From contig JALGVJ010000009.1 of the NCBI GenBank assembly GCA_029838195.1, positions 29,126 to 93,125 on the forward strand: a stretch of 64,000 bases of DNA. The letters are read 5' to 3'. Every line of letters starts with the position of its first letter. Position 1 is the stretch's first letter. Position numbers and translations under genes: made by a program. The stretch comes from Promethearchaeota archaeon (GTDB lineage Archaea > Asgardarchaeota > Lokiarchaeia > Sigyniarchaeales > SOKP01). This document shows, in pieces, positions 1-64,000 of the stretch. The notes below the pieces were generated by a model that saw nothing but the letters and a program-made list of their open reading frames with translations, had not been told where the DNA came from and ran no database searches.

Positions 1-303
1 GAATTAATTCCGTATAATATAAAAATCTCTGTGGTATATCCTCCCGATACAAATACCCCCGGATTACAAAAAGAAAACGAAACTAAGCCCGAAGAATGTA
101 AAATGTTGTCAGAAAGCGCCAAAATGTTAGAGCCCGAAGAGGTTGCCGATGTCGTTATTGATGGCGTATTAAAAGGAAAATATAATATATTACCCGGGGA
201 AGCAAAGATGATTTGGCGATTATTCCGCCATTTTCCACGCTTAGTACGATTTATCGTGGATAATGATTATAAGAAAGCCAGAAAAAAATTAGGTAAAGAG
301 TGA
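1..303 (+). CDS. Short-chain dehydrogenase/reductase, C-terminal part (5' end lies outside the window); resembles 3-ketodihydrosphingosine reductase-type SDRs
   Basis: The frame is open from nt 1 (ELIPYNIKISVVYPPDTNTPGLQKENETKPEE...), so the track's GTG at 31 is internal. The VYPPDTxTPG...ENxTKP motif matches KDSR/TSC10-like SDRs as I recall them. Confidence 0.55.
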   Translation, partial: ELIPYNIKISVVYPPDTNTPGLQKENETKPEECKMLSESAKMLEPEEVADVVIDGVLKGKYNILPGEAKMIWRLFRHFPRLVRFIVDNDYKKARKKLGKE

Positions 304-327
304 ATTATTTAAATTCATTTTTTTTTT
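301..327 (+). terminator. Weak AT hairpin (TGAATT/AATTCA) followed by a T10 run directly after the SDR stop; oligo-T archaeal terminator candidate
   Basis: Inverted repeat 301-306 / 312-317, then T-run 318-327, read directly from the sequence. Confidence 0.35.
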
Positions 328-608
328 ACATTTTTAACGATACAAGCTATTTCTAATACGATTGTAAATTTCACGTGATTTTTCTTGCGAAGTTATCTCT
401 ATTCACGTGAATGTGAGATCCCGATTCTTCATGGTTTTCGGGTTCTTCAATCATTCTTGTTTCTATTCTTTTAAACCCCTTAAAAATTTGTTTTAATATC
501 TCCATTTATTACCATTTCATTCCATGGATTTGCTAAAGAAAAGGAAAAAAACATGAAAGAGAGAAAATAAAAATAGGGAATTTTTATGGCCGATTCATCC
601 TTAAATGT

Positions 609-989
609 TCATTCCCCTTTTTTAACCGTGCCTTTAAAATGGGAAAATTGTTTAAATATGGTTGGATCGCCCTCAATTTTAGCAAATACATTTACGGGGG
701 TGGCTGCTATGGGTTTATCACCGCTACTTGCTGGTGTGGGGCCAAAAAAAATACAAAAGCCTTGGCCACTCATCCAATAGGCTACGTCTCCAACTTCCAC
801 CTCTTTCTGGGGATTCTCAGCATCAATTTTCACGGGTATGGAGCCATATAGCTCTTCTCCCCACCGAGATAAATCTAAATCTAAAGGGAGATTCTCCCAG
901 ATTTTTTGGCATGTTTGAGGATTTTTATCCCGTAGTAGTTTAGCTTTTACTTGCCCGATTTTTTCATTTTCAATAATGATATAATCCAT
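609..989 (-). CDS. Cyclophilin-like fold protein (Cyclophil_like/DUF369-type)
   Basis: 126-aa ORF. The WGEELY...GDVAYW..GQGFCIFFGPTP pattern is typical of the small cyclophilin-like family. The overlapping + strand ORFs are antisense artefacts. Confidence 0.45.
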   Translation of the reverse strand: MDYIIIENEKIGQVKAKLLRDKNPQTCQKIWENLPLDLDLSRWGEELYGSIPVKIDAENPQKEVEVGDVAYWMSGQGFCIFFGPTPASSGDKPIAATPVNVFAKIEGDPTIFKQFSHFKGTVKKGE

Positions 990-1189
990 GGGATCACATC
1001 CATGTTTTTTTTCTTTTATCTTTCAATAAGAGCTTTTTTCTTATTAACTTAATGAAACTTGAATTAATGGCCATGAATGTTTTTCCTTTTCTAAAAGTAC
1101 AGGGGGGGAACATGAAATGATTTAAAATTTTATCTGGACAATCCAGAAAAATCTAAGGATTAAAAAAGAATTATAATTTATCATCTTAC

Positions 1190-3322
1190 ATGGAAATTAA
1201 AAATTATGTGTTATCTAATGAATACTGGAAATTAGAAATTCACGAAAAGGAACCGGGAAAATTTATATATAAACTATGCGATTGCGTCCACGATGTTATT
1301 TATTCAGACCAAGATTACCATTATAGTCTCATGACTTCAAAAAAAAAGGGCATGCGATATCAATATTTAGATTATTTTGAAAAAGAAAAAGGTGCAAGAC
1401 ATTTAGAAAATAGAACCGTTCGCCTCGTAGGGGGAACCCAATTAATTATAGAAGGATATTTTAGCAACACTAAAATCAAAATCACTCACGTTTTCACCCT
1501 TGAAAAAGGAGATAAATGGTTAAAGGAAAGCATTACTCTTTTGAATGAAGGAGAAAAAAAAGTGCGGTTCAGCTTAATTAATTTGGGTTTTGAAAAAATG
1601 TTATTCAAGCAACGAGAAGGGTGGCAAGATCATTTAGATGAATATACCTTAACTGCAATTCCTTCTCGTCGCTTTTATGGATATGGTGAAGATAGAAGAA
1701 AAGAGTTTTTTAGCGCCAATGACCTCTTGTTTAATGAATGGGTGGTAAAAGAAGCAAGAATGCCGGGTTTTTGTGCTGAAGGATGGGCATGGGGAAATGA
1801 TAAAGGAGGCTTGTTGACGTGTAAATATAATGTTAATGAAATTGAATTCTCTCGATTTAGTAATTTTAGAAGGAATTTGCCCGGAAGGGGTGTTGAAAAT
1901 GTATCCATTATTTTTGGAGGTGCTTCTCTCTATAATGGTGACCCAGAAAGGGCAACTGAATTAAATCCTAAAGAATCGTACGCATTTGGAATATCAAAAT
2001 ACGCCGCATATGAAGGAGATTTTAAAGAGGCGTATTATCTATATAGAAGCCACTTGGAACAAAACGGACATCGCTTTAAAAAAGATTATAATCCTCCTGT
2101 CCATTGGAATGAACTCTATAATTTAGGATGGGAAGCTGAAAAAACAGGATTTTTTGTAAAAGGCGAAAAATTCGAAAAATATACTCTCGAACAATTGTAT
2201 CAAGAAGCAAAATTAGCAAGAGAAGTAGGTGCGGAGGCATTATATTTAGACCCGGGTTGGGATACATATTTAGGCTCCGAAATCTGGAATGAAGAAAGAT
2301 TTGGCCCCTTGAGTGAATTTTCTCGGACCATTCATGAAAAATATGGTTTAAAATTGGCCTTGCATTTAATGATGAATTTCGGGAGCGACGACGAGGAGGA
2401 CTATTTTTATCTCAAATCACCTAAAGGAGTAAGAGTTGTCGCAGATCCTTACATCAATCTATATTGTGTTTGTGCGAATGAACAATGGGTAAAAGAAAAA
2501 ACCCGAAGATTACTAGAACTTGCAAGAAATGAAATTGACTTCTTCATGTTTGATTTTACTGATTTCTCCTCCTTCATGATCGATAATATTGGATGCTGTG
2601 ATAAAACCCACGGTCATGAGGTTCCGATGCACAGGCAATCGCACGCAGAAGGCATCTTTAAAGTAATTCAAAACGTAAAAAAACATTTCCCACAAATACT
2701 TATAGAAGCTCATGGTAGAGGTGTAAATCATCCCTTATATTATCAACACGGACTTCCTTATAGCTTTGATGAAAACTGGGGTTTTGAATGCATGTGGAAC
2801 CCGCTACAAGATTTACTTTCTCATAAGGCATTTCAATTATATGAATATAACCTGGCTTATTCTATTCCTTTATATTTACACATCAATGAAAATAGCGACA
2901 ATGAAGAAATGTTGCAATTTTGGTGGTATGCTTCAGTGGTTCGTCATTTAGGTGTTGGTGGGTTAAAAGAACCAACAAGTAGAAAATTCATTGCCCTTAA
3001 AAATGCCATGATTTTATATAAAAAAATAAAACGAATTCTCACGCAAGGCACGTTTTACGGAATTGATCCCACTGCCCATTTTCACTTATCTCCAAACAAA
3101 AAACAAGCCATCACGATTGCGGTTAATTTAACCAGTAGAGCCATTTTAAAAAAGATAATTTTAAATCCAACACCCCTCGAACTTGATTTCCATTCCATGA
3201 CAATTAAAGATGGAACAAATAATCTCATCGAGGAAATTATCATTACTCCGAAATTAAAGGCTATAAATGAGTTCCTTTTAGAGATACATCCATTATCTCC
3301 TCGAATTATTATTTTTAATTAA
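1190..3322 (+). CDS. Putative glycoside hydrolase (TIM-barrel, alpha-galactosidase/GH36-like)
   Basis: 710-aa ORF. LYLDPGWDT...FGPL...GLKLALHL resembles the DDGW catalytic-barrel region of clan GH-D enzymes. It sits beside sugar symporters. Confidence 0.4.
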   Translation: MEIKNYVLSNEYWKLEIHEKEPGKFIYKLCDCVHDVIYSDQDYHYSLMTSKKKGMRYQYLDYFEKEKGARHLENRTVRLVGGTQLIIEGYFSNTKIKITHVFTLEKGDKWLKESITLLNEGEKKVRFSLINLGFEKMLFKQREGWQDHLDEYTLTAIPSRRFYGYGEDRRKEFFSANDLLFNEWVVKEARMPGFCAEGWAWGNDKGGLLTCKYNVNEIEFSRFSNFRRNLPGRGVENVSIIFGGASLYNGDPERATELNPKESYAFGISKYAAYEGDFKEAYYLYRSHLEQNGHRFKKDYNPPVHWNELYNLGWEAEKTGFFVKGEKFEKYTLEQLYQEAKLAREVGAEALYLDPGWDTYLGSEIWNEERFGPLSEFSRTIHEKYGLKLALHLMMNFGSDDEEDYFYLKSPKGVRVVADPYINLYCVCANEQWVKEKTRRLLELARNEIDFFMFDFTDFSSFMIDNIGCCDKTHGHEVPMHRQSHAEGIFKVIQNVKKHFPQILIEAHGRGVNHPLYYQHGLPYSFDENWGFECMWNPLQDLLSHKAFQLYEYNLAYSIPLYLHINENSDNEEMLQFWWYASVVRHLGVGGLKEPTSRKFIALKNAMILYKKIKRILTQGTFYGIDPTAHFHLSPNKKQAITIAVNLTSRAILKKIILNPTPLELDFHSMTIKDGTNNLIEEIIITPKLKAINEFLLEIHPLSPRIIIFN

Positions 3323-3384
3323 TATTTAAGAGGAATTTCTATTATGGCACGTTAAATTAAAAGAAAATAGATTTTTAGGAGATG

Positions 3385-4845
3385 TTAAAAACCTAACTCT
3401 TCTAAAATCTTTTTATTTCTTGCTACTACTTCTGGTGTGAGTGGGAAAAATTTCCAGAATATAAATGTACCGGCCAATAAAATTAGTCCTGGAATGATTC
3501 CCATGAGAACTCTAATGCCTAAAAGCGCTAAAGCGAGATCGCCTCCCGTAGTGGTAAGGGTGGATACTAAGGCATCATAACTATCAACACCTGAAGGAAA
3601 CCCTGTAATTGTTTGAACCCCAGCAATGATACCTTCATCAACCGTGGCTACAAGACGTCCTAATAATACAGAAATCCCAAGAAGAATCCCTTTTTCGTTT
3701 TTCTTGGTTGTGGCAACAAAATCATCCACTACACTTGCCTGAATGATGGTGTACATGAAAGCCCACATGCTTCCCATTGATATCCCAAGAATAAAAGTAA
3801 GGATATACAGGTCGATTGCAGTTTGAAAAAAGCTAAGGACAATAAAAGAAAAACTAAGTGCAAATCCACCGATTGTCAAAACTTTTTTGTTGTTTTGAAT
3901 TTTTTTAAGATATTTGAGCCAAAAAGGGACAGAGATCAAAGCTCCGAGTAAAAAAAACACGTAAATAAATATCTCATCGCCAGGAGAGCCTTTAAGTAAA
4001 AAATTATTAATATATGGACCCATTGACATTAATAAACTCGTTGATATGACAAAAACGTTTAATATAATGAAATATATAATGAAACTCTTCTGTTTTAATA
4101 CGTCCTTGATTCCTTCAAAGAACTTACTTTTCTTGTATTCTCCTGAAAAATATCTATCTATCACGATCTTATCCTCTTTTGCTCCTGGCAAAAAAAGAAC
4201 TGCGCCGATAAGAGCAATTACGGCTACTGCAGCGCCCATTAATGCAAAGCTTTCTCTAGTGTTTCCTCCAACAAGAAAAAGGGGCGGAATTAACATGCCC
4301 AAGGCTACAGCAATCATATCGAAAGGTGTCCAAAACATCGTAAGTTTTTGGCGTTCCTCTTCTTCCCGAAATAAATCGGGGCGAAGAGCCATGACATTAA
4401 TTCCGACTAAAGAGCCGAATGTGTCAAAAATTATCAAGGACATCATTAGCCAGAGAAAAACAGGCCACGGATTATCATTCTTAAGAGGCGGAGCGGAAAA
4501 AATGAGATATAAAGATAAGCACCACGGGATAATTCCTATTACAATCCAGGGAAATCTTCGACCCCATTTTTTAGTCCATCTGAAATTTCGGTCAACCAAG
4601 AAGCCAATGAGAGGGTCATCAATCGCATCATAAACTGTAAAGATTGAAAGGGCGAGAAAAATAAGCCATTGATTTAAACCTATTACCGAATAATAAAAAA
4701 AATAAAGGTAAATTCCTTGAGCCGAACTCATAATGGATACGACGATTTGAAACGTTGCATTTGAAGCATATTTCCACGTGGGGTGTCTTGTTTGAAAAGG
4801 AGTATCATTTTCGATGGGATTACTACTGACCAGTGCATCAGACAT
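3385..4845 (-). CDS. Glycoside-pentoside-hexuronide (GPH)/MFS cation symporter
   Basis: 486 aa with about 12 predicted TM segments. It carries the GPH signature DAIDDPLIGFLVDR...WGRRFPW. Confidence 0.75.
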   Translation of the reverse strand: MSDALVSSNPIENDTPFQTRHPTWKYASNATFQIVVSIMSSAQGIYLYFFYYSVIGLNQWLIFLALSIFTVYDAIDDPLIGFLVDRNFRWTKKWGRRFPWIVIGIIPWCLSLYLIFSAPPLKNDNPWPVFLWLMMSLIIFDTFGSLVGINVMALRPDLFREEEERQKLTMFWTPFDMIAVALGMLIPPLFLVGGNTRESFALMGAAVAVIALIGAVLFLPGAKEDKIVIDRYFSGEYKKSKFFEGIKDVLKQKSFIIYFIILNVFVISTSLLMSMGPYINNFLLKGSPGDEIFIYVFFLLGALISVPFWLKYLKKIQNNKKVLTIGGFALSFSFIVLSFFQTAIDLYILTFILGISMGSMWAFMYTIIQASVVDDFVATTKKNEKGILLGISVLLGRLVATVDEGIIAGVQTITGFPSGVDSYDALVSTLTTTGGDLALALLGIRVLMGIIPGLILLAGTFIFWKFFPLTPEVVARNKKILEELGF

Positions 4846-5302
4846 TTTATTTTCCTTTTTTATAAATGCTTTATTGAAAATTTTTAATTAACTTTTTTTA
4901 ATAAAAGATAATAAAAGTGGAAAGACATAAAATTTAAATTTTTGCTTTATTTTTTCTCCCTTTGAAAAATGGTTTCTGAATGATGGATATCTTCAATAAT
5001 GAAGACCATTTTATCTTTTTTAAGCACGTCGTGTTCTTTTTCTTCCCCAATTAATTTATCATCTCATTTAAAAGCCACGTGACGTTAAGGTTCGTATTTA
5101 ATCACGCCTTAAAATTCCTTTTGTTATTTTTTATTATAATTTTTTATAGTGATACTTTTGAATTGAATGGAAACATTTCACGATACCAGCGATGATCGGT
5201 TAGTGCTTAAATATTGTAGTTCAATAAATAATATATTGAGGAACAAGTTATTTTATTTTAACTCATCATAAATTGTCAAAATTTTAAGAAAAACGTATAA
5301 TA

Positions 5303-6118
5303 ATGATTTTAGAACAAACCGTAGAATTATTGAAAAATATCTATAAATATCGTAAAATACCCTATCCCTTGTTACGAAGAGTAGTAATTGGATTGGGGTA
5401 TACTGCCGTAGAAGTTGAAACATTTGCATTTGATCCTTTTTTAGGATTGGCTTATACCCTTCCAGAACTAATAAGAGCGCCTTCGTGTAGTAAGATCGAA
5501 TTTGCGGGCAAGTTAACGGAATTACCCTTAACCACGCTTTTAGAGTGGGTGAGTTATCGTCCCAGCTTGAATAAAATTATTGGTGTTGCAACATTAAATG
5601 CCTTGTCTCAACATGTCTTGGCAATTGAAAATCCGCACGTAAAAATTAGCCATTCTCTTTCGGAGGAATTAAATTTAAACGAGAATTCTAGACTCATTTT
5701 TATTGGTCTTATCAAACCCTTAATTCAAGAAATGAGTCAAATCACTAAAAATATCATGATCATTGAAAATAATCCCTTTAAATCAGAATTTTCTACTCCT
5801 TTTCCGTTAAAAAGAAGCATTCAAGAGGTAAATCTTAAAGATTGCATGGTAGATGCCTTGATTTGTACGGGAACAACACTTTTAAATGACACCTTGGAAT
5901 CCCTTCTTGACTCATTCAAAAATCGTGCGAACACTATTATAGTGTTAGGACCAACGGCCAGCATGGTCCCTGATATTTTATTTGATTGGGGCGTTGACAT
6001 CGTAGGTGGAATTTGCATTAAAAATACGAAGGAAACCTTAAAAATTATTGAACAAGGAGGAGGAACAAAATTGTTCCGATCGTTGGGAGAAAAATATTTC
6101 TTAAAAAAAACATATTGA
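5303..6118 (+). CDS. DUF4213/DUF364-type Rossmann-like protein (putative metal-chelation domain family)
   Basis: 271 aa. VIGLGYTAVEV near the N-terminus and a C-terminal Rossmann-like segment (IFIGLI...IIENN...LICTGTTLLN) match that family. Confidence 0.4.
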   Translation: MILEQTVELLKNIYKYRKIPYPLLRRVVIGLGYTAVEVETFAFDPFLGLAYTLPELIRAPSCSKIEFAGKLTELPLTTLLEWVSYRPSLNKIIGVATLNALSQHVLAIENPHVKISHSLSEELNLNENSRLIFIGLIKPLIQEMSQITKNIMIIENNPFKSEFSTPFPLKRSIQEVNLKDCMVDALICTGTTLLNDTLESLLDSFKNRANTIIVLGPTASMVPDILFDWGVDIVGGICIKNTKETLKIIEQGGGTKLFRSLGEKYFLKKTY

Positions 6119-6207
6119 ATGATTATTAATTTTTGGAAGTTAAATTAATTTTAAACGAGTACATTATAGATTTATAAAAAATTTCACGAGAGCAATTTAA
6201 TTTTATA

Positions 6208-6753
6208 ATGAAAACCAGTCCAACTATCAAATGGAAGTTCAAGGTGGTCATCTGTGGCCCGGGGGCTGTAGGAAAAACCAGTATCATTCAGCGATTTGTC
6301 CATAATAGCTTCTCAATTAGTTATAAAATCACTATTGGGGTCGATTTTTTAACTAAAGATGTAGAATATAAAGATGGGGAAGCTGCTCGTCTCACGATTT
6401 GGGATATTGGCGGACAAGAACGCTATAATTTTCTCCGAGAAAGCTTTTTTGAAAAATCCGATGGTGCATTATTAGTTTTTGATCTCACGAGAGAAAAAAC
6501 ATTCAAAGAAATTAAAAATTGGCTTGAGCAACTGAGGAAATATACTTTTGATGCCATCCCTTTCGTACTTGTCGGAAATAAATCAGATCTTTTAACGGAT
6601 TTAGGCGTGGTTTTAGATAATGACGAAATAAAAAGTTTTGCTAAAAAAGAAAAGGCTTTTTATATAGAAACTTCAGCGAAAAAAAATCAAAATATTGAAT
6701 TGGCCTTTTTAGAATTAACTAAAGCAATTTTAAAATCGAAATCTTCCCGATGA
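6208..6753 (+). CDS. Rab/Ras-like small GTPase
   Basis: G1 GPGAVGKTS, G2 region ITIGVDF, G3 WDIGGQE, G4 GNKSDL and G5 ETSAKK are all present in the canonical order. Confidence 0.85.
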   Translation: MKTSPTIKWKFKVVICGPGAVGKTSIIQRFVHNSFSISYKITIGVDFLTKDVEYKDGEAARLTIWDIGGQERYNFLRESFFEKSDGALLVFDLTREKTFKEIKNWLEQLRKYTFDAIPFVLVGNKSDLLTDLGVVLDNDEIKSFAKKEKAFYIETSAKKNQNIELAFLELTKAILKSKSSR

Positions 6754-6886
6754 CTCTTTTTAATTATCATGAGCTGAGAAATGAACAATTAAATTAAAAA
6801 AAAATATATTTTATTATACTTTCTTGCTTATTTTTTACATTTTAAATATTTTTCTTGAGAATACTTATACTGATATTGTTTCTAGT

Positions 6887-6994
6887 TTAAACGAAGAGCG
6901 TGAGAATTAACAACAAGATGAAATATATCGAGACACCGAACAGAGCAATCCAACAAATCTTTTGAATCATATTCCATTTTTCTTCACTTATCAC
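6887..6994 (-). CDS. Candidate micro-ORF, 35-aa single-TM peptide (below the track threshold)
   Basis: Hand translation gives V/MISEEKWNMIQKICWIALFGVSIYFILLLILTLFV*. GGAG lies about 8 nt upstream of the GTG. It follows the 46-aa micro-ORF on the same strand. Confidence 0.25.
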   Translation of the reverse strand: MISEEKWNMIQKICWIALFGVSIYFILLLILTLFV

Positions 6995-7018
6995 TTTAAT
7001 CTCCTCGTACACGTAATT

Positions 7019-7159
7019 TTAAATTAGAAAATGATATCCATAGAGAATGAAGGGTAAAAGAATGAAGAATCCAAGGATGATGAGAATGATAAATTCGATA
7101 ATACGCATGCTTTTTGCCTGTTCTTCTGTTAAGAATTCCTTTTTATTGTTTTCAGACAT
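7019..7159 (-). CDS. Candidate micro-ORF, 46-aa single-TM peptide, translationally coupled to the upstream propeller gene
   Basis: Hand translation gives MSENNKKEFLTEEQAKSMRIIEFIILIILGFFILLPFILYGYHFLI*. Its ATG overlaps the stop of the 7152..8642 gene (ATGTCTGA), and a GGTGA Shine-Dalgarno-like motif lies about 8 nt upstream. Confidence 0.35.
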   Translation of the reverse strand: MSENNKKEFLTEEQAKSMRIIEFIILIILGFFILLPFILYGYHFLI

Positions 7160-8642
7160 TTAATCCTCTCACCTCGTTTGCATGTTCGATTAATCCCGAA
7201 GCACTAAATCGTGCCATCCGAATTTCTGTGGCGGAATAGAATGCAAGCCCAATAATCCATGGCAAATCATGGTTCACCGGGTTCGTGTAATAGCTAACGT
7301 ATACGTCCTCTCCTAAAACTACAACGCCCGTGTATGCAGTATCTCCATTACTCGGCAAGTCAAATAGCCATACAAGTCGATCCTCCAGTAATTCATATAT
7401 GGCAGTTCGCTTCTTAGCCACGTGGTTTCCCGTATCGATCCTCGGGCCTAAATGATTTCTGCCAGCGACAAAATATCTCCCATTTACCTTAAAAATGGTT
7501 GCACCATCCATTCTGGTTTGAAATTCCGGTGCGTAAGACCACTCTTTCAAATTATTATAAGATCTAGCTATAATTGTCCCCGCATGAGGCGTTCCAAACT
7601 CATAACTACTCCAGCTACTCATTCGACCGACGCGCAAGGTGCAAATGATTTCGCCATCAGGCAAAAATTCAAAACAAGGTTCTCCTGAAGGATACGTGTC
7701 ATAAACCACGCTTATTTCGTTCCAATTAATACCATCGCGGGAGCTAATTAAAATGGTCATGTAATGATGTCCTTTTTTCCCACTTGCCATGCAATACCAG
7801 ATTTTATTATCTTTAGTTAGAGGTCTTTGACGGCCAAATACCCATCCTTCTTCCCGCTTAATTCCGGTATCATGTTTCACGTTCACGTAGATTTCTTCGG
7901 GTTCTGACCACGTAACTCCATCCTTGGAAATACAATAATAAGTTTCATTCGGTCCGGGGTCAAATCTATAGTTTGGTAAGAAGTATAAAAATAGTTGTCC
8001 TTTAATTTCAGTAAGAAGGGGATCCCGCACGTCATTTTGACCAGGACCTTTAATTGCAGCAACGCGTTCCCAGCTTCCTTCTGAAGCATCTTTAGAACGA
8101 GCGATGACGATTTCACCATTTTTATCCTCTAAATGCCATTTAGAATTTTGATAAGCTAAATAGAAATAACCTTTCCAATAGTACAATTTAGTATTCGATT
8201 TATGGTGTTTTTCTAATCCATTCCCAGGGGGTAGTCCGGTAGGAGGGACGGCGGTCCACGTTTCTAACTCTAAACTTTCATCCGTTTCGAAGGAGGGAGG
8301 CATGCGCATGTAATAATAGGTCATCAATATTCCTAATACAGCATTGAGCGTAAGAATGATAGCAAACACGCATGCCACGCTTTTCTTTAATTTTCCAATG
8401 GGAGTCTTGAAGAAGATTTTTTGGAGATACTTGTAAAGAAAAAGAAGGATTCCAACACCCATGATGAGGGCAAAAAGAATCGTGCCGAAAAGCGTTATAA
8501 TGTAAGTAGTCGTTCCGAGAAAATTCAGCGTTCCCGATATACCCACGATGATGAGAAGAATGGTCCCAATAAACATTAATTTAAGCGCTTTTTCATACTC
8601 GGGATAAAATTGATTTTTAATTGTTTCAATTAGGCTTTTCAT
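7152..8642 (-). CDS. Membrane-anchored beta-propeller protein (sialidase/BNR-like glycosidase fold)
   Basis: 496 aa. The N-terminal ~110 aa form about 4 TM helices. The rest has repeated W/Y-rich strand patterns (IARSKDASEGSWERV, CISKDGVTWSEPEEI, ISSRDGINWNEI) like S-x-D-x-G-x-x-W Asp-box repeats. Confidence 0.5.
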   Translation of the reverse strand: MKSLIETIKNQFYPEYEKALKLMFIGTILLIIVGISGTLNFLGTTTYIITLFGTILFALIMGVGILLFLYKYLQKIFFKTPIGKLKKSVACVFAIILTLNAVLGILMTYYYMRMPPSFETDESLELETWTAVPPTGLPPGNGLEKHHKSNTKLYYWKGYFYLAYQNSKWHLEDKNGEIVIARSKDASEGSWERVAAIKGPGQNDVRDPLLTEIKGQLFLYFLPNYRFDPGPNETYYCISKDGVTWSEPEEIYVNVKHDTGIKREEGWVFGRQRPLTKDNKIWYCMASGKKGHHYMTILISSRDGINWNEISVVYDTYPSGEPCFEFLPDGEIICTLRVGRMSSWSSYEFGTPHAGTIIARSYNNLKEWSYAPEFQTRMDGATIFKVNGRYFVAGRNHLGPRIDTGNHVAKKRTAIYELLEDRLVWLFDLPSNGDTAYTGVVVLGEDVYVSYYTNPVNHDLPWIIGLAFYSATEIRMARFSASGLIEHANEVRGLNV

Positions 8643-8993
8643 GGTTTAATTCCCCAATATTTATTTTAGTTTAAAGTTTTTTATTATTAGTTTGTTCATA
8701 CAAGATATAAAGATTTCGTAAGTTGGTTTAATATCCTAAGAATGCTTGTAAAATATTACATGTTCAAACATGAGATGATTTGTTCCTTGAATTATAACCC
8801 ATCCTTTTTTTCCCTTTTATTATAATAATTCATTTTTCATGACATGAATTGGAATATTACGAGAAATTGGTATAATGAATTTAAATTTATTGACAATTAT
8901 TATAGAATTGAAGAACCATTAAAATTAATTTTTTAATAAAAAGCTGTTTTAGCAATATCAACTTGTTTTAGGGAATGAATTATTTTCTCAATC

Positions 8994-11351
8994 ATGATAA
9001 GTGGAGGTATGGATTCGGAAGAAACAGGATTTTGGAATACATGGGATCCCTTGGGAATGAACCGTTTTGTTAAATTTCCCGAATTATATGAAATTCGCAT
9101 TTCGATATATAGTCCTGAATTTAAAGCCTACACGTCGAAATTTTATTTTATTCAATATAATACTCACGTTGGCAATGTATTGAAGGTTTATGCACGCCAG
9201 AAGGATAGCAATTATTCCAAAATAGATTTGTCATTTAAGGATTTTATTTTTACAATTGAACAAGCGTGTTTCGGGTCTGAAAATCTTGTTTTAAAAATAA
9301 TTCCAAGAGCGGTGATTGATCCTTTTACCATGCTATTAGTAGAAGTCTCACGAGCATGGCAACTTGATGGTGAAGTAGAATTGAGTGATGAACAGGAAAT
9401 AAATTTTCCTTGTAAGAAGGGACGATTGATGATCATTCAAGCAGGGCAAGATTTTCATTCAAATGTGCATGATGGCAAATACTTGACCTTTGGCGTGTAT
9501 TCTGATGAAAATTCTTTTTTTCAAGACTTACGAGACAATGGAACCTTGAATGAACAAAAAGGAAAAGGAACAATTGCAGTATTGGGATTTCAAGCTTGCT
9601 TGCCTTTAAAAATCGTGGCATGCCTTGATAATGTAAAAAAAGTAGGATCCGTGGAAGAAAGCATAGCGAAAGCGAAATTGGAACATGAGCAAAAAGCCAT
9701 GAAAATAATTGGCGGAGAATTTGAGGGCTGTGCTCAAGCCATGACTTCAATTATTAATTGGGAACTGGCATGGGATCAACTCAATGAGCGTCCTTACACT
9801 TTATTAACGAGAGAATGGGCAGATAGATACATGGTTGGGATGGGGATTGATAAAACGGCGCGTGGTCCTTGCCTCGGCTTATGGGATACGTTTTTTAATG
9901 CCCTTTTACATTCCGTTGAGGATAAAGAGCTCTCGGAATCTAACATGTTTGAAATAATGAAGGATTCTTCTCTTATAGATGGCCAATTTCCTCCTAATTA
10001 TATCGTATCCGGATTTCTTTCGGGCGATAGGAGTCAACCTCCTGTTGGTTCCTTAATAACCTGGAAAATCTTTAGAAAACATGAAAATAGGGAATTTTTA
10101 AAATGGATCTACCCCCGATTAAAAAAATGGCACGAGTGGTGGAAAAAACAAAGAGATGGAAATAAGGATAGATTATTGGAATGGGGATCTAATGCTAAGA
10201 CAAAATATCGAGGAAACGCAGCGGGAACTCTTTTTGCTGCGAAATGTGAATCTGGCATGGATAATAGTCCATTATATGATGATGCAAAATATGATCGCAA
10301 AATTGGAACCATGAATCTCACGGATATCGGTTTAAATTCATTGTTCACGGCAGATGCGTTATATCTTTCAAAAATCGCTTGTGAACTTGGTTATCACACG
10401 GATAGTGATTGTTTTTTAAAAGAATGGAACGGAATGAAGAAAAAAATAAATGATTATCTATGGAATGAAAAAAAGAAAGCTTACATGGATAGATATTGGA
10501 ATGGAGCTTTTAGCTCAAGACTCGCACCTACCACGTTTTATCCTTTAATCGCACGCGTGCCTACAAGGAAGAGAGCCGAAACAATCATCCATCATCATCT
10601 TTTAAATGAAAAAGAATTTTGGGGACAATACGTCATTCCCTCTATAAGTCGGAATGATAAGGCGTTTAAAGACCAACTTTACTGGAGAGGGCGAATCTGG
10701 CCACCATTAAATTATCTTGTTTATACGGGATTAAAAGAATACGAGATGGATGAAATTGCCCATGAATTCGCAAAAAAAAGCGTCCGCTTATTCATGAACG
10801 ATTGGCGTTCTAAAGGACATTGTCATGAGAATTATAACGCTATTACGGGAACGGGAGATGATGTGCCCACTCGTATAAGGACTTACATGGAAGGCTCAGA
10901 TCGATTTTATAGTTGGGGCGCTTTGCTGCCTCTCTTAGGGATAGAAGAACTTTTTGATGTTGAGATGGAGAACGGAATAAGATTTGGTAATTGTTTCTTA
11001 ACACGTGAAAGCATTCTTAAAAACATCCGGCTAAGAGGCTTAAATTTAACAATTGAAGCATCGCGAAATGAAACAAGAGTATGGCGAGAAGGTTTCTTGT
11101 TTTTCCATTCCATTCCGGGAACGACTGTTCGAAATTATGATGCTAAGGAAGAGCTAGTTGTATTTAGAGCATTAGGATATGGCAAAACCCATTTTACCCT
11201 GAATGAATTTGAACCGGGCACGAGAGTTCTTGTTAGAATAGATGATAAAAAAAACAAGCAATTGAGAGCAGAAAAAGACGGAGCTATTAAGTTTTCTTCA
11301 TTTCTTGACGGAAAAAACTATAAAAAGATTATAATAAAAAAAGAAAATTGA
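8994..11351 (+). CDS. GH63-family (alpha/alpha)6 glycosidase (mannosyl-oligosaccharide glucosidase / MGH-like)
   Basis: 785 aa. Motifs GLWDTFF, QPPVGSL, ESGMDNSPLYD and YWRGRIWPPLNYL resemble the GH63/GH37 catalytic-domain signatures. Confidence 0.65.
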   Translation: MISGGMDSEETGFWNTWDPLGMNRFVKFPELYEIRISIYSPEFKAYTSKFYFIQYNTHVGNVLKVYARQKDSNYSKIDLSFKDFIFTIEQACFGSENLVLKIIPRAVIDPFTMLLVEVSRAWQLDGEVELSDEQEINFPCKKGRLMIIQAGQDFHSNVHDGKYLTFGVYSDENSFFQDLRDNGTLNEQKGKGTIAVLGFQACLPLKIVACLDNVKKVGSVEESIAKAKLEHEQKAMKIIGGEFEGCAQAMTSIINWELAWDQLNERPYTLLTREWADRYMVGMGIDKTARGPCLGLWDTFFNALLHSVEDKELSESNMFEIMKDSSLIDGQFPPNYIVSGFLSGDRSQPPVGSLITWKIFRKHENREFLKWIYPRLKKWHEWWKKQRDGNKDRLLEWGSNAKTKYRGNAAGTLFAAKCESGMDNSPLYDDAKYDRKIGTMNLTDIGLNSLFTADALYLSKIACELGYHTDSDCFLKEWNGMKKKINDYLWNEKKKAYMDRYWNGAFSSRLAPTTFYPLIARVPTRKRAETIIHHHLLNEKEFWGQYVIPSISRNDKAFKDQLYWRGRIWPPLNYLVYTGLKEYEMDEIAHEFAKKSVRLFMNDWRSKGHCHENYNAITGTGDDVPTRIRTYMEGSDRFYSWGALLPLLGIEELFDVEMENGIRFGNCFLTRESILKNIRLRGLNLTIEASRNETRVWREGFLFFHSIPGTTVRNYDAKEELVVFRALGYGKTHFTLNEFEPGTRVLVRIDDKKNKQLRAEKDGAIKFSSFLDGKNYKKIIIKKEN

Positions 11352-11415
11352 TAATATTACTACTCCATTAATCTGTTACTTCGCTAAAAGGGAAAAAATA
11401 GGGAATTTAAAGAAA

Positions 11416-12495
11416 TTAATCAAAAGGCAGTTCCTTTGGCTCCTCTCGTGGTAGACGTTGTTCTCGGGGTAATAACGGAGGAAATTTATCATGAGGTTCT
11501 GTCTGATACCAATACGCCGTCGAGGAAAAATCATCCGAGCGCTGATTCGCATGTCCGTGTTCGATTTTCACTTTAATATTTTTATGAAAATAGATAGGAT
11601 CTTCTACATGGAATCTGTAATAAGAGATTTTACCGGTATGCTGCTTTCCCCCAGGTAAGGTTATACCAAAATAGGGAGAAGAAAAATATTGAAGTGGGCC
11701 CCAAGACGTGCAGAAATAATCTTCCGTTCCGGTTCCGTAAAGGATTCTTTCTCCATCATCAATTTCAATATAATCATCCCCTTCTCCGGGCCAATTTCTA
11801 AAATCAGGGCTTTTTGGCACGTATAAATTATGGATGTTTAAATTGCATCCCACGTAATGGCCTTCTCCTCTTGCTTCAAGGATTACATAGTCATCTTCAT
11901 GAGTAAGATTTTTTTTCCAAAATTTATCAATGATATTCCCCTTGATCTTTTCATAGTTCACGCCTTTACAAGGGTTTTCACGACGCCATTGCGCATGGAA
12001 TCTCCCGAACGAGTCATCAAGCTTTTCATATTCTTCATAATCAACGTAATAATAGCAAACCAGGTTTTTATTGGTTTCATTTTCAATTTCAATACGGGCA
12101 CTTTTCGCAAAAGGCATGGGAAACCAACAATTAAAGCCCTTACCATCTTGGGGCCCCATGGAAAGCGGAAGACTCCAATAATTCACGGTTTTAGCATGTC
12201 CCACTCCAAAGAAATCGCCGATAGGAGTTTCTACCGACGGATTTTCTTCATCATCCCACCACATGCGAAGGACTACTTCTCGTAAATAATAAGGAGCTTC
12301 TGAGGCCAATGTCATCCATAGATGTTTAATGCATCCAGCTCTTTTGATATAGCAAACTTCATGTTTTTCTCCCGGGCTCGTGGTGCTCGTGTCGATATTA
12401 GCTCCAGTTTTATCATAGCTAGAGATTCGATTTCTTTTCACATCTTTTCTAATTCGTGCTAAATTTGCTAAAGAGTGATAACCCATATCCATCAT
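11416..12495 (-). CDS. DUF2961 / GH172-family protein
   Basis: 359 aa. MWWDDEENPSVETPIGDFFG, GTGTEDYF and YYRFHVEDPIYF are characteristic DUF2961 blocks. Confidence 0.7.
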   Translation of the reverse strand: MMDMGYHSLANLARIRKDVKRNRISSYDKTGANIDTSTTSPGEKHEVCYIKRAGCIKHLWMTLASEAPYYLREVVLRMWWDDEENPSVETPIGDFFGVGHAKTVNYWSLPLSMGPQDGKGFNCWFPMPFAKSARIEIENETNKNLVCYYYVDYEEYEKLDDSFGRFHAQWRRENPCKGVNYEKIKGNIIDKFWKKNLTHEDDYVILEARGEGHYVGCNLNIHNLYVPKSPDFRNWPGEGDDYIEIDDGERILYGTGTEDYFCTSWGPLQYFSSPYFGITLPGGKQHTGKISYYRFHVEDPIYFHKNIKVKIEHGHANQRSDDFSSTAYWYQTEPHDKFPPLLPREQRLPREEPKELPFD

Positions 12496-12759
12496 GAATC
12501 ACGTGATAACTAACTTTTTTTAAATTTATTTAGTAAATAACATCCATGAACTTATAAAGTTATGTAATTCGAGTAGTAGACATGCCAATCCTTCATGTAA
12601 AAATACATTGTTGAGGGGTTGAACATATTGAATGGGAAAAATACACTTTTAGCATGGCCTTAGATATCGTTGCGTGGACAATTTCATTCATGAAAATAAT
12701 TTTTATTTAAGATTAATCATTTCGAGAAGATAAGTTAAAATTATTATCAAACGTGAATA

Positions 12760-14184
12760 TTGATTATCGTCAATAATAAGGCAAAAAGCAATAAAGGAGG
12801 GATTTCTAAAAGGGAATCTAATTTAAGTCGGAAAGAGCAATTCCTTTATTCCATTGTTTTTTTTCCTAACATCATTTTAGCAGGAATTTTTAGTCTTAAT
12901 TACGTGAATTTTTTTTGGGATAATTTAAAACTTCAGCAATTATATTTTTCTATTGGATTATTAATATATACGATCGTGAATCCGCTAAATGATTTTTACT
13001 TGGGGCGATTAACGGATAAAACAAATGTAGCTCGTTGGGGGGGTCGTCGTTTAATTTACATGAAATGGGGCGGCCCCTTATGGGCATTTTTATTTTTCAG
13101 CATGTGGTTTCCGTGGAGCTATACGAATCAAGTGGTCATTTTTATTCATTTTATAACAAGTATCATTGGATTTGACATGATGCTTTCTTTAGTTTGGATG
13201 GTATGGACGGCTGTATTGCCTGAGATGACGGAAAATATAGAAGAAAGAAACGTGATCATGTTATATTCTTATTTCATGTCTCTTTTAGGAGCATTTCCCG
13301 TCATGATTGCTTTTTTATTGTTCGAAACGAGCTTGGTGTGGTTTCAAGCGTTTGCCGGAGTCTGTGCGGTAATTTGTGGCGTGTTATATTATATAGTAGG
13401 AGCAAATCTTAAGGAACGCCCCGAGTTATACAAGCAACAAGAGATCATTCCCTTGAAACAAGCCATTAAAGAAATGTTCAGGTTGAAATCGTTTGTGGCA
13501 GATACCATCTATCGTTCCTTCAATCAAATTAATATTATTTTGAGCTCTTCTTTCATATTTGCATATCTCTTCATTTTAGGAGTTGATTTACTAACGGCCT
13601 CTCTCTTGTTCACGTTTAATTCCATTATTTTGGGATTTTTAGGAAATTATATCTATACAAAATTATCCATGACCCGTGACATGAGAGATTTAATCATTAG
13701 GGGGAAAATTGGTATCATTTTAATCAATCTTACTGCTTTTTTCATTATTTTATTCACGGGGTATAAGATTCTTATTTGGATTTTTCTTTTAATCGGAACT
13801 ATAATCGGAGGTTATGGTTTATTTGACTATCCTCTACTGATGTTAGTAACCGACGATGATGAAGTAATGAATGGAACGCGTCGGGAAGGCACAATTATTG
13901 GCACGAATGTTTTCTTCATTAAAATAACAGAAAGTCTTGCGCCAATTTTGGGAACGTCAATTTTATTGTTTTTTGGCTACGTTCAAGGAGCTTCTATTCA
14001 GAGTCCGAGAGCGGAACTGGGAATTCTTTTTCTAATGACGGTTGTACCTTCCATCATTCATTTCTTTGCTCTGTTAGGGATTCTCTATTTTCCCTTGCAT
14101 GGAGATTATCTTAAAGAAATGAATGAAAAACTCTTGAAAATTCATGAGGAGAAGGTAAAACTTTTTTCTTCTTCAAGTAAATAA
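12760..14184 (+). CDS. GPH/MFS-type sugar symporter
   Basis: 474 aa and multi-TM, with NPLNDFYLGRLTDKT...WGGRR as a GPH-like loop. The start is TTG as called by the track. Confidence 0.6.
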   Translation: MIIVNNKAKSNKGGISKRESNLSRKEQFLYSIVFFPNIILAGIFSLNYVNFFWDNLKLQQLYFSIGLLIYTIVNPLNDFYLGRLTDKTNVARWGGRRLIYMKWGGPLWAFLFFSMWFPWSYTNQVVIFIHFITSIIGFDMMLSLVWMVWTAVLPEMTENIEERNVIMLYSYFMSLLGAFPVMIAFLLFETSLVWFQAFAGVCAVICGVLYYIVGANLKERPELYKQQEIIPLKQAIKEMFRLKSFVADTIYRSFNQINIILSSSFIFAYLFILGVDLLTASLLFTFNSIILGFLGNYIYTKLSMTRDMRDLIIRGKIGIILINLTAFFIILFTGYKILIWIFLLIGTIIGGYGLFDYPLLMLVTDDDEVMNGTRREGTIIGTNVFFIKITESLAPILGTSILLFFGYVQGASIQSPRAELGILFLMTVVPSIIHFFALLGILYFPLHGDYLKEMNEKLLKIHEEKVKLFSSSSK

Positions 14185-14266
14185 AACTTTTTTAAAACAA
14201 ATGAAAACCCGTACAGCAATTTTTTTAGATTTTATTAAAAACCCCTAATTCTTTCATGAAAACTTG

Positions 14267-17200
14267 TCATGTAATCAAAATTTTAGCAATCATTTCTAAG
14301 TTAGTATAAAACTTGGATGAGTTGCGTTTTCTCATCTCATTTTTGAGGTCAGAATACCAAAAAGCGAGATCATCTAATTTTTTTTCCGCATTTAAAAGAT
14401 CTTTTTCCAATACTTCAATTTGTTCCAGGAGTTTTTCAATGTCTTTTAGTTTTTTTGTTTTTTTATTTTCATCTTTTAATTTTTGAATGTTTTTCATTTG
14501 CCGTTCCGTGGGCTTCTGATTATATTTTCGTTCGAGTTTTTGTTTTAAAGATTCTATTTTGCGGATCAACACGCGTTGTTCGTGTTCGTGTATTTTTTCT
14601 TTTTTTTTAAGTTCTTGTTGGAAGATTTTTTCATTTAATCTCTTGATCTCCCGTTTCCATTCACTTGTTTTTATTTTTATGAGTTTTTTAGCTTTAATTT
14701 TTAGCGCTTGGATTGTAGCGGCATCACGTTTAAGAACAGCCCCATTTTCCTCATCTTTCAACGGGAAAATATCCTTAAAGTGTTTAATATCCAAAATGTA
14801 ACCCGTAGTTAAGGGGAGTTCATTTCCGAATAGATCAATAACAATGGGAACAAATTGTTGTTCCACGATATATCCTTGAAATTTCAGGTTAAAAATGAAT
14901 AAATAGAGAGCCGTATTCGTGGATATTTCTGATATAATGGAGGAGGGAAGTGCATTTTTCTTTAGCCTTAAAATGGAAATAGTTCCTTTGAAGGAATCGC
15001 TAATCAAATAATCTAACAAAGCATCAATGAGAGGATGGCCTAAAGCAAAAAAATCTAATTCTTCGCGTTTTTTGGCCAACTCTAAATCAAAAGTTCCTGT
15101 ATAGGATTCCGAGAGCGCATTATTATTGAGAATCTCTAAAAAAGATTTATTCAGTGTGATATGGCTGATTAAGCTTTTTTTTTCCCCCTCTATTTCCTCC
15201 GCATTCACCTCATTTGTTAGATGACCATATTTACCCTCATTTAATTCGAAAAACAAGCTAATAAGGAGAAATAACTCATCGTGGGTCAACTTAACTTCAC
15301 CACACGCTGCGAGAGATGTTATTAAGTTGTCCATTTGAAACGATTTTTTATCAATTAATAAATCGTCTAATTGCATTTCGAGTTCCCGCGCTCTTTTAAC
15401 TTGGAATTCTAATTCTCTATTAAATTCCCGTAATTTTCTTGGTTTTTCCTTGATTTCCGAAAATACCAAATCTTGAATATTCTTTTCTATCTTTCCTAAA
15501 ATTGGCTCCAAGGCGCCAATAGATTCTTCAAATAGGTGAATCCGTTTATTTAGAGCGAAAATAATATCCGTCTCAATTGTTCCTTCGATAAAAAAATTAT
15601 AAATGAAAATTTTTTTAGATTTTTGTCCAATCCGGTCTAATCTTCCAATGCGCTGTTCTAACTTCATGGGATTCCATGGCAAGTCGAAGTTTATCAAGAT
15701 TTTACAGAATTGGAAATTTCGACCTTCTCCTCCAATTTCAGTTGATAATAAGAGAGAAAAAGTTTTGCTTTTTCTAAACCTTTGCACGGCTTCGTTTTTT
15801 TCTTGAAGGGTCATCCCGCCATGAAAGACTTCGATATGATACGCCTTGTTTTGGTGCTTGAGAACCTTTTTTAAATGGAATAAAGTATCGACGAATTGCG
15901 TGAAAACGATTACTTTTTCTTCATTATTTTGTTGATATAAGCGATGTATTAACTCTAAAAACGCCTCTGTTTTTGAATCATGGGAAATGGATGTGAGCTT
16001 CTCATGAAATTCCTTGAGGATTTTTTCTTGATTTAATAGATCCATGGTGCGACGCTGAACATCATTCGAATCAATTATTTCAAATAGAGCTCTATCTGTC
16101 TCTAAATCTTGTTTTTCTATTTCGAAATTAAAATATTCGGGATCTTCCTTTTCAAGAATCTCCATCTCACCATGTAAATTTTTTAGCTCCCGAACATGAG
16201 CTAATCTACGTTCTAAACTCTTTAAAAAAGCTTGCTTTGAGCTAGTTAATAATTTTTGAAGCGTCGTGATCACAAATCCTAAGCCTACATTTTGCGTGTT
16301 CAGGGCAGAATTGTAAATTTTGGCAAGATAAAGCCGGATTTCATTATAAATATCTAATTCTTTAGGGGTAGGATTCACTAAAATAGTTTTTACAATGCGT
16401 TCATTTAATAAATCCTTCGAAAACACGTTTTTTTTCCTATTTCGAATTAAAAATTGAGAGAGGGAATGGTCTTCTTCAATTTTTTTAAGTAGAGCTTTTT
16501 TAAAAACACGGTCATTTAATTTATTCAAAATCTTTTCTTTTTTTTCCGTCGCAGCGACATATTTTAAATCTTTTAATAATTTAAGGGTATTTTTAATTTC
16601 GAACGTGTTTAATTTATTTATATCATTTATATTCGATATTAAGAGATTCATGAAGGGCATGTTTTTTCTAAAATGTTCAAAATCACTATAAGAATCGAAG
16701 GCTTCTGGATGAATTAATTCAATTAAAGAATATAATTCAAAAGGATGAAGTTGTAAGGGAGTGGCCGTAAGTAATAATAAACCCTCGCAATTTTGGCTTA
16801 TTTTTTTTGCTAAGGAATAGTTCAAGGTTTCGCGATACGCTCCCGTGGAAGAATTAGTAAGGTATCGCCTTAAATGATGAGCCTCATCAAAAATAACGAT
16901 ATCCCAGGAAATTTGAGATAATAATTCAGCATATTTGGGATTTCTCGCAAATTGTAAGGAACATAATATTAAATTATCATGATAAAAAAGATTATGATAG
17001 ATTTGTAAGCTTTTTAGAGTTCCATTTTTTCCCAACTCTCTAATTTTTTTTCCATCGTAGATTTGAAAGTTGATTTGAAATTTATTGAGCATTTCAAAAT
17101 GCCATTGTTTAACTAACGTTGCGGGAACGATAATCAAAATTCTTTCCGCTAAATTTCTTGCCATCATTTCTTTCACATAAATTCCCGCTTCAATGGTTTT

Positions 17201-17872
17201 TCCAAGTCCGACTTCATCAGCCAAAATCATGCGCGCAAAATAATCCTCAGAAAGACGATGAGCCACGTTGATTTGATGAGGCATCAAGGTTAAGCGTGAA
17301 TTAGTAATGCACTTGATTTGGTAAGAAGTATAATAAGAATGAAATAATTTTGCCCAATATTTAATGAGAAAATTTTTAGAAGCATCGATCTCACCATCAA
17401 ATATTTTTTCTTCCAAAGAGGGGACGTGAGTGGAATAAATTTCCGTTTCCTTGATTTGTTCTATAGTACCATTAGGAAAAAGAACTTCATAAGAGAGAAT
17501 ACCTTTTTGAATGAGAAATTCACTTGAGTTTATTATGCTGGGTCCTTTAATGGTCATAACCTGCTCGTTTATCTCAAAGACACGATGAATCAAGTCAATG
17601 GGGTGAACTATTCGAGTGATCTTATTTGGAAAAAGAACTTTATATTTTATCAATGTGAATGAATCTTTTTCATCCAACTTTTTAGAGGAAGGAATTTCTA
17701 ATATCTTTATGATTTTTCCGATTCCCAATTCAGGATTCAAACGATAAATTACTTTATTACCTATATTGAATTCTTTTCCCCTACAATATTGGTTGAAACA
17801 CTTTGAAAATATATCATCTAATTCTTTTCCGCAAAAAGGACATGCTTGTTTGGTGCTAACGTGTTGCTCCAT
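14267..17872 (-). CDS. SNF2-family ATPase with RapA/HepA-like architecture (N-terminal Zn-ribbon, two Tudor/SH3-like modules, SNF2_N, Helicase_C, C-terminal coiled coil)
   Basis: Motifs LMPHQ, DEVGLGKT, DEAHHLR, LLLTATPLQ, and GGEGRNFQ...DLPWNP...QRIGRLDRIGQ are present. I prefer the ATG at 17872 (MEQHVSTKQACPFCG) to the track's TTG at 17887. Confidence 0.85.
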   Translation of the reverse strand: MEQHVSTKQACPFCGKELDDIFSKCFNQYCRGKEFNIGNKVIYRLNPELGIGKIIKILEIPSSKKLDEKDSFTLIKYKVLFPNKITRIVHPIDLIHRVFEINEQVMTIKGPSIINSSEFLIQKGILSYEVLFPNGTIEQIKETEIYSTHVPSLEEKIFDGEIDASKNFLIKYWAKLFHSYYTSYQIKCITNSRLTLMPHQINVAHRLSEDYFARMILADEVGLGKTIEAGIYVKEMMARNLAERILIIVPATLVKQWHFEMLNKFQINFQIYDGKKIRELGKNGTLKSLQIYHNLFYHDNLILCSLQFARNPKYAELLSQISWDIVIFDEAHHLRRYLTNSSTGAYRETLNYSLAKKISQNCEGLLLLTATPLQLHPFELYSLIELIHPEAFDSYSDFEHFRKNMPFMNLLISNINDINKLNTFEIKNTLKLLKDLKYVAATEKKEKILNKLNDRVFKKALLKKIEEDHSLSQFLIRNRKKNVFSKDLLNERIVKTILVNPTPKELDIYNEIRLYLAKIYNSALNTQNVGLGFVITTLQKLLTSSKQAFLKSLERRLAHVRELKNLHGEMEILEKEDPEYFNFEIEKQDLETDRALFEIIDSNDVQRRTMDLLNQEKILKEFHEKLTSISHDSKTEAFLELIHRLYQQNNEEKVIVFTQFVDTLFHLKKVLKHQNKAYHIEVFHGGMTLQEKNEAVQRFRKSKTFSLLLSTEIGGEGRNFQFCKILINFDLPWNPMKLEQRIGRLDRIGQKSKKIFIYNFFIEGTIETDIIFALNKRIHLFEESIGALEPILGKIEKNIQDLVFSEIKEKPRKLREFNRELEFQVKRARELEMQLDDLLIDKKSFQMDNLITSLAACGEVKLTHDELFLLISLFFELNEGKYGHLTNEVNAEEIEGEKKSLISHITLNKSFLEILNNNALSESYTGTFDLELAKKREELDFFALGHPLIDALLDYLISDSFKGTISILRLKKNALPSSIISEISTNTALYLFIFNLKFQGYIVEQQFVPIVIDLFGNELPLTTGYILDIKHFKDIFPLKDEENGAVLKRDAATIQALKIKAKKLIKIKTSEWKREIKRLNEKIFQQELKKKEKIHEHEQRVLIRKIESLKQKLERKYNQKPTERQMKNIQKLKDENKKTKKLKDIEKLLEQIEVLEKDLLNAEKKLDDLAFWYSDLKNEMRKRNSSKFYTNLEMIAKILIT

Positions 17873-18318
17873 GAGAACGTCAAGCAATTACTAAAATTTC
17901 AGTACATGATTCCAATCCTCCAGGAGTTCATTAAATTGAACAGAAAAAGCCCGTCATGGAATATTAAACATGTTTTAATATATTTTAAAATGCAAAGCAT
18001 AGAAATTTTATTATTTCATTTTAAAAAATAACATTCTCATGGTCTTTTTTTCTTCAAGATTCATGAAATTGCTTGTCAAGCTTGAATATTCTTTCATATG
18101 ATTTTTAAAGATATTAATAAGTTTCATAGGAAGAAATTTTTAAAATTTTGGCTTGAAAATTCCTCAGAAAAGTCTAATTGAATGAGAAAGGAGAATTAAA
18201 ACAAGTTCATGGAAAATCATAAATGTAATTAAAAATAAAACGCATGAATAATAATGATAAATTTAAACTACTCTCATGACTTAAAATTTATCAAAAAAAA
18301 AAGATAATTAGAACCTTC

Positions 18319-19206
18319 ATGAAGCGAATCATGAATGAAATCAATATTGAACCCACATATATAGGAAAAAATGAAGGATTAGTCTTCAAGGTTCCAAAAG
18401 AATTATTCTCCATGAGCGCCGGACCCGTAGAAAAATTAGATAAGGAGGTTGCTAAAGAATTTGGAAAATATATCAGGGGAACCTTTAAGGGCTTTCAAGA
18501 AGCCCGCAAGACTAAATATGGAAATGAAAAAAATACCCGAACAGATACTACACCCGAATTTTGGAAAGAATTTGAAAAAAAAGCAAGAAGCATGAATGTG
18601 GATTTAATTGGATACACACCCATTCTCGAAAATTTTATATTTAAAGATTTAAAAGTGTATGGAAAAAATGCCATCGTGTTGGGAATGGAAATGAAATGGG
18701 ATAAGATTAAAACCGCCCCCAGTGCGATCTGTGAAATAGAATGCTTTAGAGTATATAAAATGCTTGGAGATATCACGATTGAACTTACAGAATATTTAAA
18801 AGAAAAAGGTTATAAAAGTGAAGCGCATCATCCTTTTGGAGGTAAAATGTTGTTTCCACCTCATGCGGTGGCAGCTAATCTGGGAATTAAAGGGCGTAAT
18901 GGATTAGTCATCACGCCCGAATTTGGCCCTCGCCAGCGGTGGAGCATGATTTCCACTGATGCTGACATCCCCGTCCCGATAGATCGTGATTTTACCGCAC
19001 TCGAAGAATTTTGTAAAACTTGCGGGGCTTGCGTGAGAAACTGTAAAGGAGGCGCTGCATATGAAGAACCGATCGAAAAGCTACCTGGATCAGGAGTGAT
19101 CACGCATATAGAACGGGCCAAATGCATTCAAAGCCTTTTAAAAAACAACTATTGCTCTGTCTGCTTGAAAATATGCCCTCATTCGAAACCTAAAGAAACT
19201 CAATAA
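18319..19206 (+). CDS. 4Fe-4S protein of the reductive-dehalogenase / epoxyqueuosine-reductase (QueG) superfamily
   Basis: 295 aa. AANLGIKGRNGLVITPEFGPRQR followed by CKTCGACVRNC and CSVCLKICP resembles the QueG/RdhA core plus ferredoxin motifs. Confidence 0.5.
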   Translation: MKRIMNEINIEPTYIGKNEGLVFKVPKELFSMSAGPVEKLDKEVAKEFGKYIRGTFKGFQEARKTKYGNEKNTRTDTTPEFWKEFEKKARSMNVDLIGYTPILENFIFKDLKVYGKNAIVLGMEMKWDKIKTAPSAICEIECFRVYKMLGDITIELTEYLKEKGYKSEAHHPFGGKMLFPPHAVAANLGIKGRNGLVITPEFGPRQRWSMISTDADIPVPIDRDFTALEEFCKTCGACVRNCKGGAAYEEPIEKLPGSGVITHIERAKCIQSLLKNNYCSVCLKICPHSKPKETQ

Positions 19207-19335
19207 TTTTAACTTTTTTTTTAAAATATCATTCGCATTCTACGAATTCATGAAAGAGAAATTATCATTCCTTGAAATTAACATTAAATTATAAGAATGG
19301 AAATAGAATATTAAAAAAAAGGAGATTTATTAATT

Positions 19336-20685
19336 TTACTTTTTTTCCCATTCAAAATCAAGCTGAATGAATTTTTTTGCATAAAAAAAAGCCACGAGCA
19401 ATATTAACGAGCAAATTGGTCCCCATAATACATAGCCAAGCGAAAACGTGGAGGATTTAACAGTAATTTCCGGTAATTCTAAAATGCTCCCCATGATCAT
19501 TAAACCAATAGCTTGAAAGATGTTAAGCGGAATGCTCGGAAATCCTCGATACGTGCCCGCTTTTAATTCTCCCGTAGTTTTTTCATCATCCTCGCTAATA
19601 TCGGGAATCATTATTGATTGAAAAATAAACCACCCACTCATAATTCCTGCCATTCCTAATAAAAACAAAATTCCAAAAATTACCGCAGAAATAGCGGGAA
19701 TTAGCGAGAGTAGGGTCAATGGAAGAAAAATAACCGCTGCTAACAAATCATACAAGAGACTTTTTTTTTTACCAAATCTCCTGATCAAGCTCCTCCATAA
19801 AAATAAAAAGACGAGGATTCCAATAATAAAGATGGCCGCTGCAGCTATATAAGTAGTTGCCTCTAATTTTAAAACTACCTCTGTGAAAAGCAAAATGAGA
19901 GAACCAATTTGTGTCCACGCTAGACTTGCAATGCCAATCATTAATGTCACTAATAGGAAATTCTTGTTCTTGAGCACTACTTTTAAATAATCCACCATTG
20001 TTGAAGTTATGGGAAAATGGGGCTCTGTTGGTATGAATATGGCCGCAAAATAATAAAGAATCAAAACAATGAGTCCAAAAATGACAACGGTATAAGAAAA
20101 ATTAGGAGGAATCCATGTAGGATTTTCTTTTATTTGATCAATGAAACTGGTTAAAATAACCATGGAAAAAACGGCCATTACGGCTGTACCAGCAAAGGAA
20201 AAAGTTTGTTCGAATTGAGCTGCTTTTGGGCGATCTTCGACGCGAAATTGCTCGGCCATCCACGCCCCAGATACAGTAGTAATTCCGTAAGCAAAATTGA
20301 AAATTTGATAAAAAATTAATAACCATGTAAAAATAGCTGTTTGATTTTCTAAGGGAAGGAAAAGGGTTGGAAGTAATAGCAACACAAATGAAAAAGATAA
20401 CACGGGAGTCAAGATGATCAAATACGGCTTGCGGCGGCCCCATCGCGTATATTTTGCATCACTAATCCATCCCAAGAAAAATTGGGAAAATGCGATCATG
20501 AGTTTCCCCATGCTTAAGGCGAACCCCACTAAAAACGGAGAGATTTGATAAGCAAGGATATAGAGCGTCGCTAATGCCATGTCTGCAAAGCCCATCATGA
20601 TAGAGGTTCCAAATTTAGGAAGGGAAAAAAAGAGGAAAGTACGCAAGGCGGGTTTAGGGCGTTCAATAATTACTTTTTCATTCAT
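19336..20685 (-). CDS. GPH/MFS-type transporter
   Basis: 449 aa and multi-TM, with the WISDAKYTRWGRRKPY loop. Confidence 0.65.
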   Translation of the reverse strand: MNEKVIIERPKPALRTFLFFSLPKFGTSIMMGFADMALATLYILAYQISPFLVGFALSMGKLMIAFSQFFLGWISDAKYTRWGRRKPYLIILTPVLSFSFVLLLLPTLFLPLENQTAIFTWLLIFYQIFNFAYGITTVSGAWMAEQFRVEDRPKAAQFEQTFSFAGTAVMAVFSMVILTSFIDQIKENPTWIPPNFSYTVVIFGLIVLILYYFAAIFIPTEPHFPITSTMVDYLKVVLKNKNFLLVTLMIGIASLAWTQIGSLILLFTEVVLKLEATTYIAAAAIFIIGILVFLFLWRSLIRRFGKKKSLLYDLLAAVIFLPLTLLSLIPAISAVIFGILFLLGMAGIMSGWFIFQSIMIPDISEDDEKTTGELKAGTYRGFPSIPLNIFQAIGLMIMGSILELPEITVKSSTFSLGYVLWGPICSLILLVAFFYAKKFIQLDFEWEKK

Positions 20686-21099
20686 TTTATATAAACTCCT
20701 AATATTACTTGAATAATAAATAAGTGAATCAAATATATATGTATTAAGGTGAAAGATGAAACTTATGTTCTTATAGAATTTTCATGAATCAAGGAGAAAT
20801 TGCAAATGAATCGAAAAGATTTATATTCACCAGAGGAGTATATAAAAATATAAATGTAGCTTGCTCCTTTTTGAAAGAGAGCCTGATGCTTTCATTATTG
20901 AGAAAAAAATAATTTATTGAACATGCTTGTTTTAAAAATTAAAAATGAAAAAAATCGTAAATCCTTAATTAATTCCTTGCATTTGATCTAATTACTTATA
21001 CTTATTAATATAAGAATTAATCATATAAATATCAAACAATTTATTACATTATACACTACATTTAATCAAAAATAAAACGAAACTAAAATCGTGATAAAC

Positions 21100-23043
21100 A
21101 TGAGTAAAGCAAAAGAAATTCCAATTCCAGAAGAGGTCAAGGGGTATTCACAGCTACGATTGGACGTAGATTTAACGAACGAAAAAATTACCAAATCGCA
21201 GATCTCGAAGGAGTTTCTTCGTGATTGGATTGGTGGATACGGTTTTGGAGCAAAAATTCTCTGGGACGAATTAGAACCGGGAGTTGATCCGTTAGGCCCT
21301 GAAAACGTATTCGTATATGCACATGGCCCCTTTCCTACGACTCTCTTACCGACCAGCTCAAAATACGGAGTATTTGCTAAGTCTCCTTTAACCGGTTTTT
21401 TTGGCATGGCGATATCTTCAGGAAGCGTGGCAGCTCAAGCGAGGCGCGCTGGAGTTAACTTGATTGTATTTAAGGGCAAGGCTCCTGAACCCGTCTACAT
21501 GGTGGTGGATGATGATGACTATTACTTAGTTCCTTGTGAAAAGACGTTGTGGGGCAAGGGTTGCTGGGAAACGGAAGAAATTCTAAGACACGAATTCCAA
21601 GATCAACGATTAGCAGTAATGTCAATCGGTCCAGCAGGAGAAAGAATGAGTAGAATTGCATGCATCACGAATGATAGAAACCGACAAGCGGGTCGCACGG
21701 GCATGGGCGCTGTCATGGGCTCTAAAAACTTAAAAGCGATATGTTTTAGAGGAACTAAAGGTGTTCAAGTAGCTCATCCCGCCGAATTTTACAAATTGGC
21801 GAAGAAATTAATTAAAGTGGCGAATGGTCCTGCTACTGCTAAATATCGTGATCAAGGTACTCCTGCGGGTTTGACGAGTTATAATAAATTAGGGATGATG
21901 CCCATTTTCAATCATCGAGAAGGTACGTGGGAAAAGATCACGGAAGGACCCATTACAGGCGAGATTTTGAATGAAGAATGGGTGGTGAAAAAAGTAGCCT
22001 GTTCTCAATGTAGCATAGCATGTGATCATCTTGCCCGCGTTCCTAAGAGCCATCCTGATTACCCTAATTTAATAGCAAGCGTGGATATTGAGTTAGTCTA
22101 TGGCTTTGGTACGGCTTGTGGAAATTGGGATTGGCCGACTATCTTCAAGTGCATTACATTATGCGATAATTTAGGCATTGATGCGATTTCCGGAGGAGTC
22201 ACCGCTGCCATGGCGTGTGATTTGTATGAAGAAGGCATTATAACAAAAGAGGATTTAGGATATGAGTTGCCCTTTGGTTCCACGCACAATCTCGTACGGT
22301 TCACGGAGGAGATGATCATGGGCAAGGGTTTTGCGGGTAAGATTTTTGGTGATGGAACGAAAATGGCGGGTGTTCGATTAGAAGAAATGGGCCGTAAAAA
22401 TGCAAGTTATCATGCCATGCAAATCAAGGGCTTAGAAATGCCCGCATTTGACATCCATGGCATGACATCTTTTGCAGTGGGAGAAAGTGTTGCAGTTAGA
22501 GGAGCGTGCCATTTGAGAAATGGTGCTTATGGACTGGATGCAAAAGGAACCTTTGATCGATTTTCCTATGATAAACCGCTTGAGAGAGGAAAAGCAATCA
22601 TGGATATTGAAAATATCTATGCTATTATTGATTCCTATATCATTTGTAAATTTACTCGTGGAATCTATGAAAACGATGCGGAGATGGCAAAAGTATATGA
22701 ATTGGTCACTGGCATTCCTGTCACGGACGAATTTATTATAAAAAGAGGAGCAGCAATTGTCAACCTTTCGAAATGCTTTAACATTCGAGAAGGATGGACG
22801 AGAGCCGATGATCATCCACCTCAACGATTCTTCAAGGAAGCTCACACGAAAGGACCGGCTAAAGGATTTACCCTGGATGAAAAAGGTTTTCAGACCCTTT
22901 TGAGCGGGTATTATGAAGCTCGCGGATGGGATCCGGAGACGGGCATTCCAAAGGAAGAAACTCTAAGAGATCTAGGATTAGATTTTGTAATTGGAAAATT
23001 AGAACCAAAAGCAGCAAAACCTAAAAAAGGAGGAAAGAAATAA
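21100..23043 (+). CDS. aor: Aldehyde:ferredoxin oxidoreductase (tungstopterin AOR family)
   Basis: About 647 aa with AOR_N and AOR_C patterns (GGYGFGAKILWDE, PLTG, GMGAVMGSKNLKA, CSQCSIAC). The ATG at 21100 (MSKAKEIP) is preferred to the GTG at 21091. Confidence 0.9.
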   Translation: MSKAKEIPIPEEVKGYSQLRLDVDLTNEKITKSQISKEFLRDWIGGYGFGAKILWDELEPGVDPLGPENVFVYAHGPFPTTLLPTSSKYGVFAKSPLTGFFGMAISSGSVAAQARRAGVNLIVFKGKAPEPVYMVVDDDDYYLVPCEKTLWGKGCWETEEILRHEFQDQRLAVMSIGPAGERMSRIACITNDRNRQAGRTGMGAVMGSKNLKAICFRGTKGVQVAHPAEFYKLAKKLIKVANGPATAKYRDQGTPAGLTSYNKLGMMPIFNHREGTWEKITEGPITGEILNEEWVVKKVACSQCSIACDHLARVPKSHPDYPNLIASVDIELVYGFGTACGNWDWPTIFKCITLCDNLGIDAISGGVTAAMACDLYEEGIITKEDLGYELPFGSTHNLVRFTEEMIMGKGFAGKIFGDGTKMAGVRLEEMGRKNASYHAMQIKGLEMPAFDIHGMTSFAVGESVAVRGACHLRNGAYGLDAKGTFDRFSYDKPLERGKAIMDIENIYAIIDSYIICKFTRGIYENDAEMAKVYELVTGIPVTDEFIIKRGAAIVNLSKCFNIREGWTRADDHPPQRFFKEAHTKGPAKGFTLDEKGFQTLLSGYYEARGWDPETGIPKEETLRDLGLDFVIGKLEPKAAKPKKGGKK

Positions 23044-23613
23044 ATGTCAGCTTCAACAAAAAAGTCCGTGGTAAAACGCAGGGGAGGAAAAATGCATCAA
23101 TTCATTTGCGTGGATGCCAATCTCTGCACGGGTTGCGAAACTTGCGAATCGGTATGCTCTTTTGTACACGATGGGGAATTTAATCCCATAAATACACGCA
23201 TTCATAGAGTTCGCATTGAACCCGTTTTGAACATAGCACTTGCTTGTCAAAAATGTGAAGATGCTCCCTGCGTTCGTTCTTGTCCTGAAAAGGCACTGGA
23301 GAAAGATGAAGAAACGGGATCCATTATAGTAATAGAAGACAAGTGCAATGGTTGTGCCTTTTGCGTGAGAGCTTGCGATTTTGGCGTGATTTCTTTACAC
23401 ATAGATTCCCAAAAAGCGTTGGTATGCGATCTCTGTGAAAACATGAAAGAAGAATTCATCGACCCCGAAAAAGGGGTGCCGGAGCCTCAATGCATTGAAG
23501 TATGTCCAAAAGAAGCCATTTCATTAAAGAACGTGGAGCAAATTGGAGAAGAAACCCGTTTCGATGCTGTAAAAAGACTGTTTGCTGACATTATTGCGGA
23601 TTATGAAAGCTAA
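23044..23613 (+). CDS. 4Fe-4S dicluster ferredoxin (CooF-like AOR partner)
   Basis: It has CTGCETCESVC, CQKCEDAPCVRSCP, CNGCAFCVRAC and CDLC...CIEVCP motifs. The ATG directly abuts the aor stop (TAAATG). Confidence 0.8.
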   Translation: MSASTKKSVVKRRGGKMHQFICVDANLCTGCETCESVCSFVHDGEFNPINTRIHRVRIEPVLNIALACQKCEDAPCVRSCPEKALEKDEETGSIIVIEDKCNGCAFCVRACDFGVISLHIDSQKALVCDLCENMKEEFIDPEKGVPEPQCIEVCPKEAISLKNVEQIGEETRFDAVKRLFADIIADYES

Positions 23614-24103
23614 CTTCAGACCCCATCCTTATTTTATTCTTTTTTTTCCTTAATTTCGGATTCTGAAATGGGAAAATGAGGTTTTTTAAGAAGCTTTTTT
23701 GAATTGAAAAATTTGATGTCATGCTAGCATTTTTAATAAATAAACAAACGAGAAAAAATTCATGAAATTTCCTCAACAATATCATTTAATTTTTCTAATG
23801 ACCCTTTCTTTTTTCAATCATTAAAGAGAGCTCAAATCCGAACAATAGAATATCAACACGAGACTAAGTTAAAGCTCTCTTTCTTAAAAGGGATTGACCA
23901 CCAATTGAACGCTCCAACCATTACAAAACCCATTTTGGATGAAAACTTTATCCCTTTTATCCCCATTTTTTACTTCATTCTACTTCAACAACTATCAGTT
24001 TTAGAACACCAACCTCCGCTTCATTGTCAAAAACAGCAAAAAAAATTTTAAAAGAAAAAAATGAATAGATTGTAAATCCCTCATCCAACCGAAATGAATT
24101 ATT

Positions 24104-24165
24104 TATTCCATGATAAAAGGTCTATTACATCATCTATTCCATGATAAAAGGTCTATTACATCATC
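24104..24165. repeat. Perfect 31-bp tandem duplication (TATTCCATGATAAAAGGTCTATTACATCATC x2)
   Basis: Read directly: copy 1 is 24104-24134 and copy 2 is 24135-24165. It lies 47 nt downstream of the stop of the minus-strand gene 24212..24739. Confidence 0.9.
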
Positions 24166-24211
24166 GTTCTAAAAATTCTTCAAAAATTATCATTGAAATT
24201 TTTAATATAGC

Positions 24212-24739
24212 TCAACTCCGGTTTTTCTTAAACACCTTTCTCAGCCAACTTAAAAAACCCGTTCTGTTGGTTTGAAACGTGTTTAGAAATTTTAACGTTT
24301 TCGTATTATTCGGACACCCTTCACATTCCTCGTGCCCCCCGCAGTTCTTCCGTGCCAAATTCATATCGAGCAAGACTTGCTTGAAATCATCAAATTGCGA
24401 AACCTCCCCATCAAACGCCTCCAAGGTTGAATCATATTTGCTCGTAAAAATCCCCGCAATCCTTCGAATTTTAAAATTAATATCACTCGGATCTTCCCCG
24501 CCATCCGAAATGAACACGTGAAGCAAATCAGGCCTCCTCTCATCCCTGTAAAAATAAAAATTATACTCCTCAAGATTAATCGATTTAATCGTAGACCCGG
24601 TTAACTCCTTCGAAAAATTTTGTAAAGCACATAAAAACCCTGTCAATAACTCCTCATTCGACCCTAATGAATGACACTCACCAAAATGTAATTTTATCAA
24701 GGGAACCCCATCCTTGATGATGAATATATTCCGAATCAT
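24212..24739 (-). CDS. Hypothetical protein with a longin-like N-terminal domain and a C-terminal Cys cluster
   Basis: 175 aa. By eye the pattern is beta-beta (MIRNIFIIKDGVPLIKLHF), helix (ELLTGFLCALQNFSKEL), beta strands (IKSINLEEYNFYFYR, LLHVFISD), helix (INFKIRRIAGIFTSKY). The tail carries CGGHEECEGCP. The fold assignment is not verified. Confidence 0.3.
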   Translation of the reverse strand: MIRNIFIIKDGVPLIKLHFGECHSLGSNEELLTGFLCALQNFSKELTGSTIKSINLEEYNFYFYRDERRPDLLHVFISDGGEDPSDINFKIRRIAGIFTSKYDSTLEAFDGEVSQFDDFKQVLLDMNLARKNCGGHEECEGCPNNTKTLKFLNTFQTNRTGFLSWLRKVFKKNRS

Positions 24740-25346
24740 GACTTAAGCATTTTAAAATTCATTCTATAAGAAAATTCATATCCCTTAATTTTTAAATCTT
24801 ATTTTCATGAAATATAATCCACTCTCATCCGTTCCTCCCATCCCTTGCGCACACCACCTCTCTCACCAAAAAACCAAGTAAAGATTCCCTCTCTGTAATA
24901 CACTCATCCAAATTTTATTCTATACACGTCTTCCCTATCGATGATTTCTATTTATTAAAATTCTTTCTAACCCTAATAAACCATATCTTTTACCAGCCCC
25001 CATTATCCTTGTAAATACGACACTCGCTTCCCTCCACGTGATTTCTAAATTAACCCCCCCAATTTATCACCCGCCTAATTTCAAATCTTAGGTCTATCCT
25101 TTCTTCCCTCATCTCCCCCCTCCAGCCAACACCCTCTCAGCATGACATTATCTTCCTCTTCAAACCATTGGTGTTTCCCAATTTGACAAAAAAATTAAGA
25201 AAAATTAAATATCCTAAAATAAAATCCTATAAGAATTAATATTAAATTAAATTGTTAATTGTTTAAATTATATAATACGTTTTAATAACACATGAATTAA
25301 AGATCCTATATATTAGGAGGTATCAAGATAAAAAAGGTGAGAAAAT

Positions 25347-27308
25347 TTGTCTGATAATCAGACCACGGGTAAACCTACGGTGGGAGTTTTCGTATGCCGC
25401 TGAGGGATTAACATCGCTGGGATCTTAGATGTTCCACGCATGGTTATAGAATTAAACAAGTTAGAAGGCGTGAAAGCGTTCGAATATATTAGCATGTGTA
25501 CGGAGGGAGGCGCTACCTATATTAAGGAGCAGATAGCTGAGAGCAAGCTCGAGCGCATCGTCGTGGCGGCTTGCACGCCCCGCACCCATCAACCAGTCTT
25601 TCATGCTATTTTAAAGGAAGCTGGTTTGCCACCTCGATATTTGGAGTTCGTTAACATACGAGAGCATTGTAGTTTTGTCCATCAAGCACTTGAAATTCGA
25701 GAGAAGGCATTTAATAAAGCCTTGGAATTAATTAAAGCGGGGATTGCTCGAGCCCGATTTTTAGAGGATGTTCCCACGAAGACGGTCAAGGTGAATCAAG
25801 CAGCTTTAGTGGTTGGGGGAGGCATTGCGGGCTTATCGGCTGCCATTGACTTGGGGGATGCAGGATTTAAGGTGTATTTGGTGGAGAAGAATACGACGAT
25901 CGGTGGGAGAATGTCTCAGCTCGACCGCACCTTTCCGACCGATGATTGTAGCATATGAATATTAGGCCCGAAGATGCTCGAGGCGAATCGCCATCCCAAC
26001 ATAGAAATCTTAAGCTATTCAGAAGTCATTGAAGTAAATGGATATATTGGAAATTTTAATGTTAAGATAAAGCGTAAATCTCGCTACGTGGATGAGACAA
26101 AATGCACAGGTTGTGGAAGCTGTACGGATGCATGTCCCATTTACGTGCCCAATTACTTTGATGAGTATCTTTCGGCCCGTAAAGTGATTGATATTGCTTT
26201 TGCTCAAGCAGTACCAGCGGTTAGAAACATTGAGCGTCATTCGTGCGTGGAATGCTTCGCATGTGTGGATGCTTGTGAGCAATCTGCAATAGATTTTAGC
26301 ATTCAAGACAAGATCATGGAGGTAGAAGTTGGAACCATCATTATAGCAACAGGTTGGGACTTATACGAAGGAGAAGATTATGGATATGGCATTTATGATA
26401 ACGTCATTAATCAAATTCAATTGGAGCGAATCTTGGCACCTAATGGACCCACATTGGGCCATTTAAAGCGTCCTTCTGATGGAAAAAGGCCGAAGCGTAT
26501 CTTGTTTATCAATTGCGTGGGCTCACGAGATATCAATAAAAACCCTTGGTGCAGCGTGGTGTGTTGTAATTTATCCTTGAAGAATTCCAAGCTCATCAAG
26601 TCAGAGCATCCCGATTCGGAAATCGTGTGTGTTTACATAGACATGCGTTGTGCCGGAAAAGATTATGAGGAGTATTACCGGCGATCTCGCGATGCGGGTA
26701 TTATTTTCGTAAAGGGTATCGTGGGTAAAATTGAGGAAGATCCAGAAACAAAGAACTTGCGCGTTTGGTTTGAGCCGGTTGGAGCAGATACGGTGATAAG
26801 CAAGGAATTTGACATGGTGGTACTATCCTCATCATCGTTGCCCTCGAAGGGAACGAGGGAAATAGCAGAAGTACTTAACATGGAGCGGAGTCCTGACGGA
26901 TTTTTAAAAGAATATCATGCACGATTAGACCCGATAAGTACTAAAGTATATGGCATTTATATTTGCGGCTCATCTCAAGGACAGAAGGAAATCGATAAAG
27001 CAGTGAGTCAAGCAAAGGGAGCCGCCTCTAGTGCGGCAATTCCCATGAAAAAGGGAGAGTTTACCATTGAATTAATTCGAGCTACACCGTCAGATGAGCG
27101 ATGTGCAAAATGCTATAAATGCATAGAGATCTGTCCATTTAGTGCAATCTCTGTGAATGAAACTGGAAATCTAGTAGTTGATTTAATTGCGTGCCGAGGA
27201 TGCGGAACTTGCGCAGCTATTTGTCCTTCGAAAGCGATTGATTTAATTTATTATCGAGATCTACAATACATGAATTTGATAGATGAATTACTTCCCATGG
27301 AAGATTAA
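25347..27308 (+). CDS. hdrA: Heterodisulfide reductase subunit A (HdrA), selenocysteine form with two in-frame UGA codons (25401-25403, 25956-25958)
   Basis: TTG at 25347 lies 7 nt after AGGTGA. One frame gives GVFVCR-U-GINIAG..VVAACTPRTH..NIREHCSFVH..GGGIAGL..PTDDCSI-U-ILGPKM.. plus ferredoxin CxxCxxCxxxCP motifs, 653 codons in all. The track's ORFs 25440..25958 and 25974..27308 are in the same frame. Confidence 0.85.
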
Positions 27309-27321
27309 AGAGGTTAAAAAA

Positions 27322-27768
27322 ATGTCGGAAATGGATGATATTAAGATTTTGGCTTTCCTCTGTTGGAAATGAGGATATGGGTCGGCAGACATGGCAGGAA
27401 CCATTCGTGCGCAATATCCCACGTCGATTCGGCCTGTTTTAGTTCCATGTACGGGTAGGGTAGGAGCAGACGATGTCATGCGGGCGTTTGGAAGAGGAGC
27501 AGATGGCGTGATGATTGTAGGATGATATCCTCATGAATGTGACTATGAAATCGGGAATTTTTTCGCTTATCGTCAGGTGGAATATTTAAAAGAAGTAATG
27601 AGGGCTGTTGGACTTAGTGAAGAGAGGCTCATGATGGGCTTCTGTTCGGCAGCAGAAGGAGAGAAGTTTCAGAGAACGGCCACGGAATTTGACAAGCGAA
27701 TTAGAGAATTAGGGCCGAGTCCGTTGAGAACAAAAAGCGGCACCTCCAAAAAAAAAGCAAAAGTATAA
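27322..27768 (+). CDS. vhuD: MvhD/VhuD-type [2Fe-2S] subunit, selenocysteine form with two in-frame UGA codons (27370-27372, 27523-27525)
   Basis: ATG at 27322 gives MSEMDDIKILAFLCWK-U-GYGSADMAG...LVPCTGRV...GADGVMIVG-U-YPHECDYEIGNFFAYRQ..., the MvhD signature with U at two Cys positions. The track sees only the last 63 aa (27577..27768). Confidence 0.85.
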
Positions 27769-27773
27769 AAAAC

Positions 27774-27832
27774 GTGTTAGCTGATGATGCTGGGTTGGAA
27801 ATATTAGAACCTAGTGGAGGAAATGGTTGCAC
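27774..27832 (+). promoter_or_regulatory. SECIS-like hairpin in the vhuD 3' UTR (ATGA...A-rich loop...GA kink-turn-type core)
   Basis: Hand fold: CTGGGTT (27790-96) pairs with AACCTAG (27808-14), extended by two G-U pairs. The apical loop is the 11-nt GGAAATATTAG. AUGA (27784-87) faces GAGG (27817-20), which allows tandem G.A/A.G pairs. An imperfect lower helix pairs 27774-81 with 27825-32. Confidence 0.55.
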
Positions 27833-27998
27833 CATTAACACGCCTTTAATCATTAAAAAAATATAAAGATTTAAGACACGTATTAGAAAAAATAAAGAGA
27901 GAACAACTTGAAGTTTTAAAACAAATTAAATAGAAATTTTAAAAAAAAATAACTTGTTCCATTTAATAATTAAAAATAACTATTCAAGTGGGAAATAC

Positions 27999-29138
27999 AT
28001 GGATGCAATTGCTGAATATCTGATCAAGATAAAGGATTTTCAAGAATTATTATCTACTCTTTTAGAGCAGAAAGTAGTAGATAAGGTACTTGGCGCAAAA
28101 TTGAAGGTTGATAAAAAATCGGGGGGAATTAACCGTTTTACGGTCGTACCAGAAGCGGTTTCTGATCCCAATGGAGTGTCAGGTTTTCCCTTGACGGCGC
28201 TTTTAGCCTATGGATATGCCCGAACGGATTCTGCGGCAAAGTACGTGCACAAATCACTTCAAGGAGCGAAGGAAGAAAAAATAGGTATTATTGCGAGACC
28301 CTGTGATACGCGGGCGCTCATTGAATTGGCTAAATTAAAACAAGTAAATTTGGAAAACATTTTCATCATTGCATTTGAAGACAGGGGCACGGTTCCGAAG
28401 GCTTCCAGAGAGATCAAGAAAATAAAGGATGTGGATCCTTCGAAAATCGTAAAAGAGAAAGTAGAAGATGGTGGCCTCCTCGTTCAGTTAGAGGATGGTA
28501 CTACTAAACTGTTGAATCTCACGATTGCGGAGAATTGCTTGCGATGTTATCGGAAAAAACCGGTCATGGCAGATTTATCCATTAGCGATTTGGGAATTCC
28601 TATAGAATCCGATGAAATTATCTTAAAAGTATATTCTGAAAAAGGAAATGATGTGTTAGAAAAATCGGGAATACAGAAAAATCCAATTTCGGATCAAGTG
28701 AAAAATGCTCACGAAACTAAATATAAAGAAATCATTGAAAAAGCACGGGAAAAGCGAGCAAAAGATTTGGAGGAATGGGCAAATCTTCCTCAAGAAAAAA
28801 AGATCGAACTCTTGAAAAAATGTACTGCTTGCGGAACATGTATTCGTGGATGTCCTGTTTGTTATTGCGTGGATTGCATATTAATGAAGAAAAGAAAAGA
28901 AAAGTCAATCGATACTGTGAGTTATCAATTAACCCGCATAGCACATGATGCAGATCGATGCGTGGAATGTGGAAATTGTGATAATAATTGTCCAATGAAC
29001 ATTCCTCTTTCCTTATACTTTCAATCGTTAAATGATGCCTTCAAGGAAAAGTTTGACTATGAACCCGGCATGTCTATAGAAGATATTCCTTTTCGATCCG
29101 GGATGGCAATAAAGAAAATGGAATTAGAAAAAGCATGA
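27999..29138 (+). CDS. Fe-S oxidoreductase subunit (FrhB/AsrA-like, 4Fe-4S dicluster with a CPxCxC motif)
   Basis: It has IGIIARPCDTRAL, CTACGTCIRGCPVCYCVDC and CVECGNCDNNCPMNIP. The ATG at 27999 (MDAIAEY) is preferred to the TTG at 27954. Confidence 0.5.
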   Translation: MDAIAEYLIKIKDFQELLSTLLEQKVVDKVLGAKLKVDKKSGGINRFTVVPEAVSDPNGVSGFPLTALLAYGYARTDSAAKYVHKSLQGAKEEKIGIIARPCDTRALIELAKLKQVNLENIFIIAFEDRGTVPKASREIKKIKDVDPSKIVKEKVEDGGLLVQLEDGTTKLLNLTIAENCLRCYRKKPVMADLSISDLGIPIESDEIILKVYSEKGNDVLEKSGIQKNPISDQVKNAHETKYKEIIEKAREKRAKDLEEWANLPQEKKIELLKKCTACGTCIRGCPVCYCVDCILMKKRKEKSIDTVSYQLTRIAHDADRCVECGNCDNNCPMNIPLSLYFQSLNDAFKEKFDYEPGMSIEDIPFRSGMAIKKMELEKA

Positions 29139-29229
29139 CGTTTTTTTTTAATTTTTTTTCATTCATGCGAAAAATTAAAATAGAAAGATTAAAATAAAAT
29201 TAAATAAAACACAAGGCTAAATAAAAAAA

Positions 29230-30003
29230 ATGAGTCTTCCCTCAAAAAAAGCAATTCAAGTGGATGAAAATATCACGGATTATCAATATAAGATGCTAAA
29301 CTTAGAAATGGTGCTCCGATACGACGATACCAAATGCCTAGAATGTGGATTTTGCCACAGAGTCTGTCCCGTGACCACGCAAATAGTAGACGGAAAAGAA
29401 GTACCTTTGAAAAGAACTGCGATCGGCACGCCCGAGCAAATGAATATCAAATCTGATAAGAAGACCGTCGTGGATTTAGACAAATGCATTTGGTGTGGCT
29501 CTTGCACGTGGATCTGCCCAGGGTATACGCTAGAATTATTCATTGATGGACAAAAAAAGTTATTATTGGTGGAGAATGGATCTCTTCCCGAATTTGAGGA
29601 AGAAATACGAGAATTAGAAGATGGCAGGAAAGTTAGGAAAGTGGTGGAAGGGAGTATTAAGATCACGTGCAATGAAACAGATGAAAAGATAATTGAAAAT
29701 TTTGTCGACGAGTGTGCCGTGGGTGCCATGAGTAGAAAAGAAAAAGACATTGAAGTAGATATAAACAAGTGTATTTTATGTTTTAAATGCACAGAAGCTT
29801 CAAAGAATTATGAAAACATCAGCGTGGAAGTCCATAGGGATCGCTTTAAACAGGTAAAGGGCGAACCGGGATCCGTATGGAATGGTATCATGTTGCGGGT
29901 ATTAGGAAAAGAAGGTAAGATTAAGGGCATTATTAGTCGCACTCAAAATAAACTTGCGGATGCTGTAATGCGGCTATTAGGAAGAGAATTTATTGAAGAG
30001 TAA
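29230..30003 (+). CDS. Polyferredoxin-like 4Fe-4S protein
   Basis: It has CLECGFCHRVCP, CIWCGSCTWICP and CILCFKCTE cluster motifs. Confidence 0.6.
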   Translation: MSLPSKKAIQVDENITDYQYKMLNLEMVLRYDDTKCLECGFCHRVCPVTTQIVDGKEVPLKRTAIGTPEQMNIKSDKKTVVDLDKCIWCGSCTWICPGYTLELFIDGQKKLLLVENGSLPEFEEEIRELEDGRKVRKVVEGSIKITCNETDEKIIENFVDECAVGAMSRKEKDIEVDINKCILCFKCTEASKNYENISVEVHRDRFKQVKGEPGSVWNGIMLRVLGKEGKIKGIISRTQNKLADAVMRLLGREFIEE

Positions 30004-30056
30004 AAAATTTCTACATTTTTTCATTCTTATTTTTTTATTTGAAATTTTAGAATGTC

Positions 30057-30647
30057 TTAACTTTTTACCCTGTTTCTATACAAGGTAGGGTCAATAGCTT
30101 TTAACATTTTGTCCACGTCTAGAGGGAGATTTAAAAATTCCATGATTCGTTTAATTTGAGGGATGGGGTCCTGAATCATATCGGAGTAATTTACTTTGAG
30201 AACCTCGATATTTTCATTTTCGTCCATCCATAGCTCAACGTTATTTAGTTCTTTATTGAAAATTTCGATCATCTCAGGAGGATAGCCATTTTCTTCTTCA
30301 CCGAGCATTTTTTGTTGCGATCGCATTATTTCTTCCATGTTTCTGTTCATGAAGATGATTTTATAGTTAAATTCCATGGGGAGATGTTTTAATAAGTGAG
30401 ATATGACTTTTACGACCTTTCCTCGTGCTTCTCTAATGATGGAATTATCCTTATCCAATCTTTTTATGGCGTCTAATTCATAATATCCTTTGGGATTGCT
30501 GTGATCTGCTTGGCGTTTATGATCCGATAAGATTTCCAATCCACCAGCTTCTAGCACCTGCATCATCATACTTGTACCCGATCTGGGAAGACCTGAAACG
30601 ATGATAATGGTATTCTCTAATATCTTATGCATGTTTTGGTCATTCAT
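30057..30647 (-). CDS. Sulfotransferase-family protein
   Basis: 196 aa with an N-terminal PAPS-binding-type loop IIVSGLPRSGTSMMM. Size and pattern fit the small sulfotransferases. Confidence 0.6.
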   Translation of the reverse strand: MNDQNMHKILENTIIIVSGLPRSGTSMMMQVLEAGGLEILSDHKRQADHSNPKGYYELDAIKRLDKDNSIIREARGKVVKVISHLLKHLPMEFNYKIIFMNRNMEEIMRSQQKMLGEEENGYPPEMIEIFNKELNNVELWMDENENIEVLKVNYSDMIQDPIPQIKRIMEFLNLPLDVDKMLKAIDPTLYRNRVKS

Positions 30648-31038
30648 GATATAGTTCTAACATATTTGGTTAACTTAGATGAAATGGCAATCCATTTCAA
30701 GAATTTATTATAATAGTGGAAAATCATTCTAATATTTTTAACTTTTTTACTTCCATCATTTCAGAGTTTTCATGAATTTCCCGCTAATTTTAAGAGGGTA
30801 TCACTCCCACCAATTATTTTGTTATTTTAGCAATTTTAAGAATTGAAAAAAGAAAGAGATAATTCACTGGCGCCCTAATCACGTTAAAAGTGAAATTTTT
30901 TATGAAATTTATTGAAATTTTTTAAGATCTTTTTTAAAATCATACTTAGGAGAGTTGAGAAATTTTTCAAATTCAAGAATGGTAAATGGCATTTAAATAG
31001 CATAAAATGATAGAGTGTTTAATAAAAAGTTTGCTAAG

Positions 31039-31161
31039 ATGGGATTTCTTTATATTTGTATTAAATGTGGACGTCCTCATGACGTATTTCACATGAGTTC
31101 CGGAGAAATAAAAATTCGATGCATGTGTCGTTCTTGTCTCGAAAGTAAACAGCATTTTTAG
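31039..31161 (+). CDS. Candidate 40-aa C4 zinc-ribbon micro-protein (below the track threshold)
   Basis: Hand translation gives MGFLYICIKCGRPHDVFHMSSGEIKIRCMCRSCLESKQHF*, i.e. CxxC-x19-CxxC with one extra Cys. A TTTAAATA TATA-box-like motif lies at 30992-30999, about 40 nt upstream. The spacing is reminiscent of RpoP/Rpb12, but the C-terminus is too short for confidence. Confidence 0.3.
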   Translation: MGFLYICIKCGRPHDVFHMSSGEIKIRCMCRSCLESKQHF

Positions 31162-31627
31162 AATGAGGTGAGATATAATACGATAAGAATTTACAAGCTA
31201 ATTTCAAATTTTAATTATTTTTTCTCTTCTCGTCTAAAACTTTTTCTCTTATTTTGATGATTTTAAAAACACGAGTTAAGTTAAAGAATAGCTTCTATGA
31301 TTTCTTATAAAGTGTTATTATCATGCCTAAATAAATTAAGTGGTTGATAAAACATCCAAAAAATAAAATTTGAAATTAATCTCAGACCCTATTATTTAGC
31401 AACATGAATAAATGGAGCACAATCATCAGTTTCTTAAAAAAAAAAAGATGAGTTAGAAACATAAAGAGAAGATTGATTTAAAATTTAACCAGTAAGTGAG
31501 AAATTTTCTCAGTGTACTCATTTATGGAAAAACTAAAAAATTAATAAATTAACCTTCACATTCTAGACTTGATATCTTCGATATTAAAAATTCATAATAA
31601 AAAAGAAAAGCGAAGAGAGTGAAAATA

Positions 31628-32632
31628 ATGAAGAAAGTTATGATAAACGGGTTCGGGAGAATTGGACGCAATTTTTTTAGAGCAGTATGGCAGAATTGGA
31701 AAAATGACATCGAAATTGTGTATATAAATGATCTGTTTGAACCAAAATATCTGGCGTACGTGTTGAAATATGATACAGTATTTGGAAGATTCGCGGGAAG
31801 CATTGAAGCTAAAGAAAAATCATTGATAATTGATGGCAAAGAAATTCCTGTTACTGCTGAGAGAGATCCTGCTAATTTACCACATTCTGAAAATAATATT
31901 GATGTGGCAGTAGAATCCACGGGTTTTTTTGTTAAAAGAGATGGAGCCAAGAAGCATTTGGATGCTGGAGCTAAAAAAGTATTGATCTCTGCTCCTGCTG
32001 TCGATCCGGACATCACGGTTGTTCTTGGATGTAATGATGACAAACTGACAGATGAACATAAAATCATATCAAACGCTTCTTGTACGACTAATTGTTTGGC
32101 ACCAGTAGTAAAGGTTTTGAACGATAATTTTGGAATTTCTCACGGTATAATGACGACCATTCATTCTTTAACCGGAAATCAAAAACCAGTCGATACAGCA
32201 ATGGCAGGGGCTCCTATTAAGATGACTAGGGGGCGTGCTGCCGCTGCTAATTTAGTGCCAACTTCTACGGGAGCTGCTAAAGCAATTGGGCTTGTTTTCC
32301 CTGAATTGCAAGGAAGATTGGATGGCATTGCTATTCGTGCTCCTACTCTCGACGGAAGCGTGGTGGATGGTAAATTCGTGTTAAATAAGGCTGTATCTGC
32401 GGCAGAGGTTAATGAGAAAATGAAACAGGCAGCAGAAGGTCCTTTAAAAGGTATTTTAGAATACACGGAAGATCCCATTGTAAGTTCTGATATTATTGGT
32501 AATCCCGCCAGTTCTATTTTCTGTGGAATATTTACTAATTGCATTGACAATCTCTGTTCAGTTCTAAGCTGGTATGATAATGAATGGGGGTATTCTAACC
32601 GATTGGCAGAATTAATTGTAAAAAAATTATAA
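31628..32632 (+). CDS. gap: Glyceraldehyde-3-phosphate dehydrogenase, class I (bacterial/eukaryotic type)
   Basis: It has NGFGRIGRNFFRA, the active site SNASCTTNCLAP, and WYDNEWGYSNR. The ATG at 31628 (MKKVMINGFG) is preferred to the GTG at 31619. Confidence 0.9.
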   Translation: MKKVMINGFGRIGRNFFRAVWQNWKNDIEIVYINDLFEPKYLAYVLKYDTVFGRFAGSIEAKEKSLIIDGKEIPVTAERDPANLPHSENNIDVAVESTGFFVKRDGAKKHLDAGAKKVLISAPAVDPDITVVLGCNDDKLTDEHKIISNASCTTNCLAPVVKVLNDNFGISHGIMTTIHSLTGNQKPVDTAMAGAPIKMTRGRAAAANLVPTSTGAAKAIGLVFPELQGRLDGIAIRAPTLDGSVVDGKFVLNKAVSAAEVNEKMKQAAEGPLKGILEYTEDPIVSSDIIGNPASSIFCGIFTNCIDNLCSVLSWYDNEWGYSNRLAELIVKKL

Positions 32633-32725
32633 TATCATTAATTCTTTTTTTTCCTTTTCCTATTTTTCTTATTATCAATTTCTAAAGAGATTTATCCCTT
32701 GCGTTATCTAAATGACATATTTTGA

Positions 32726-33004
32726 TTGAAATCGAGCTTCTTGCTCTTATATTTTTTCCATTCTAACAAGAGATGTTCTAGTCTAAAGTTAGATACATTG
32801 ATAATTCACGTGGAAAAAGCTCATGTAGAGCATGAAGGAGCGTATCAAGCAATTAATAATTTATTTTTGAAACATTGTTGTAAGGAAGGAGTTAAATACG
32901 TGAATGGAGAGCAAGATTTAGGAATTTCGGGAATTAGAAAAGCCAAACTTTCTTATAAACCACATCACATGGTTAAAAAATACATTATTTATAAAAAATC
33001 GTGA
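32726..33004 (+). pseudogene. Probable gene fragment: C-terminal piece of a DUF2156/GNAT-type (lysyl-PG-synthase C-domain-like) protein
   Basis: The 92-aa TTG-started ORF ends YVNGEQDLGISGIRKAKLSYKPHHMVKKY, which matches the conserved C-terminal block of DUF2156 proteins as I recall it. The N-terminal 40 aa are low-complexity and non-homologous. Confidence 0.3.
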
Positions 33005-33140
33005 AAATATCCTTATGAACGGATGATCTCTTCATTCTAAAACATTTATATGCTACGATTTAGATGTTTATCATGGAGATTAAAAATTAATCTAAGAAGA
33101 ATTTATATTTATAAAAAAATACGGGGTATCTTGAGAAATC

Positions 33141-35033
33141 ATGAATGATCAAGAAATGCCGGAAAAAGAATCAAGCGAACCTGTCGGCAGGTTAACCGGA
33201 AAGACTACAACCCATTCGGCTACCATGCTAATTAAAGACCCAAAGGTGGGTAAGAATAATTATTTTGTATTATATGGGCATGAGGGTAAAGAAGGCGAGC
33301 AAGAGTACTATATATTAACCGTTGAGGATATTTGGAATGATTCAGAAGGAATTAAAGCGAACGTAAAAATAATAGGAAATCGGCCTAATCGGCCTTTTGA
33401 TATAGGCTCTGATGTATACCTCGCAACAGATGAACAAATTAAAAAAATATTGGGGATCGATAATCCTCCGAATCAATCAGTCTCCTTGGGTACTCTTTTA
33501 GGGTATGATTTTAATGTTAATCTTTTAGTTAAAAAAATAGGGCGGGTTTTCATCACGGGCAAGTCCGGATCAGGAAAGAGCTACACGATGGGTGTATTAT
33601 GTGAAGAATTCCTTCAAAAAGGCATACCCATCGTGATATTAGACCGTCATGGAGAGTATGGGAGTTTGAAAGTATCAAGTGATGAATTAACACCTCTTGA
33701 AAAGGAGGAAAAGCAAGAAGTCGAGGTGGGAGAAAGGGATGAATCCGGACTCTGTCCTTGGTGTGGTTCTTCCATTCCATTAGATGCCAAAATTTGTGAA
33801 TTTTGTGGAAAAGAGCTCGTAGCGGAATTCGATAAAACATCCAACGAAGGCCAAACGCAAGAAGCCATCCACGAAAAAACGTCAGAAAAAAGGGGGTCCA
33901 CCCCTCAAAAAGAAGCTTTAGAAAGTCCTTTTGTGAATAGTATCATTGAATATGCAGATCTAAAAAAGAATCGGGGTGGAGATATTGATCTTGAATATCT
34001 TTTTTCACTAGACGTGAAGGATATCGTGGCTCCCAGATTATGTACAATTGTGAACTTGCGTGGATTAGACTTGGAAGTTCAAGAACAAATCGCCGGTAAG
34101 CTTCTCAAAAAATTATATCAAGCTAGCACGGAAGGAAAAATCCCGCCATTCTACTTATTTTTAGATGAAGCCCATTTATTTGCCGGGAAAAAAACCAGCG
34201 AAACTTCAGAAATAGTAAAACTTTTTGCTCAAGAGGGGCGAAAATTTGGTGCAAATATTATCATTGGAACTCAGAGACCCCAGCTTCTCGATACCACGAT
34301 TCGAGCTCAAGCCGGAACGTGGATAGTCCATAATTTGTCGGATGTTAGAGATATCGATATCACGATTTCCAGTGCGGAAGATTTGAGTAAAGAACATAAA
34401 AACGATATTTCGGGTCTGGATAAAGGACAGGCAATTATTAGCGGAGAAGCGGTTTCCGGGATCCCTCTATTAGTGCAAGTGAGAAGAAGAAAAACTAAAC
34501 ACGGAGGAACTGGATTTAATCCATTGGATTTTCTTTCGGAAGAGACCATTGAAGAGCTTCAAAAGAGAAAAGAAAGGATATTAGCGAAAAAATCTTCAGA
34601 AGAATTACAAGTAGGTCGCACGATGTTTGAAGAAATGCAAAAGCCCCGGACTGTTGAAGAATCCTTGGAAGAAATCGCTCAATTGAAAGTAAGATTGAAG
34701 GAATTGGAAGAAGAAAATGACATGCTAAAAGCAAAATGTAATGAATTAGAACGGAAAACGCCCGCCGGATCCATTAGTTCCAGGGCAGAAAACGAAAAAA
34801 TAAAGGAATTACAGACCCAGATAAAAGTATGGCAAGAAAAATATAATCATTTAAAAAAATCCATGGAAACCTCGGAGCCTTCCACTTTCACAGAAACTAA
34901 TGATCAACTGAGAGAACTTAATAATAAAATTATTGAATTACAAGCAGAACTTAAAAAATACAAGGAGAAATACACGGATGCGCTTCTTTTAGCGGAAAAA
35001 TCAATTGCAGAATTGAAAAAATTAAAACGCTAA
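33141..35033 (+). CDS. HerA/DUF87-family ATPase with an inserted Zn-ribbon and a C-terminal coiled coil
   Basis: It has Walker A ITGKSGSGKSYT, ILDRHGEY, Walker B FYLFLDEAHLF, and GRKFGANIIIGTQRP. The insert carries CPWCGSSIPLDAKICEFCG. The last ~130 aa are heptad-rich (LKELEEENDMLKAK...). Confidence 0.75.
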   Translation: MNDQEMPEKESSEPVGRLTGKTTTHSATMLIKDPKVGKNNYFVLYGHEGKEGEQEYYILTVEDIWNDSEGIKANVKIIGNRPNRPFDIGSDVYLATDEQIKKILGIDNPPNQSVSLGTLLGYDFNVNLLVKKIGRVFITGKSGSGKSYTMGVLCEEFLQKGIPIVILDRHGEYGSLKVSSDELTPLEKEEKQEVEVGERDESGLCPWCGSSIPLDAKICEFCGKELVAEFDKTSNEGQTQEAIHEKTSEKRGSTPQKEALESPFVNSIIEYADLKKNRGGDIDLEYLFSLDVKDIVAPRLCTIVNLRGLDLEVQEQIAGKLLKKLYQASTEGKIPPFYLFLDEAHLFAGKKTSETSEIVKLFAQEGRKFGANIIIGTQRPQLLDTTIRAQAGTWIVHNLSDVRDIDITISSAEDLSKEHKNDISGLDKGQAIISGEAVSGIPLLVQVRRRKTKHGGTGFNPLDFLSEETIEELQKRKERILAKKSSEELQVGRTMFEEMQKPRTVEESLEEIAQLKVRLKELEEENDMLKAKCNELERKTPAGSISSRAENEKIKELQTQIKVWQEKYNHLKKSMETSEPSTFTETNDQLRELNNKIIELQAELKKYKEKYTDALLLAEKSIAELKKLKR

Positions 35034-35072
35034 TATTGCTCTGATTTTTTGTTTAAAATGAAATGGCTTAAT
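34761..35072. repeat. Direct repeat copy A (312 bp): the 3' end of the HerA-like gene plus 39 nt downstream
   Basis: Hand alignment to 36026-36337 shows 6 mismatches in 312 nt, at 34782, 34850, 34860, 34874, 34898 and 34994. Confidence 0.9.
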
Positions 35073-35115
35073 TAAGAAGAAAAGAAAAAATGGAATAATG
35101 ATGAGAATATTTATT

Positions 35116-35237
35116 ATAAGAAAATTTAATAATAGAACATGTTTGTAAACATTAACTAATCATTTTTAATAAAAGATAAAAAATGAAAATGGAAAGATAA
35201 AATTTAGAGCCTCATTCTTTAACCATTGAAAACCTAA
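35116..35237. repeat. Diverged (~80%) copy of the P-type ATPase promoter/5' end, with a decayed start (ATG GAA AGA TAA at 35189-35200)
   Basis: Hand alignment to 36616-36731. The shared blocks are AGAAAATTTAATAAT, ACATTAACTAA, ATGGAAAGA and CTCATTCTTTAAC. Confidence 0.6.
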
Positions 35238-35323
35238 AAAATTTGATTAATTTTACTATATTATCCAAATATTTTGGACAAAGCGAGTTAATTATAAATA
35301 TGTGTATGAATATGTGTAAATTG

Positions 35324-35563
35324 ATGACTTCTAAAAATATTAGTATACGGGAAGATGTCTATAATAAATTAATAAAAATTAAGAGAGAAAAGGAAAGTTT
35401 TTCGGATTTATTTTTGCGATTATTAAAAACACAAAAAATGAATCTTAAAAAATCATTTGGGGCTTGGCAGCTTACTGAAAAGGAAAAACAGGAAATTTGG
35501 AATGATATTACGAATCGGCCTGGAAGAAAATGGAATAAATCAAAATTAGATCAAGTAAAATGA
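35324..35563 (+). CDS. vapB: VapB-type antitoxin (COG1753/PF02697-like)
   Basis: MTSKNISIREDVYNKLIKIKREKESFSDLFLRLL fits the archaeal VapB pattern. There is a 4-nt ATGA overlap with the PIN gene. The ATG at 35324 is preferred to the TTG at 35243. Confidence 0.65.
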   Translation: MTSKNISIREDVYNKLIKIKREKESFSDLFLRLLKTQKMNLKKSFGAWQLTEKEKQEIWNDITNRPGRKWNKSKLDQVK

Positions 35564-35967
35564 TTGTTCTTGATACAACAGCTTGTATTGATTATTTAAA
35601 CGGTAATGAGAATATCTGGAATCTAATTTCAAAAATCGAAGGTCTTTTTTATATTACGTCCATTACGATATATGAAATTAATATTGGATTAGAAAGAACA
35701 AAAATAAAAATATCAGAGAAAAGATATAATGAACTTAATAAGAGATGGCTTGAATTTATTAGTGGAATAGAAGTTCTTCCCTTAAATATTAAAGAAGCCT
35801 TGGAGGCTGCAAGAATATATAATAGATTAGAATCTAAAGGAAAAATCATTGATGATAACGATATTCTTATAATGGGAATAATGCTATCAAACGGTTTTAG
35901 AAAAATTATTACAAGAAATGTCAAGCATTTTAAATTAATTAAGGAAATTGAAGTTTTAACCTATTAA
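35560..35967 (+). CDS. vapC: PIN-domain ribonuclease toxin VapC
   Basis: 135 aa with acidic PIN residues in MIVLDTTACIDYL, ..ITIYEI.., ..DDNDILI.., and ..ITRNVKHF. Confidence 0.85.
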   Translation: MIVLDTTACIDYLNGNENIWNLISKIEGLFYITSITIYEINIGLERTKIKISEKRYNELNKRWLEFISGIEVLPLNIKEALEAARIYNRLESKGKIIDDNDILIMGIMLSNGFRKIITRNVKHFKLIKEIEVLTY

Positions 35968-36025
35968 ATAATAATGCAAACCATATTTTGTAAACTTAAT
36001 ATCTCAGAAATAGGGAAACTAAACA

Positions 36026-36337
36026 CCCGCCGGATCCATTAGTTCCGGGGCAGAAAACGAAAAAATAAAGGAATTACAGACCCAGATAAAAGTATGGCAA
36101 GAAAAATATAATCACTTAAAAAAAACCATGGAAACCTCAGAGCCTTCCACTTTCACAGAAACCAATGATCAACTGAGAGAACTTAATAATAAAATTATTG
36201 AATTACAAGCAGAACTTAAAAAATACAAGGAGAAATACACGGATGCGCTTCTTTTAGCAGAAAAATCAATTGCAGAATTGAAAAAATTAAAACGCTAATA
36301 TTGCTCTGATTTTTTGTTTAAAATGAAATGGCTTAAT
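36026..36337. repeat. Direct repeat copy B (312 bp): a promoterless, 5'-truncated duplicate of the HerA-like 3' end (91 codons to the same TAA at 36296-36298) plus 39 nt
   Basis: See copy A; the offset is 1265 nt. No start codon or upstream coding continuity, so it is a gene fragment. Confidence 0.9.
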
Positions 36338-36682
36338 GCATGCGAACATGTTGTTCTTAATTCTTAGAATTTTTATTTTTCTCTTCTGAATTATGAATTC
36401 AATGGTTTATTTTTTTAGTTTCATTATTCTTTGGAAATATTGAACCAGAATGGGAATTTTATGCTGTTCTTTTTTTTTAAGTGCCCATGGGTAAAAATTA
36501 AGAAGAATTATATGAAATTTCAAATTTTAATTTAAACGAATATAACCCTCCTCCAGTGAAATTAAATAAATAGGGAAGTAAAAATTGAATGATAATGATA
36601 CTATAATAGATTATCATGAGAAAATTTAATAATGGACCTTGTTTTAAAACATTAACTAACAATTTTCAACAATAGATACAAC

Positions 36683-39580
36683 ATGGAAAGAAAAAATTTA
36701 GATGCTCATTCTTTAACTATTGAAACCCTAAGCGACATTTTAAACACCTCAATCCAAAATGGTCTTAGTGAGGAAGAAGCTAAAGTTCGGCTGGAAAAAT
36801 ACGGCTCAAATGAGCTAAAGCAAGTGAAGAAAATTTCGGCCCTCGAAATTTTTATTTCTCAATTCAAGGATTTTTTAATATATTTATTATTTGGAGCAAT
36901 AATATTTTCGTTATTTGTAGGATTTTTCGAACTAATAGAAGGAAATACTCCTACTGAATTTCTGGATGCAATTGTCATATCCATTATTTTAGTAAGTAAC
37001 GCAATTTTGGGATTTTATCAAGAATACAAAGCAGAGAAATCTCTTGAAAGTCTAAAGAAAATGGCGCCTCGTAATGCTACCGTAAAGCGAAATGGAAAAG
37101 TAAGAGAAATTGATGTGGAAAATGTTATACCCGGAGATTTAATAATTTTAAAAGAAGGAGATAAAGTTCCCGCAGACGCAAGGCTGGTTAAAGCCTTTTC
37201 ATTATATGTGGATGAGTCAATATTGACAGGAGAGTCCCAGCCCATCCTCAAAAAGACTGAAGTTTTAAAAAGAGAAACTCCTTTAGCCGATAGAAAGAAT
37301 ATGGTGTATAGCAATACCATTATAACTCGCGGAAATGGTATGGCTTTGATCATTAATACCGGTATGTCTACAGAAATAGGTAAAATTGCCGAAAAGATTC
37401 AAGAACAAGAACCGGAACTTAGTCCTTTTCAGCAAGAAATTAATCGCTTCGGAAAGACCTTAGGTAAAATAGTCATCTTGGTCTGTGTTACATTGTTCTC
37501 CATTGAATTAATTCTCATTTTGATGTTTGCGGGAAACATGCCATCCGGAGCAATAATTGAAGAAATCCTCAAGGCAATTACAATAACCATCACTCTGGCC
37601 GTTTCTGCTGTGCCTGAAGGCTTAGTCGTTGTTATAACGGTTGTAATGAGCATTGGCATGCGAAAAATGGCCGAAAGGAATGCTTTAGTGAAGAGACTCA
37701 CCGCAGTAGAGACATTAGGAAGGATAAATATCATTTGTTCGGATAAAACGGGCACCTTAACTCGAAATGAAATGACCGTGGTAAAAATTTATGAGGGGGG
37801 GAATACATTTGCTGTAGATGGAGTGGGATATAAACTCGAAGGCACCATACTAAATCCCTCTGGAGAGCCAATGAAAATTATTGAAAATCCTTATTTAGAA
37901 AAATTTCTTCAAGTAGCCTTGTATTGTAATAATTCAAATGTCAATATTAAAGAAGATGGTGTTAATTTAGAGGTCGTGGGCGATCCTACAGAAATTTGCC
38001 TAAAGGTGCTCGCTTTAAAAATGGGACTTGCTCCTAATGCGGAAAAATTAGATGAAATACCTTTCAATTCGGATAGAAAGATGATGTCTGTTGCCGTTCG
38101 AATTGACGGGAAACTTTATTCCTTTATTAAAGGAGCACCGGATGTTCTATTGAAGAAAGCAGCTAAAGGAATATTAAATGGTAAGGAATACCCGATTGAT
38201 GAGGTTAAAGACCTCATTATGGAAAAAAATAATCAATTTGGGAATGAAGCTTTAAGAGTACTTGGACTAGCTTATAAACCATTAAATGAAAATTATAGTA
38301 AGGAAGATTTAGAGAAAGATTATATTTATCTGGGATTAGCGGGCATTATCGATCCTCCTCGCCTTGAAGTTAAGGATTCTATCAAAAAAGCCAAAAATGG
38401 AGGAATCAGAACCATGATGATCACAGGAGATCATAAAGTTACGGCAATCGCCGTCGGTAAAGAAATTGGTTTGACTGAAAATGATGAGGCTATTACCGGT
38501 GTTGAATTAGAAGAAATGGACGATGCCCAATTGGCCCAAAAAATTAAAAATACGAATATATTTGCCCGCGTGACGTCTGAGCAAAAACTCCGCATTCTTA
38601 ATATACTTAAATCTCAAAACAATGTTGTTTGCATGACGGGAGATGGAGTTAATGACGCCCCTGCAGTTAAAGCAGCGAATGTGGGCGTTGCCATGGGAAT
38701 TAATGGAACTGAGGTTACCCAAGAAGCCGCGGACATGATCCTACTTGATGATAATTATGCTACCATCGTGAATGCAATTGAAGAAGGACGAGGTATTTTT
38801 AATAATACGAAAAATTTCTTCCGATACATGTTAAGTGTAAATTTTGCAGAGATATTTTTAATTCTAACCGCCTGGATTTTAATGAGTTTTACGCGTGGTA
38901 TCTTTTTTGCCATACCTTTAGAGCCTATTCAAATTCTCTGGCTTAATATCGCCACGGATGGTATTCCGGCAATGGTTTTAGGTTTTACACCTACAGATCC
39001 GGACGTAATGAAGTTCAAGCCCCGTAAAGGGTTTAATATGATTTCTGATATTAAAAATGCCATTATTTTTGCCTCGGTGCTTAACTCAATCATAGACATC
39101 ATTTTGTATGTTTCATGTTGGACCATATTGATACCTTCTTGGAGTATAATAGATTCGCGATTCGTGTACGGAACAGAGATTAATGGAATCATTTATACGG
39201 GAATGGAATATAAAATCGCTGTCGCACAGACCATCTTATTTACCAGTGTCGTATTCTTCGAATTATTTTTCGTCTTTTCGTGTATTTCTGAATATAAACC
39301 CTTGTGGTTATTCCGAAATAAGCATCTCTTTTGGGCCACGGGCATATCTTTTGTTTTACATCTTATGCTCCTATTCACACCATTAGCGTACATATTTAAT
39401 GCGGTGCCGTTAGACCGATGGTATTATTGGCTCGTAGTATTTAGCGCTGCCCTTATCTTACCTGCTGAAGAACTGAGAAAATATTTTGTACGCCGTAAGC
39501 TGAAGAAGAAAGAAATCATTGATTTTCAAGATAATAATCGTTTCTCCAAGCTAAAACCAAAATCCAAAGAAATGAACTAA
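36683..39580 (+). CDS. P2-type (SERCA/PMCA-like) cation-transporting ATPase, probably Ca2+
   Basis: 965 aa with TGES, PEGL, the phosphorylation site CSDKTGTLT, MITGDH and TGDGVNDAPA. Confidence 0.9.
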   Translation: MERKNLDAHSLTIETLSDILNTSIQNGLSEEEAKVRLEKYGSNELKQVKKISALEIFISQFKDFLIYLLFGAIIFSLFVGFFELIEGNTPTEFLDAIVISIILVSNAILGFYQEYKAEKSLESLKKMAPRNATVKRNGKVREIDVENVIPGDLIILKEGDKVPADARLVKAFSLYVDESILTGESQPILKKTEVLKRETPLADRKNMVYSNTIITRGNGMALIINTGMSTEIGKIAEKIQEQEPELSPFQQEINRFGKTLGKIVILVCVTLFSIELILILMFAGNMPSGAIIEEILKAITITITLAVSAVPEGLVVVITVVMSIGMRKMAERNALVKRLTAVETLGRINIICSDKTGTLTRNEMTVVKIYEGGNTFAVDGVGYKLEGTILNPSGEPMKIIENPYLEKFLQVALYCNNSNVNIKEDGVNLEVVGDPTEICLKVLALKMGLAPNAEKLDEIPFNSDRKMMSVAVRIDGKLYSFIKGAPDVLLKKAAKGILNGKEYPIDEVKDLIMEKNNQFGNEALRVLGLAYKPLNENYSKEDLEKDYIYLGLAGIIDPPRLEVKDSIKKAKNGGIRTMMITGDHKVTAIAVGKEIGLTENDEAITGVELEEMDDAQLAQKIKNTNIFARVTSEQKLRILNILKSQNNVVCMTGDGVNDAPAVKAANVGVAMGINGTEVTQEAADMILLDDNYATIVNAIEEGRGIFNNTKNFFRYMLSVNFAEIFLILTAWILMSFTRGIFFAIPLEPIQILWLNIATDGIPAMVLGFTPTDPDVMKFKPRKGFNMISDIKNAIIFASVLNSIIDIILYVSCWTILIPSWSIIDSRFVYGTEINGIIYTGMEYKIAVAQTILFTSVVFFELFFVFSCISEYKPLWLFRNKHLFWATGISFVLHLMLLFTPLAYIFNAVPLDRWYYWLVVFSAALILPAEELRKYFVRRKLKKKEIIDFQDNNRFSKLKPKSKEMN

Positions 39581-39929
39581 AACATCATAATTTTTTTAAA
39601 AATTAAATTTATACTCTTTATTCTCGAATTAGACGGGTTTCACCATTAATTTTTTCTTCTTTTTAATCCTATTAATTTTATTTTTAAGGAAATAGCTTCA
39701 TTCTAAAAATTGAATGTTCAGGGAAATAAAAGTCAGAGAGATTTGAATCAGGAGAAATGTAAACGATAGAACTCCCTGCAAGTGAGCAAACATGTAAATC
39801 TAAGTAAGAAAGAACCATGTTTAAATGAAAAAGTCCTTGCTAAATGAACTAAATAATAATGAAAATCATGTAGCTAATAAAAAAGAAATAGATAAAATAA
39901 AAAAAATATAAATGATAATTTTTAAATCT

Positions 39930-41156
39930 TCATTTATTGGTAATAGGTTTAATTAAAAGGGCAAGGACCGCGGCGATTATCGATAGCGTGCCTAAGAAGA
40001 TATATAACGTGAAGTACCCTCCAAAGGCCAGAACGATTTGATTTACAGCAACCGCTCCGATGAAACCGGCCACGCCATAGGCAGTGAACATGGCGCCATA
40101 ATTTGAGCCAAGATTTTTCGTGCCGAACATGTCGCTGGTAGCCGTGGGGAAAAGAGAAAGATTTCCTCCGAAGCAAAACATGATGAGTCCCGTGAACAGG
40201 AAGTAAAAAGGGATGCTCATGTTAGTCATAAAATAAAAATAAAATAAGAATGCTTGGAGAATCATCATAATGATGAGTGCTTTTTTGAAGTTTAAGAGAT
40301 CAGCTAATTTTCCCCAGGAGATTCTCCCGAGTCCATTAAATAGTGCTCCAATGCTTCCCGTTAATACGATTAAATCTGCGCTATTTATGAGATAATTAGG
40401 ATCCGATTTTGCGAAGGAGCCGTATGTCCCGATAAGCATCAAGCCACACATGGCGGAAAGAAAATAGGAGCCCCACATTAACCAGAATTGCATTTTTTTT
40501 ACTATTTCTCTCCTTTCAAAATCCCTTGAAGAAATTAAGCTTCCTTCTTTAGGAGCAGGAGGCATCCAACCAGAAGGCATGTAGCCTTCGGGAGGGTCGA
40601 GCATGAAAGCCGAGCCAATGATGAGGAATGCAAAATAGAACATTGCAAGCAAGATGAACATGAGCGGAATGCCAAGAGGCGCAAAAAACTTGATCAAGTA
40701 ATTAAAGATGAAGGAGCCAGCACCAAATCCGGCCACGGCGACACCGGTAATCATCCCTTTTTTATCCGGAAACCAGAGATTGGCAATAGCTATCGGAACA
40801 ACATAAGCCAATCCAATCCCGAGTCCAAACATTAAACCATAAGTGAGTAGCAATCCGATGAGCGTGGTCATGGTCGCGGAAAGGAATACACCTGTTGCAA
40901 TGACGATAGCTCCAATGAGAACGGTTTTTTGCGGTCCCACTTTCTTAACAAGCGCTCCCGCTTGAATCATGGTCACGGCAAAAGCAATTAATCCAATCCC
41001 GAAGATATAAATAGTTTCAGCAGGATCCCTTCCTAAATAAGGACTCACGAACACGGTAAGCGTGCCCCAACTGTAGATTGACCCAAGAGCTAATTGAATG
41101 AGTATGGCGCCTATTACTACGTACCACCGATTTTTTTCTAATAATTCTTTAAACAT
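39930..41156 (-). CDS. MFS transporter, oxalate/formate antiporter (OFA)-like
   Basis: 408 aa with 12 TM segments. The N-terminus RWYVVIGAILIQLALGSIYSWG is typical of the OFA family. Confidence 0.7.
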   Translation of the reverse strand: MFKELLEKNRWYVVIGAILIQLALGSIYSWGTLTVFVSPYLGRDPAETIYIFGIGLIAFAVTMIQAGALVKKVGPQKTVLIGAIVIATGVFLSATMTTLIGLLLTYGLMFGLGIGLAYVVPIAIANLWFPDKKGMITGVAVAGFGAGSFIFNYLIKFFAPLGIPLMFILLAMFYFAFLIIGSAFMLDPPEGYMPSGWMPPAPKEGSLISSRDFERREIVKKMQFWLMWGSYFLSAMCGLMLIGTYGSFAKSDPNYLINSADLIVLTGSIGALFNGLGRISWGKLADLLNFKKALIIMMILQAFLFYFYFMTNMSIPFYFLFTGLIMFCFGGNLSLFPTATSDMFGTKNLGSNYGAMFTAYGVAGFIGAVAVNQIVLAFGGYFTLYIFLGTLSIIAAVLALLIKPITNK

Positions 41157-41729
41157 GGTTCCTAACCTCGATTTTTTTTATTTTAATAGTAGATACCATT
41201 GAAAAAAGATGATTTGATTTATTGAGAGGAAATTTTTGTTTTTTAAAAATATTTCAATTTTAAACCATTAACTTTTAATAGAATCACTGAAAAGCATGTA
41301 CGGCTCGGTAATGGTGTTTTTTTAAAAAACATTTTTACATTAATAATATATTCATGGTGATTTATTCCGTTTTCATATAGAACTTGCTGATCGGCGTAAT
41401 AAATCAAAATTTCATGGTTTTTTGATGAAATTGTGAATTTTATTTAAAACGCGTGGAGTGGATCGTAGAATTATAAGGAGTATAGATATTTCTTTTTCCG
41501 ATATTCGATTTTTTATAGAGAGAACAAGAGATGACAAAGTGTATATAAGTGTTTATGGATGAAAAATAGCTTGTCATTAAAGGGTCAAGTTTCCTTACTT
41601 CTAAATGGAGAAGGAATGAAGTTTAAACTATTAATAAAAGTTTTCCCAGATTAAAAAGATTTATTTGTAAAATTTATTTATTTTCCGTAGTCATGTTATT
41701 ATAAATTATAGAGAGATTAGGTATATGAA

Positions 41730-43376
41730 ATGAGTATATTAATTAAAAATGGAACCGTCGTAGACGGAACAGGGACCACAGCTTTTAAAGCGGATATTCT
41801 AATAGAAGGAGATAAAATTCAAAAAATAGGAGAAAATCTTTCGAAAGAAGGAGCAAGAATAATTAATGCTAAGCATAGAATTGTGTGCCCTGGTTTCATT
41901 GACATGCATAATCACAGCGATCTTACGCTGTTTCAATCGCTAAACGTGGAGCCTTATATACTGCAGGGGTGTACAACTCTTGCAGTTGGGATGTGTGGCT
42001 TGGGAATCAGTCCGGCTAACGAAAAAGTGAAAGAACAATATTTTAATTTCCTCAATAAAGCATTCATTTCCACCGAACAAATTTTTGAAACGCTTCAAGA
42101 TTATTTTGATGCCATTGAGAAAAACGGAGGAGTCTCCATTAATTTAGCATTTTTTATTCCTCAAGGAAACGTGAGGGCTTACGTCATGGGATCTGAGGAG
42201 CGCCCGGCATCATCGACAGAATTAGAAGCCATGAGAGAAATTGTGAGGGAAAACATGAAAGCAGGAGCGTTTGGATTATCATCAGGGTTGGTTTATCCCC
42301 CGGGATCAATCACTTCCACTGAAGAGCTCATTGAGTTATCGAAAGTAGTGAGTGAATTTGATGGACTTTATGATTCTCACATGAGAAATGAAGGCTCGGG
42401 CGTCATAGATATTGGAATGAGTGAATTAGTACGAATCGCTCGGGAAGCTAACGTTAGGGCGCATATTTCGCATTGGAGCGTTATAAGCAAGCATGCATTG
42501 GACATGACGCCGAAAGTGATTGATTATATTAGAAAAGCCCGTGAAGAAGGTCTTCAAATCACGGCAGACGTTACGGTTTATGATGATGGGTCAACCAGTC
42601 TTTCATTCATTCTTTTACCAACTTGGGTCTTTCAAGATTTCGAAAAAAATTTGACTGATCCCGCCATGAGGAGGAAAATCATAAACGAAGTGTTTCAAAA
42701 GCTTTATTCCATGTTTTTAGCGGATGCTCCCCTTTATATAAAATTGATTCCAAAAAGCATCTTAAAGAAGATGATCTTTAAAGGCTTGGCGAAGAGTACG
42801 GGTATCATTAGTACAACTCATAATAGGGAAGTCGAAGGAAAGTCGATCTATGATGCCTTGCGCGAATTGTATCCCGATAAAAAAATCGAAGATGCCTTGT
42901 TAGATTTTATTAAAGCAGAAGAGGGGGGCATTATGATTCGCGTGAAACATAAAGACGAGTTGAAAAGCGTCATACCCATTTTTAAGCAAGAATTTGTTTG
43001 CCCCAGTTCTGATGGATTTTTAGAAATGGAAAAAAACACCCATCCCCGTTCCTATGGAGCTTTTGCTCGCGTCCTTCAGCGGTGGGTTCGTGAAATGAAG
43101 GTTGTTTCCTTAGACGAAGCTATCAGGAAAATGACCTCACTTCCGGCATCTATTTTAAAATTACCCGATAGAGGGCTCATAAAAGAAGGTTATAAAGCGG
43201 ATATAGTGATATTTGATCCGGAGAGGATTGAAGAGAAAGGAACGATACAAAATGGGCGTCAGCATCCTGAAGGGATTGATTACGTGATCGTAAATGGTGT
43301 CATAACGGCAGAAAAAGGGAAGCATGTGGGCGTTCGAAATGGGGTCATACTAAAAAATTATAATCGAAAAAAATAA
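41730..43376 (+). CDS. N-acyl-D-amino-acid deacylase (D-aminoacylase, amidohydrolase-3 family)
   Basis: It has ILIKNGTVVDGTG...DILIEGDKI...PGFIDMHNHSD and a C-terminal GYKADIVIFDP. Confidence 0.8.
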   Translation: MSILIKNGTVVDGTGTTAFKADILIEGDKIQKIGENLSKEGARIINAKHRIVCPGFIDMHNHSDLTLFQSLNVEPYILQGCTTLAVGMCGLGISPANEKVKEQYFNFLNKAFISTEQIFETLQDYFDAIEKNGGVSINLAFFIPQGNVRAYVMGSEERPASSTELEAMREIVRENMKAGAFGLSSGLVYPPGSITSTEELIELSKVVSEFDGLYDSHMRNEGSGVIDIGMSELVRIAREANVRAHISHWSVISKHALDMTPKVIDYIRKAREEGLQITADVTVYDDGSTSLSFILLPTWVFQDFEKNLTDPAMRRKIINEVFQKLYSMFLADAPLYIKLIPKSILKKMIFKGLAKSTGIISTTHNREVEGKSIYDALRELYPDKKIEDALLDFIKAEEGGIMIRVKHKDELKSVIPIFKQEFVCPSSDGFLEMEKNTHPRSYGAFARVLQRWVREMKVVSLDEAIRKMTSLPASILKLPDRGLIKEGYKADIVIFDPERIEEKGTIQNGRQHPEGIDYVIVNGVITAEKGKHVGVRNGVILKNYNRKK

Positions 43377-43489
43377 TTGTTTCTTTTCTTTTTTGTTATT
43401 TGAGCTTCTTTTTGAAAAGCGAGCTCAGAGAATATATTATTTTTATTCGTGCAATTAGATGTTTAAAAACAAGTTTTTAATTTTTTATC

Positions 43490-44860
43490 ATGGAAAAAAT
43501 AACTCGTGAAGAATTAATTCGAAGATCGAAAATTCCGGGCGTGAATGCTTTAAAAATGCATCTTTTTTATCAAGGAAAGATGCAAGTCATGCCAAAATGC
43601 CAGATTAGGTCGTTTGAGGATTTTGGTATTTGGTATTCTCCCGGAGTAGCAGCGCCCTGTCGAGAAATCCATAAAAATAAAGAAAAAGTTTATGATTTTA
43701 CGAGCAAGTGGAATCATGTAGCGGTGGTAAGCGATGGATCAAGGGTGTTGGGGCTCGGAAACATTGGTCCAGAAGCATCACTTCCGGTCATGGAGGGAAA
43801 GGCGCTATTATTTAAATATTTAGGAGGAGTGGATGCTTTTCCATTGAGTATTGGATATGGGGATTGTTGTACGGCGGAGCAAATAATCGATTTTGTTAAA
43901 ATGATTCAACCTACCTTTGGTGGCGTGAATTTAGAGGACATTAGCTCTCCTAAATGTTTTAAGGTATTGGATACATTACGGAGCGATCCGGAACTAAATA
44001 TTCCCGTCTGGCATGATGATCAACAGGGAACGGCATGCGTTACATTAGCAGCCCTCATCAATTCATTGAAGATTGTCGGTAAGAAAAAAAAAGAAATAAA
44101 AATAGTATTCAATGGTGTGGGAGCATCTAATTTTGCAATTGCGCGTTTATTAAAAGAAGATGGGTTTGATCTTAAAAAGGCATTATTCGTTGACTCCAAG
44201 GGAATATTATATAAAGGGCGGTCTGATTTAACAAATCTCGAGAATTACAAACACGGAATTGCGAAAGTGAGTAATCCGGAGGAAATTAGGGGAGATTGTG
44301 GGGTAGCGTTGGAAGGAGCAGATGTCTTGATCTCTTTAAGCGTGCCGGGACCAGGAGTCATCAAAAAAGAATGGATTTCGCATATGGCAGAGGATCCAAT
44401 CGTTTTTGCGTGTGCTAATCCGGTGCCTGAAATATTCCCTTGGGATGCTAAGGAAGCGGGAGCGAGAATCGTAGCAACGGGACGTTCTGATTTCCCTAAT
44501 CAAGTGAATAATTCCTTGGGATTTCCCGGTATTTTCAGGGGCACATTGGATGTTCGAGCTAAAACGATAACTGATGAGATGTGTATTGCTGCAGCGCATG
44601 CATTAGCAAATATTGTTTCAGAAATTCCAGAATGCCTTACGGAAGATTGTATCATTCCTACGATGGAATATGAAGATTTGTTCGTGAAAGAAGCCGTTGC
44701 AGTAGGATTAACCGCCATTAGGCAGGGAATTGCCCGCTTGAAATTTTCTGAAGAAGAATTAAAAAAAAAAGCCCGAACCATAATTGATTTAGCGCAAGGT
44801 CAATATAAAGCTCTATTGAAAGCAGGGTTCATTCCCGAATTTACAGATTACGTATCATGA
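43490..44860 (+). CDS. NAD(P)-dependent malic enzyme (short form)
   Basis: It has YSPGVAAPC, VVSDGSRVLGLGNIGPEASLPVMEGKALLFK and FNGVGASN. Confidence 0.9.
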   Translation: MEKITREELIRRSKIPGVNALKMHLFYQGKMQVMPKCQIRSFEDFGIWYSPGVAAPCREIHKNKEKVYDFTSKWNHVAVVSDGSRVLGLGNIGPEASLPVMEGKALLFKYLGGVDAFPLSIGYGDCCTAEQIIDFVKMIQPTFGGVNLEDISSPKCFKVLDTLRSDPELNIPVWHDDQQGTACVTLAALINSLKIVGKKKKEIKIVFNGVGASNFAIARLLKEDGFDLKKALFVDSKGILYKGRSDLTNLENYKHGIAKVSNPEEIRGDCGVALEGADVLISLSVPGPGVIKKEWISHMAEDPIVFACANPVPEIFPWDAKEAGARIVATGRSDFPNQVNNSLGFPGIFRGTLDVRAKTITDEMCIAAAHALANIVSEIPECLTEDCIIPTMEYEDLFVKEAVAVGLTAIRQGIARLKFSEEELKKKARTIIDLAQGQYKALLKAGFIPEFTDYVS

Positions 44861-45034
44861 CTAAAAGATTTCTTTTTGAGATGGCAAATTTCATTTTAGA
44901 TTTCTCCTTTTTTTTACTTCTACATGATATTCTCGAGAATGAAATTCCCATTACTCTCCCTTAATGTATTAAAATTAGGTTTAATTTATTTTTCTTGTAA
45001 TTGAGAATTTGGTTTAGAGAGGAACGGATTTTTT

Positions 45035-46774
45035 ATGAATTTTAAAAGGCTCGTGTTAAGCGGAATTTTTTTAGCCATATTTATCATGGGTGCTTGTTTA
45101 TTATGTACTACTCCGATTTCAGTGAAAATATATTCAAACGTGAAGATTCAAAAAGAAAATGGGGATTTTATCTATATAAATATAATTTCTCCTCAAGAAA
45201 CCTTGTTTCAACAAGAAAATGGTTATGAGAAAAAAAACGTGATTTTTTTACTTCATGATGGATGGCAAAATAAAGAAACCATGAAAGCTTTAGGAATTGA
45301 GCTCGCTACTGCGGGCTTCCTAATCGTGAGTCTTGATTTTAGAGGGTTAGGGAGAAGTTCTCTCACAAATAACATTTCAGAATGGAAAAATGATATCGCA
45401 ACCGTCAAGGCGTATCTTCTTGAAGCAAGAAATGAAATCAATAGAGAAGCCTTTGGTCTAATAGGACATGGTCTTGGAGGAATAATGGGATATTCTTACC
45501 TTAAAAATGATTTAGATATCAAGGCTTACGTGGGAATAGGTACGGGACTTTCCTATTTCTCCGATGATATCATTAAAGTGAAGTCGAGATTTTTAAATCT
45601 CCTCATCATTCATCCAAAACACGATCAAACTGTTCATTTAATAGACATAAAATCGGGTATGGCAGCACGTTTAAATGTTCAAAATCCTGATGTTGATGTG
45701 AATAAGCTTTATGGTGATTTCCAAGAAGGTACGGCATCAATGATTTATTTAGATGATAATAGTAATCATTTAACAGCAATATGGGATTCAAATATTTTAA
45801 GAATGGCTCGTTTTTGGATGGTTAACTCCTTTCCTCATGTTAATGCCGTGGATGAGAACTTTCATGCTAATTTTCGAGCATTAATTTTAATCATTCAATT
45901 AATAGGGGGTTTGGGATTTTATTTTTCAATTTTTAGTCCTATTTCGAAACTCTTTTTAGGAACAAACAATTCGAGAAAAATAAGGATAAATATTCATCCA
46001 TTAACTTTTCGAGGCATTCCCATAAGGCTCATTACATATCCCGTTGTTTTTAGTTTCCCTGTTATTGTCTTGTTTTCTCCCATCATGTTTTTCATACCCT
46101 TGCCCGTTACAGGGTTTATCTTAACTCTATTCCTCGGACAAGCAACTGGTTTTTTGATACTATCTTGGAGGATAGGAAAAAGAACTAAGATGAGAGTTAG
46201 AGATTTTATTGAATTGCCTTTTAGAGAAAAAAAAAGCCGGATCTTTATCAAAATTGCTTTAGGAATTATTCTTTTTGCTATTTTATTTGGAATCTTATAC
46301 TTATCCATCGGAATGAATTATTTAGGAATTGTCCCACCATTTTTAAAGATTCCCTTTATTGCCGTTCATGGACTCATTGGAGCGTTCATTTTATTAGTGG
46401 AAGACATGATTTTTCGATTAATAATTCACTCACGATACCCCTTTATCCGGAAAAACTTGATTAAAATGGCGCTGGTGTCTTTTGGATACCAATCCTTCTA
46501 TTATTTCACGTATATTTTGAGTTTTTGCATCCATTTGGGTAATTATCATTATTTTGGAATATACATGCCAATTGGTCTTCCCGTTCTTTTATTAATTTCG
46601 TTCATTTCTTCAATTTCTTATCAAAAAACGGGTAATGTTTTGACCGGCATGACAATCAACACTTTATTCATCATTCCTTTTCTCTGCACGCTCTCATTTC
46701 CTCAAAATGGTTTCACGTTCGTTTTCGATTACGTGCATCGAGTTATTGCTAATTATCTTGCTATGTATCCCTAA
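45035..46774 (+). CDS. Membrane protein: N-terminal alpha/beta-hydrolase domain fused to a CPBP (CAAX/Abi-like) intramembrane protease-like domain
   Basis: It has LHDGWQNKE...SLDFRGLGRS and the GHGLGG nucleophile elbow. The C-terminal multi-TM part has VEDMIFR (EExxxR-like) and later H-containing helices. Confidence 0.4.
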   Translation: MNFKRLVLSGIFLAIFIMGACLLCTTPISVKIYSNVKIQKENGDFIYINIISPQETLFQQENGYEKKNVIFLLHDGWQNKETMKALGIELATAGFLIVSLDFRGLGRSSLTNNISEWKNDIATVKAYLLEARNEINREAFGLIGHGLGGIMGYSYLKNDLDIKAYVGIGTGLSYFSDDIIKVKSRFLNLLIIHPKHDQTVHLIDIKSGMAARLNVQNPDVDVNKLYGDFQEGTASMIYLDDNSNHLTAIWDSNILRMARFWMVNSFPHVNAVDENFHANFRALILIIQLIGGLGFYFSIFSPISKLFLGTNNSRKIRINIHPLTFRGIPIRLITYPVVFSFPVIVLFSPIMFFIPLPVTGFILTLFLGQATGFLILSWRIGKRTKMRVRDFIELPFREKKSRIFIKIALGIILFAILFGILYLSIGMNYLGIVPPFLKIPFIAVHGLIGAFILLVEDMIFRLIIHSRYPFIRKNLIKMALVSFGYQSFYYFTYILSFCIHLGNYHYFGIYMPIGLPVLLLISFISSISYQKTGNVLTGMTINTLFIIPFLCTLSFPQNGFTFVFDYVHRVIANYLAMYP

Positions 46775-46992
46775 ACCTTATCCGATTTTAAAATAAGTCA
46801 ATAGCAAGATAAATGAATAATTAAATGAATTTTAAATAGTTTCTCATTTTCATAATACAATTAGATAAAATTTAATCGCGAAAATACGGCGTGTATTAAT
46901 AATTTTTTTAATCAAGACTTTTTCTGTAATCCGCTTTTAGTTGTTTTTGGATTTTATGGTTCCTTTGGGCGTTAAAAGACTTCAAAAGCAGC

Positions 46993-48288
46993 TCAAGAGC
47001 GATTTTTTTTCTGCCATTCAAAATAGCTTTCAGGGAGGCTTGAAATATAAGCGGGAGTAATTTCATCTAAAGCATAATCTCCTTCATCATATACCGCCTT
47101 TCTTAATTTCCAGATATCCCCTTCTTTCGTCCATATATGAGGATTCCTAAACTTGTCAACGATCCTCCAAAATTCATCAGCCGTGATCTGGGTGTACTCT
47201 AAAAATTCTTTGAACCACCTTTTTGGAAATTCTCCATCATACCGCTTCACTAAAGATACTCCCTCTTCCCGCGTGATATGACCATCACGAATTTCATGAG
47301 CAGCATCAGAAGTACATCGCCCAATTCCAAATTTTATAAAGGCCATGTAAAAATGAAAACCATCTGTTTGATCATCCAAGCTGGCATATTTAGAATAGGT
47401 CCCCTCCGAGCGCCCTTCTGGGTTAGCTTCAAATCCCGTGTGCTCCGCAGCAAGATAATAATTTTCTTGGGGTATCCATTTGTGATAATAAGAAAACCAG
47501 TGAAATTGAATCCCTAAATCCTTCATCTCTTTAATATCCGGAGGCCTATAAAACCTCAAATCACTTTCATCAAAATCGTTTTCAGTAAAATAATCCGTCT
47601 CTTCCAATCCATATTTTATTAAATCATCAACCGTAATGCCCTTGAAATATTGCTCCGCCCACAGCTCAAAAGGCATCCCCCGAAGATTATATACGCGAGG
47701 ATCCCCTGAATATTCAGCTTCTCCATTTTCTCCAAAAAAAACTAATTTTACATCAAAAGCTTTTGCAATGTGAAAAGCATAGCAGACCTGGCCATAAGTG
47801 AAAGGCTGCCAAGCATCGCCGACAGCTTCCAATGAAATTCTAGACAATTTTCGATGGAGATGGCCATTGGGCCATGCCATTAAATTATTAAAACCCCCTA
47901 CTTTAATGAAATTACGAAAATTTTTATAACCGATTGGCGTGTATTCGAAGGGAGCCCACGTAATCGTGAGAGGATGCATGTTAAATTTATATTTTAAAGT
48001 CCATGCCACGCGGGCCGAGTCTTTTCCCCCGCTGACGGGAATGATCACGTCATAGCGACCATCATTTCTGCGATACTCATCGCAGAGATTTGCTAGCATT
48101 TCTTCTCTTTCTTTCCAATCGATTTCATGATTTTTGATGTCGGTGAACTTGCAAGCCCCGCAAATTCCATCTTTAGTCCAATGAATTCTAGGTCTTTGAT
48201 TGGAAACCACGCATCTACGACAGAATTTTATTTCCTTGGGTAATTTAGGAATTTGTCTATCGAGTATTTTTTGGCTAACCATATTCAA
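46993..48288 (-). CDS. N-acetyl sugar amidotransferase (WbuX/WbpG/PseA-type, PP-loop)
   Basis: It has an N-terminal Zn-ribbon CRRCVVSNQRP...GICGAC and the PP-loop IIPVSGGKDS. It is adjacent to HisH/HisF paralogues, as in known acetamidino-sugar loci. Confidence 0.8.
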   Translation of the reverse strand: MNMVSQKILDRQIPKLPKEIKFCRRCVVSNQRPRIHWTKDGICGACKFTDIKNHEIDWKEREEMLANLCDEYRRNDGRYDVIIPVSGGKDSARVAWTLKYKFNMHPLTITWAPFEYTPIGYKNFRNFIKVGGFNNLMAWPNGHLHRKLSRISLEAVGDAWQPFTYGQVCYAFHIAKAFDVKLVFFGENGEAEYSGDPRVYNLRGMPFELWAEQYFKGITVDDLIKYGLEETDYFTENDFDESDLRFYRPPDIKEMKDLGIQFHWFSYYHKWIPQENYYLAAEHTGFEANPEGRSEGTYSKYASLDDQTDGFHFYMAFIKFGIGRCTSDAAHEIRDGHITREEGVSLVKRYDGEFPKRWFKEFLEYTQITADEFWRIVDKFRNPHIWTKEGDIWKLRKAVYDEGDYALDEITPAYISSLPESYFEWQKKNRS

Positions 48289-48315
48289 TTCAATTTTTTT
48301 AATGAGTTTTACTAT

Positions 48316-48996
48316 TTATATCCCATATAATGTACAAAATTTATTTAACATTTTCAATCCTTCTTTTGCACTTTTCTCAGGATGGTATTGCGTTCCGCTA
48401 ATATTATCTTTTTTTACCACGGCACAGAATTCTTGCCCTCCATAAACGGACGTAGCTAAAATGGTATCTTCTTCTTCTGGCACGGGATAAAATGAGTGAA
48501 CAAAAAATACATCTGTTCCTGGTTCGGTGGATTCTAGCAGAGTGCCTTTCCATCGTGTTAGATCTTTTGTAGAGACAATTTCTGGTAATTGTAGTTCATT
48601 CCATCCCATGTGGGGTACCTTGTATCCTTCAATGTTTACTTCTTGCGGAGGCTTGAAGGGAATGACCCTGCCAAGTATTAAATTTAACCCTTCATGGCGA
48701 CCAAATTCTTCACTTTCCGAAAACAACATTTGCATTCCTAAACAAATCCCCAGCAAGGGAGTTCCTTCTTCTACTTTTTCTCGAATGGGTTCTATTAATC
48801 CTCTTACTCGCAATCCTTCCATGCCATCACCAAATGCTCCAATACCGGGCAATATGAGGCACTTGGCTTCAATAACTTCTTCGGGAGTTTCAATGATTTT
48901 AAAACTCTTGCCAATTTTCCGAAAAGCCATGCTCACGCTTTTTAAATTATTAATTCCATAATTAATAATACTTACATCAGGAATTTTTGAATTCAT
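48316..48996 (-). CDS. HisH-like glutamine amidotransferase subunit
   Basis: It has LILPGIGAFG, GICLGMQML and the HSF..P catalytic triad pattern. Confidence 0.85.
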   Translation of the reverse strand: MNSKIPDVSIINYGINNLKSVSMAFRKIGKSFKIIETPEEVIEAKCLILPGIGAFGDGMEGLRVRGLIEPIREKVEEGTPLLGICLGMQMLFSESEEFGRHEGLNLILGRVIPFKPPQEVNIEGYKVPHMGWNELQLPEIVSTKDLTRWKGTLLESTEPGTDVFFVHSFYPVPEEEDTILATSVYGGQEFCAVVKKDNISGTQYHPEKSAKEGLKMLNKFCTLYGI

Positions 48997-48998
48997 TT

Positions 48999-49763
48999 TT
49001 ACCAGGTCATTCTCACGGGAATGTCATATTTTTTTAATTCATTTTTAATTTCTGGGATGGTGGTCATGTTATAATGAAGAATGGATGCAATGGCAATAGA
49101 ATCTGCCTTGCATTTTTTTATACACGTGATTATATCCTCAATACATCCTGCCCCCCCCGATACAATTACGGGGATGGAAATTTCCTCGATAACCCTTGAA
49201 ATTAATTCTAAATCAAAACCTTTTTTAGTTCCTTCTTGGTCGATCGATGTCAATAAGATTTCTCCGGCCCCTAATTCCTCTCCTCTTTTTGCCCATTCGA
49301 TCACATCCAAACCAGTCCGTTCTCGCCCATTATTGGTGTAAGCTTCCCATTTCTCTTCGCCTTGTTTTTTTGCTTCAATGCTTAACACGATGCATTGAGA
49401 ACCAAAAGTATGACTTGCTTTAGCGATCAAATCGGGATTGATGGTGGCAGCAGTATTAATAGCAACTTTATCAGCACCCGCTTTGAGAAATTCTCGAATG
49501 TCATCGATGGTTCGAATCCCGCCTCCCACCGTGAATGGAATGAAAATCTTATCGGAGGCTTCATGAACGATGTTGAGCAAGTTTTCTCTCCTATATAAAC
49601 TTGCGACAATATCAATATATAGAAGCTCATCTGCTCCCGATAAATAATATCGTTCTGCGAATTCACCGGGTTTTCCTACCACGCGAAGACATTCCAAATG
49701 TATGCCCTTGATCACATTTGGCCCCTTTACATCGAGTCTGGGAATGATCCGTATCTTTTTCAT
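48999..49763 (-). CDS. HisF-like cyclase/synthase subunit
   Basis: It has [27 protein letters not shown] and SGGAG. Confidence 0.85.
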
Positions 49764-49858
49764 AACATGAGAAGTTTTGGGGGATAATTATGGAAATAAA
49801 ATGAAACATTTTATAATGAATATTTCGAAAAATATTAATAGCAAATGAATCTCTTTTC

Positions 49859-50884
49859 TTAATCGACTTTATAATATTTAAGCAAACCTTCTAAAATATC
49901 CGTGGCATCTGCGACTATACAGTAATCTGCAACCTTAAAGAGAGCACAATTTGGATCCTTATTAATGGCTACAATAGTTTTTGAGCGGGTAATCCCTACG
50001 ACGTGTTGAATTGCGCCTGAAATGCCAAATGCGATGTACAAATCGCAATTGATGGATTCTCCGCTGATTCCGATTTGAAGGTGTTCGGACATCCAACCTT
50101 CAATTATCGGGCGTCTCGTTCCTCCTACTTTCCCATTCGTAAATCGTGCTAATTCAAATAATTTTTCGAAGTTTTCCTTGGTAGATAAACCATGTCCACC
50201 TCCAATTACAAATCGAGCGTCTGACAAGGTGGCGGTAGGCTTGTCTTTTCTGGTGGGTGTTCCGATGATTTTAATCTTAATGTTTCGATCATCAAAAGTA
50301 TACTCTTTTTTAATAACTTCTATGGAGGATTTTCTCGACTTTTTCTTTATAAATGTTCCTCCGGTTATCGTGCACATTTGAGGCCTGGCATGAGGGCAAA
50401 TAATTTTCACGTGAATATTTCCACCATAGGCGGGTTTATCTGTGAGAAGTAAATTCTTTCCATGCTCATCGCTTAATTCTAAATCTAATACATCACTCAC
50501 GAGACCCGTTCTGCAGCGATAAGCAATTCTTGCTGCCAAGGAGTTACCGGCTTCGGTACTTGGAAACAAGAACACGGAAGGCTTGTATTCTTTAATCAAA
50601 TCGTATACGAGTGATGTAAAAATACGTTCATGGTAATGTTTTAAATTAGGATGACTAATATAGATGATTTTATCCACCCCATAGTCCTTGATCGTTTCCA
50701 AATATTGTTCGGCTTCAAGCGCTAACACGATGGCAACGAGTTGTTGATCTAATTTATCTGCGATTTCTCTTGCCTTGCTTAAAATTTCTAAAGCGGTGTC
50801 ATGAACTTCCTCGTGATCTTTAATTTCTGTAAAGACCCATACGTCCTTGTACTCGGTCAAGTCGTGAACTTGTTGAGCGCTCAT
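49859..50884 (-). CDS. etfA: Electron transfer flavoprotein alpha subunit
   Basis: The C-terminal FAD block is VIGGGHGL...LYIAFGISGAIQHVVG. I prefer the ATG at 50884 (MSAQQVHDL), 1 nt after the etfB stop, to the track's 50923 start, which overlaps etfB. Confidence 0.85.
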   Translation of the reverse strand: MSAQQVHDLTEYKDVWVFTEIKDHEEVHDTALEILSKAREIADKLDQQLVAIVLALEAEQYLETIKDYGVDKIIYISHPNLKHYHERIFTSLVYDLIKEYKPSVFLFPSTEAGNSLAARIAYRCRTGLVSDVLDLELSDEHGKNLLLTDKPAYGGNIHVKIICPHARPQMCTITGGTFIKKKSRKSSIEVIKKEYTFDDRNIKIKIIGTPTRKDKPTATLSDARFVIGGGHGLSTKENFEKLFELARFTNGKVGGTRRPIIEGWMSEHLQIGISGESINCDLYIAFGISGAIQHVVGITRSKTIVAINKDPNCALFKVADYCIVADATDILEGLLKYYKVD

Positions 50885-50885
50885 G

Positions 50886-51698
50886 CTATTTATTTCCTCC
50901 CGTCCAGATTCTCTCAATGCCATGTTCTCTCATGATAGAAATTAATTTATATATTTTTTCATTCACGTTCCCTTGGATGAATTCGTGTTTTCTTTCATGC
51001 TTTATTTCAAAGGTTTTTACCACTTTTGTAGGAGATTGATTGCATCCATCCAAGTGAGCAGGAAAATTCAAATATTTATGATCAATAATTTTAATTTTTT
51101 TTCTAAAAGCTCTTTTAATTCTTAATAAGGAGACATGTCTGGGAACATTAAAATGCCGAGGAACCCTTATTAAAACGGGCAATTCTACCATGATATTTTG
51201 CGATTCATGACCAAAATTACGATGACAATAAAAAATTCCACCCTCAATAGACATGGAAAAGATGTCCGTGATCAAGGGAATGTCAAGGGCTTCCGATAAT
51301 TGATAAGGAACTTGTCCCGTGCTTGAATCGGCCGTTTTGCTTCCCGTTATGATGATATCATAATGTCTAATGGAATTAAATACTTCCTTTAAGACAAGAG
51401 TGGTTTGCAGGGTATCTGAATATGCAAATCGAGGATCGGATATTAAAATAGCGCCATCCACGCCCATTGCTAAAGCTTCTCGTAATGCTAATTCCGCTTG
51501 AGGCGGGCCCATGGTAACAGCAGTAACATATCCTCCATATTGCTCTTTTAGGCTAATACCTAATTCTAATCCGTTTAAATCATCAGGATTTATAATGGTT
51601 TCAATTCCTTCTCTAATAATGGTACCTGTTTTAGGATTGATTTTAATCTCACGAATTTCCGGGACTTGTTTAATCAACACGTAAATTTCTAACCCCAT
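50886..51698 (-). CDS. etfB: Electron transfer flavoprotein beta subunit
   Basis: It has IYVLIKQVP...INPDDLNGLE...VTMGPPQA...AILISD. Confidence 0.85.
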   Translation of the reverse strand: MGLEIYVLIKQVPEIREIKINPKTGTIIREGIETIINPDDLNGLELGISLKEQYGGYVTAVTMGPPQAELALREALAMGVDGAILISDPRFAYSDTLQTTLVLKEVFNSIRHYDIIITGSKTADSSTGQVPYQLSEALDIPLITDIFSMSIEGGIFYCHRNFGHESQNIMVELPVLIRVPRHFNVPRHVSLLRIKRAFRKKIKIIDHKYLNFPAHLDGCNQSPTKVVKTFEIKHERKHEFIQGNVNEKIYKLISIMREHGIERIWTGGNK

Positions 51699-51711
51699 TT
51701 TTATTTTCCTC

Positions 51712-52863
51712 TCATTTTCCCAAAATTTTTCTTGAAATAATTAATTTCATGATTTCATTGGTCCCTTCATATAATTCCGTGACTTTTGAATCCCGATAAT
51801 ACCGCTCTAAAGGCAGATCTTTCATGTATCCATACCCACCGTGAATTTGTATGGCTTCTTGAGAAATCTCTCTTGCAATCTTACTGGCAAAATACTTACA
51901 TGTAGCCGAGGCTTTTGAAATATCTCTCTTCTGATCTTTTAAAAACGCAGCATTATAAACCAGTAATCGGGCGGCATCTATTTTTGCTGACATTTCAGCC
52001 AATTTGAAAGAAATGCCTTGGAAACTTGAAATGGGCCTCCCAAATTGAATGCGGCCCTTGGAATATTCAATGGAATGTTCGAAAGCTGCTTGAGCAATTC
52101 CTAGCGCTTGGGCGGCAATTCCAATTCTTCCCACGTTTAACGCATCCATTGCGATTTTAAAACCATCGGAAAGATTCCCCAAAACATTTTCTATTGGAAT
52201 TTCCACGTCATGAAAGTAGAGACTGGTGGTGATGTTTCCCCGCATGCCCAACTTATCTTCTGGAGGTCCAATCTCATAGCCTTTCATGTCCCTTTCCACG
52301 ATGAATGCTCCTATTCCCTTTTGTCCATCATCCGTTAAAAATTTTGCTCCAATTAACATTACAGAGGCGATCCCGCCATTAGTTACGAAAATTTTCGAGC
52401 CATTCAAGATAAAATGATCCCCTTCTTGAACGGCCGTGGTTTCAATAGCCGCCGCATCCGAACCTGCATTTGGTTCCGTCCAAGAAAACCCCGCTATTTT
52501 TCTCCCTCGGGCTAAATCCGTCAAAAATCTTGCTTTTTGTTCTTCCGTACCCCATTTATAAATTGGGTAGGCCCCTACAGAATTATGAACCGTTAATGTT
52601 AACGCCGTGGAAGCACACACGCGAGCGATTTCTTCAATTATAAGGGTATAAGAAATGGAATCCAAACCAGCACCGCCATATTCCTCTGGAAGCTGGATAC
52701 CCCAGGCATTTATCTCCGCTAATTTTTCGAAAATTTTTTGGCTAAAAGTTGCTTCTTTATCAAAAATAGGTGCGACTGGAGCTAGAATATCGTTTGCGAA
52801 CTTTCTAACATTCCTTCGTATTAGTTTTTGTTGATCGGTTAGCTCAAAATTCAAGATTATCAC
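51712..52863 (-). CDS. Acyl-CoA dehydrogenase (butyryl-CoA dehydrogenase-like)
   Basis: 383 aa with TEPNAGSDAA, a C-terminal IHGGYGYM..LPLERYYRDSKVTELYEGTNEI, and the catalytic Glu context. Confidence 0.9.
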   Translation of the reverse strand: MIILNFELTDQQKLIRRNVRKFANDILAPVAPIFDKEATFSQKIFEKLAEINAWGIQLPEEYGGAGLDSISYTLIIEEIARVCASTALTLTVHNSVGAYPIYKWGTEEQKARFLTDLARGRKIAGFSWTEPNAGSDAAAIETTAVQEGDHFILNGSKIFVTNGGIASVMLIGAKFLTDDGQKGIGAFIVERDMKGYEIGPPEDKLGMRGNITTSLYFHDVEIPIENVLGNLSDGFKIAMDALNVGRIGIAAQALGIAQAAFEHSIEYSKGRIQFGRPISSFQGISFKLAEMSAKIDAARLLVYNAAFLKDQKRDISKASATCKYFASKIAREISQEAIQIHGGYGYMKDLPLERYYRDSKVTELYEGTNEIMKLIISRKILGK

Positions 52864-53295
52864 GAATAAAAAACATTAAAATTTTCATGAATTAGTAAAA
52901 ATTTGCGTACTCATTATTTCTTTCCATACTAATTCTAAAGATTTAATGATTTAAAATTTTCATTGATCCATTCATTTCATTCTCTCATCTTGGAAAAGAT
53001 TTCGAGAAATAATCCCGTCCTGTAAGATTAATTATTCTCATTTTAAAAAAATGGAAAAAACATTATCCCTTATATTTTTTGGAGGAACCTTACTTTAATA
53101 AAGCGATCTGGAAGAACATCATGTTAATAAACCAATTTAAAAAAAAAAAACGGGATATGAGATTTCTCCAATTATTATTTCTCCTATAAGGCTTGAATAC
53201 GAGAAGATTTTTTAAATATCAAATATAATTAGAAATCAAATGAAAAAATTTGGATTGAATTACGACTAAAATATAACGCAATCTAACGGCGGTAT

Positions 53296-53670
53296 GTGAT
53301 CATGTCTATAGCATGGAGAGGAATCACTTGGGGTCTCATTTTTTTAATGGGGGGATTAATTTTCTTAGTGATTCCCACCTACTTGGTTGTTACATTTTGG
53401 GTTTTCTTAAATGAAATTACGATTAACGGAAATCCCGTGTATACATACGCTTTATTTGCCATTTTTCTTTATATTATTTGTATTTTAGTTGGAGCCATTT
53501 TTATCACCGCAATGATCAGGGCGTTCATTCAGAGGAATAACCCCGATTTGGGAATTCCTAATGGCGTGAAAGGAGCAGCTCTCATTACTGATATCATCGT
53601 GATTGGAATAATGGTATTAGTTTATTTTTTCACGGGTTCTATTGCTTTTTTTTCCTTAAAGCCACCTTGA
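53296..53670 (+). CDS. Hypothetical 4-TM membrane protein
   Basis: 124-aa ORF with four hydrophobic helices. I recognise no family. Confidence 0.4.
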   Translation: MIMSIAWRGITWGLIFLMGGLIFLVIPTYLVVTFWVFLNEITINGNPVYTYALFAIFLYIICILVGAIFITAMIRAFIQRNNPDLGIPNGVKGAALITDIIVIGIMVLVYFFTGSIAFFSLKPP

Positions 53671-54037
53671 ATTCATTAAAAATAAATGAAATCTTTTATT
53701 GGAAAAATAATCGAACCCTTTTTTTGTTCCATCTTACTCCACTTTTCTTCTTTACTAAATTGTTAGTTTAGAATAAAAAATTTCTTGAATACGTTTCAAT
53801 CCTTTTGCTCGTATGATTTTAGATCTTTACGTGAACGTGAAGATTTACTAATATTATAAATTCACGTATTTTTTTATTATTATATAATAAACTATATTCG
53901 TTTTATAAAAATCAACTCGAATATTGCATGATTGTTGAGGTGTGTGATTCATTCCGCGTGATAGAGTTTATTTTGATCGAAAGAATGATGATAAAGAAAG
54001 AGTTCTCTTTAAAATCTGCGTTTTTGGCGATGGAGGG

Positions 54038-54529
54038 GTGGGAAAAACAACCTTAATTAATCGATACATTACGGGTTCATTTAGAGATTCCTATAAAATG
54101 ACAATAGGAGTAGACTTCATGTCCAAGATCTTAAATATTAAAGGAATAGAAGTATATTTACAGATATGGGATTTTGCCGGAGAAGACCGGTTTCGCTTTC
54201 TAATTCCGGGCTATATAGAAGGAGCAAGCGGAGGAATTTTCATGTATGACATCACGCGGCTTAAAAGTTTAATAAATCTTGAAGAGTGGTATTCCATACT
54301 TATAAAGTCATGGAAAGAATATGATTTATTTCCCATTGTTTTAGTAGGAGGAAAGTCAGATCTCAAGAGAAATAGGTCGGTAAACATGAAACAAGGAGAG
54401 GAGTTTTGTCGGAATCATAAAATGATAAAATTCATTGAATGCTCCTCTAAAACAGGTGAAAATGTTGCGGAGATCTTTGATGTATTAGCTCGTGAATTGG
54501 TGGAACGCATGTTAAAAAGTAATAAATGA
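54038..54529 (+). CDS. Rab/Ras-like small GTPase with an unresolved 5' end (the called GTG lies inside the P-loop)
   Basis: G1 remainder VGKTT, G2 MTIGVDF, G3 WDFAGED, G4 GGKSDL and G5 CSSKTG are present. The upstream in-frame codons read ..RVLFKICVFGDGG, so the true N-terminus is upstream (see findings). My hand count put the GTG at 54037, so coordinates are +/-1 nt. Confidence 0.7.
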   Translation: MGKTTLINRYITGSFRDSYKMTIGVDFMSKILNIKGIEVYLQIWDFAGEDRFRFLIPGYIEGASGGIFMYDITRLKSLINLEEWYSILIKSWKEYDLFPIVLVGGKSDLKRNRSVNMKQGEEFCRNHKMIKFIECSSKTGENVAEIFDVLARELVERMLKSNK

Positions 54530-54544
54530 AAAAAGAGAAAGGTA

Positions 54545-55753
54545 TCATCTTCTTTTCATGAAGATTTTAATGAGCTGATAAATAACGTTTTTGTTATTTT
54601 TAAGAAAATGGGTTAGAAATCGTAAAATAGAAAAATTTCGAAGGAGTTTAAGGAGAAATCTCAAGGGAAAATCCATGTCGCCATAAAGAGTTATGAGATG
54701 TTCGATTTTAGCCATTTTTATAATAGAAAAAAGATGGTCAAACTCTTCGGGAGTAAAAGAGAGAAACAAGATGCGAAGAATGAGATGGATTTTTAATTCT
54801 CGTCCAATTTTTCTTCGGCAAGGGCGTTCATAATATTTTTCTATAATCCGATGGGAGAAATCATTGTTTTTAAAGCATAAATCGATACACTGCGCAGCGA
54901 TTTTAGCAGCCGTTAGTAACATGATGATGCCCCCTCCCGTAGTGGCCTTTACTTGGCACGCTGCATCTCCTAATAATAACACGTTATCAAAGGCTAAGCG
55001 ATTCATTGTACCAAGGGGTATGATTCCTCCTTGACGGTTGACAATATTTTTCTTGGAAACTTGAAGGTATTCTAATAAATAATTTAATTTTGAGGCGGGA
55101 TTCTTCTCGCATGCAAGTCCGATTCGATAAAAATAATTTCCTTCCGGTACGATCCATCCAAATAATTCTTTCCAAATTGGTTTGAATATCATGACCGCTT
55201 CTCTATCATTAAAAGAAGCTTTCACCCGAACTTGAGCGCCATAAATAACCTTGTTTTTAACACCTAATAGTCGTGCCACGGTAGATAAGGGGCCATCACA
55301 TCCAATAACTAATTTACATTTTATTTGACGTTTGGAGGTTTGGACACGCATGATTCTCTCGGAATGCTCTAATTCAGGAGAGAAAGATTTGAATTTTTCA
55401 TTTAAGAGATAAGTCACATTACTTAGATGCTTGATTTTTTCATAAAAATATCTATCTAAAGCAATTCTGTCAATAATAAGAGGCTCTTCCTCCCCTGCTA
55501 ACTTGATTACTAATCCCGAAGGAGAAATCAATTTAGCAACCTTCACACGGTTTAAAATTATTGTTTGAGGGATGGTAATTAATTGAGTGAGCTTTTTCGA
55601 CACGATTCCCGCGCATTGAAACGGATAACCTATTTCTCCGTGCTCTTCAATAACAATGATTCTATAATTTTTTTTTGATAAAAGATAAGCTAAGTAATTG
55701 CCCGCAATGCTTCCTCCTACGATTACAATATCATAGTTTTCTACTTTTTCCAT
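54545..55753 (-). CDS. Geranylgeranyl reductase-family FAD oxidoreductase
   Basis: It has YDIVIVGGSIAGNYLAYLL (the GxGxxG FAD fold) and LLGDAACQVKATTGGGI. Confidence 0.8.
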   Translation of the reverse strand: MEKVENYDIVIVGGSIAGNYLAYLLSKKNYRIIVIEEHGEIGYPFQCAGIVSKKLTQLITIPQTIILNRVKVAKLISPSGLVIKLAGEEEPLIIDRIALDRYFYEKIKHLSNVTYLLNEKFKSFSPELEHSERIMRVQTSKRQIKCKLVIGCDGPLSTVARLLGVKNKVIYGAQVRVKASFNDREAVMIFKPIWKELFGWIVPEGNYFYRIGLACEKNPASKLNYLLEYLQVSKKNIVNRQGGIIPLGTMNRLAFDNVLLLGDAACQVKATTGGGIIMLLTAAKIAAQCIDLCFKNNDFSHRIIEKYYERPCRRKIGRELKIHLILRILFLSFTPEEFDHLFSIIKMAKIEHLITLYGDMDFPLRFLLKLLRNFSILRFLTHFLKNNKNVIYQLIKIFMKRR

Positions 55754-56262
55754 TTTAGCTTCAGACTTTAATATTTTTCTCTAATCCCATGTATTTTAAA
55801 ATTTCTTTTTTATTTTTCAGAATGTTAACCATTAATAAAGTCTTTTTTCATTTCGCAATAGTGCTTACGTTAAAAAAAATCAAATCTTTTAATCCTATTA
55901 TTATAAAAATTCTTTTTCGTTTTGATTATCATTTTATAATAGGTAAATAATAGAAAGAATACTATTTTATTAACCCAAATGTACTTAGCAAGATAATTAT
56001 ATTCCTAAATAACCGTATTTTAACTCCCAAGATTGCGGGATATCGTCGTTTTATATCTAAAAACTGATACATGAAACTGATTTAAAAAAAAACAATACCT
56101 ATAGCCTTTCCGATATAAACAATACGGAAAATATTGAATGGGCAAAAATCCCATAAATTTTATCTAATTTTTTTGGAGAGCAGGAATTTTTAATGTTTCT
56201 TTTTATATTTATCAAATTTTTAATTAAAAATTTACTTCATGAAAATGAACTTTGAGGTTTTT

Positions 56263-57249
56263 TCATTCTTTCCGATAACCTAAATCCATTAACATGCCAT
56301 ATACGAGGCCTAAAATTATTCCTTTAAAAGTAGAATCATTATCTCTAGCAATATCAGACCTCTCCATCAATAAGGGCGTGATCTTTTCTACAACATATCT
56401 CGTTTCGGGTTTCTCTTGATAATATTCCATGACTTTTTTCCTAAAAAGTTCTGTAAATGCCTCATTTTCTTCAATAATTTCTTTCACGCTATCGCGGCCC
56501 TTTATCAAGCCAAAATGACCAAAGCCCCCCATAATAGGTTTAAATTGCTTGATCTTTCTTAATGAATTCATGTATTTTTTATGATTATATAAAACGGGCA
56601 TGGAGGTTGGCATGGTAAGTAATTTCGTGGAATGATAAAGGGTTCCGACCGCTTCTCCAAAAAACATGAATTCTACCTCTCCATTTTCTTTTATAAATAG
56701 CGGGCACTGGTGATCATGAGTGTGGCCTGGCGTTGATAGAATAGCTAATCCGAGTTCAATACCATTCACGTGGAATTTTTCAAGTATTTCAAGTCTCTCA
56801 GGATTTTCAAAGGGTGTGATGATTTTAAAATATTCGGGAGGGATGGGTTTCATTTCGCCCACAAAATTACCATAGGTTCGTCTCGCTCTATCTAAATGGT
56901 ATTGAAAGTCATTTAACAAGCCCATCATCGCATTACTTGCTAGAATTTTTATCTCCGGAGAATAGTTTTTTATTAATTCGATGAATTGCCATGTTCCCCC
57001 ATTATGGTCGAAATGTCCGTGGCTGGGAATGATATACTTCACGGAAGATAATTCAATTTCGCTTTTTTTTAAATATCTCATCAATTTTTTAGTGTCAAGA
57101 GAAGATCCCGTGTCAAATATCAGAGTACCTTCTTCAAATTCTGCTATATAAACGGATAAGATTCGACGTGAGCCATAGGCCCGTAGATCAACGTGATGCA
57201 AATAATCATTAACTTTTCCCGAATCCAAAATTATCTCATGTCCATTCAT
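56263..57249 (-). CDS. Metallo-beta-lactamase-fold hydrolase
   Basis: It has the SHGHFDHNGG (HxHxDH) motif plus downstream His residues (TPGHTHDH). Confidence 0.7.
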   Translation of the reverse strand: MNGHEIILDSGKVNDYLHHVDLRAYGSRRILSVYIAEFEEGTLIFDTGSSLDTKKLMRYLKKSEIELSSVKYIIPSHGHFDHNGGTWQFIELIKNYSPEIKILASNAMMGLLNDFQYHLDRARRTYGNFVGEMKPIPPEYFKIITPFENPERLEILEKFHVNGIELGLAILSTPGHTHDHQCPLFIKENGEVEFMFFGEAVGTLYHSTKLLTMPTSMPVLYNHKKYMNSLRKIKQFKPIMGGFGHFGLIKGRDSVKEIIEENEAFTELFRKKVMEYYQEKPETRYVVEKITPLLMERSDIARDNDSTFKGIILGLVYGMLMDLGYRKE

Positions 57250-57291
57250 TTTAAAAGAAATAATGTAAAATTGATTAATAACTCTATGATT

Positions 57292-57855
57292 TCATATCAT
57301 GACTTCTTCATTCAAAAGAGACAAGACGACAGCATCATGAAAGGTACCTCTCAAATTAAGATAATGCCGTAACACTCCTTCTTCAACAAATCCAGATTTT
57401 TTGAATAGTTTTAAAGATCGTGCATTTTTAGTTGCTACATGGACTTCTAAGCGGTGTAATTTTAAATGGTGAAATGCAATTAATTTTATCAATTCAAGAG
57501 CTTTTGTGCCGTATCCCTTGCTCCAATAATCAGGAATCAGCCAAATTCCAATTTCTGCCCGACCATGGTGCCAACTAATATTCCATAAGCTAATAAGTCC
57601 TATTTTCATGATTCTTTCTTTTTCTAATTCAATGATGTAATTAAACTGATGATATTTATTCCATTCCTTGAGATATTCATTTATTAGTTTTTTGGCACTT
57701 TTCTTAGAAAAAAGAGGGCCTATTGATAAATATTGCGTAACATGCATATCCTTAAGACTTTCTTGAAGAAAATGAAAATCTTTTTTTTTGACTTTCCTTA
57801 AAATTATAGGCGCTTCAGAAATTTCCTCTAAGATTTCTATATTAGGTCGCATCAA
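57292..57855 (-). CDS. GNAT N-acetyltransferase (RimJ/RimL-like)
   Basis: 187 aa. WSKGYGTKALELI and L.V...N..S..L..K.GF fit GNAT motif A. Confidence 0.7.
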   Translation of the reverse strand: MMRPNIEILEEISEAPIILRKVKKKDFHFLQESLKDMHVTQYLSIGPLFSKKSAKKLINEYLKEWNKYHQFNYIIELEKERIMKIGLISLWNISWHHGRAEIGIWLIPDYWSKGYGTKALELIKLIAFHHLKLHRLEVHVATKNARSLKLFKKSGFVEEGVLRHYLNLRGTFHDAVVLSLLNEEVMI

Positions 57856-57945
57856 GTAAAAATTATATCGTTCTGTTTTTAAACTTTTAAAAATAGGATG
57901 ATAAAATAAAAAAAAAAGCTTTAAAGATACTTGAGGAAGTTGGTT

Positions 57946-58794
57946 TTAATATCCTTTAAATTTCGGCTCTTTTCTGCGCAAGAATGCATTTATCCCTTCT
58001 TTAACGTCAGAGGAAGCAGAATTTACACCAAATCCTAGTTGTTCAAATTGTAGCCCAATTTTCAAGGGGACTTGAGTTCCAAATTTCGCCGCTCGTTTTA
58101 TCACCATTAAAGCGGTAGTCGCAGCATTTCCCAACCATTTAGCTTTTTCATGTACGAATTCTTCAAATTTATCATCATCTACTAAATATGTAACAAATCC
58201 CCATTCGTACATAGTTTCTGCAGTTTCTCTCTCACCAAAATAAAGCATTTTCATGGCTCTATTTAATCCTATATGGCGAATCATTCTTTGTGTTCCTCCA
58301 TTTGCCGGAAATATTCCTCTAACAATTTCAGGAAATCCGAATTGCGAGCGCTTGCTTGCAATTATGATATCACAACACAAAGCTAATTCACAACCACCAC
58401 CAAATGCATATCCATCAACAGCACCGATTAAAGGTTTAGCAAATTCTTCGATGAGATCATAATATTTATGTCGCATGTACATCGCATGAGTCATGTGAAT
58501 GGGAACATTCATTTTTAATTGCGGAGGCATGGGTGCCGATAAATCTGCTCCAGAAGAAAATGCAGGCTTCTTAGTATATTCTTTCGTGCCTCGAAGAACG
58601 ACGCAGCGAATATCATTGTCAATTTCCATCATTTCTAAAGCTTCATACACTTCTTGAACCGTTTGAACTTGTAATGCATTTAATTTATCAGGGCGATTTA
58701 AAAAAATCACAGCATAATTTCCATCAATGGTTCCTCCCTCTTTAGTGGTAGGCCAATCAATTTTAATATGTTCAAATTTTTTCTCTTCAGCCAT
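57946..58794 (-). CDS. Enoyl-CoA hydratase/isomerase (crotonase family)
   Basis: It has FSSGADL, GAVDGYAFGGGCELALCCD and FGFPE oxyanion-hole motifs. Confidence 0.85.
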   Translation of the reverse strand: MAEEKKFEHIKIDWPTTKEGGTIDGNYAVIFLNRPDKLNALQVQTVQEVYEALEMMEIDNDIRCVVLRGTKEYTKKPAFSSGADLSAPMPPQLKMNVPIHMTHAMYMRHKYYDLIEEFAKPLIGAVDGYAFGGGCELALCCDIIIASKRSQFGFPEIVRGIFPANGGTQRMIRHIGLNRAMKMLYFGERETAETMYEWGFVTYLVDDDKFEEFVHEKAKWLGNAATTALMVIKRAAKFGTQVPLKIGLQFEQLGFGVNSASSDVKEGINAFLRRKEPKFKGY

Positions 58795-59328
58795 TTTTCA
58801 AACCTCTTTCTTTTTAATTTACATGTATTGAGAATTTTTTTACCTTAATAGAAGGAAATTCTCATGATATTTTTACTTTTTAATGGGTAGTATAGGTTTT
58901 AGTATAATTAAAAAATTTACAAAATGATAATTTTTTAACTAAAAATGGATCATCAATTATCTTGAAATTGTTTTCTCATGATTAATTATCTCAATAGAAC
59001 TTAATGATTTCTAACCATTTTGTTATTGAACTATAAACACGTTCCCTTAAAAAATTGTAAATGAATCTACTATTTTTGACGTTTTAGTAATTTTTGATAA
59101 AAGAATTTGCTTTTTTAAGCAATTCAGAGCTTTTAGTCTATTTGTTTTGAAAAAAAAGCGAAAAATTAAGAGATTATTAAGTTTTTCTTATTTATAATTT
59201 ACGCATATGAAAAAATGTTGCTTGAGGTAAGATTTAATAGTAATTTATCAACGTGTTTCTTGAACTCAATACATTTCAAAGAAGAGTATGAAAATAAAAA
59301 AGAAATATTATTTAGAAATGTAAATTGG

Positions 59329-60504
59329 TTATTTTCTCATTTTTACAAATTGACCCGTCTTCATTAACTCGCACGGACGCAAGTATTCCTTTTTGGTTTT
59401 ATCCGCTAATTCTTCTAAAAGTTTAGACCATTTTTCCCAATTTTTTTTTCCGGCTCCAAAAGGTCCTGGCGTATTCATACCGGCCATGTTAGCATCATCT
59501 ATAATCTTATAGCCAGATGCAACACCTTCCTCAAGAATTCGGCATCCTTCGTTTAGCATGATGGCCATGGAATACTCTAAATTAAATATTCCGGCAGGTT
59601 CTGCCTTTTTAACTTTTTCCACAATAGCGTCTCTGCCTTGACTCCAATCATAAAAGCCCTTACCAGTTTTCGCTCCCAAGTTTCCATTCGCCACAAGCTC
59701 TTTAACAACTTTAGGAGGTTCAAAGTCAGGTGAAAGGGTTTCCTTATAATAATTCATAACATGCAACATGGTGTCCAAACCAACATAATCTGATAACATG
59801 CACGGACCCATGGGCATTTTCCCGCCCGCATCTGCATCGATTCGCTCCCATGGAATGCCTTTTTCAGCAGCTTGGTCGAATACCCATCCCATATAGATTT
59901 GAACGGGTGCATTCATTCGATTCACGATGAATCCGGGTCTATCCTTCAATACGGGAGCAATGTATCTTTTACCACGCAAACATGGTAAAGTCTCTGCAAC
60001 TTGCATTGCTGTATTAAAGGTCTCATCGGAAGTTTGAGCTCCCTTGATCACCTCAATACATCTCATAAGTGGGACTGGATTAAAGAAATGCATTCCACAT
60101 ACTCTTTCCGGGGCGCCCGAATCTTTTCCAATTTCCGTGATGCTCATCGTAGAGGTATTAGAAGCAAAAATCACGTGAGCTGGTCCATTTTCCATGACGG
60201 TTTTACAAACATCTTTTTTTACGTCCATTTTTTCTACGACGGCTTCTATAACTATATCGGTGTCTTTTACAGCGGATGCGAGATCAATGGATGTTTTTAG
60301 CCGTCCCATGACTTCTGCTGCATTTAATTGTCCTTTTGCTTCTAATTTTTTTAATCCTTCTTCAATTTTTTTTACACCGTTATCGATGAATTCTTGTTTA
60401 ATATCGACGAGGGTTACATTGTATCCCGCCATGATGGAGACTTGAGCTATACCATGCCCCATCAGGCCAGCACCTAAAACGAGAACATTTTTTACATCAA
60501 CCAT
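59329..60504 (-). CDS. 3-hydroxyacyl-CoA dehydrogenase (long form with a C-terminal extension)
   Basis: It has VLVLGAGLMGHGIAQV, SNTS, HFFNP and GFIVNR. Confidence 0.85.
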   Translation of the reverse strand: MVDVKNVLVLGAGLMGHGIAQVSIMAGYNVTLVDIKQEFIDNGVKKIEEGLKKLEAKGQLNAAEVMGRLKTSIDLASAVKDTDIVIEAVVEKMDVKKDVCKTVMENGPAHVIFASNTSTMSITEIGKDSGAPERVCGMHFFNPVPLMRCIEVIKGAQTSDETFNTAMQVAETLPCLRGKRYIAPVLKDRPGFIVNRMNAPVQIYMGWVFDQAAEKGIPWERIDADAGGKMPMGPCMLSDYVGLDTMLHVMNYYKETLSPDFEPPKVVKELVANGNLGAKTGKGFYDWSQGRDAIVEKVKKAEPAGIFNLEYSMAIMLNEGCRILEEGVASGYKIIDDANMAGMNTPGPFGAGKKNWEKWSKLLEELADKTKKEYLRPCELMKTGQFVKMRK

Positions 60505-61098
60505 TTTTTAAATCAACCTTTTTTTAATTGAAATTGATTATTTTTTTTTGTTAAAATAATACTTTACATGATTATTAATCATGAAAGATTTTTTAATTTT
60601 TAACATTTTTTTGATCCATTTAATTATCAAGGATGAAAATAAAAAATAATATATACCAATTTATCAATCTTCTTTCCTTCAGAACACGGCTGTTCCCAGA
60701 AAAGAGCTTTTGACACTAGCATTTCATATTTTTTATAATCCAAATGGGAATAAAAAAGGGATATCGGATGGATGAATTGAAATTACGACGTACGCTTGGT
60801 TTAAGTTTTAAATGATACGGAACAATTCCAATTTTTACTATTAAAATAACATTCAATATAAATCTATTTTCTTCATTACTCTAGTAAAACTATTGTTATT
60901 TTTAAAAATCCGTCAATAAGATTAATTCTCTAAATAGATTTCAAACTTCTATTTTACTTTTTCTTTATAACCATAACTTATTTATATTTAAATTTTCATA
61001 ATGATCATAAGATAACTGCTGAAATCATTGATTAAACTTAGTTAGTTTCGTATTGATAATAATTGAAAGCAATTCAAATAAGGAGGGGGTAAAGAAAA

Positions 61099-62214
61099 AT
61101 GAAGATTGGAACGATTAGGGGAATTAATATAAAATTACACTTTTCGACCTTATTAATCGTAGGATTAGTTGGATTTTATGCCGGATATTTTTATTTAGAT
61201 TTGGTTCCCGCCGCTTCCGTTCTCGAGCTCATTGGAGTGGGAATTTTTAATGGATTTATCATATTATTCTGTATTCTGGTTCATGAATTGATGCATTCAT
61301 TAGTGGCGAAGAGATATGGAATCAATGTTCCCGAAATAAAATTGTACATTTTTGGGGGCGTATCTAAGATTGAAAGTGAACCGACAACGGCAAAAAGCGA
61401 AGCTATCATTTCTGGGGTTGGACCTCTTTCGAGCTTGCTCTTGGGGCTTGGATTTTTAATTGTGTCCTTTTCCGGAAGCGTGTTGCCTTCAATGCTAACG
61501 GTGTCATTTTTGTATTCCGGAATAACGAACCTGGGACTGGCACTATTTAATTTAATACCGGCGTTTCCCATGGATGGTGGCAGAATCTTGCGGGCATTTA
61601 TTTGGAGCCGTAAAAATGATTTTCTGCGCGCAACGATGATTGCATCGAGAATAGGAAGAGTCTTTGGATATGGATTCATTTTCTTCGGTCTTTATCAGGT
61701 ATTCTTTTTCGGTTTAGTGAATGGGATTTGGTTAATTATGATAGGCTCTTTTCTAAACAACTCTGCTAGGAGATCTTACATTGAAACGTTGAATGACTTC
61801 AGATTATCAAGGATTCACGTGAAGGAGATGCTAAATCCGGGCAAGCTTACCATCCCTCATGACATGATCATTAGCGACGCCATACGAGAATATTTCATTC
61901 CTCATAACAAGCCTTATTTTCCTGTAGTCAGAAATGGCGAGATCATTGGTATTGTTCATATCGATGATATCAAGAAACTTTCCGTAGAAGAGCGGGCATT
62001 TAAGACCATTGGTGAATTGACTCGAAGCATTTCCTATTTTCCAACGATTACAGGAGATAAAACGGGAATGGATGTCGTAAAAGCAATGCGAGCCATGGGC
62101 AATTATCCTCATTTAGTAGTAGTAAGAGATGATGATGCTGAACATATTTTAGGATTTATTGGCCGTAAAGAACTAATAACATCCTTGCGATTTTGGAGGA
62201 GCATGAACGCGTAA
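61099..62214 (+). CDS. Site-2 protease (M50 family) with a C-terminal CBS pair
   Basis: It has HELMHSL (HExxH) and NLIPAFPMDGGRILRA (NxxPxxxLDG-type). The C-terminal ~130 aa have CBS-like repeats. Confidence 0.85.
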   Translation: MKIGTIRGINIKLHFSTLLIVGLVGFYAGYFYLDLVPAASVLELIGVGIFNGFIILFCILVHELMHSLVAKRYGINVPEIKLYIFGGVSKIESEPTTAKSEAIISGVGPLSSLLLGLGFLIVSFSGSVLPSMLTVSFLYSGITNLGLALFNLIPAFPMDGGRILRAFIWSRKNDFLRATMIASRIGRVFGYGFIFFGLYQVFFFGLVNGIWLIMIGSFLNNSARRSYIETLNDFRLSRIHVKEMLNPGKLTIPHDMIISDAIREYFIPHNKPYFPVVRNGEIIGIVHIDDIKKLSVEERAFKTIGELTRSISYFPTITGDKTGMDVVKAMRAMGNYPHLVVVRDDDAEHILGFIGRKELITSLRFWRSMNA

Positions 62215-62411
62215 CGTGCTATCATGGTATTAACCCTCCTTCTTTTTTTTTTTATAATCAGTAATTCACGATTTTAACTGGATTTTTAAGGCTCCGATTC
62301 ATGTAATTTTAGTGTTTTCACTCATTCCCGATTTCTCGAATCTTTCATTAAAAGGTGAATTCAGTCTCGCGCAATCACTCTTTTTTCTTTAAAATTTCAT
62401 GTAAAAAAGAG

Positions 62412-62984
62412 TTAAAAATAAAAGTGCAATTTTTCGAGGCAAACATCTTTAAGTTCGTCATTTTTTACGAAATTAATCTCTATCTTTCTCAGTTTTTTTC
62501 CCAATAAGCTTTTAAATGCAGTTTCAAAATATCCTTTAGAAATTCTGCACAAACTTTTCCCATGCTTTAATTTTTCCCTTTGCTTTATGGGGTTCCTTAA
62601 AAAACAGTGATTTTCAATCGTAAGGGTAATTTTCCTTTCAAGCAAGTTTTTTTCAATCGAAATAATCTTGACCGAGTAAAATTCTTTTAATTCTTTCAAA
62701 AGTAATTCAAAAGCTTCAAACAATTCAAATTCCCTCTTGTTATATTGATTTTTAATACGTTCTGCTATGGTCTCTCCAGGACCACTTCCTACTTGATAAA
62801 GAGCAGATAAAAGCATGTTTCTTCCAAAAAGATCATATATTTTAAACACCAATGATTCAGCAATAATTTCAAACCCCTTTAAACTATCTAAATTTTCTTT
62901 AGGATTATAAATTCTACGATTTATCTCTTCTTTATCAATTTCAACTTCCATTAATGGCATCCCCTTAACTCTGTTCTTACTCAT
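62412..62984 (-). CDS. Hypothetical protein, possibly V4R (4-vinyl-reductase-like) small-molecule-binding domain
   Basis: 190 aa. LYQVGSGPGETIAERI ... CRISKGYFETAFKSLLG loosely resembles V4R domains. This is a weak call. Confidence 0.25.
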   Translation of the reverse strand: MSKNRVKGMPLMEVEIDKEEINRRIYNPKENLDSLKGFEIIAESLVFKIYDLFGRNMLLSALYQVGSGPGETIAERIKNQYNKREFELFEAFELLLKELKEFYSVKIISIEKNLLERKITLTIENHCFLRNPIKQREKLKHGKSLCRISKGYFETAFKSLLGKKLRKIEINFVKNDELKDVCLEKLHFYF

Positions 62985-63244
62985 GTTTAAAATTTAAAAA
63001 ATTGATTCACTGATCAATTAAAAAAAACTATTGTTTTTAAAAATATTTTTTATTAATTTTGCTACATGTTGTTTTCGAATTTGATAGATATTATTAAATA
63101 AGAACGTTGTTTAATTAATTGCCTAAAAAGAAAGAACTTAAAAAAGCTTTAAATCGAATTTCTTTTAGGGGGTTTTATGATGAGATTATTACCCTCACAT
63201 TCTTTCTATAGAGAATTTTATTAGATATCTAATTTTACTACGTG

Positions 63245-63976
63245 TTAACTTTTAATTAACCAATTTGCTAATTTATCTGGCAAGAGAAACCCTAAATAAT
63301 ATTCGATAGCGCTTGAAATTAATATGGATCGGATGATAGCAAGAGTAAGGGCAGTCATGGGAATCGCCGCATCAAATACAGCGGCTAAAGTAAACGAAAA
63401 AAAACCAATAAGGAGAAATCTTCCCTTCCATTGAATTTTTTCATCTTCTGAGCGCATGGAAACCCGAGATAGGATAACCCCCGTGATGAGAGCAGTTGCT
63501 ATAGATAAAATTTGAAAAGAGAAAGGATAAATCTCGTGTTCTGTATTGAAACGAGCCGTCGATCTTCCGATTAAACTCAAGTCCGTGAAAAAGAAAATGA
63601 GCAAGAAAATTTCGTATATAATGGAAATCGCACTATAAATAGATAGGATTAATTTTAATCGTTCAGGAACTACTAGTTTGCAAAAAGAATACACCCAGCA
63701 TACTAAAGCCAGCGGGATAAAAATATTTCCTAAGAATAAATCCAAGAATACACTAATTTCGGTTTCATTAATGGCAAAAGTAATAAAGGAGATGGCATTT
63801 CCCCACCATGGACTAGATAAAAATATCCAAGTTAAACCCACCGTTAATAACACCGTATTCTTAGTTGTAAAATATTTTAAAAAAATTCTTATTCCTACGG
63901 CTAAAGAAATGATTACAAATAAGAAGGAAAAGCTAACTTGGATTATTTCTAATGGTGTTAATGACTCTAATCCCAT
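63245..63976 (-). CDS. Hypothetical polytopic membrane protein (about 7 TM)
   Basis: 243-aa ORF that is hydrophobic throughout. I recognise no family. Confidence 0.4.
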   Translation of the reverse strand: MGLESLTPLEIIQVSFSFLFVIISLAVGIRIFLKYFTTKNTVLLTVGLTWIFLSSPWWGNAISFITFAINETEISVFLDLFLGNIFIPLALVCWVYSFCKLVVPERLKLILSIYSAISIIYEIFLLIFFFTDLSLIGRSTARFNTEHEIYPFSFQILSIATALITGVILSRVSMRSEDEKIQWKGRFLLIGFFSFTLAAVFDAAIPMTALTLAIIRSILISSAIEYYLGFLLPDKLANWLIKS

Positions 63977-64000
63977 GTGTTTATCATTAAATGAATTATA

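Follow-up and report, generated by a model that had tools for sequence, protein, structure and literature searches.

Four in-frame UGA codons in an Asgard hdrA-vhuD operon, very probably read as selenocysteine under the direction of a single downstream lokiSECIS

That one SECIS can serve several UGA codons, spread over two cistrons and about 2 kb, was described by Mariotti et al. 2016 (PMC4989117), who also posed the question of how a single downstream element serves UGAs so distant from it; the initial annotation of the locus presented here had correctly credited multi-selenocysteine (multi-Sec) proteins of Lokiarchaeota to that study, and with them the principle itself. A selenoproteome catalogue for Asgard archaea (Huang et al. 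2024, PMC11227280) lists HdrA and FrhD/MvhD/VhuD together with eSECIS-like type I elements, and reports that neighbouring hdrA and frhD genes have one eSECIS-like structure in common. The shared-SECIS arrangement is therefore already known, having been described in 2016 (PMC4989117) and catalogued for dozens of Asgard genomes in 2024 (PMC11227280), and our locus is one more independent instance of a known phenomenon that leaves this picture unchanged. What we add is that the SECIS has been located and validated, that it is the sole one, and that the UGAs lack any conserved RNA signal of their own nearby; comparison across 80 genomes strengthens the case through absolute conservation of the UGAs, one SECIS per gene pair and no local signals beside the UGAs.

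Set beside the Lokiarchaeota pairs (PMC4989117), the locus lies on a different metagenome contig, within what we term the window (the whole 64-kb stretch of DNA that was analysed; Table 1). As in those pairs, hdrA is followed by vhuD on the same strand after a very short spacer; HdrA is a predicted multi-Sec protein that includes the canonical site at about residue 200, and VhuD a predicted two-Sec protein; one SECIS is present, only downstream of vhuD, and hdrA never ends with UGA. Of the five HdrA Sec positions that have been described, the window protein would use two, up to four having been reported (PMC4989117). Like the published lokiSECIS (PMC4989117), the element has AUGA and GA flanking a 9-bp stem whose 11-nt loop ends in AG, but that loop begins GGAAA and not AAAAA. 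Loop starts of the G[U/G]AAA type belong mainly to Thor/Sif lineages in Huang et al. 2024 (PMC11227280), whereas the nearest relatives of the window are labelled Promethearchaeota. Asgard sequences in the supplement of that study contain the HdrA strings VFVCRXGINIAG (44) and DDCSIXILGPKM (85) and the VhuD string CWKXGYGSADMAG (32); an exact-string look-up of the window's own protein strings in the same supplementary sequences (PMC11227280) returned no match.

Table 1. Coordinates of features at the hdrA-vhuD locus, numbered along the window
Feature	Position	Strand	Details
Shine-Dalgarno-like AGGTGA	25335..25340	+	6 nt 5' of hdrA start; read from sequence
hdrA	25347..27308	+	653 codons, TTG start, TAA stop; predicted Sec at codons 19 and 204
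UGA-1 (predicted HdrA Sec19)	25401..25403	+	VCR-U-GINI; 2383 nt 5' of SECIS core
UGA-2 (predicted HdrA Sec204)	25956..25958	+	canonical C-x-x-U, DDCSIU; 1828 nt 5' of SECIS core
hdrA stop TAA	27306-27308	+	same frame as TTG 25347
vhuD ribosome-binding site GAGGT	27310..27314	+	within 13-nt hdrA-vhuD spacer; read from sequence
vhuD (mvhD-type)	27322..27768	+	148 codons, ATG start, TAA 27766-27768; predicted Sec at codons 17 and 68
UGA-3 (predicted VhuD Sec17)	27370..27372	+	C-W-K-U; 414 nt 5' of SECIS core
UGA-4 (predicted VhuD Sec68)	27523..27525	+	VG-U-YPHEC; 261 nt 5' of SECIS core
Complete SECIS, lokiSECIS (Asgard eukaryote-like type I)	27773..27842	+	covariance model, MFE fold
SECIS helix I	27773-27779 with 27836-27842	+	paired strands
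SECIS 5' internal loop	27780-27783	+	
SECIS core hairpin	27784..27818	+	base-pair-aware scan, covariation
SECIS AUGA	27784-27787	+	starts 15 nt past vhuD stop
SECIS helix II	27788-27796 with 27808-27816	+	9 bp, paired strands
SECIS apical loop	27797-27807	+	11 nt, GGAAAUAUUAG
SECIS GA	27817-27818	+	directly 3' of helix II
3' mini-hairpin AUGG-N5-CCAU	27823..27835	+	between GA and 3' strand of helix I
FrhB-like Fe-S protein gene	27999..29138	+	Pfam FrhB_FdhB_C + Fer4; not a selenoprotein gene
Polyferredoxin-like 4Fe-4S protein gene	29230..30003	+	Pfam Fer4 families

Full-length orthologues of both window proteins are found in M. maripaludis, whose HdrA (Sec197) and VhuD (two Sec) are present in PDB entry 9sfi (PMC13518236); here too hdrA and vhuD are adjacent, and Sec occupies the columns of UGA-2, UGA-3 and UGA-4. 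The Methanococcales differ in having Cys at the UGA-1 column of HdrA, and in using GAA_A-type archaeal SECIS elements, one per gene, in place of a shared kink-turn-type element; the M. maripaludis complex moreover contains HdrBC, VhuAGU and Fwd, for which the 64-kb window has no genes. Against Methanosarcina HdrA2, an HdrA-MvhD fusion (NF040770), hdrA aligns with positions 2-642 of the model and vhuD with positions 646-774, so that the pair represents a split version of the fused protein, with the difference that two separate Sec genes are seen here and no hdrB2C2 nearby. Eukaryotic SECIS elements, as in the multi-UGA selenoprotein P, resemble ours in their kink-turn-type AUGA...GA core, in an apical loop with unpaired A's, in their 3' location and, on our reading, in their distant action on several UGAs; unlike them, the window element has a shorter helix II (9 bp) and an extra 3' mini-hairpin, is not detected by the Rfam SECIS models, and would serve two cistrons on one polycistronic mRNA of a prokaryote. 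Asgard archaea have no known SBP2 homologue (Mariotti et al. 2016, PMC4989117).

The initial annotation had drawn one frame from TTG 25347 to 27308 through TGAs at 25401 and 25956, and a second from ATG 27322 to 27768 through TGAs at 27370 and 27523, with AGGTGA ahead of the TTG, 13 nt between the genes and no change of frame; our sequence analysis and translation agree on every point, and the four peptide contexts it quoted (GVFVCR-U-GINIAG, PTDDCSI-U-ILGPKM, AFLCWK-U-GYGSADMAG and MIVG-U-YPHECDY) are exactly those encoded. Its identification of the genes as hdrA and vhuD also stands, on the strength of Pfam, PDB and NCBIfam matches. Residues 9-649 of the conceptual HdrA align in one piece with positions 3-650 of PDB chain 9sfi_A (E 1.2e-210) and the protein matches 5odc_A over its full length (E 5e-201), with 5odc_A, 8rvu_a and 7bkb_A each giving E<1e-170; VhuD residues 8-136 align with 9sfi_K (E 2e-36), and six PDB MvhD/VhuD chains are matched at E<1e-31. 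Judged by sequence comparison, these matches to PDB chains are far beyond chance, and both translation and PDB alignments reveal an absence of frameshifts in either gene. Pfam places an FAD-binding Rossmann motif (NAD_binding_8/FAD_oxidored, VVGGGIAG) at residues 153-194 of HdrA and two 2x[4Fe-4S] ferredoxin domains (Fer4 dicluster matches), one inserted at 247-312 and one C-terminal at 583-635, while VhuD covers positions 1-123 of the 123 in PF02662 (FlpD; E 8.7e-42) and scores 146 bits against NCBIfam NF045873. The best NCBIfam model for HdrA is HdrA2 (NF040770), at 742 bits and under its curated cut-off of 1100; the HdrA model gives 599 bits, under a cut-off of 1400. Since these scores fall short of their cut-offs, and since genes for CCG-domain HdrB and for HdrC were not found in the 64-kb window (Pfam on ORFs), 'HdrA-type subunit' is a justified name and 'CoB-CoM heterodisulfide reductase' is not. 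Genes for mvhAG were likewise not found in the 64-kb window. In related loci the codon that aligns with the hdrA start is TTG in 30, ATG in 10 and GTG in 3.

Alignment with solved HdrA and VhuD structures supports a further proposal of the initial annotation, namely that each UGA replaces a conserved Cys: all four columns hold Cys or Sec in homologues, and in the structures of Cys type, 5odc and 9sw2, every one of them is Cys. The column of UGA-1 (VCR-U-GINIAGILDVPR) is Cys in both 9sfi_A (VCYCG) and 5odc_A (VCHCG). That of UGA-2 (TFPTDDCSI-U-ILGPK) is Sec (X) in M. maripaludis HdrA (9sfi_A) and Cys in 5odc_A, the stretch DDCSI-U-ILGPKM aligning with DDCAM-X-ILAPKM in 9sfi and NDCSI-C-ILAPKM in 5odc. 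In VhuD, the columns of UGA-3 (ILAFLCWK-U-GYGSADMAGTIR) and UGA-4 (GADGVMIVG-U-YPHECDYEIGNFFAYR) are both Sec (X) in 9sfi_K and Cys in 9sw2_D.

Automatic annotation would have these genes as pseudogenes, or fragments decaying through nonsense mutations, and the open reading frame list and public gene calls do indeed yield fragments alone: as had been anticipated, the JGI calls break hdrA into pieces of 172 + 444 aa that omit its first 30 codons, and vhuD into pieces of 44 + 63 aa. Across 80 related Promethearchaeota loci (72–86% amino-acid identity; the window being counted where aligned), TGA is nonetheless kept at UGA-1 in 78/78, at UGA-2 in 81/81 and at UGA-3 and UGA-4 in 80/80 each. The fraction of majority residues in HdrA is 0.875 between the two UGAs and 0.872 past the second, and the whole frame is therefore under selection; by this measure, purifying selection is equal on both sides of the TGAs. 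With frameshifts absent and a dedicated, covarying SECIS behind the gene pair, we judge decay to be effectively refuted by the conservation data and give it practically no credence. The locus neatly illustrates a systematic annotation error: because standard gene callers break up both genes, HdrA/MvhD modules can be overlooked or wrongly counted when the metabolism of Asgard archaea is reconstructed.

Equally negligible, in our estimation, is a genome-wide reassignment of UGA (to Trp or Gly, for example), under which the four would be ordinary sense codons with no need of a SECIS. Stop-codon recoding has been reported for some Asgard lineages (PMC9723677), but 13 of the 34 Pfam-supported ORFs in the window terminate normally at TGA, an internal TGA is required by no other long ORF there, and homologues have Cys or Sec at the four columns, never Trp or Gly. 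The stop of hdrA is never TGA in the 80 related loci (50 TAA, 30 TAG), whereas that of vhuD, proximal to the SECIS, is TGA in 8/80, a pattern that fits position-dependent recoding. Besides hdrA and vhuD, the only long pair of ORFs in the window joined by a TGA lies on the minus strand, and consists of a GNAT protein (57292-57855) and an MBL-fold protein (56263-57249); these are unrelated families with a start codon each, and a nearby SECIS-like match, with one mismatch and a loop that is not A-rich, was judged to be chance.

The initial annotation had assumed a single downstream SECIS without giving its location; we find it at 27773-27842, the sole element of its kind in 64 kb. Its core, ATGA TGCTGGGTT ... 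AACCTAGTG GA, has 3 G-U pairs and no mismatch, and nowhere else in the window is an AUGA-9bp-loop-9bp-GA pattern matched without a mismatch, the expectation being 0.16 such matches per window. A covariance model made from 79 further loci, with the window excluded, matches 27763-27856 with 78.1 bits (E 3.5e-18; runner-up in 64 kb, 17.8 bits); at 78 bits the element lies towards the low end of the scores of 61–106 seen in the family. The MFE fold of 27773-27842 is a three-way structure, and in an alignment of 80 elements 93% of cells are paired and 13 pairs show double changes, values reached by 0/500 shuffles; within helix II, 8 of the 9 pairs carry compensatory changes across the 80 loci. The 11-nt loop, GGAAAUAUUAG, ends in AG and retains the three invariant A's; its start, GGAAA, has G at the first two positions versus the usual AAAAA, and deviations here (GAAAA, GUAAA) are also seen in other related loci. 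Each related locus has one SECIS, always 12–21 nt past vhuD. In the mini-hairpin, six positions (G, G, G, C, C and T) never vary across the 80/80 loci, and pairing in the stem reaches 99.7%; an analogous hairpin of different sequence occurs in the PrxL and VhuU SECIS elements of loci L115, L127 and L162. This hairpin, with which the lokiSECIS becomes a three-way junction, may determine its long-range action on several UGAs across cistrons.

It could be argued that each UGA, or at least the distant pair in hdrA, is served by an RNA element of its own within the coding sequence or spacer, leaving the 3' SECIS to vhuD only. Bacterial SECIS elements and eukaryotic SRE elements do adjoin the UGA, and for an archaeal SECIS it would be unusually far to reach over a cistron boundary to UGAs 1.8 and 2.4 kb away. 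Against this, the covariance model gives no second SECIS in the 64-kb window (searched with filters off) or in the 80 loci; a generic eSECIS pattern recurs solely downstream of vhuD, being present in no more than 16/80 loci at any coding position; and synonymous sites beside the four UGAs are free of constraint, their variability of 0.72–0.82 being average (mean 0.75). Rfam finds no SECIS match over 25200-28100 at E<=10 and no SECIS family match at the gathering threshold over the whole window, an absence that is in itself uninformative because lokiSECIS falls outside the Rfam models. Using RNAz, Mariotti et al. 2016 (PMC4989117) also concluded against local elements, and we hold them to be highly improbable here. 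A metagenome scan with the pattern alone, free of any pairing constraint, gave mostly chance matches, a paired stem being present in 6/120 loci.

We are accordingly left with a reading in which, very probably, all four UGAs specify Sec in a bicistronic hdrA-vhuD operon of a Loki-type Asgard archaeon (Promethearchaeota) and are directed by the one lokiSECIS past vhuD. HdrA would be the flavin- and Fe-S-containing, electron-bifurcating subunit of a heterodisulfide-reductase-type complex and VhuD/MvhD its [2Fe-2S] electron-input adaptor, with Sec in place of stop at residues 19 and 204 of the former and 17 and 68 of the latter; we infer actual insertion at these positions from the sequence. Because the core begins 15 nt after the vhuD stop, the SECIS would have to act backwards, over 261, 414, 1828 and 2383 nt, across the hdrA stop and vhuD start, and hdrA, vhuD and SECIS would need to share a single mRNA. 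It is the 13-nt spacing (8–20 nt in the 80 related loci) that suggests co-transcription of the pair. The distant reach presumably involves delivery of a SECIS-bound EFSec/Sec-tRNA complex to ribosomes, by analogy with eukaryotes. Genes for tRNA-Sec, EFSec/SelB, PSTK, SepSecS and SPS were not found in the 64-kb window by ARAGORN or by Pfam searches of all its ORFs of >=110 aa and some smaller ones; Huang et al. 2024 (PMC11227280) report the Sec trait for 85.9% of Lokiarchaeia/Helarchaeales genomes.

Partial or conditional termination at the UGAs, or their mis-decoding (giving truncated HdrA/VhuD or Cys insertion when selenium is limiting, for instance), would make the four-Sec proteins a minor product. 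Sec decoding competes with termination, and four successive UGAs multiply any inefficiency. Stopping in hdrA would, however, release an 18-residue N-terminal peptide or a 203-residue fragment without most of the cofactor sites, and the downstream sequence is strictly conserved; a useful fraction of ribosomes must therefore pass all the UGAs, and we see only a slim chance that the full-length forms are minor.

Returning to Sec at all four positions, HdrA Sec204 is the equivalent of Cys/Sec197 in methanogen HdrA, a residue beside the bifurcating FAD and the N-terminal [4Fe-4S] cluster; in a methanogen crystal structure Cys197 ligates the N-terminal cluster (HA3/A3) of the partner HdrA, the first acceptor in the low-potential branch. 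The other three (HdrA 19, VhuD 17 and 68) would appear to replace conserved Cys of paralogous MvhD-like folds. Sec19 falls within the Cys motif of the N-terminal HdrA domain that carries HA3/A3, and additional Sec positions in relatives, 51 and 76, are conserved Cys of the same domain, for which reason up to all four ligands of one cluster could be Sec. VhuD Sec17 and Sec68 may lie at paralogous positions of its [2Fe-2S] domain; an hhalign comparison of the N-terminal HdrA domain with VhuD pairs their Sec/Cys positions, in an alignment that is statistically weak (probability 4.6%, E 0.009). Direct ligation of Fe-S clusters by these Sec residues, in preference to a role as classical redox-active selenols, is a tentative proposal that we regard as rather unlikely; if true, it would mean that nature has a family of Fe-S clusters with selenium ligands, serving to tune an electron-bifurcating enzyme.

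Downstream of the pair, a homologue of the FrhB-like gene follows vhuD on the same strand in 66 of the 74 related loci with enough flank, and the polyferredoxin-like gene is present in 24 related loci.

Both hdrA and vhuD can be read as single genes only if two in-frame TGA codons in each are decoded (Table; HdrA codons 19 and 204, VhuD codons 17 and 68). The initial annotation had proposed that all four specify selenocysteine (Sec): its coordinates, starts, stops and in-frame TGAs all match the sequence, the four Sec peptide contexts it quoted are correct, and the splitting of both genes that it foretold is seen in the mechanical ORF list of the window as well as in public gene calls for JGI metagenome 3300033150 (Ga0366835_1000346, 82.5 kb), where hdrA appears as 172 + 444 aa and vhuD as 44 + 63 aa. 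We thus consider the observation confirmed and the interpretation, for the reasons set out below, supported.

Table. Features of the hdrA-vhuD locus and its surroundings
Feature	Position	Strand	Remarks
ORF	1190-3322		710 aa; no Pfam family
Ras-family small GTPase gene	6208-6753		Pfam Ras E 5e-49
Aldehyde:ferredoxin oxidoreductase (AFOR) and 4Fe-4S dicluster protein genes	21091-23613		AFOR_N/AFOR_C; just upstream of hdrA
ORF	24212-24739		175 aa; between AFOR cluster and hdrA
AGGTGA	25335-25340	+	upstream of hdrA start
hdrA	TTG 25347 to TAA 27306-27308	+	open only with TGA 25401-25403 and TGA 25956-25958 decoded
hdrA-vhuD spacer		+	13 nt; contains GAGGT
vhuD	ATG 27322 to TAA 27766-27768	+	open only with TGA 27370-27372 and TGA 27523-27525 decoded
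SECIS core	27784-27818	+	ATGA TGCTGGGTT GGAAATATTAG AACCTAGTG GA; base-pair-aware scan
Mini-hairpin segment	27819-27842		G-A-N-AUGG-NN-GC-N-CCAU
FrhB-like Fe-S protein gene, then polyferredoxin-like gene	27999-30003	+	3' of SECIS, same strand
VapB-like antitoxin and PIN-domain toxin pair	35243-35967		
ORF	46993-48288		431 aa; no Pfam family
Beta-oxidation-like gene set	49859-52863, 57946-60504	-	
Ras-family small GTPase gene	54038-54529		Pfam Ras E 1e-42

With Sec written as Cys for homology searches, the HdrA product (653 aa) is full-length, matching both the Sec-type M. maripaludis complex (PDB 9sfi_A; E 1.2e-210, residues 9-649) and the Cys-type structure 5odc_A (E 4.6e-201); it contains an FAD Rossmann motif and two 2x[4Fe-4S] ferredoxin domains (Pfam), its best NCBIfam model being HdrA2 at 742 bits, below the curated cut-off of 1100. 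The 148-aa VhuD product is an MvhD/VhuD protein, covering the entire profile of PF02662 (E 8.7e-42) and matching 9sfi_K (E 2.4e-36); it scores 146 bits with the NCBIfam VhuD model against a cut-off of 215. Taken jointly, the pair matches NF040770, a model of the HdrA-MvhD fusion, along its whole length.

The expectation that each UGA falls in a Cys or Sec column was borne out at 4/4 sites (9sfi, 5odc, 9sw2): the Cys-type enzymes 5odc and 9sw2 have Cys at all four, and 9sfi has X, i.e. Sec, at HdrA 204, VhuD 17 and VhuD 68 and Cys (VCYCG) at HdrA 19. Functional placement of these residues we take from the literature; in the crystal structure (summarised in PMC9012536) Cys197, the counterpart of Sec204, is a ligand to the N-terminal [4Fe-4S] cluster carried by the partner HdrA. 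This cluster, termed HA3, begins the low-potential branch, and the M. maripaludis cryo-EM structure has Sec197 modelled in a Cys-Sec pair between the N-terminal [4Fe-4S] cluster and FAD.

Scanning a single genome for each species, we obtained 80 related loci, nearly all labelled Promethearchaeota (Asgard phylum), with HdrA 72-86% identical to that of the window and vhuD following hdrA after 8-20 nt in each. TGA occupies the four columns, in gene order, in 78/78, 81/81, 80/80 and 80/80 sequences (window included where aligned). Residue conservation is nearly equal between the two HdrA UGAs (majority-residue fraction 0.875) and after the second (0.872), so that the whole frame is under purifying selection; the aligned hdrA start position is TTG, ATG or GTG in 43 loci. 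The commonest HdrA pattern, as in the window, is Sec19 and Sec204 only (61 of 78 complete HdrA), with a further Sec at column 51 in nine, at column 76 in seven and at both 76 and 253 in one. These extra TGAs fall where the window has Cys: C51 (SMCTEGG), C76 (VAACTPR; TGA in eight loci overall, one of them the locus that also has TGA at C253) and C253, the first Cys of the CxxCxxCxxxC motif of the inserted ferredoxin. Positions 19, 51 and 76 all lie within the N-terminal cluster-binding domain. A weak profile alignment of this domain (25347-25750) with VhuD (hhalign probability 4.6%, E 0.009) pairs U19 with U17, C51 with C43 and C76 with U68, a pairing that suggests paralogous Fe-S ligand positions in two MvhD-like folds. 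Two Ras-family GTPase genes in the window, an Asgard hallmark, agree with the affiliation that the related loci indicate. Several of the 80 are labelled Hod-, Hermod- or Odinarchaeota, and one lies on a contig (DATKTW010000168.1) deposited under the name 'Candidatus Nanopelagicaceae bacterium' (Actinomycetota); its hdrA-vhuD-lokiSECIS is typically Asgard (HdrA 79% identical to the window's, SECIS 101 bits), and the contig is probably mis-binned.

Within the window, 13/34 Pfam-supported ORFs end at an ordinary TGA stop and none of the other long ORFs depends on an internal TGA, which excludes genome-wide reassignment of UGA. One further in-frame TGA (57294-57292) joins a GNAT acetyltransferase ORF to a metallo-beta-lactamase-fold ORF downstream (56263-57855, minus strand). 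We judge this a coincidence, since the domains are unrelated and each has its own start (ATG 57249, same frame, for the second), and since a SECIS-like pattern at 57239-57206 has one mismatch and a loop that is not A-rich.

The downstream SECIS, assumed but not located in the initial annotation, begins 15 nt past the vhuD stop and is the sole perfect match to AUGA-9bp-loop-9bp-GA across 64 kb (0.16 expected). It agrees with lokiSECIS as defined in PMC4989117: AUGA, a stem of 9 bp, an 11-nt loop with AG at its end, then GA. Trained on the 79 other loci, the window left out, a covariance model gives a single window match (27763-27856; 78.1 bits, E 3.5e-18; next best 17.8 bits), and related loci have one element each (61-106 bits). 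The strict pattern lies 12-21 nt after vhuD in seventy related loci, the remaining ten departing from it by a single-nucleotide bulge or by a core that reads UUGA. Pairing across the 80 aligned sequences reaches 95% in helix II, where 8/9 pairs show compensatory changes; helix I (27773-27779/27836-27842) is likewise conserved, as is a small hairpin on the 3' side. The window's apical loop opens GGAAA, not AAAAA, and retains the three A's invariant in all 80 loops. A near-invariant mini-hairpin, AUGG-N5-CCAU (4-5 bp; alignment A1 columns 63-93, related loci L001-L080), sits after the SECIS GA and before the 3' strand of helix I, generating a three-way junction; metagenome lokiSECIS elements 3' of PrxL (L115) and VhuU (L127, L162) have an analogous G/C-rich mini-hairpin of different sequence (CCC..GGG). 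Figures aside, the running text of Mariotti 2016 (PMC4989117) and Huang 2024 (PMC11227280) does not mention it.

From this single element the four UGAs lie 2383, 1828, 414 and 261 nt away. How one SECIS reaches distant UGAs, a puzzle raised in the initial annotation, is real and was already posed as an open question in 2016 (PMC4989117). We found nothing that could serve as an additional RNA signal: no second covariance-model element in the window or any related locus; no generic eSECIS-like pattern recurrent at a fixed coding position (best coding bin <=16/80 loci; 3' of vhuD, the strict pattern is present in 65/80 in the same comparison); no match in the hdrA-vhuD region to Rfam SECIS models, which do not cover lokiSECIS; and no reduced synonymous-site variability in the 12-25 codons either side of any UGA (0.72-0.82 versus gene means of 0.74-0.75). 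The hdrA stop is TAA in 50 loci, TAG in 30 and never TGA, and the vhuD stop, too near the SECIS for recoding, is TGA in 8/80, as expected if any sufficiently distant upstream UGA is recoded. As the most likely mechanism we envisage one mRNA that would carry hdrA and vhuD for translation, its 3' kink-turn-type SECIS recruiting the Sec-specific elongation factor with Sec-tRNA; much as in eukaryotes, this complex may then be passed to a ribosome halted at whichever of the four UGAs it has reached. The 64-kb window itself holds no tRNA or Sec machinery genes.

The locus is a correct recognition of an already known system and its novelty is low. Mariotti et al. (PMC4989117) reported Loki HdrA-VhuD tandem pairs with multi-Sec HdrA (<=4 Sec at five possible positions, the canonical one always included), VhuD with two Sec, one lokiSECIS confined to the region downstream of vhuD and serving <=6 UGAs over about 2 kb, and UGA absent as hdrA stop; tandem order, two-Sec VhuD, lone 3' SECIS and non-UGA hdrA stop are as here. 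Huang et al. (PMC11227280) extended these findings to 227 Asgard genomes that use Sec; in their supplementary sequences the window's Sec-flanking motifs occur dozens of times and its exact sequences not at all.

The FrhB-like and polyferredoxin-like genes are conserved downstream neighbours of the pair, the FrhB-like one being kept there in 66/74 related loci, at only 29-49% identity. The window has no hdrB, hdrC, mvhA/G, vhuU or hydrogenase genes. Upstream, the AFOR and dicluster genes recur near hdrA-vhuD in about 27-29/80 related loci, and the ORF between them and hdrA has no Pfam family and is not conserved. The beta-oxidation-like set comprises acyl-CoA dehydrogenase, ETF alpha and beta, enoyl-CoA hydratase and 3-hydroxyacyl-CoA dehydrogenase.

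Follow-up and report, generated by a model that had tools for sequence, protein, structure and literature searches.

Just beyond the vhuD gene of this archaeal contig lies a short hairpin that resembles a eukaryotic SECIS element, and the locus raises the question of whether this hairpin is the signal through which in-frame UGA codons of vhuD, and of hdrA before it, are read as selenocysteine (Sec), and to which class of element it belongs. The window, meaning the whole 64-kb stretch of DNA that was analyzed (64,000 nucleotides, 35% G+C), was examined by sequence reading, RNA folding, comparison with orthologous loci and covariance-model searches. The element is very probably an Asgard-type lokiSECIS (also described as eSECIS-like type I), carried on a presumed hdrA-vhuD transcript next to the vhuD stop codon. 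Coordinates of the genes and of the parts of the element are given in Table 1.

Table 1. Features of the hdrA-vhuD locus and of the probable SECIS element (window positions)
Feature	Position	Strand	Basis
hdrA, TTG start, TAA stop (27306-27308)	25347-27308	+	translation; UGA at 25401-25403 and 25956-25958
vhuD / mvhD (FlpD family), TAA stop	27322-27768	+	translation; UGA at 27370-27372 and 27523-27525
Probable SECIS element, full conserved length, about 74 nt	27771-27844	+	full-length match to covariance model R1; minimum free energy (MFE) three-branch fold
Closing lower helix, 5' strand, CGUGUUA	27773-27779	+	MFE and centroid folds; alignments
2-bp stem, 5' strand (C27781-G27820, U27782-G27819)	27781-27782	+	always pairable across 81 sequences
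AUGA core motif	27784-27787	+	sequence; UGA invariant, first A in >=90% of the 81 elements
Upper stem, 5' strand, UGCUGGGUU	27788-27796	+	RNAfold; pairing across 81 sequences
Apical loop, GGAAAUAUUAG, 11 nt	27797-27807	+	sequence; AAA 27799-27801 and terminal G27807 invariant in orthologs
Upper stem, 3' strand, AACCUAGUG	27808-27816	+	RNAfold; alignment pairing
Core GA, facing the GA of AUGA	27817-27818	+	GA in 80/81, AA in 1/81
2-bp stem, 3' strand, beneath the G.A pairs	27819-27820	+	alignment of 81 sequences
3' mini-hairpin AUGGU-UGC-ACCAU within the junction	27823-27835	+	RNAalifold and RNAfold; loop G27829 and C27830 invariant
Closing lower helix, 3' strand, UAACACG	27836-27842	+	MFE and centroid folds; alignments

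Read through its UGAs, HdrA matches the HdrA chain of PDB 5odc_A (E = 2e-133), with both UGAs opposite Cys residues of that chain, in VCHCG and DCSICIL; Pfam assigns Fe-S and FAD domains to the same product. VhuD, read in the same manner, covers the whole Pfam FlpD profile (8.7e-42), and both of its UGAs stand opposite Cys in 9sw2_D and opposite the unknown-residue symbol X, presumably Sec, in 9sfi_K. All four in-frame UGAs align to Cys/Sec in solved Hdr/Mvh structures, which bears out their reading as Sec in an earlier, model-made description of this DNA (the first-pass annotation), and these alignments indicate that hdrA and vhuD are selenoprotein genes with four Sec codons at Cys/Sec positions. 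A Cys-type control was sought among 120 listed database relatives; the 12 that were inspected all have W at both Sec positions, so that no Cys-type hdrA-mvhD relative was found among them. Such a W is TGA read as Trp by a gene caller, and these relatives are Sec-type as well.

The vhuD stop codon (TAA, 27766-27768) is followed closely by the hairpin: position 27774, where the first-pass annotation began its fragment, is the sixth base beyond the stop, and AUGA begins 15 nt past it. The hdrA UGAs lie 2383 and 1828 nt, and the vhuD UGAs 414 and 261 nt, upstream of this AUGA. Between 27784 and 27818 the sequence reads exactly as had been claimed, with AUGA, a 9-bp stem that includes three G-U pairs, an 11-nt loop and GA. 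The stem contains no mismatch, its pairs of G-U type being U27788-G27816, G27789-U27815 and G27792-U27812, and GAGG (27817-27820) stands directly 3' of it. The loop starts with GGAAA, adenine in three of five positions, and its penultimate and last nucleotides are A27806 and G27807; the orthologs invariably keep the adenines of loop positions 3-5.

The upper helix, which had been found by hand folding, was recovered by RNAfold in each context tried (35, 59, 74, and 91 nt), and the GGAAAUAUUAG loop was unpaired in every fold, with no ministem. Folding energies were -9.3 kcal/mol (z = -3.64) for the 35-nt core, -13.4 kcal/mol (z = -2.56) for the 59-nt fragment defined in the first-pass annotation, and -18.4 kcal/mol for both the 74-nt (z = -1.83) and the 91-nt stretch (z = -1.31). 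By itself, the folding stability of the hairpin is only mildly unusual and is not compelling.

A VhuD scan of one genome per prokaryotic species was used to collect the best 80 loci, at 64-81% protein identity; their sources are Asgard metagenome-assembled genomes (Promethearchaeota, Hod-, Hermod-, Odin-, and Thorarchaeota), together with one record under a bacterial label that is probably a mislabelling. That the best 80 vhuD relatives are Asgard, this record apart, supports the lineage guessed from the letters alone, as does a Ras-family GTPase gene in the window. In 80/80 of these loci vhuD has two in-frame stops and is followed by an element of this kind, with AUGA beginning 11-21 nt past the vhuD stop. 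Alignment of the elements shows invariance of UGA, of three adenines and the final G of the loop, and of several bases in the flanks; the AUGA/GA core, whose conservation had been put forward as a check, is kept in all 80 orthologs, with GA in 79 and AA in one. The commonest ortholog loop is AAAAAAAUGAG, and the loop of the window, GGAAAUAUUAG, occurs once among the 81 elements.

The search for compensatory changes, also suggested beforehand, gave a positive answer: eight of the nine upper-stem pairs covary, with changes on both sides (for example, A-U in 39 sequences vs G-C in 32 at one pair, and G-C in 63 vs A-U in 13 at another), and about 94.8-94.9% of upper-stem cells are paired across the 81 sequences. 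Pairing of 90-97% fell to 27-53% when the 3' partners were slid by 1-3 columns; for the overall figure of 96.7% the slid values were 29-50%. A shuffle control was exceeded in every run, a result that is not to be read as a probability, the sequences being related. A hairpin serving plain stability would have no need of such conservation at unpaired bases (UGA, GA, the AAA and final G of the loop).

The rarity of the arrangement was gauged on both strands of the 64-kb window with a strict pattern (ATGA, then 9 bp around an 11-nt loop whose last base is G, then GA), which occurs once in the window and in 0/300 sequences of 64 kb simulated with its dinucleotide content. Allowing one mismatch brought in matches at 14144(+), 55350(+), and 57239(-); these were rejected as SECIS candidates, since the final loop G is missing or the loop is of the wrong length, and no UGA-containing gene precedes them. 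A read-through ORF at 57945-56224(-) was likewise set aside, as it consists of two adjacent same-frame genes, one acetyltransferase-like and one metallo-beta-lactamase-like.

For a model-based search, covariance model R1 was built from the 80 orthologous elements with the window left out, and was run with filters off; its E-values are rough, coming from a shortened calibration. R1 matches the window at 27771-27844 over model positions 1-75, with 72.8 bits and a nominal E of ~1e-17, so that the covariance-model check proposed for the element succeeds with a model made from its own orthologs. The next-best match in 128 kb of searched strand reaches 19.6 bits (16074-16137, minus strand) and is without AUGA. 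Over the window and the 80 loci (540 kb), R1 gives exactly 81 matches at E <=0.001, one per locus, all after vhuD; the window element ranks 75th of the 81 and is a divergent member of the set.

With the loop start as the one soft point, these features correspond one by one to those of a class that was described in 2016 and covered by surveys of 2024 and 2026, and the earlier suggestion of a eukaryote-like SECIS of the kind reported for Lokiarchaeota fits both the lokiSECIS (PMC4989117) and the eSECIS-like type I (PMC11227280). In the lokiSECIS, AUGA precedes a stem of precisely 9 bp, the 11-nt loop opens with adenines and closes with an ultraconserved G that usually follows an A, and GA stands 3' of the stem; the element is found near a stop codon, with a single element after VhuD per HdrA-VhuD tandem (Mariotti 2016, PMC4989117). 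The window shares AUGA, the 9 bp, the 11-nt loop ending in AG, the GA, the position within ~20 nt of the vhuD stop, an element common to hdrA and vhuD with UGAs spread over ~2 kb, and an hdrA stop that is not UGA. It differs in that its loop begins GGAAA, whereas the lokiSECIS loop begins with a run of adenines. A later survey of >400 Asgard genomes, which defined eSECIS-like type I, found hdrA and frhD (= vhuD) almost always with one common element, allowed a stem of 7-15 bp with <=2 mismatches and a loop of 8-20 nt in its model, and reported G[U/G]AAA loop starts mainly for hdrA/frhD of Sifarchaeia/Borrarchaeales (Huang 2024, PMC11227280). The element of the window is a typical further member of this published class, not a new kind of element.

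Standard SECIS tools miss the window element as they miss the published ones. Rfam at gathering scores assigned no family anywhere in the window, and at E up to 10 it returned no SECIS family, eukaryotic SECIS models included, for 27700-27960 (261 nt), where there were chance-level matches only, nor for a consensus-like ortholog (L050). A match to eukaryotic SECIS models had been offered as a further check, and by Rfam the window element has none even at E = 10; this blank is consistent with published work in which SECIS models of archaeal, bacterial, and eukaryotic type all missed the lokiSECIS elements (PMC4989117).

The SECIS elements of methanogens share the 3' location after the same orthologous genes, and the vhuD SECIS of Methanococcales/Methanopyrus also has AUGA and GAC/AAC around an extra stem; this methanogen vhuD SECIS has been proposed as the ancestor of the Asgard type (PMC4989117, PMC11227280). 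The window differs from methanogens, in which hdrA has its own SECIS, and from their GAA_A bulge with G-C clamps. The first-pass annotation had noted the absence of GAA_A, and a pattern scan agrees in finding no credible motif: there is none after vhuD (27769-27998) or between the genes (27300-27330), and upstream of hdrA (25040-25346) only A/U-only matches with no G-C pair.

Below the core, the first-pass description was not supported. It had closed the element with an imperfect helix of 27774-27781 with 27825-27832, which forms solely when the 59-nt fragment is folded alone; once the flanks are included, the MFE and centroid structures close with 27773-27779 paired to 27836-27842. The original helix is 76% paired, with its inner pairs mostly open, and its central U-A is broken without compensation in 15/81 sequences (A to C changes). 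It also conflicts with the 3' mini-hairpin that RNAalifold independently predicts from the 81 sequences, which uses bases of that helix, and the 27773-27779/27836-27842 helix is preferred. The preferred closing helix is 96.4% paired in the model-based alignment, a figure favorably biased because that alignment leans towards the model, and 88-94% paired in MAFFT alignments; at C27773-G27842 of the window the consensus is U-A. The mini-hairpin is 99.7% paired and almost invariant in sequence across the 81. Because the mini-hairpin and closing helix are kept chiefly at the level of sequence, covariation lends them little support; the case for them is stronger than for the helix they replace, yet they are not proven. 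The G-C of the mini-hairpin loop is kept in all 81 genomes. A small ORF starting at the AUG at 27823 was discarded, 1-nt indels between CCAU and AACAC changing its frame among orthologs.

Between closing helix and core, the equivalent of C27781-G27820 is C-G in 81/81, and that of U27782-G27819 is U-A in 69, U-G in 11, and C-G in 1. G27783-A27784-U27785 forms a 3-nt bulge (RAU in 75/81) between this 2-bp stem and the core, where G27786/A27787 are proposed to form tandem sheared pairs with A27818/G27817. The pair next to the core (27788.27816) is non-standard in 32/80 distinct sequences and standard in ~60%, which is expected for the first position past the tandem G.A pairs of a kink-turn. The 2-bp stem, 3-nt bulge, and GA/GA make up the standard kink-turn layout, from which the three-dimensional fold is predicted. 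The window has in common with kink-turns the canonical stem (C27781-G27820/U27782-G27819), the GAU bulge, the tandem G.A/A.G, and the variable next pair; it differs in a canonical stem of just 2 bp before the junction, and the likeness is one of sequence signature.

A broader reading of these parts, in which the hdrA-vhuD SECIS of Asgard archaea is a 74-nt three-branch RNA (closing helix, kink-turn, and mini-hairpin) and not a simple hairpin, is tentative and for the present rather doubtful. For hdrA-vhuD, the main texts of PMC4989117 and PMC11227280 describe core, stem, and loop only, and such novelty as remains at this locus lies in the extended three-branch architecture.

A first alternative concerns how far the element reaches. 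It could serve vhuD alone, with the hdrA UGAs decoded through another signal (e.g. inside the hdrA coding region) or not at all. The two genes are separate cistrons, with the hdrA stop codon, a 13-nt spacer and a ribosome-binding site (GAGGT, within the spacer) between them, and action of one 3' element past a cistron boundary over 2.4 kb is hypothetical and assumes co-transcription. Against this stand the exactly one element, after vhuD, at each of 81/81 loci; the absence of a second element of this class from the window by strict pattern or R1, including the stretch between hdrA and vhuD and the region upstream of hdrA, where the first-pass annotation had also seen none; and the absence of a methanogen-type motif near hdrA, the searches covering this structural class and the methanogen GAA_A only, so that a signal of a different type would escape them. 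The published analyses also conclude that hdrA and vhuD have one element (PMC4989117, PMC11227280), and the hdrA stop, never UGA in the published set (PMC4989117), is TAA in the window, in line with the published model. Service to vhuD alone is accordingly improbable, and an element common to both genes is preferred.

The two remaining readings concern what kind of RNA this is, and both are less probable still. A C-stem, a 3-nt bulge, and tandem G.A pairs form the generic kink-turn signature bound by archaeal L7Ae. This signature is present in the element, and the order hdrA-vhuD-element-frhB-like gene is kept in 78/80 loci, so that position alone is no proof of recoding, a role predicted here from sequence; a conserved kink-turn or stem-loop with another function (mRNA 3'-end formation, stability, or L7Ae regulation) might therefore merely coincide with selenoprotein genes. 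It is very unlikely that it does: the loop's invariant adenines and final G correspond to the AAR feature of eukaryotic SECIS elements and are needless for a kink-turn or a terminator, no U-tract was seen 3' of the hairpin, and the same motif occurs after unrelated selenoprotein genes (PrxL, VhuU) and almost nowhere else in Lokiarchaeum (PMC4989117). At the other extreme, the element could belong to the eukaryotic SECIS family proper, with an SBP2-type protein reading it just as in eukaryotic cells. It has AUGA, unpaired AAA, and GA in the same relative order and, like eukaryotic form 1 (Rfam SECIS_1; AUGA...AA(R)...GA with a proposed kink-turn-like tandem G.A core), lies downstream of the coding region and would serve several UGAs at a distance. 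Its stem above the core, however, falls short of the eukaryotic length; form 1 has an internal loop and helix I where the window has the 2-bp stem, the 3-nt bulge, and a three-branch junction that carries an additional hairpin; its mRNA is of the prokaryotic, polycistronic kind; the Rfam searches described above recovered no eukaryotic family; and SBP2 was not detected in Lokiarchaeota, nor is one known from Asgard archaea (PMC4989117). Outright membership of the eukaryotic family is the least probable of these readings.

For the lokiSECIS, which remains the preferred identification, a mechanism can be proposed. AUGA and GA (27784-27787 and 27817-27818) would form the tandem sheared G.A pairs of a kink-turn at the base of the 9-bp stem, and the 11-nt loop would display three unpaired adenines. 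A Sec-specific elongation factor carrying Sec-tRNA(Sec) would recognize this structure, directly or via a kink-turn-binding adaptor, and deliver Sec-tRNA(Sec) to ribosomes pausing at the UGAs of a presumably bicistronic hdrA-vhuD mRNA, so that the four upstream UGAs, two in hdrA and two in vhuD, would be decoded as selenocysteine and not as stops. By analogy with the eukaryotic SECIS and the published model, recognition of the core and loop adenines by the Sec elongation factor is the most likely route. The data show the structure, its covariation and strict position, the UGA codons at Cys/Sec sites, and the agreement with the published class; the kink-turn geometry, the binding partner, hdrA-vhuD co-transcription, and the recoding activity are all predicted. 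Placed in a Methanococcus maripaludis reporter, the SECIS of a lokiarchaeal vhuU yielded 21.1 mU/mg vs 22.1 without SECIS, which is background (PMC11881835). Its inactivity there would fit with Asgard archaea having a binding factor of a different kind, and lokiSECIS function is something that we infer.

Of the 34 window ORFs that were compared with Pfam, none is a Sec machinery gene, no L7Ae-domain gene was seen among the ORFs scanned, and the window holds no tRNA gene, hence no tRNA(Sec). Besides the Ras-family GTPase, the window encodes metabolic proteins of ordinary kinds, an aldehyde:ferredoxin oxidoreductase among them. With an frhB-like gene following it, the element may lie between cistrons of a longer operon and not in a terminal 3' UTR. 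Around the element the window is identical to contig JBQSIY010000121.1 of NCBI assembly GCA_054387035.1, in which vhuD is called as a 71-residue fragment. Taken with the relatives that have Trp at the Sec positions, this means that recognition of the element would correct the annotation of two redox enzymes.

The conserved stretch from 27771 to 27844 is a defined RNA with which to seek the archaeal SECIS-binding factor. If the three-branch reading is true, its mini-hairpin module is a possible second binding platform, and GUGU, able to pair with either GCAC or ACAC, could provide an alternative-pairing switch; this architecture might also explain how as many as six UGA codons, in two cistrons and over >2 kb, are served by one element. 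The principal evidence that the eukaryotic manner of decoding UGA as Sec was already forming in archaeal ancestors of the eukaryotes comes from the eukaryote-like SECIS elements of Asgard archaea, and this locus is a clean further example, with one element behind two genes and four UGAs, the farthest of them 2.4 kb off.

Conservation of the hdrA-vhuD SECIS across 81 genomes (the window and 80 orthologous Asgard loci) reaches well past the published core, extending over 27773-27842 of the window. The extended element comprises a closing helix, a short stem adjoining the core and a 3' mini-hairpin; coordinates of these parts and of the genes that follow are listed in the table. The G-C of the mini-hairpin loop (27829-30) is unchanged in all 81 genomes. 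GUGU (27774-77) has two pairing options, GCAC (27829-32) or ACAC (27838-41), so that, judged from sequence, alternative conformers of the extended SECIS are conceivable. No family in Rfam 15 matches the SECIS of the window or of L050, a consensus-like ortholog, even at E-values up to 10 on ~200 nt; a curated model for this published class appears to be absent from Rfam.

Features of the extended SECIS and the genes downstream of it (window positions)
Feature	Position	Remark
Closing helix	27773-79 with 27836-42	Part of the conserved extended SECIS
2-bp stem	27781-82 with 27819-20	With a 3-nt bulge, predicted textbook kink-turn layout
3' mini-hairpin	27823-35	Almost invariant across 81 genomes
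FrhB/FdhB-like Fe-S protein gene	27999-29138	Next gene after the SECIS
Polyferredoxin-like gene	29230-30003	Next after the FrhB/FdhB-like gene

Sequence alignment places a further Sec codon of hdrA near the N-terminus, at 25401-25403, beside the canonical one at 25956-58; the context of this UGA is VCR-U-GINIAG, and Cys stands opposite in PDB 5odc_A. HdrA with multiple Sec has been reported from Lokiarchaeota and not from methanogens (PMC4989117). Upstream of hdrA, the match to the closest relative (locus L017) is confined to the final ~120 nt before the gene. A minus-strand gene (24212-24739) and hdrA diverge from an intergenic region of 607 nt, which includes a non-coding, strongly G-poor stretch (24800-25180, plus strand) with 25 G in 381 nt and a GC skew of about -0.7.

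Elsewhere in the window, an apparent 573-codon ORF with one TGA (56224-57945, minus strand) was rejected as a selenoprotein gene: it consists of two adjacent same-frame genes, one acetyltransferase-like, which stops at the TGA, and the other metallo-beta-lactamase-like. Ras-family small GTPases are eukaryotic signature proteins typical of Asgard archaea, and the one encoded at 6208-6753 (plus strand; Pfam Ras, E = 5e-49) agrees with the Asgard lineage assignment.

Public annotation mishandles vhuD and its relatives. Positions 1-216 of locus L081 (contig JBQSIY010000121.1, GCA_054387035.1) are identical to window 27553-27768, and in that assembly vhuD is annotated as a 71-aa fragment. In each of the 12 VhuD relatives inspected, out of 120 listed from the database, the gene caller translated TGA as Trp, so that W stands at both Sec positions. 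A contig titled 'Candidatus Nanopelagicaceae bacterium' (DATKTW010000168.1) holds a typical Asgard hdrA-vhuD-SECIS-frhB-like locus and is probably mis-binned or mislabelled.

An FrhB/FdhB-like gene lies ~160-200 nt 3' of the SECIS in 78 of the 80 orthologous loci, followed by a polyferredoxin-like gene in at least 23 of them. Given these conserved downstream genes, the SECIS may be intercistronic, inside a longer conserved operon.

Follow-up and report, generated by a model that had tools for sequence, protein, structure and literature searches.

A vapBC cassette flanked by long direct repeats of its target in an Asgard archaeon: a probable ILTD-type insertion

In the genome of an Asgard archaeon (GenBank assembly GCA_029838195.1, contig JALGVJ010000009.1), an intact vapBC toxin-antitoxin cassette is found between two direct copies of a gene junction, which joins the end of a HerA-like ATPase gene to the start of a P-type ATPase gene. 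The whole layout is target-vapBC-target, with two intact flanking genes, two dead inner fragments and no mobility genes, and it is present in three assemblies. This anatomy suggests that vapBC was inserted into the junction. With regard to its history, we lean towards an old, recombinase-free insertion of the type known as insertion with long target duplication (ILTD), of which one half of the target, 312 nt long, would later have been homogenised by gene conversion as far as an indel. The window, by which we mean the whole 64,000-nt stretch of DNA that was analysed, contains the following features around the cassette, with positions counted from its first letter.

33141..35033, + strand: HerA-like ATPase gene, 630 aa, intact (Pfam DUF87/HerA_C; PADLOC HerA models)
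34761..35072, + strand: repeat copy A, functional, spanning the final 91 HerA codons, the stop codon and a T-rich tail of 39 nt (alignment)
35073..35237, + strand: B', decayed ATPase promoter and first 49 nt of coding sequence, with TAA at codon 4 and a 6-nt insertion at the start codon (alignment)
35238..36025, + strand: inserted segment X, 788 nt, with vapBC and its own promoter and unmatched left (~55 nt) and right (58 nt) flanks
35293..35320, + strand: TATA box and operator-like block with direct repeats, TATAAATATGTGTATGAATATGTGTAAA, its end 3 nt ahead of the vapB ATG (alignment of relatives)
35324..35563, + strand: vapB antitoxin gene, 79 aa from the ATG at 35324, with gene calls placing the start at 35300 or 35306 (Pfam VAPB_antitox PF02697, 3.3e-16)
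35560..35967, + strand: vapC PIN-domain toxin gene, 135 aa, intact, with a 4-nt overlap with vapB (Pfam PIN PF01850, 2.5e-12)
36026..36337, + strand: repeat copy B (A'), dead HerA 3' fragment and 39-nt tail (alignment)
36338..36566, + strand: 229-nt segment, copy B only, marking the identity boundary from 98% to 82% (alignment)
36567..36731, + strand: resident ATPase promoter and first 49 nt of coding sequence, functional counterpart of B' (alignment)
36683..39580, + strand: P-type (E1-E2) cation ATPase gene, 965 aa, intact (Pfam)
39930..41156, - strand: MFS transporter gene (gene calls and synteny in relatives)

Copy A recurs as copy B at an offset of 1265 nt, with 306 of 312 bases identical and no indels, and the six mismatches are found at 34782, 34850, 34860, 34874, 34898 and 34994. 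In the HerA frame, four of these are third-position synonymous changes and two are first-position non-synonymous changes (R/G and S/T); none falls in the 39-nt tail, and the final 78 nt of the repeat before the 229-nt indel are identical in the two copies. The position of the repeat, its offset, the absence of indels, the partition of the six mismatches and the clean tail had all been put forward in the original prediction and were re-found on recounting, as was the location of vapB and vapC between the copies, at the same coordinates and with Pfam matches to VAPB_antitox and PIN. BLAST extends the match by 5 nt to 34756 (317 nt, 7 mismatches, E = 2e-153), and the 312-nt repeat occurs in just two copies across the 4.5-Mb assembly. 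Copy B was also described correctly as having no coding continuity upstream, its frame being open for 91 codons only, whereas the statement that it has no start codon needs qualifying, as an internal ATG is present and a 56-aa ORF has been called there in public annotation.

The synonymous changes had been taken as a sign that the two copies diverged while each belonged to a functional gene. The bias is weak and not significant, the probability of finding at least 4 of 6 differences at third positions being 0.10, and two other repeat-flanked inserts of the same genome are without synonymous bias, one having mismatches distributed 3/3/3 by codon position, a stop included. When the two non-synonymous sites are polarised against orthologues, the congener carries the copy A state at the S/T site and other relatives the copy B state, and the R/G site is gapped. 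If the 4:2 excess in the HerA half were real, it would fit allelic divergence better than decay following conversion.

The duplication runs on beyond the 312 nt. The interval 35073-35237 aligns with 36567-36731, with 130 of 159 aligned bases identical (82%) and 12 gap columns, and this second half of ~165 nt encompasses the P-type ATPase promoter and the first 49 coding bases of the ATPase; the extent given originally was right for the HerA half and overlooked this one. The 229-nt segment, which is found in copy B only, separates the 98% half from the 82% half, and the difference in identity (306/312 versus 130/159, Fisher p = 7e-10) breaks exactly at this indel. At 18% divergence, around 7 differences would be expected in the 39-nt non-coding tail, where 0 are observed. 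The outer ends of the duplicated target are sharp (34756-34761 and 35237/36731), and the target totals 477-706 nt, reaching into the next gene. Coding differences in B' are mostly non-synonymous and one of them is a stop, which indicates decay. When 35034-35323 was compared with the genomes of the family, no donor for B' was better than the resident ATPase upstream region; other matches to this interval are AT-rich noise or the vapB operator. The 229-nt segment has no match elsewhere in the genome, in relatives or in Rfam, and represents either an insertion in copy B or a deletion from copy A, with TTAAT/TTAAAT microhomology at its edges.

The occurrence of 98% identity beside 82% identity cannot be explained by a single donor allele of uniform divergence. 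In the history that we favour, the junction, which runs from the last 273 nt of HerA through its 39-nt tail and the intergenic promoter into the first 49 coding bases of the ATPase, would have been placed on both sides of the insert by host recombination or repair, with no recombinase involved, either through a single crossover with a circle carrying the target or through unequal or template-switch repair. On the left HerA would have kept its own end and on the right the ATPase would have kept its promoter and start, and the dead duplicates, B' of the ATPase start and A' of the HerA end, would have remained beside the cassette. The 82% identity of the ATPase half suggests that the event is probably old. 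The HerA half would have been kept uniform after insertion by gene conversion between the copies, in a tract reaching from the outer limit of the duplication to the 229-nt indel; a tract confined in this manner would yield 98% identity with an abrupt edge, and it is this identity contrast that points to conversion. The original ranking of an in-situ duplication followed by decay below an import is not sustained, since an old insertion with a 312-nt gene conversion accounts for the structure no less well than import does. If the repeats recombined with each other, vapBC would be deleted. In toxin-antitoxin addiction, the toxin is stable and the antitoxin is labile, and such addiction would penalise the loss of vapBC and would explain the persistence of the arrangement, so that the cassette may act as a stabiliser of its own locality.

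Segment X is bounded exactly by the two ends of the duplicated target, and its flanks have no match in relatives apart from the promoter/operator block. This block is unchanged or almost so across all the aligned relatives, whose proteins share no more than 60-75% identity, and is probably regulatory; its end, so close to the vapB ATG, would imply a leaderless vapBC transcript. The genes themselves have the type II VapBC layout, in which a small antitoxin gene lies ahead of, and overlaps, a PIN-domain toxin gene. Homologues of VapC (n = 166) are mostly from Asgard archaea. This vapBC family has one copy per genome and is distributed patchily, with 42 of the 161 genomes of the class carrying it and the sole congener lacking it, and its nearest relatives (72-75%) are located in other genomic contexts. 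Taken together, the patchiness and the location of the nearest relatives indicate that vapBC moves. The site that vapBC occupies in relatives, FAD_binding_4/nitroreductase, is in this genome a tight operon with a 12-nt spacer and no scar, which fits a relocation of vapBC from there no better and no worse than acquisition from outside. All six VapC-bearing contig blocks on record also carry the same P-type ATPase.

The HerA-like gene is a core gene of the family and is syntenic with the genes for GAPDH and an LPG_synthase_C-like protein, and 40 of 41 relatives have an orthologue whose upstream synteny is conserved. The P-type ATPase at its 3' side is lineage-specific: relatives have an M42 peptidase gene and/or a reverse-strand MFS gene there, and never this ATPase. 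The site is a variable spot, occupied in relatives by HerA-MFS, HerA-M42-MFS or unrelated genes, and the MFS gene, whose place next to HerA in convergent orientation is conserved among the closest syntenic relatives, marks its far edge. In a related metagenome contig (L037), the accessory gene AbiU abuts a HerA tail fragment. An empty site, in which HerA and its tail would be followed by the ATPase gene without vapBC, was not found in genome and metagenome scans with HerA; these returned no relative above 74% HerA identity except conspecific strains, all with the insert. In more distant relatives HerA lies beside MFS or M42 without vapBC and without the ATPase. Exact-protein look-ups with HerA and GAPDH gave no record, and those with VapC and the ATPase gave the same contigs again. 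As had been claimed at the outset, neither an integrase nor a transposase domain, nor any other mobility gene, is found by Pfam among the genes from 29230 to ~43000; there is no tRNA gene or Rfam element nearby, and the insert has no significant terminal inverted repeats.

ILTD has been described for restriction-modification (RM) gene complexes (Nobusato et al. 2000, Gene 259:99; Furuta, Abe & Kobayashi 2010, NAR 38:2428, PMC2853133), in which target duplications of 30-420 bp, with 93-99% identity, often span gene starts or stops so that the target genes survive (PMC2853133). The repeats described here are longer than 30 bp and unique in the genome, the insert is shorter than 20 kb and no mobile element lies in or beside it, all in keeping with ILTD, whereas the cargo is VapB/VapC and not RM. 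The vapBC insertion therefore works like an ILTD, with a small addiction-type cassette between target-derived direct repeats that span a gene stop and a gene start and leave the neighbours intact, but falls outside the RM-only definition. It differs further in its Asgard host, in its longer target and in the unequal identity of its halves. RM cargo cuts DNA, whereas VapBC is a toxin-antitoxin system of the RNase type, and the idea of a double-strand break inflicted by the cargo consequently does not apply here. No archaeal case passed the 2010 screen for ILTD (PMC2853133). Archaeal vapBC pairs are known from variable regions, for instance in the Sulfolobales, and have been proposed to hold local DNA in place (PMC3119797). 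The present pair resembles these chromosomal systems in the overlap of vapB with a PIN-domain vapC, its patchiness, the single family copy per genome and its variable spot; it differs in that its entry scar is preserved, as those descriptions give neither an insertion mechanism nor flanking duplications. It represents an archaeal example of the ILTD type, and neither a new kind of element nor a new molecular machine. The scar left by the entry of this toxin-antitoxin cassette is clean and preserved, and with its Asgard host it would extend ILTD from bacterial RM genes to archaea; the occurrence of ILTD with a non-cutting cargo suggests that the cause lies in host recombination or repair, rather than in breaks inflicted by the cargo. 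The 98%/82% contrast within one target would also provide a natural read-out of the limits of gene conversion in an uncultured lineage.

The leading alternative, a credible account to which we nevertheless give distinctly less weight, is the import proposed in the original prediction. Campbell insertion-duplication, the 'pop-in' of archaeal and bacterial genetics, is used in the laboratory with a circle of defined make-up, bearing a chromosomal fragment, as donor; it gives target-insert-target and is reversible via the repeats. Here, a circle from a close relative, carrying vapBC, its own HerA end and a remnant of an old ATPase start, would have entered by one crossover in the HerA 3' end; the 2% would represent allelic divergence between donor and recipient, and the 82% the edge of a region that varies between strains. 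A single crossover of this kind yields exactly the anatomy observed, with repeats flanking the integrated DNA and without a dedicated recombinase, and identity drops at the point where the terminator-like tail of the core gene ends, which is also where the synteny of relatives stops. The mobility of vapBC suggested by its patchiness and by the contexts of its nearest relatives is likewise in keeping with import, as are the four synonymous differences of six and the unchanged tail, although the synonymous bias carries a p of 0.10 and is missing from other repeat-flanked inserts of the genome. The import remains a legitimate route to the anatomy, but not from a uniformly diverged single donor, which the 98%/82% contrast excludes; the unequal halves demand the extra assumption of an unobserved donor allele with a HerA end at 98% and an adjoining 165 nt at 82%. 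It also requires an unexplained 1.3-kb circle, in which the end of the vapBC segment was fused to HerA codon 541. No donor, circle or pop-out allele is on record, and as the ATPase accompanies VapC in every contig block, neither parental allele has been seen.

Two local events without any conversion form an improbable third account, in which vapBC and the 229 nt would have entered the ATPase start, duplicating ~165 nt, and the 312-nt HerA end would later have been copied 953 nt downstream by template switch or unequal exchange. Such a course would provide two duplication ages (82% and 98%) without gene conversion, in a genome that has many short dispersed duplications of differing age. However, the second event must land precisely where the vapBC segment finishes on its right and the 229-nt segment begins, and the copied block must stop exactly where the first duplication starts. 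These coincidences need no extra assumption if the target was one contiguous unit, as in the ILTD-type insertion.

It is very unlikely that the structure is a remnant like a cis-mobilisable element (CIME), left by a site-specific element at the HerA 3' end with the repeats as attL and attR and the integrase lost later. Elements that integrate at 3' ends do bring a duplicate of the gene end with them, with direct repeats as the result, and the AbiU gene abutting a HerA tail fragment in contig L037 would agree with such activity; the likeness extends to direct repeats with a gene 3' end around accessory genes, with no recombinase between them. CIME repeats are, however, short att sites of a site-specific recombinase and always involve one target. 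The target described here is far above the usual att size and reaches into the next gene, the insert has just 788 nt, no integrase is found in or near it, and the same vapBC family uses a different target, trpG, elsewhere.

Least credible of all is an artefact of assembly, in which a strain mixture or a small circular molecule would have given rise to a chimeric path, even though the source genome is a MAG of 94 contigs with an estimated contamination of 7.9% and one public contig begins within vapB. Two further public assemblies, at 99.9% identity and each with 6-7 SNPs from the window elsewhere, agree with the layout. The JGI contig Ga0366835_1000346 covers the structure from end to end and has the six repeat differences of the window, and NCBI JBQSIY010000269.1, which begins inside vapB and so has no copy A, matches the copy B states at all six sites. 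The recurrence of the layout in independent assemblies makes an artefact unlikely. In addition, the six differences lie 10-96 nt apart, such that short reads are able to phase them, the 82% half and the 229-nt indel could not arise from strain collapse, and a comparable, older structure is known from two species in a different genus.

Three other candidates were rejected. An IS, transposon or casposon is at odds with the lack of terminal inverted repeats, a duplication of hundreds of nt and the lack of a transposase, and an integron-type cassette with the lack of an integrase and with the 58 nt that follow vapC, in which no attC-like structure ending in GTT/AAC was seen by eye. A tandem duplication from the HerA end to the ATPase, with vapBC replacing the first ATPase, was discarded as the same 58 nt only weakly resemble the ATPase downstream region (score p ~0.04 against composition-matched genome windows).

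The structure in the other genus (g7) involves the same vapBC family, with the order trpG, spacer, vapBC, trpG 3' fragment; it represents an independent event and is common to the two species. In G007 the trpG repeat copies are 78% identical, which suggests that such scars are long-lived. Around ten more short direct repeats surround inserts of 1-5 kb in the genome studied here, and these several like structures suggest that the route contributes to gene gain in large archaeal genomes. More speculatively, and with considerable doubt on our part, Asgard archaea of the Promethearchaeia may gain accessory genes routinely by recombinase-free, homology-driven events, in which small circles or fragments carrying a piece of host target would duplicate a gene end or junction and become locked in if their cargo is addictive, as with toxin-antitoxin or defence genes; single-copy vapBC with its invariant TATA/operator block would be a recurrent passenger, able to exit as a circle via the repeats. 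One of the further inserts in this genome is an AAA_15/AAA_21 two-gene module, which lies between 305-nt repeats that are 96.7% identical.

The vapBC pair lies within an insert of 788 nt around which an entire gene junction, that between a HerA-like ATPase gene and a P-type cation ATPase gene, is duplicated. The features of this locus are as follows.

33141-35033: HerA-like gene (Pfam DUF87/HerA_C), intact
34761-35072: copy A of the repeat, the HerA 3' end and a 39-nt tail
35073-35237: decayed copy of the ATPase promoter and start
35238-36025: the 788-nt insert
35324-35563: vapB (PF02697, 3e-16)
35560-35967: vapC (PIN domain PF01850, 2.5e-12)
36026-36337: copy B of the repeat, a dead HerA fragment
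36338-36566: 229-nt segment found in copy B only
36567-36731: resident counterpart of the ATPase promoter and start
36683-39580: P-type cation ATPase gene (Pfam), intact

Self-alignment reproduces the repeat of the original prediction, with 312 nt in each copy, an offset of 1265 nt, six mismatches and no indels, and BLAST lengthens it by only five bases, to 34756 (317 nt, 7 mismatches, E = 2e-153). No third copy was found by BLAST in the whole 4.5-Mb, 33% G+C assembly. The reported codon positions also hold in the HerA frame, where four mismatches are third-position and synonymous and two are first-position (R/G, S/T), with no difference in the 39-nt tail that follows the stop codon. The duplication does not, however, end at 35072/36337. 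Beyond the 229-nt segment it resumes: 35073-35237 corresponds to 36567-36731, with identity at 130 of 159 aligned bases and two 6-nt indels. This stretch covers the region 5' of the ATPase gene and the first 49 nt of its coding sequence, and the copy that precedes vapBC harbors a TAA at codon 4. As the duplication continues into the ATPase promoter and start, the whole junction stands on both sides of vapBC: HerA end, tail, and ATPase promoter and start on the left, and HerA end, tail, 229 nt, and ATPase promoter and start on the right. The outer genes are both intact; the inner fragments are both dead. A 56-aa gene recorded publicly at 36128-36298 is no more than the part of the dead HerA fragment that follows an internal ATG, and is probably an annotation artefact.

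By its anatomy, the structure reads as an insertion with long target duplication (ILTD), a type that was first reported for the restriction-modification genes of Helicobacter and subsequently found in many bacteria (Nobusato et al. 2000, as cited by Furuta et al. 2010, PMC2853133). ILTD repeats measure 30-420 bp with 93-99% identity, are accompanied by no mobility gene, and in many cases include a start or stop codon, which lets the target genes survive (Furuta et al. 2010, PMC2853133). The vapBC pair is likewise found between copies of a duplicated target, with both flanking genes intact; Pfam, tRNA and Rfam searches found no integrase, transposase, tRNA gene or Rfam element near the locus, in keeping with the lack of integrase and transposase noted originally. 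In contrast to ILTD as described, the cargo is a toxin-antitoxin rather than a restriction-modification system, and the host is archaeal rather than bacterial; no archaeal case passed the ILTD screen of Furuta et al. 2010 (PMC2853133). The locus would represent a known, recombinase-free type of insertion in an archaeon, with a toxin-antitoxin cargo, and not a new kind of element. The two-speed divergence of its duplicated target is instructive, and the locus as a whole bears on genome evolution in Asgard archaea.

The original observation is thereby upheld and extended, and its interpretation survives only in part. Campbell-type integration, a single crossover with a circular DNA carrying homology, can produce a structure of this kind, but the case made for it is weak. 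Four third-position changes out of six have P = 0.10, the differences in a second repeat pair of the same genome (contig C8) fall 3/3/3 by codon position, one of them a stop, and the counts pooled over three cases (6/4/9) are not significant. Moreover, the adjacent halves of the duplicated target differ, at 98% and 82% identity (Fisher p = 7e-10), and a single, uniformly diverged donor cannot give the two side by side. In the 39-nt non-coding tail, about seven differences are expected at 18% divergence, and none is observed.

We lean, by a little, towards an old insertion, of about the age that the 82% half suggests, in which the 312-nt block would have been made uniform by gene conversion between the copies. 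The conversion tract would be bounded by the edge of the duplication on one side and by the 229-nt heterology on the other, and this latter edge would explain why the last 78 nt of the block are identical before identity collapses. This reading is favored because it calls on ordinary processes only, and on no unseen allele. Such an allele is invoked by the proposal that the donor was a sister strain, in which HerA was 98% identical and the downstream region was an old decayed variant, and we regard that origin as possible but doubtful. An assembly artefact is very improbable, since strain collapse cannot yield the 82% half or the 229-nt indel, and two other public assemblies share the state of the window at every repeat-distinguishing site that they cover: JGI metagenome contig Ga0366835_1000346 (82.5 kb; 7 SNPs over 12.4 kb), which spans the whole structure, and NCBI MAG contig JBQSIY010000269.1 (6 SNPs over 6.5 kb), which begins within vapB and continues through copy B.

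HerA is a core gene, and the order GAPDH, LPG_synthase_C-like gene, HerA is kept across the family. The usual 3' neighbor of HerA is an M42 peptidase and/or a convergent MFS transporter, the MFS gene following directly in two of the closer genera. In the species under study, vapBC, copy B and the ATPase lie between HerA and the MFS gene, whereas at the same place the sole congener, with 74% identity in HerA, encodes a hydrolase, an LRR protein and an ACT protein, synteny being regained at an amidohydrolase and malic enzyme. Gene content 3' of HerA is therefore variable. Another accessory gene has struck this gene end as well: on a related metagenome contig, L037 (Ga0209427_10025969, 2-1072), an AbiU/AIPR abortive-infection ORF (PADLOC AbiU, 5e-78) continues in frame into a HerA tail, of which the final ~120 codons are present, with the conserved M42 peptidase-MFS pair immediately 3' of it; any intact HerA farther upstream would lie beyond the end of the contig. 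On the other side of HerA, the LPG_synthase_C-like gene (309-311 aa in relatives) has been reduced to its last ~70 codons, at 32726-33004 between GAPDH and HerA, and this remnant is a second rearrangement scar. HerA itself harbors a ~75-aa insertion with a zinc ribbon (33690-33910, residues ~183-258) in this species and a few close genera; most family members are without it, and their alignments skip residues 183-257.

The VapC is one of a family of 135-aa proteins found widely among Asgard genomes; within the class, 42 of 161 genomes have it, in a single copy each, and the congener lacks it. Its closest relatives (72-75%) are encoded 3' of a FAD_binding_4/CCG operon and 5' of a nitroreductase, or beside a 1,600-aa ORF, and at loci L061-L069 the neighbors of vapBC are shuffled between relatives' genomes. 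In the genome under study, the FAD operon (C86:97548-102329) runs straight into the next gene over a 12-nt spacer, with no vapBC, nitroreductase or hydrolase. The sole DNA conserved outside vapB and vapC across relatives' loci is a 28-nt block, TATAAATATGTGTATGAATATGTGTAAA (35293-35320), which ends three bases 5' of the vapB ATG and hardly varies among Asgard loci, even where their VapBC proteins share only 60-75% identity. The block probably represents the TATA box and VapB operator of a leaderless transcript; it also suggests that public vapB calls of 85-87 aa begin too early. The flanks of the insert (~55 nt left, 58 nt right) match nothing.

A 312-nt, 98% identical direct repeat with copies 1.3 kb apart should be readily deleted by recombination, and all contigs on record with this ATPase also have this VapC. 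In type II systems the toxin outlasts the antitoxin, and loss of the pair is therefore expected to be penalized. On these grounds, archaeal vapBC pairs have been proposed to anchor unstable regions (PMC3119797). We infer that the cassette may stabilize its own insertion.

The same architecture recurs with this vapBC family at a different target, trpG, as an independent and older event. In two species of genus g7, trpG is followed by a spacer, vapBC and, directly 3' of vapC, a trpG 3'-end fragment. In genome G007 (L074, C192, 65-1290) the two trpG ends are 78% identical over 124 nt of DNA, and in G057 (L098, C103) the identity of the fragment to TrpG is 56% over 34 aa. A stop interrupts vapC in one of the two species but not in the other, where the gene is intact; the event thus predates a speciation, and scars of this kind are long-lived. 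No flanking duplication was found at thirty-odd other loci of the family. Self-comparison of the genome under study also revealed around ten further short direct repeats, of 120-320 nt and 79-97% identity, which are made of neighboring gene ends or intergenic sequence and enclose 1-5 kb of extra genes.

Repeat-flanked inserts elsewhere in the genome under study
C8:12305-15225: 305-nt repeats, 96.7% identity; AAA_15/AAA_21 ATPase two-gene module
C1:46340-50178: 260-nt repeats, 97.3% identity; glycosyltransferase
C35:101733-103772: 185-nt repeats, 90% identity; two-gene insert
Others: C76, C28 (two), C87 (two), C89, C92

The cargo among these inserts includes sulfatases with transporters, a PMT-type glycosyltransferase and the AAA_15/AAA_21 module, and the longer repeats tend toward higher mutual similarity. 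Within the C1 insert, a 117-aa ORF (C1:46585-46938) with a weak match to the Resolvase N-terminal (serine-recombinase) domain (E = 7e-4) may be a recombinase remnant.
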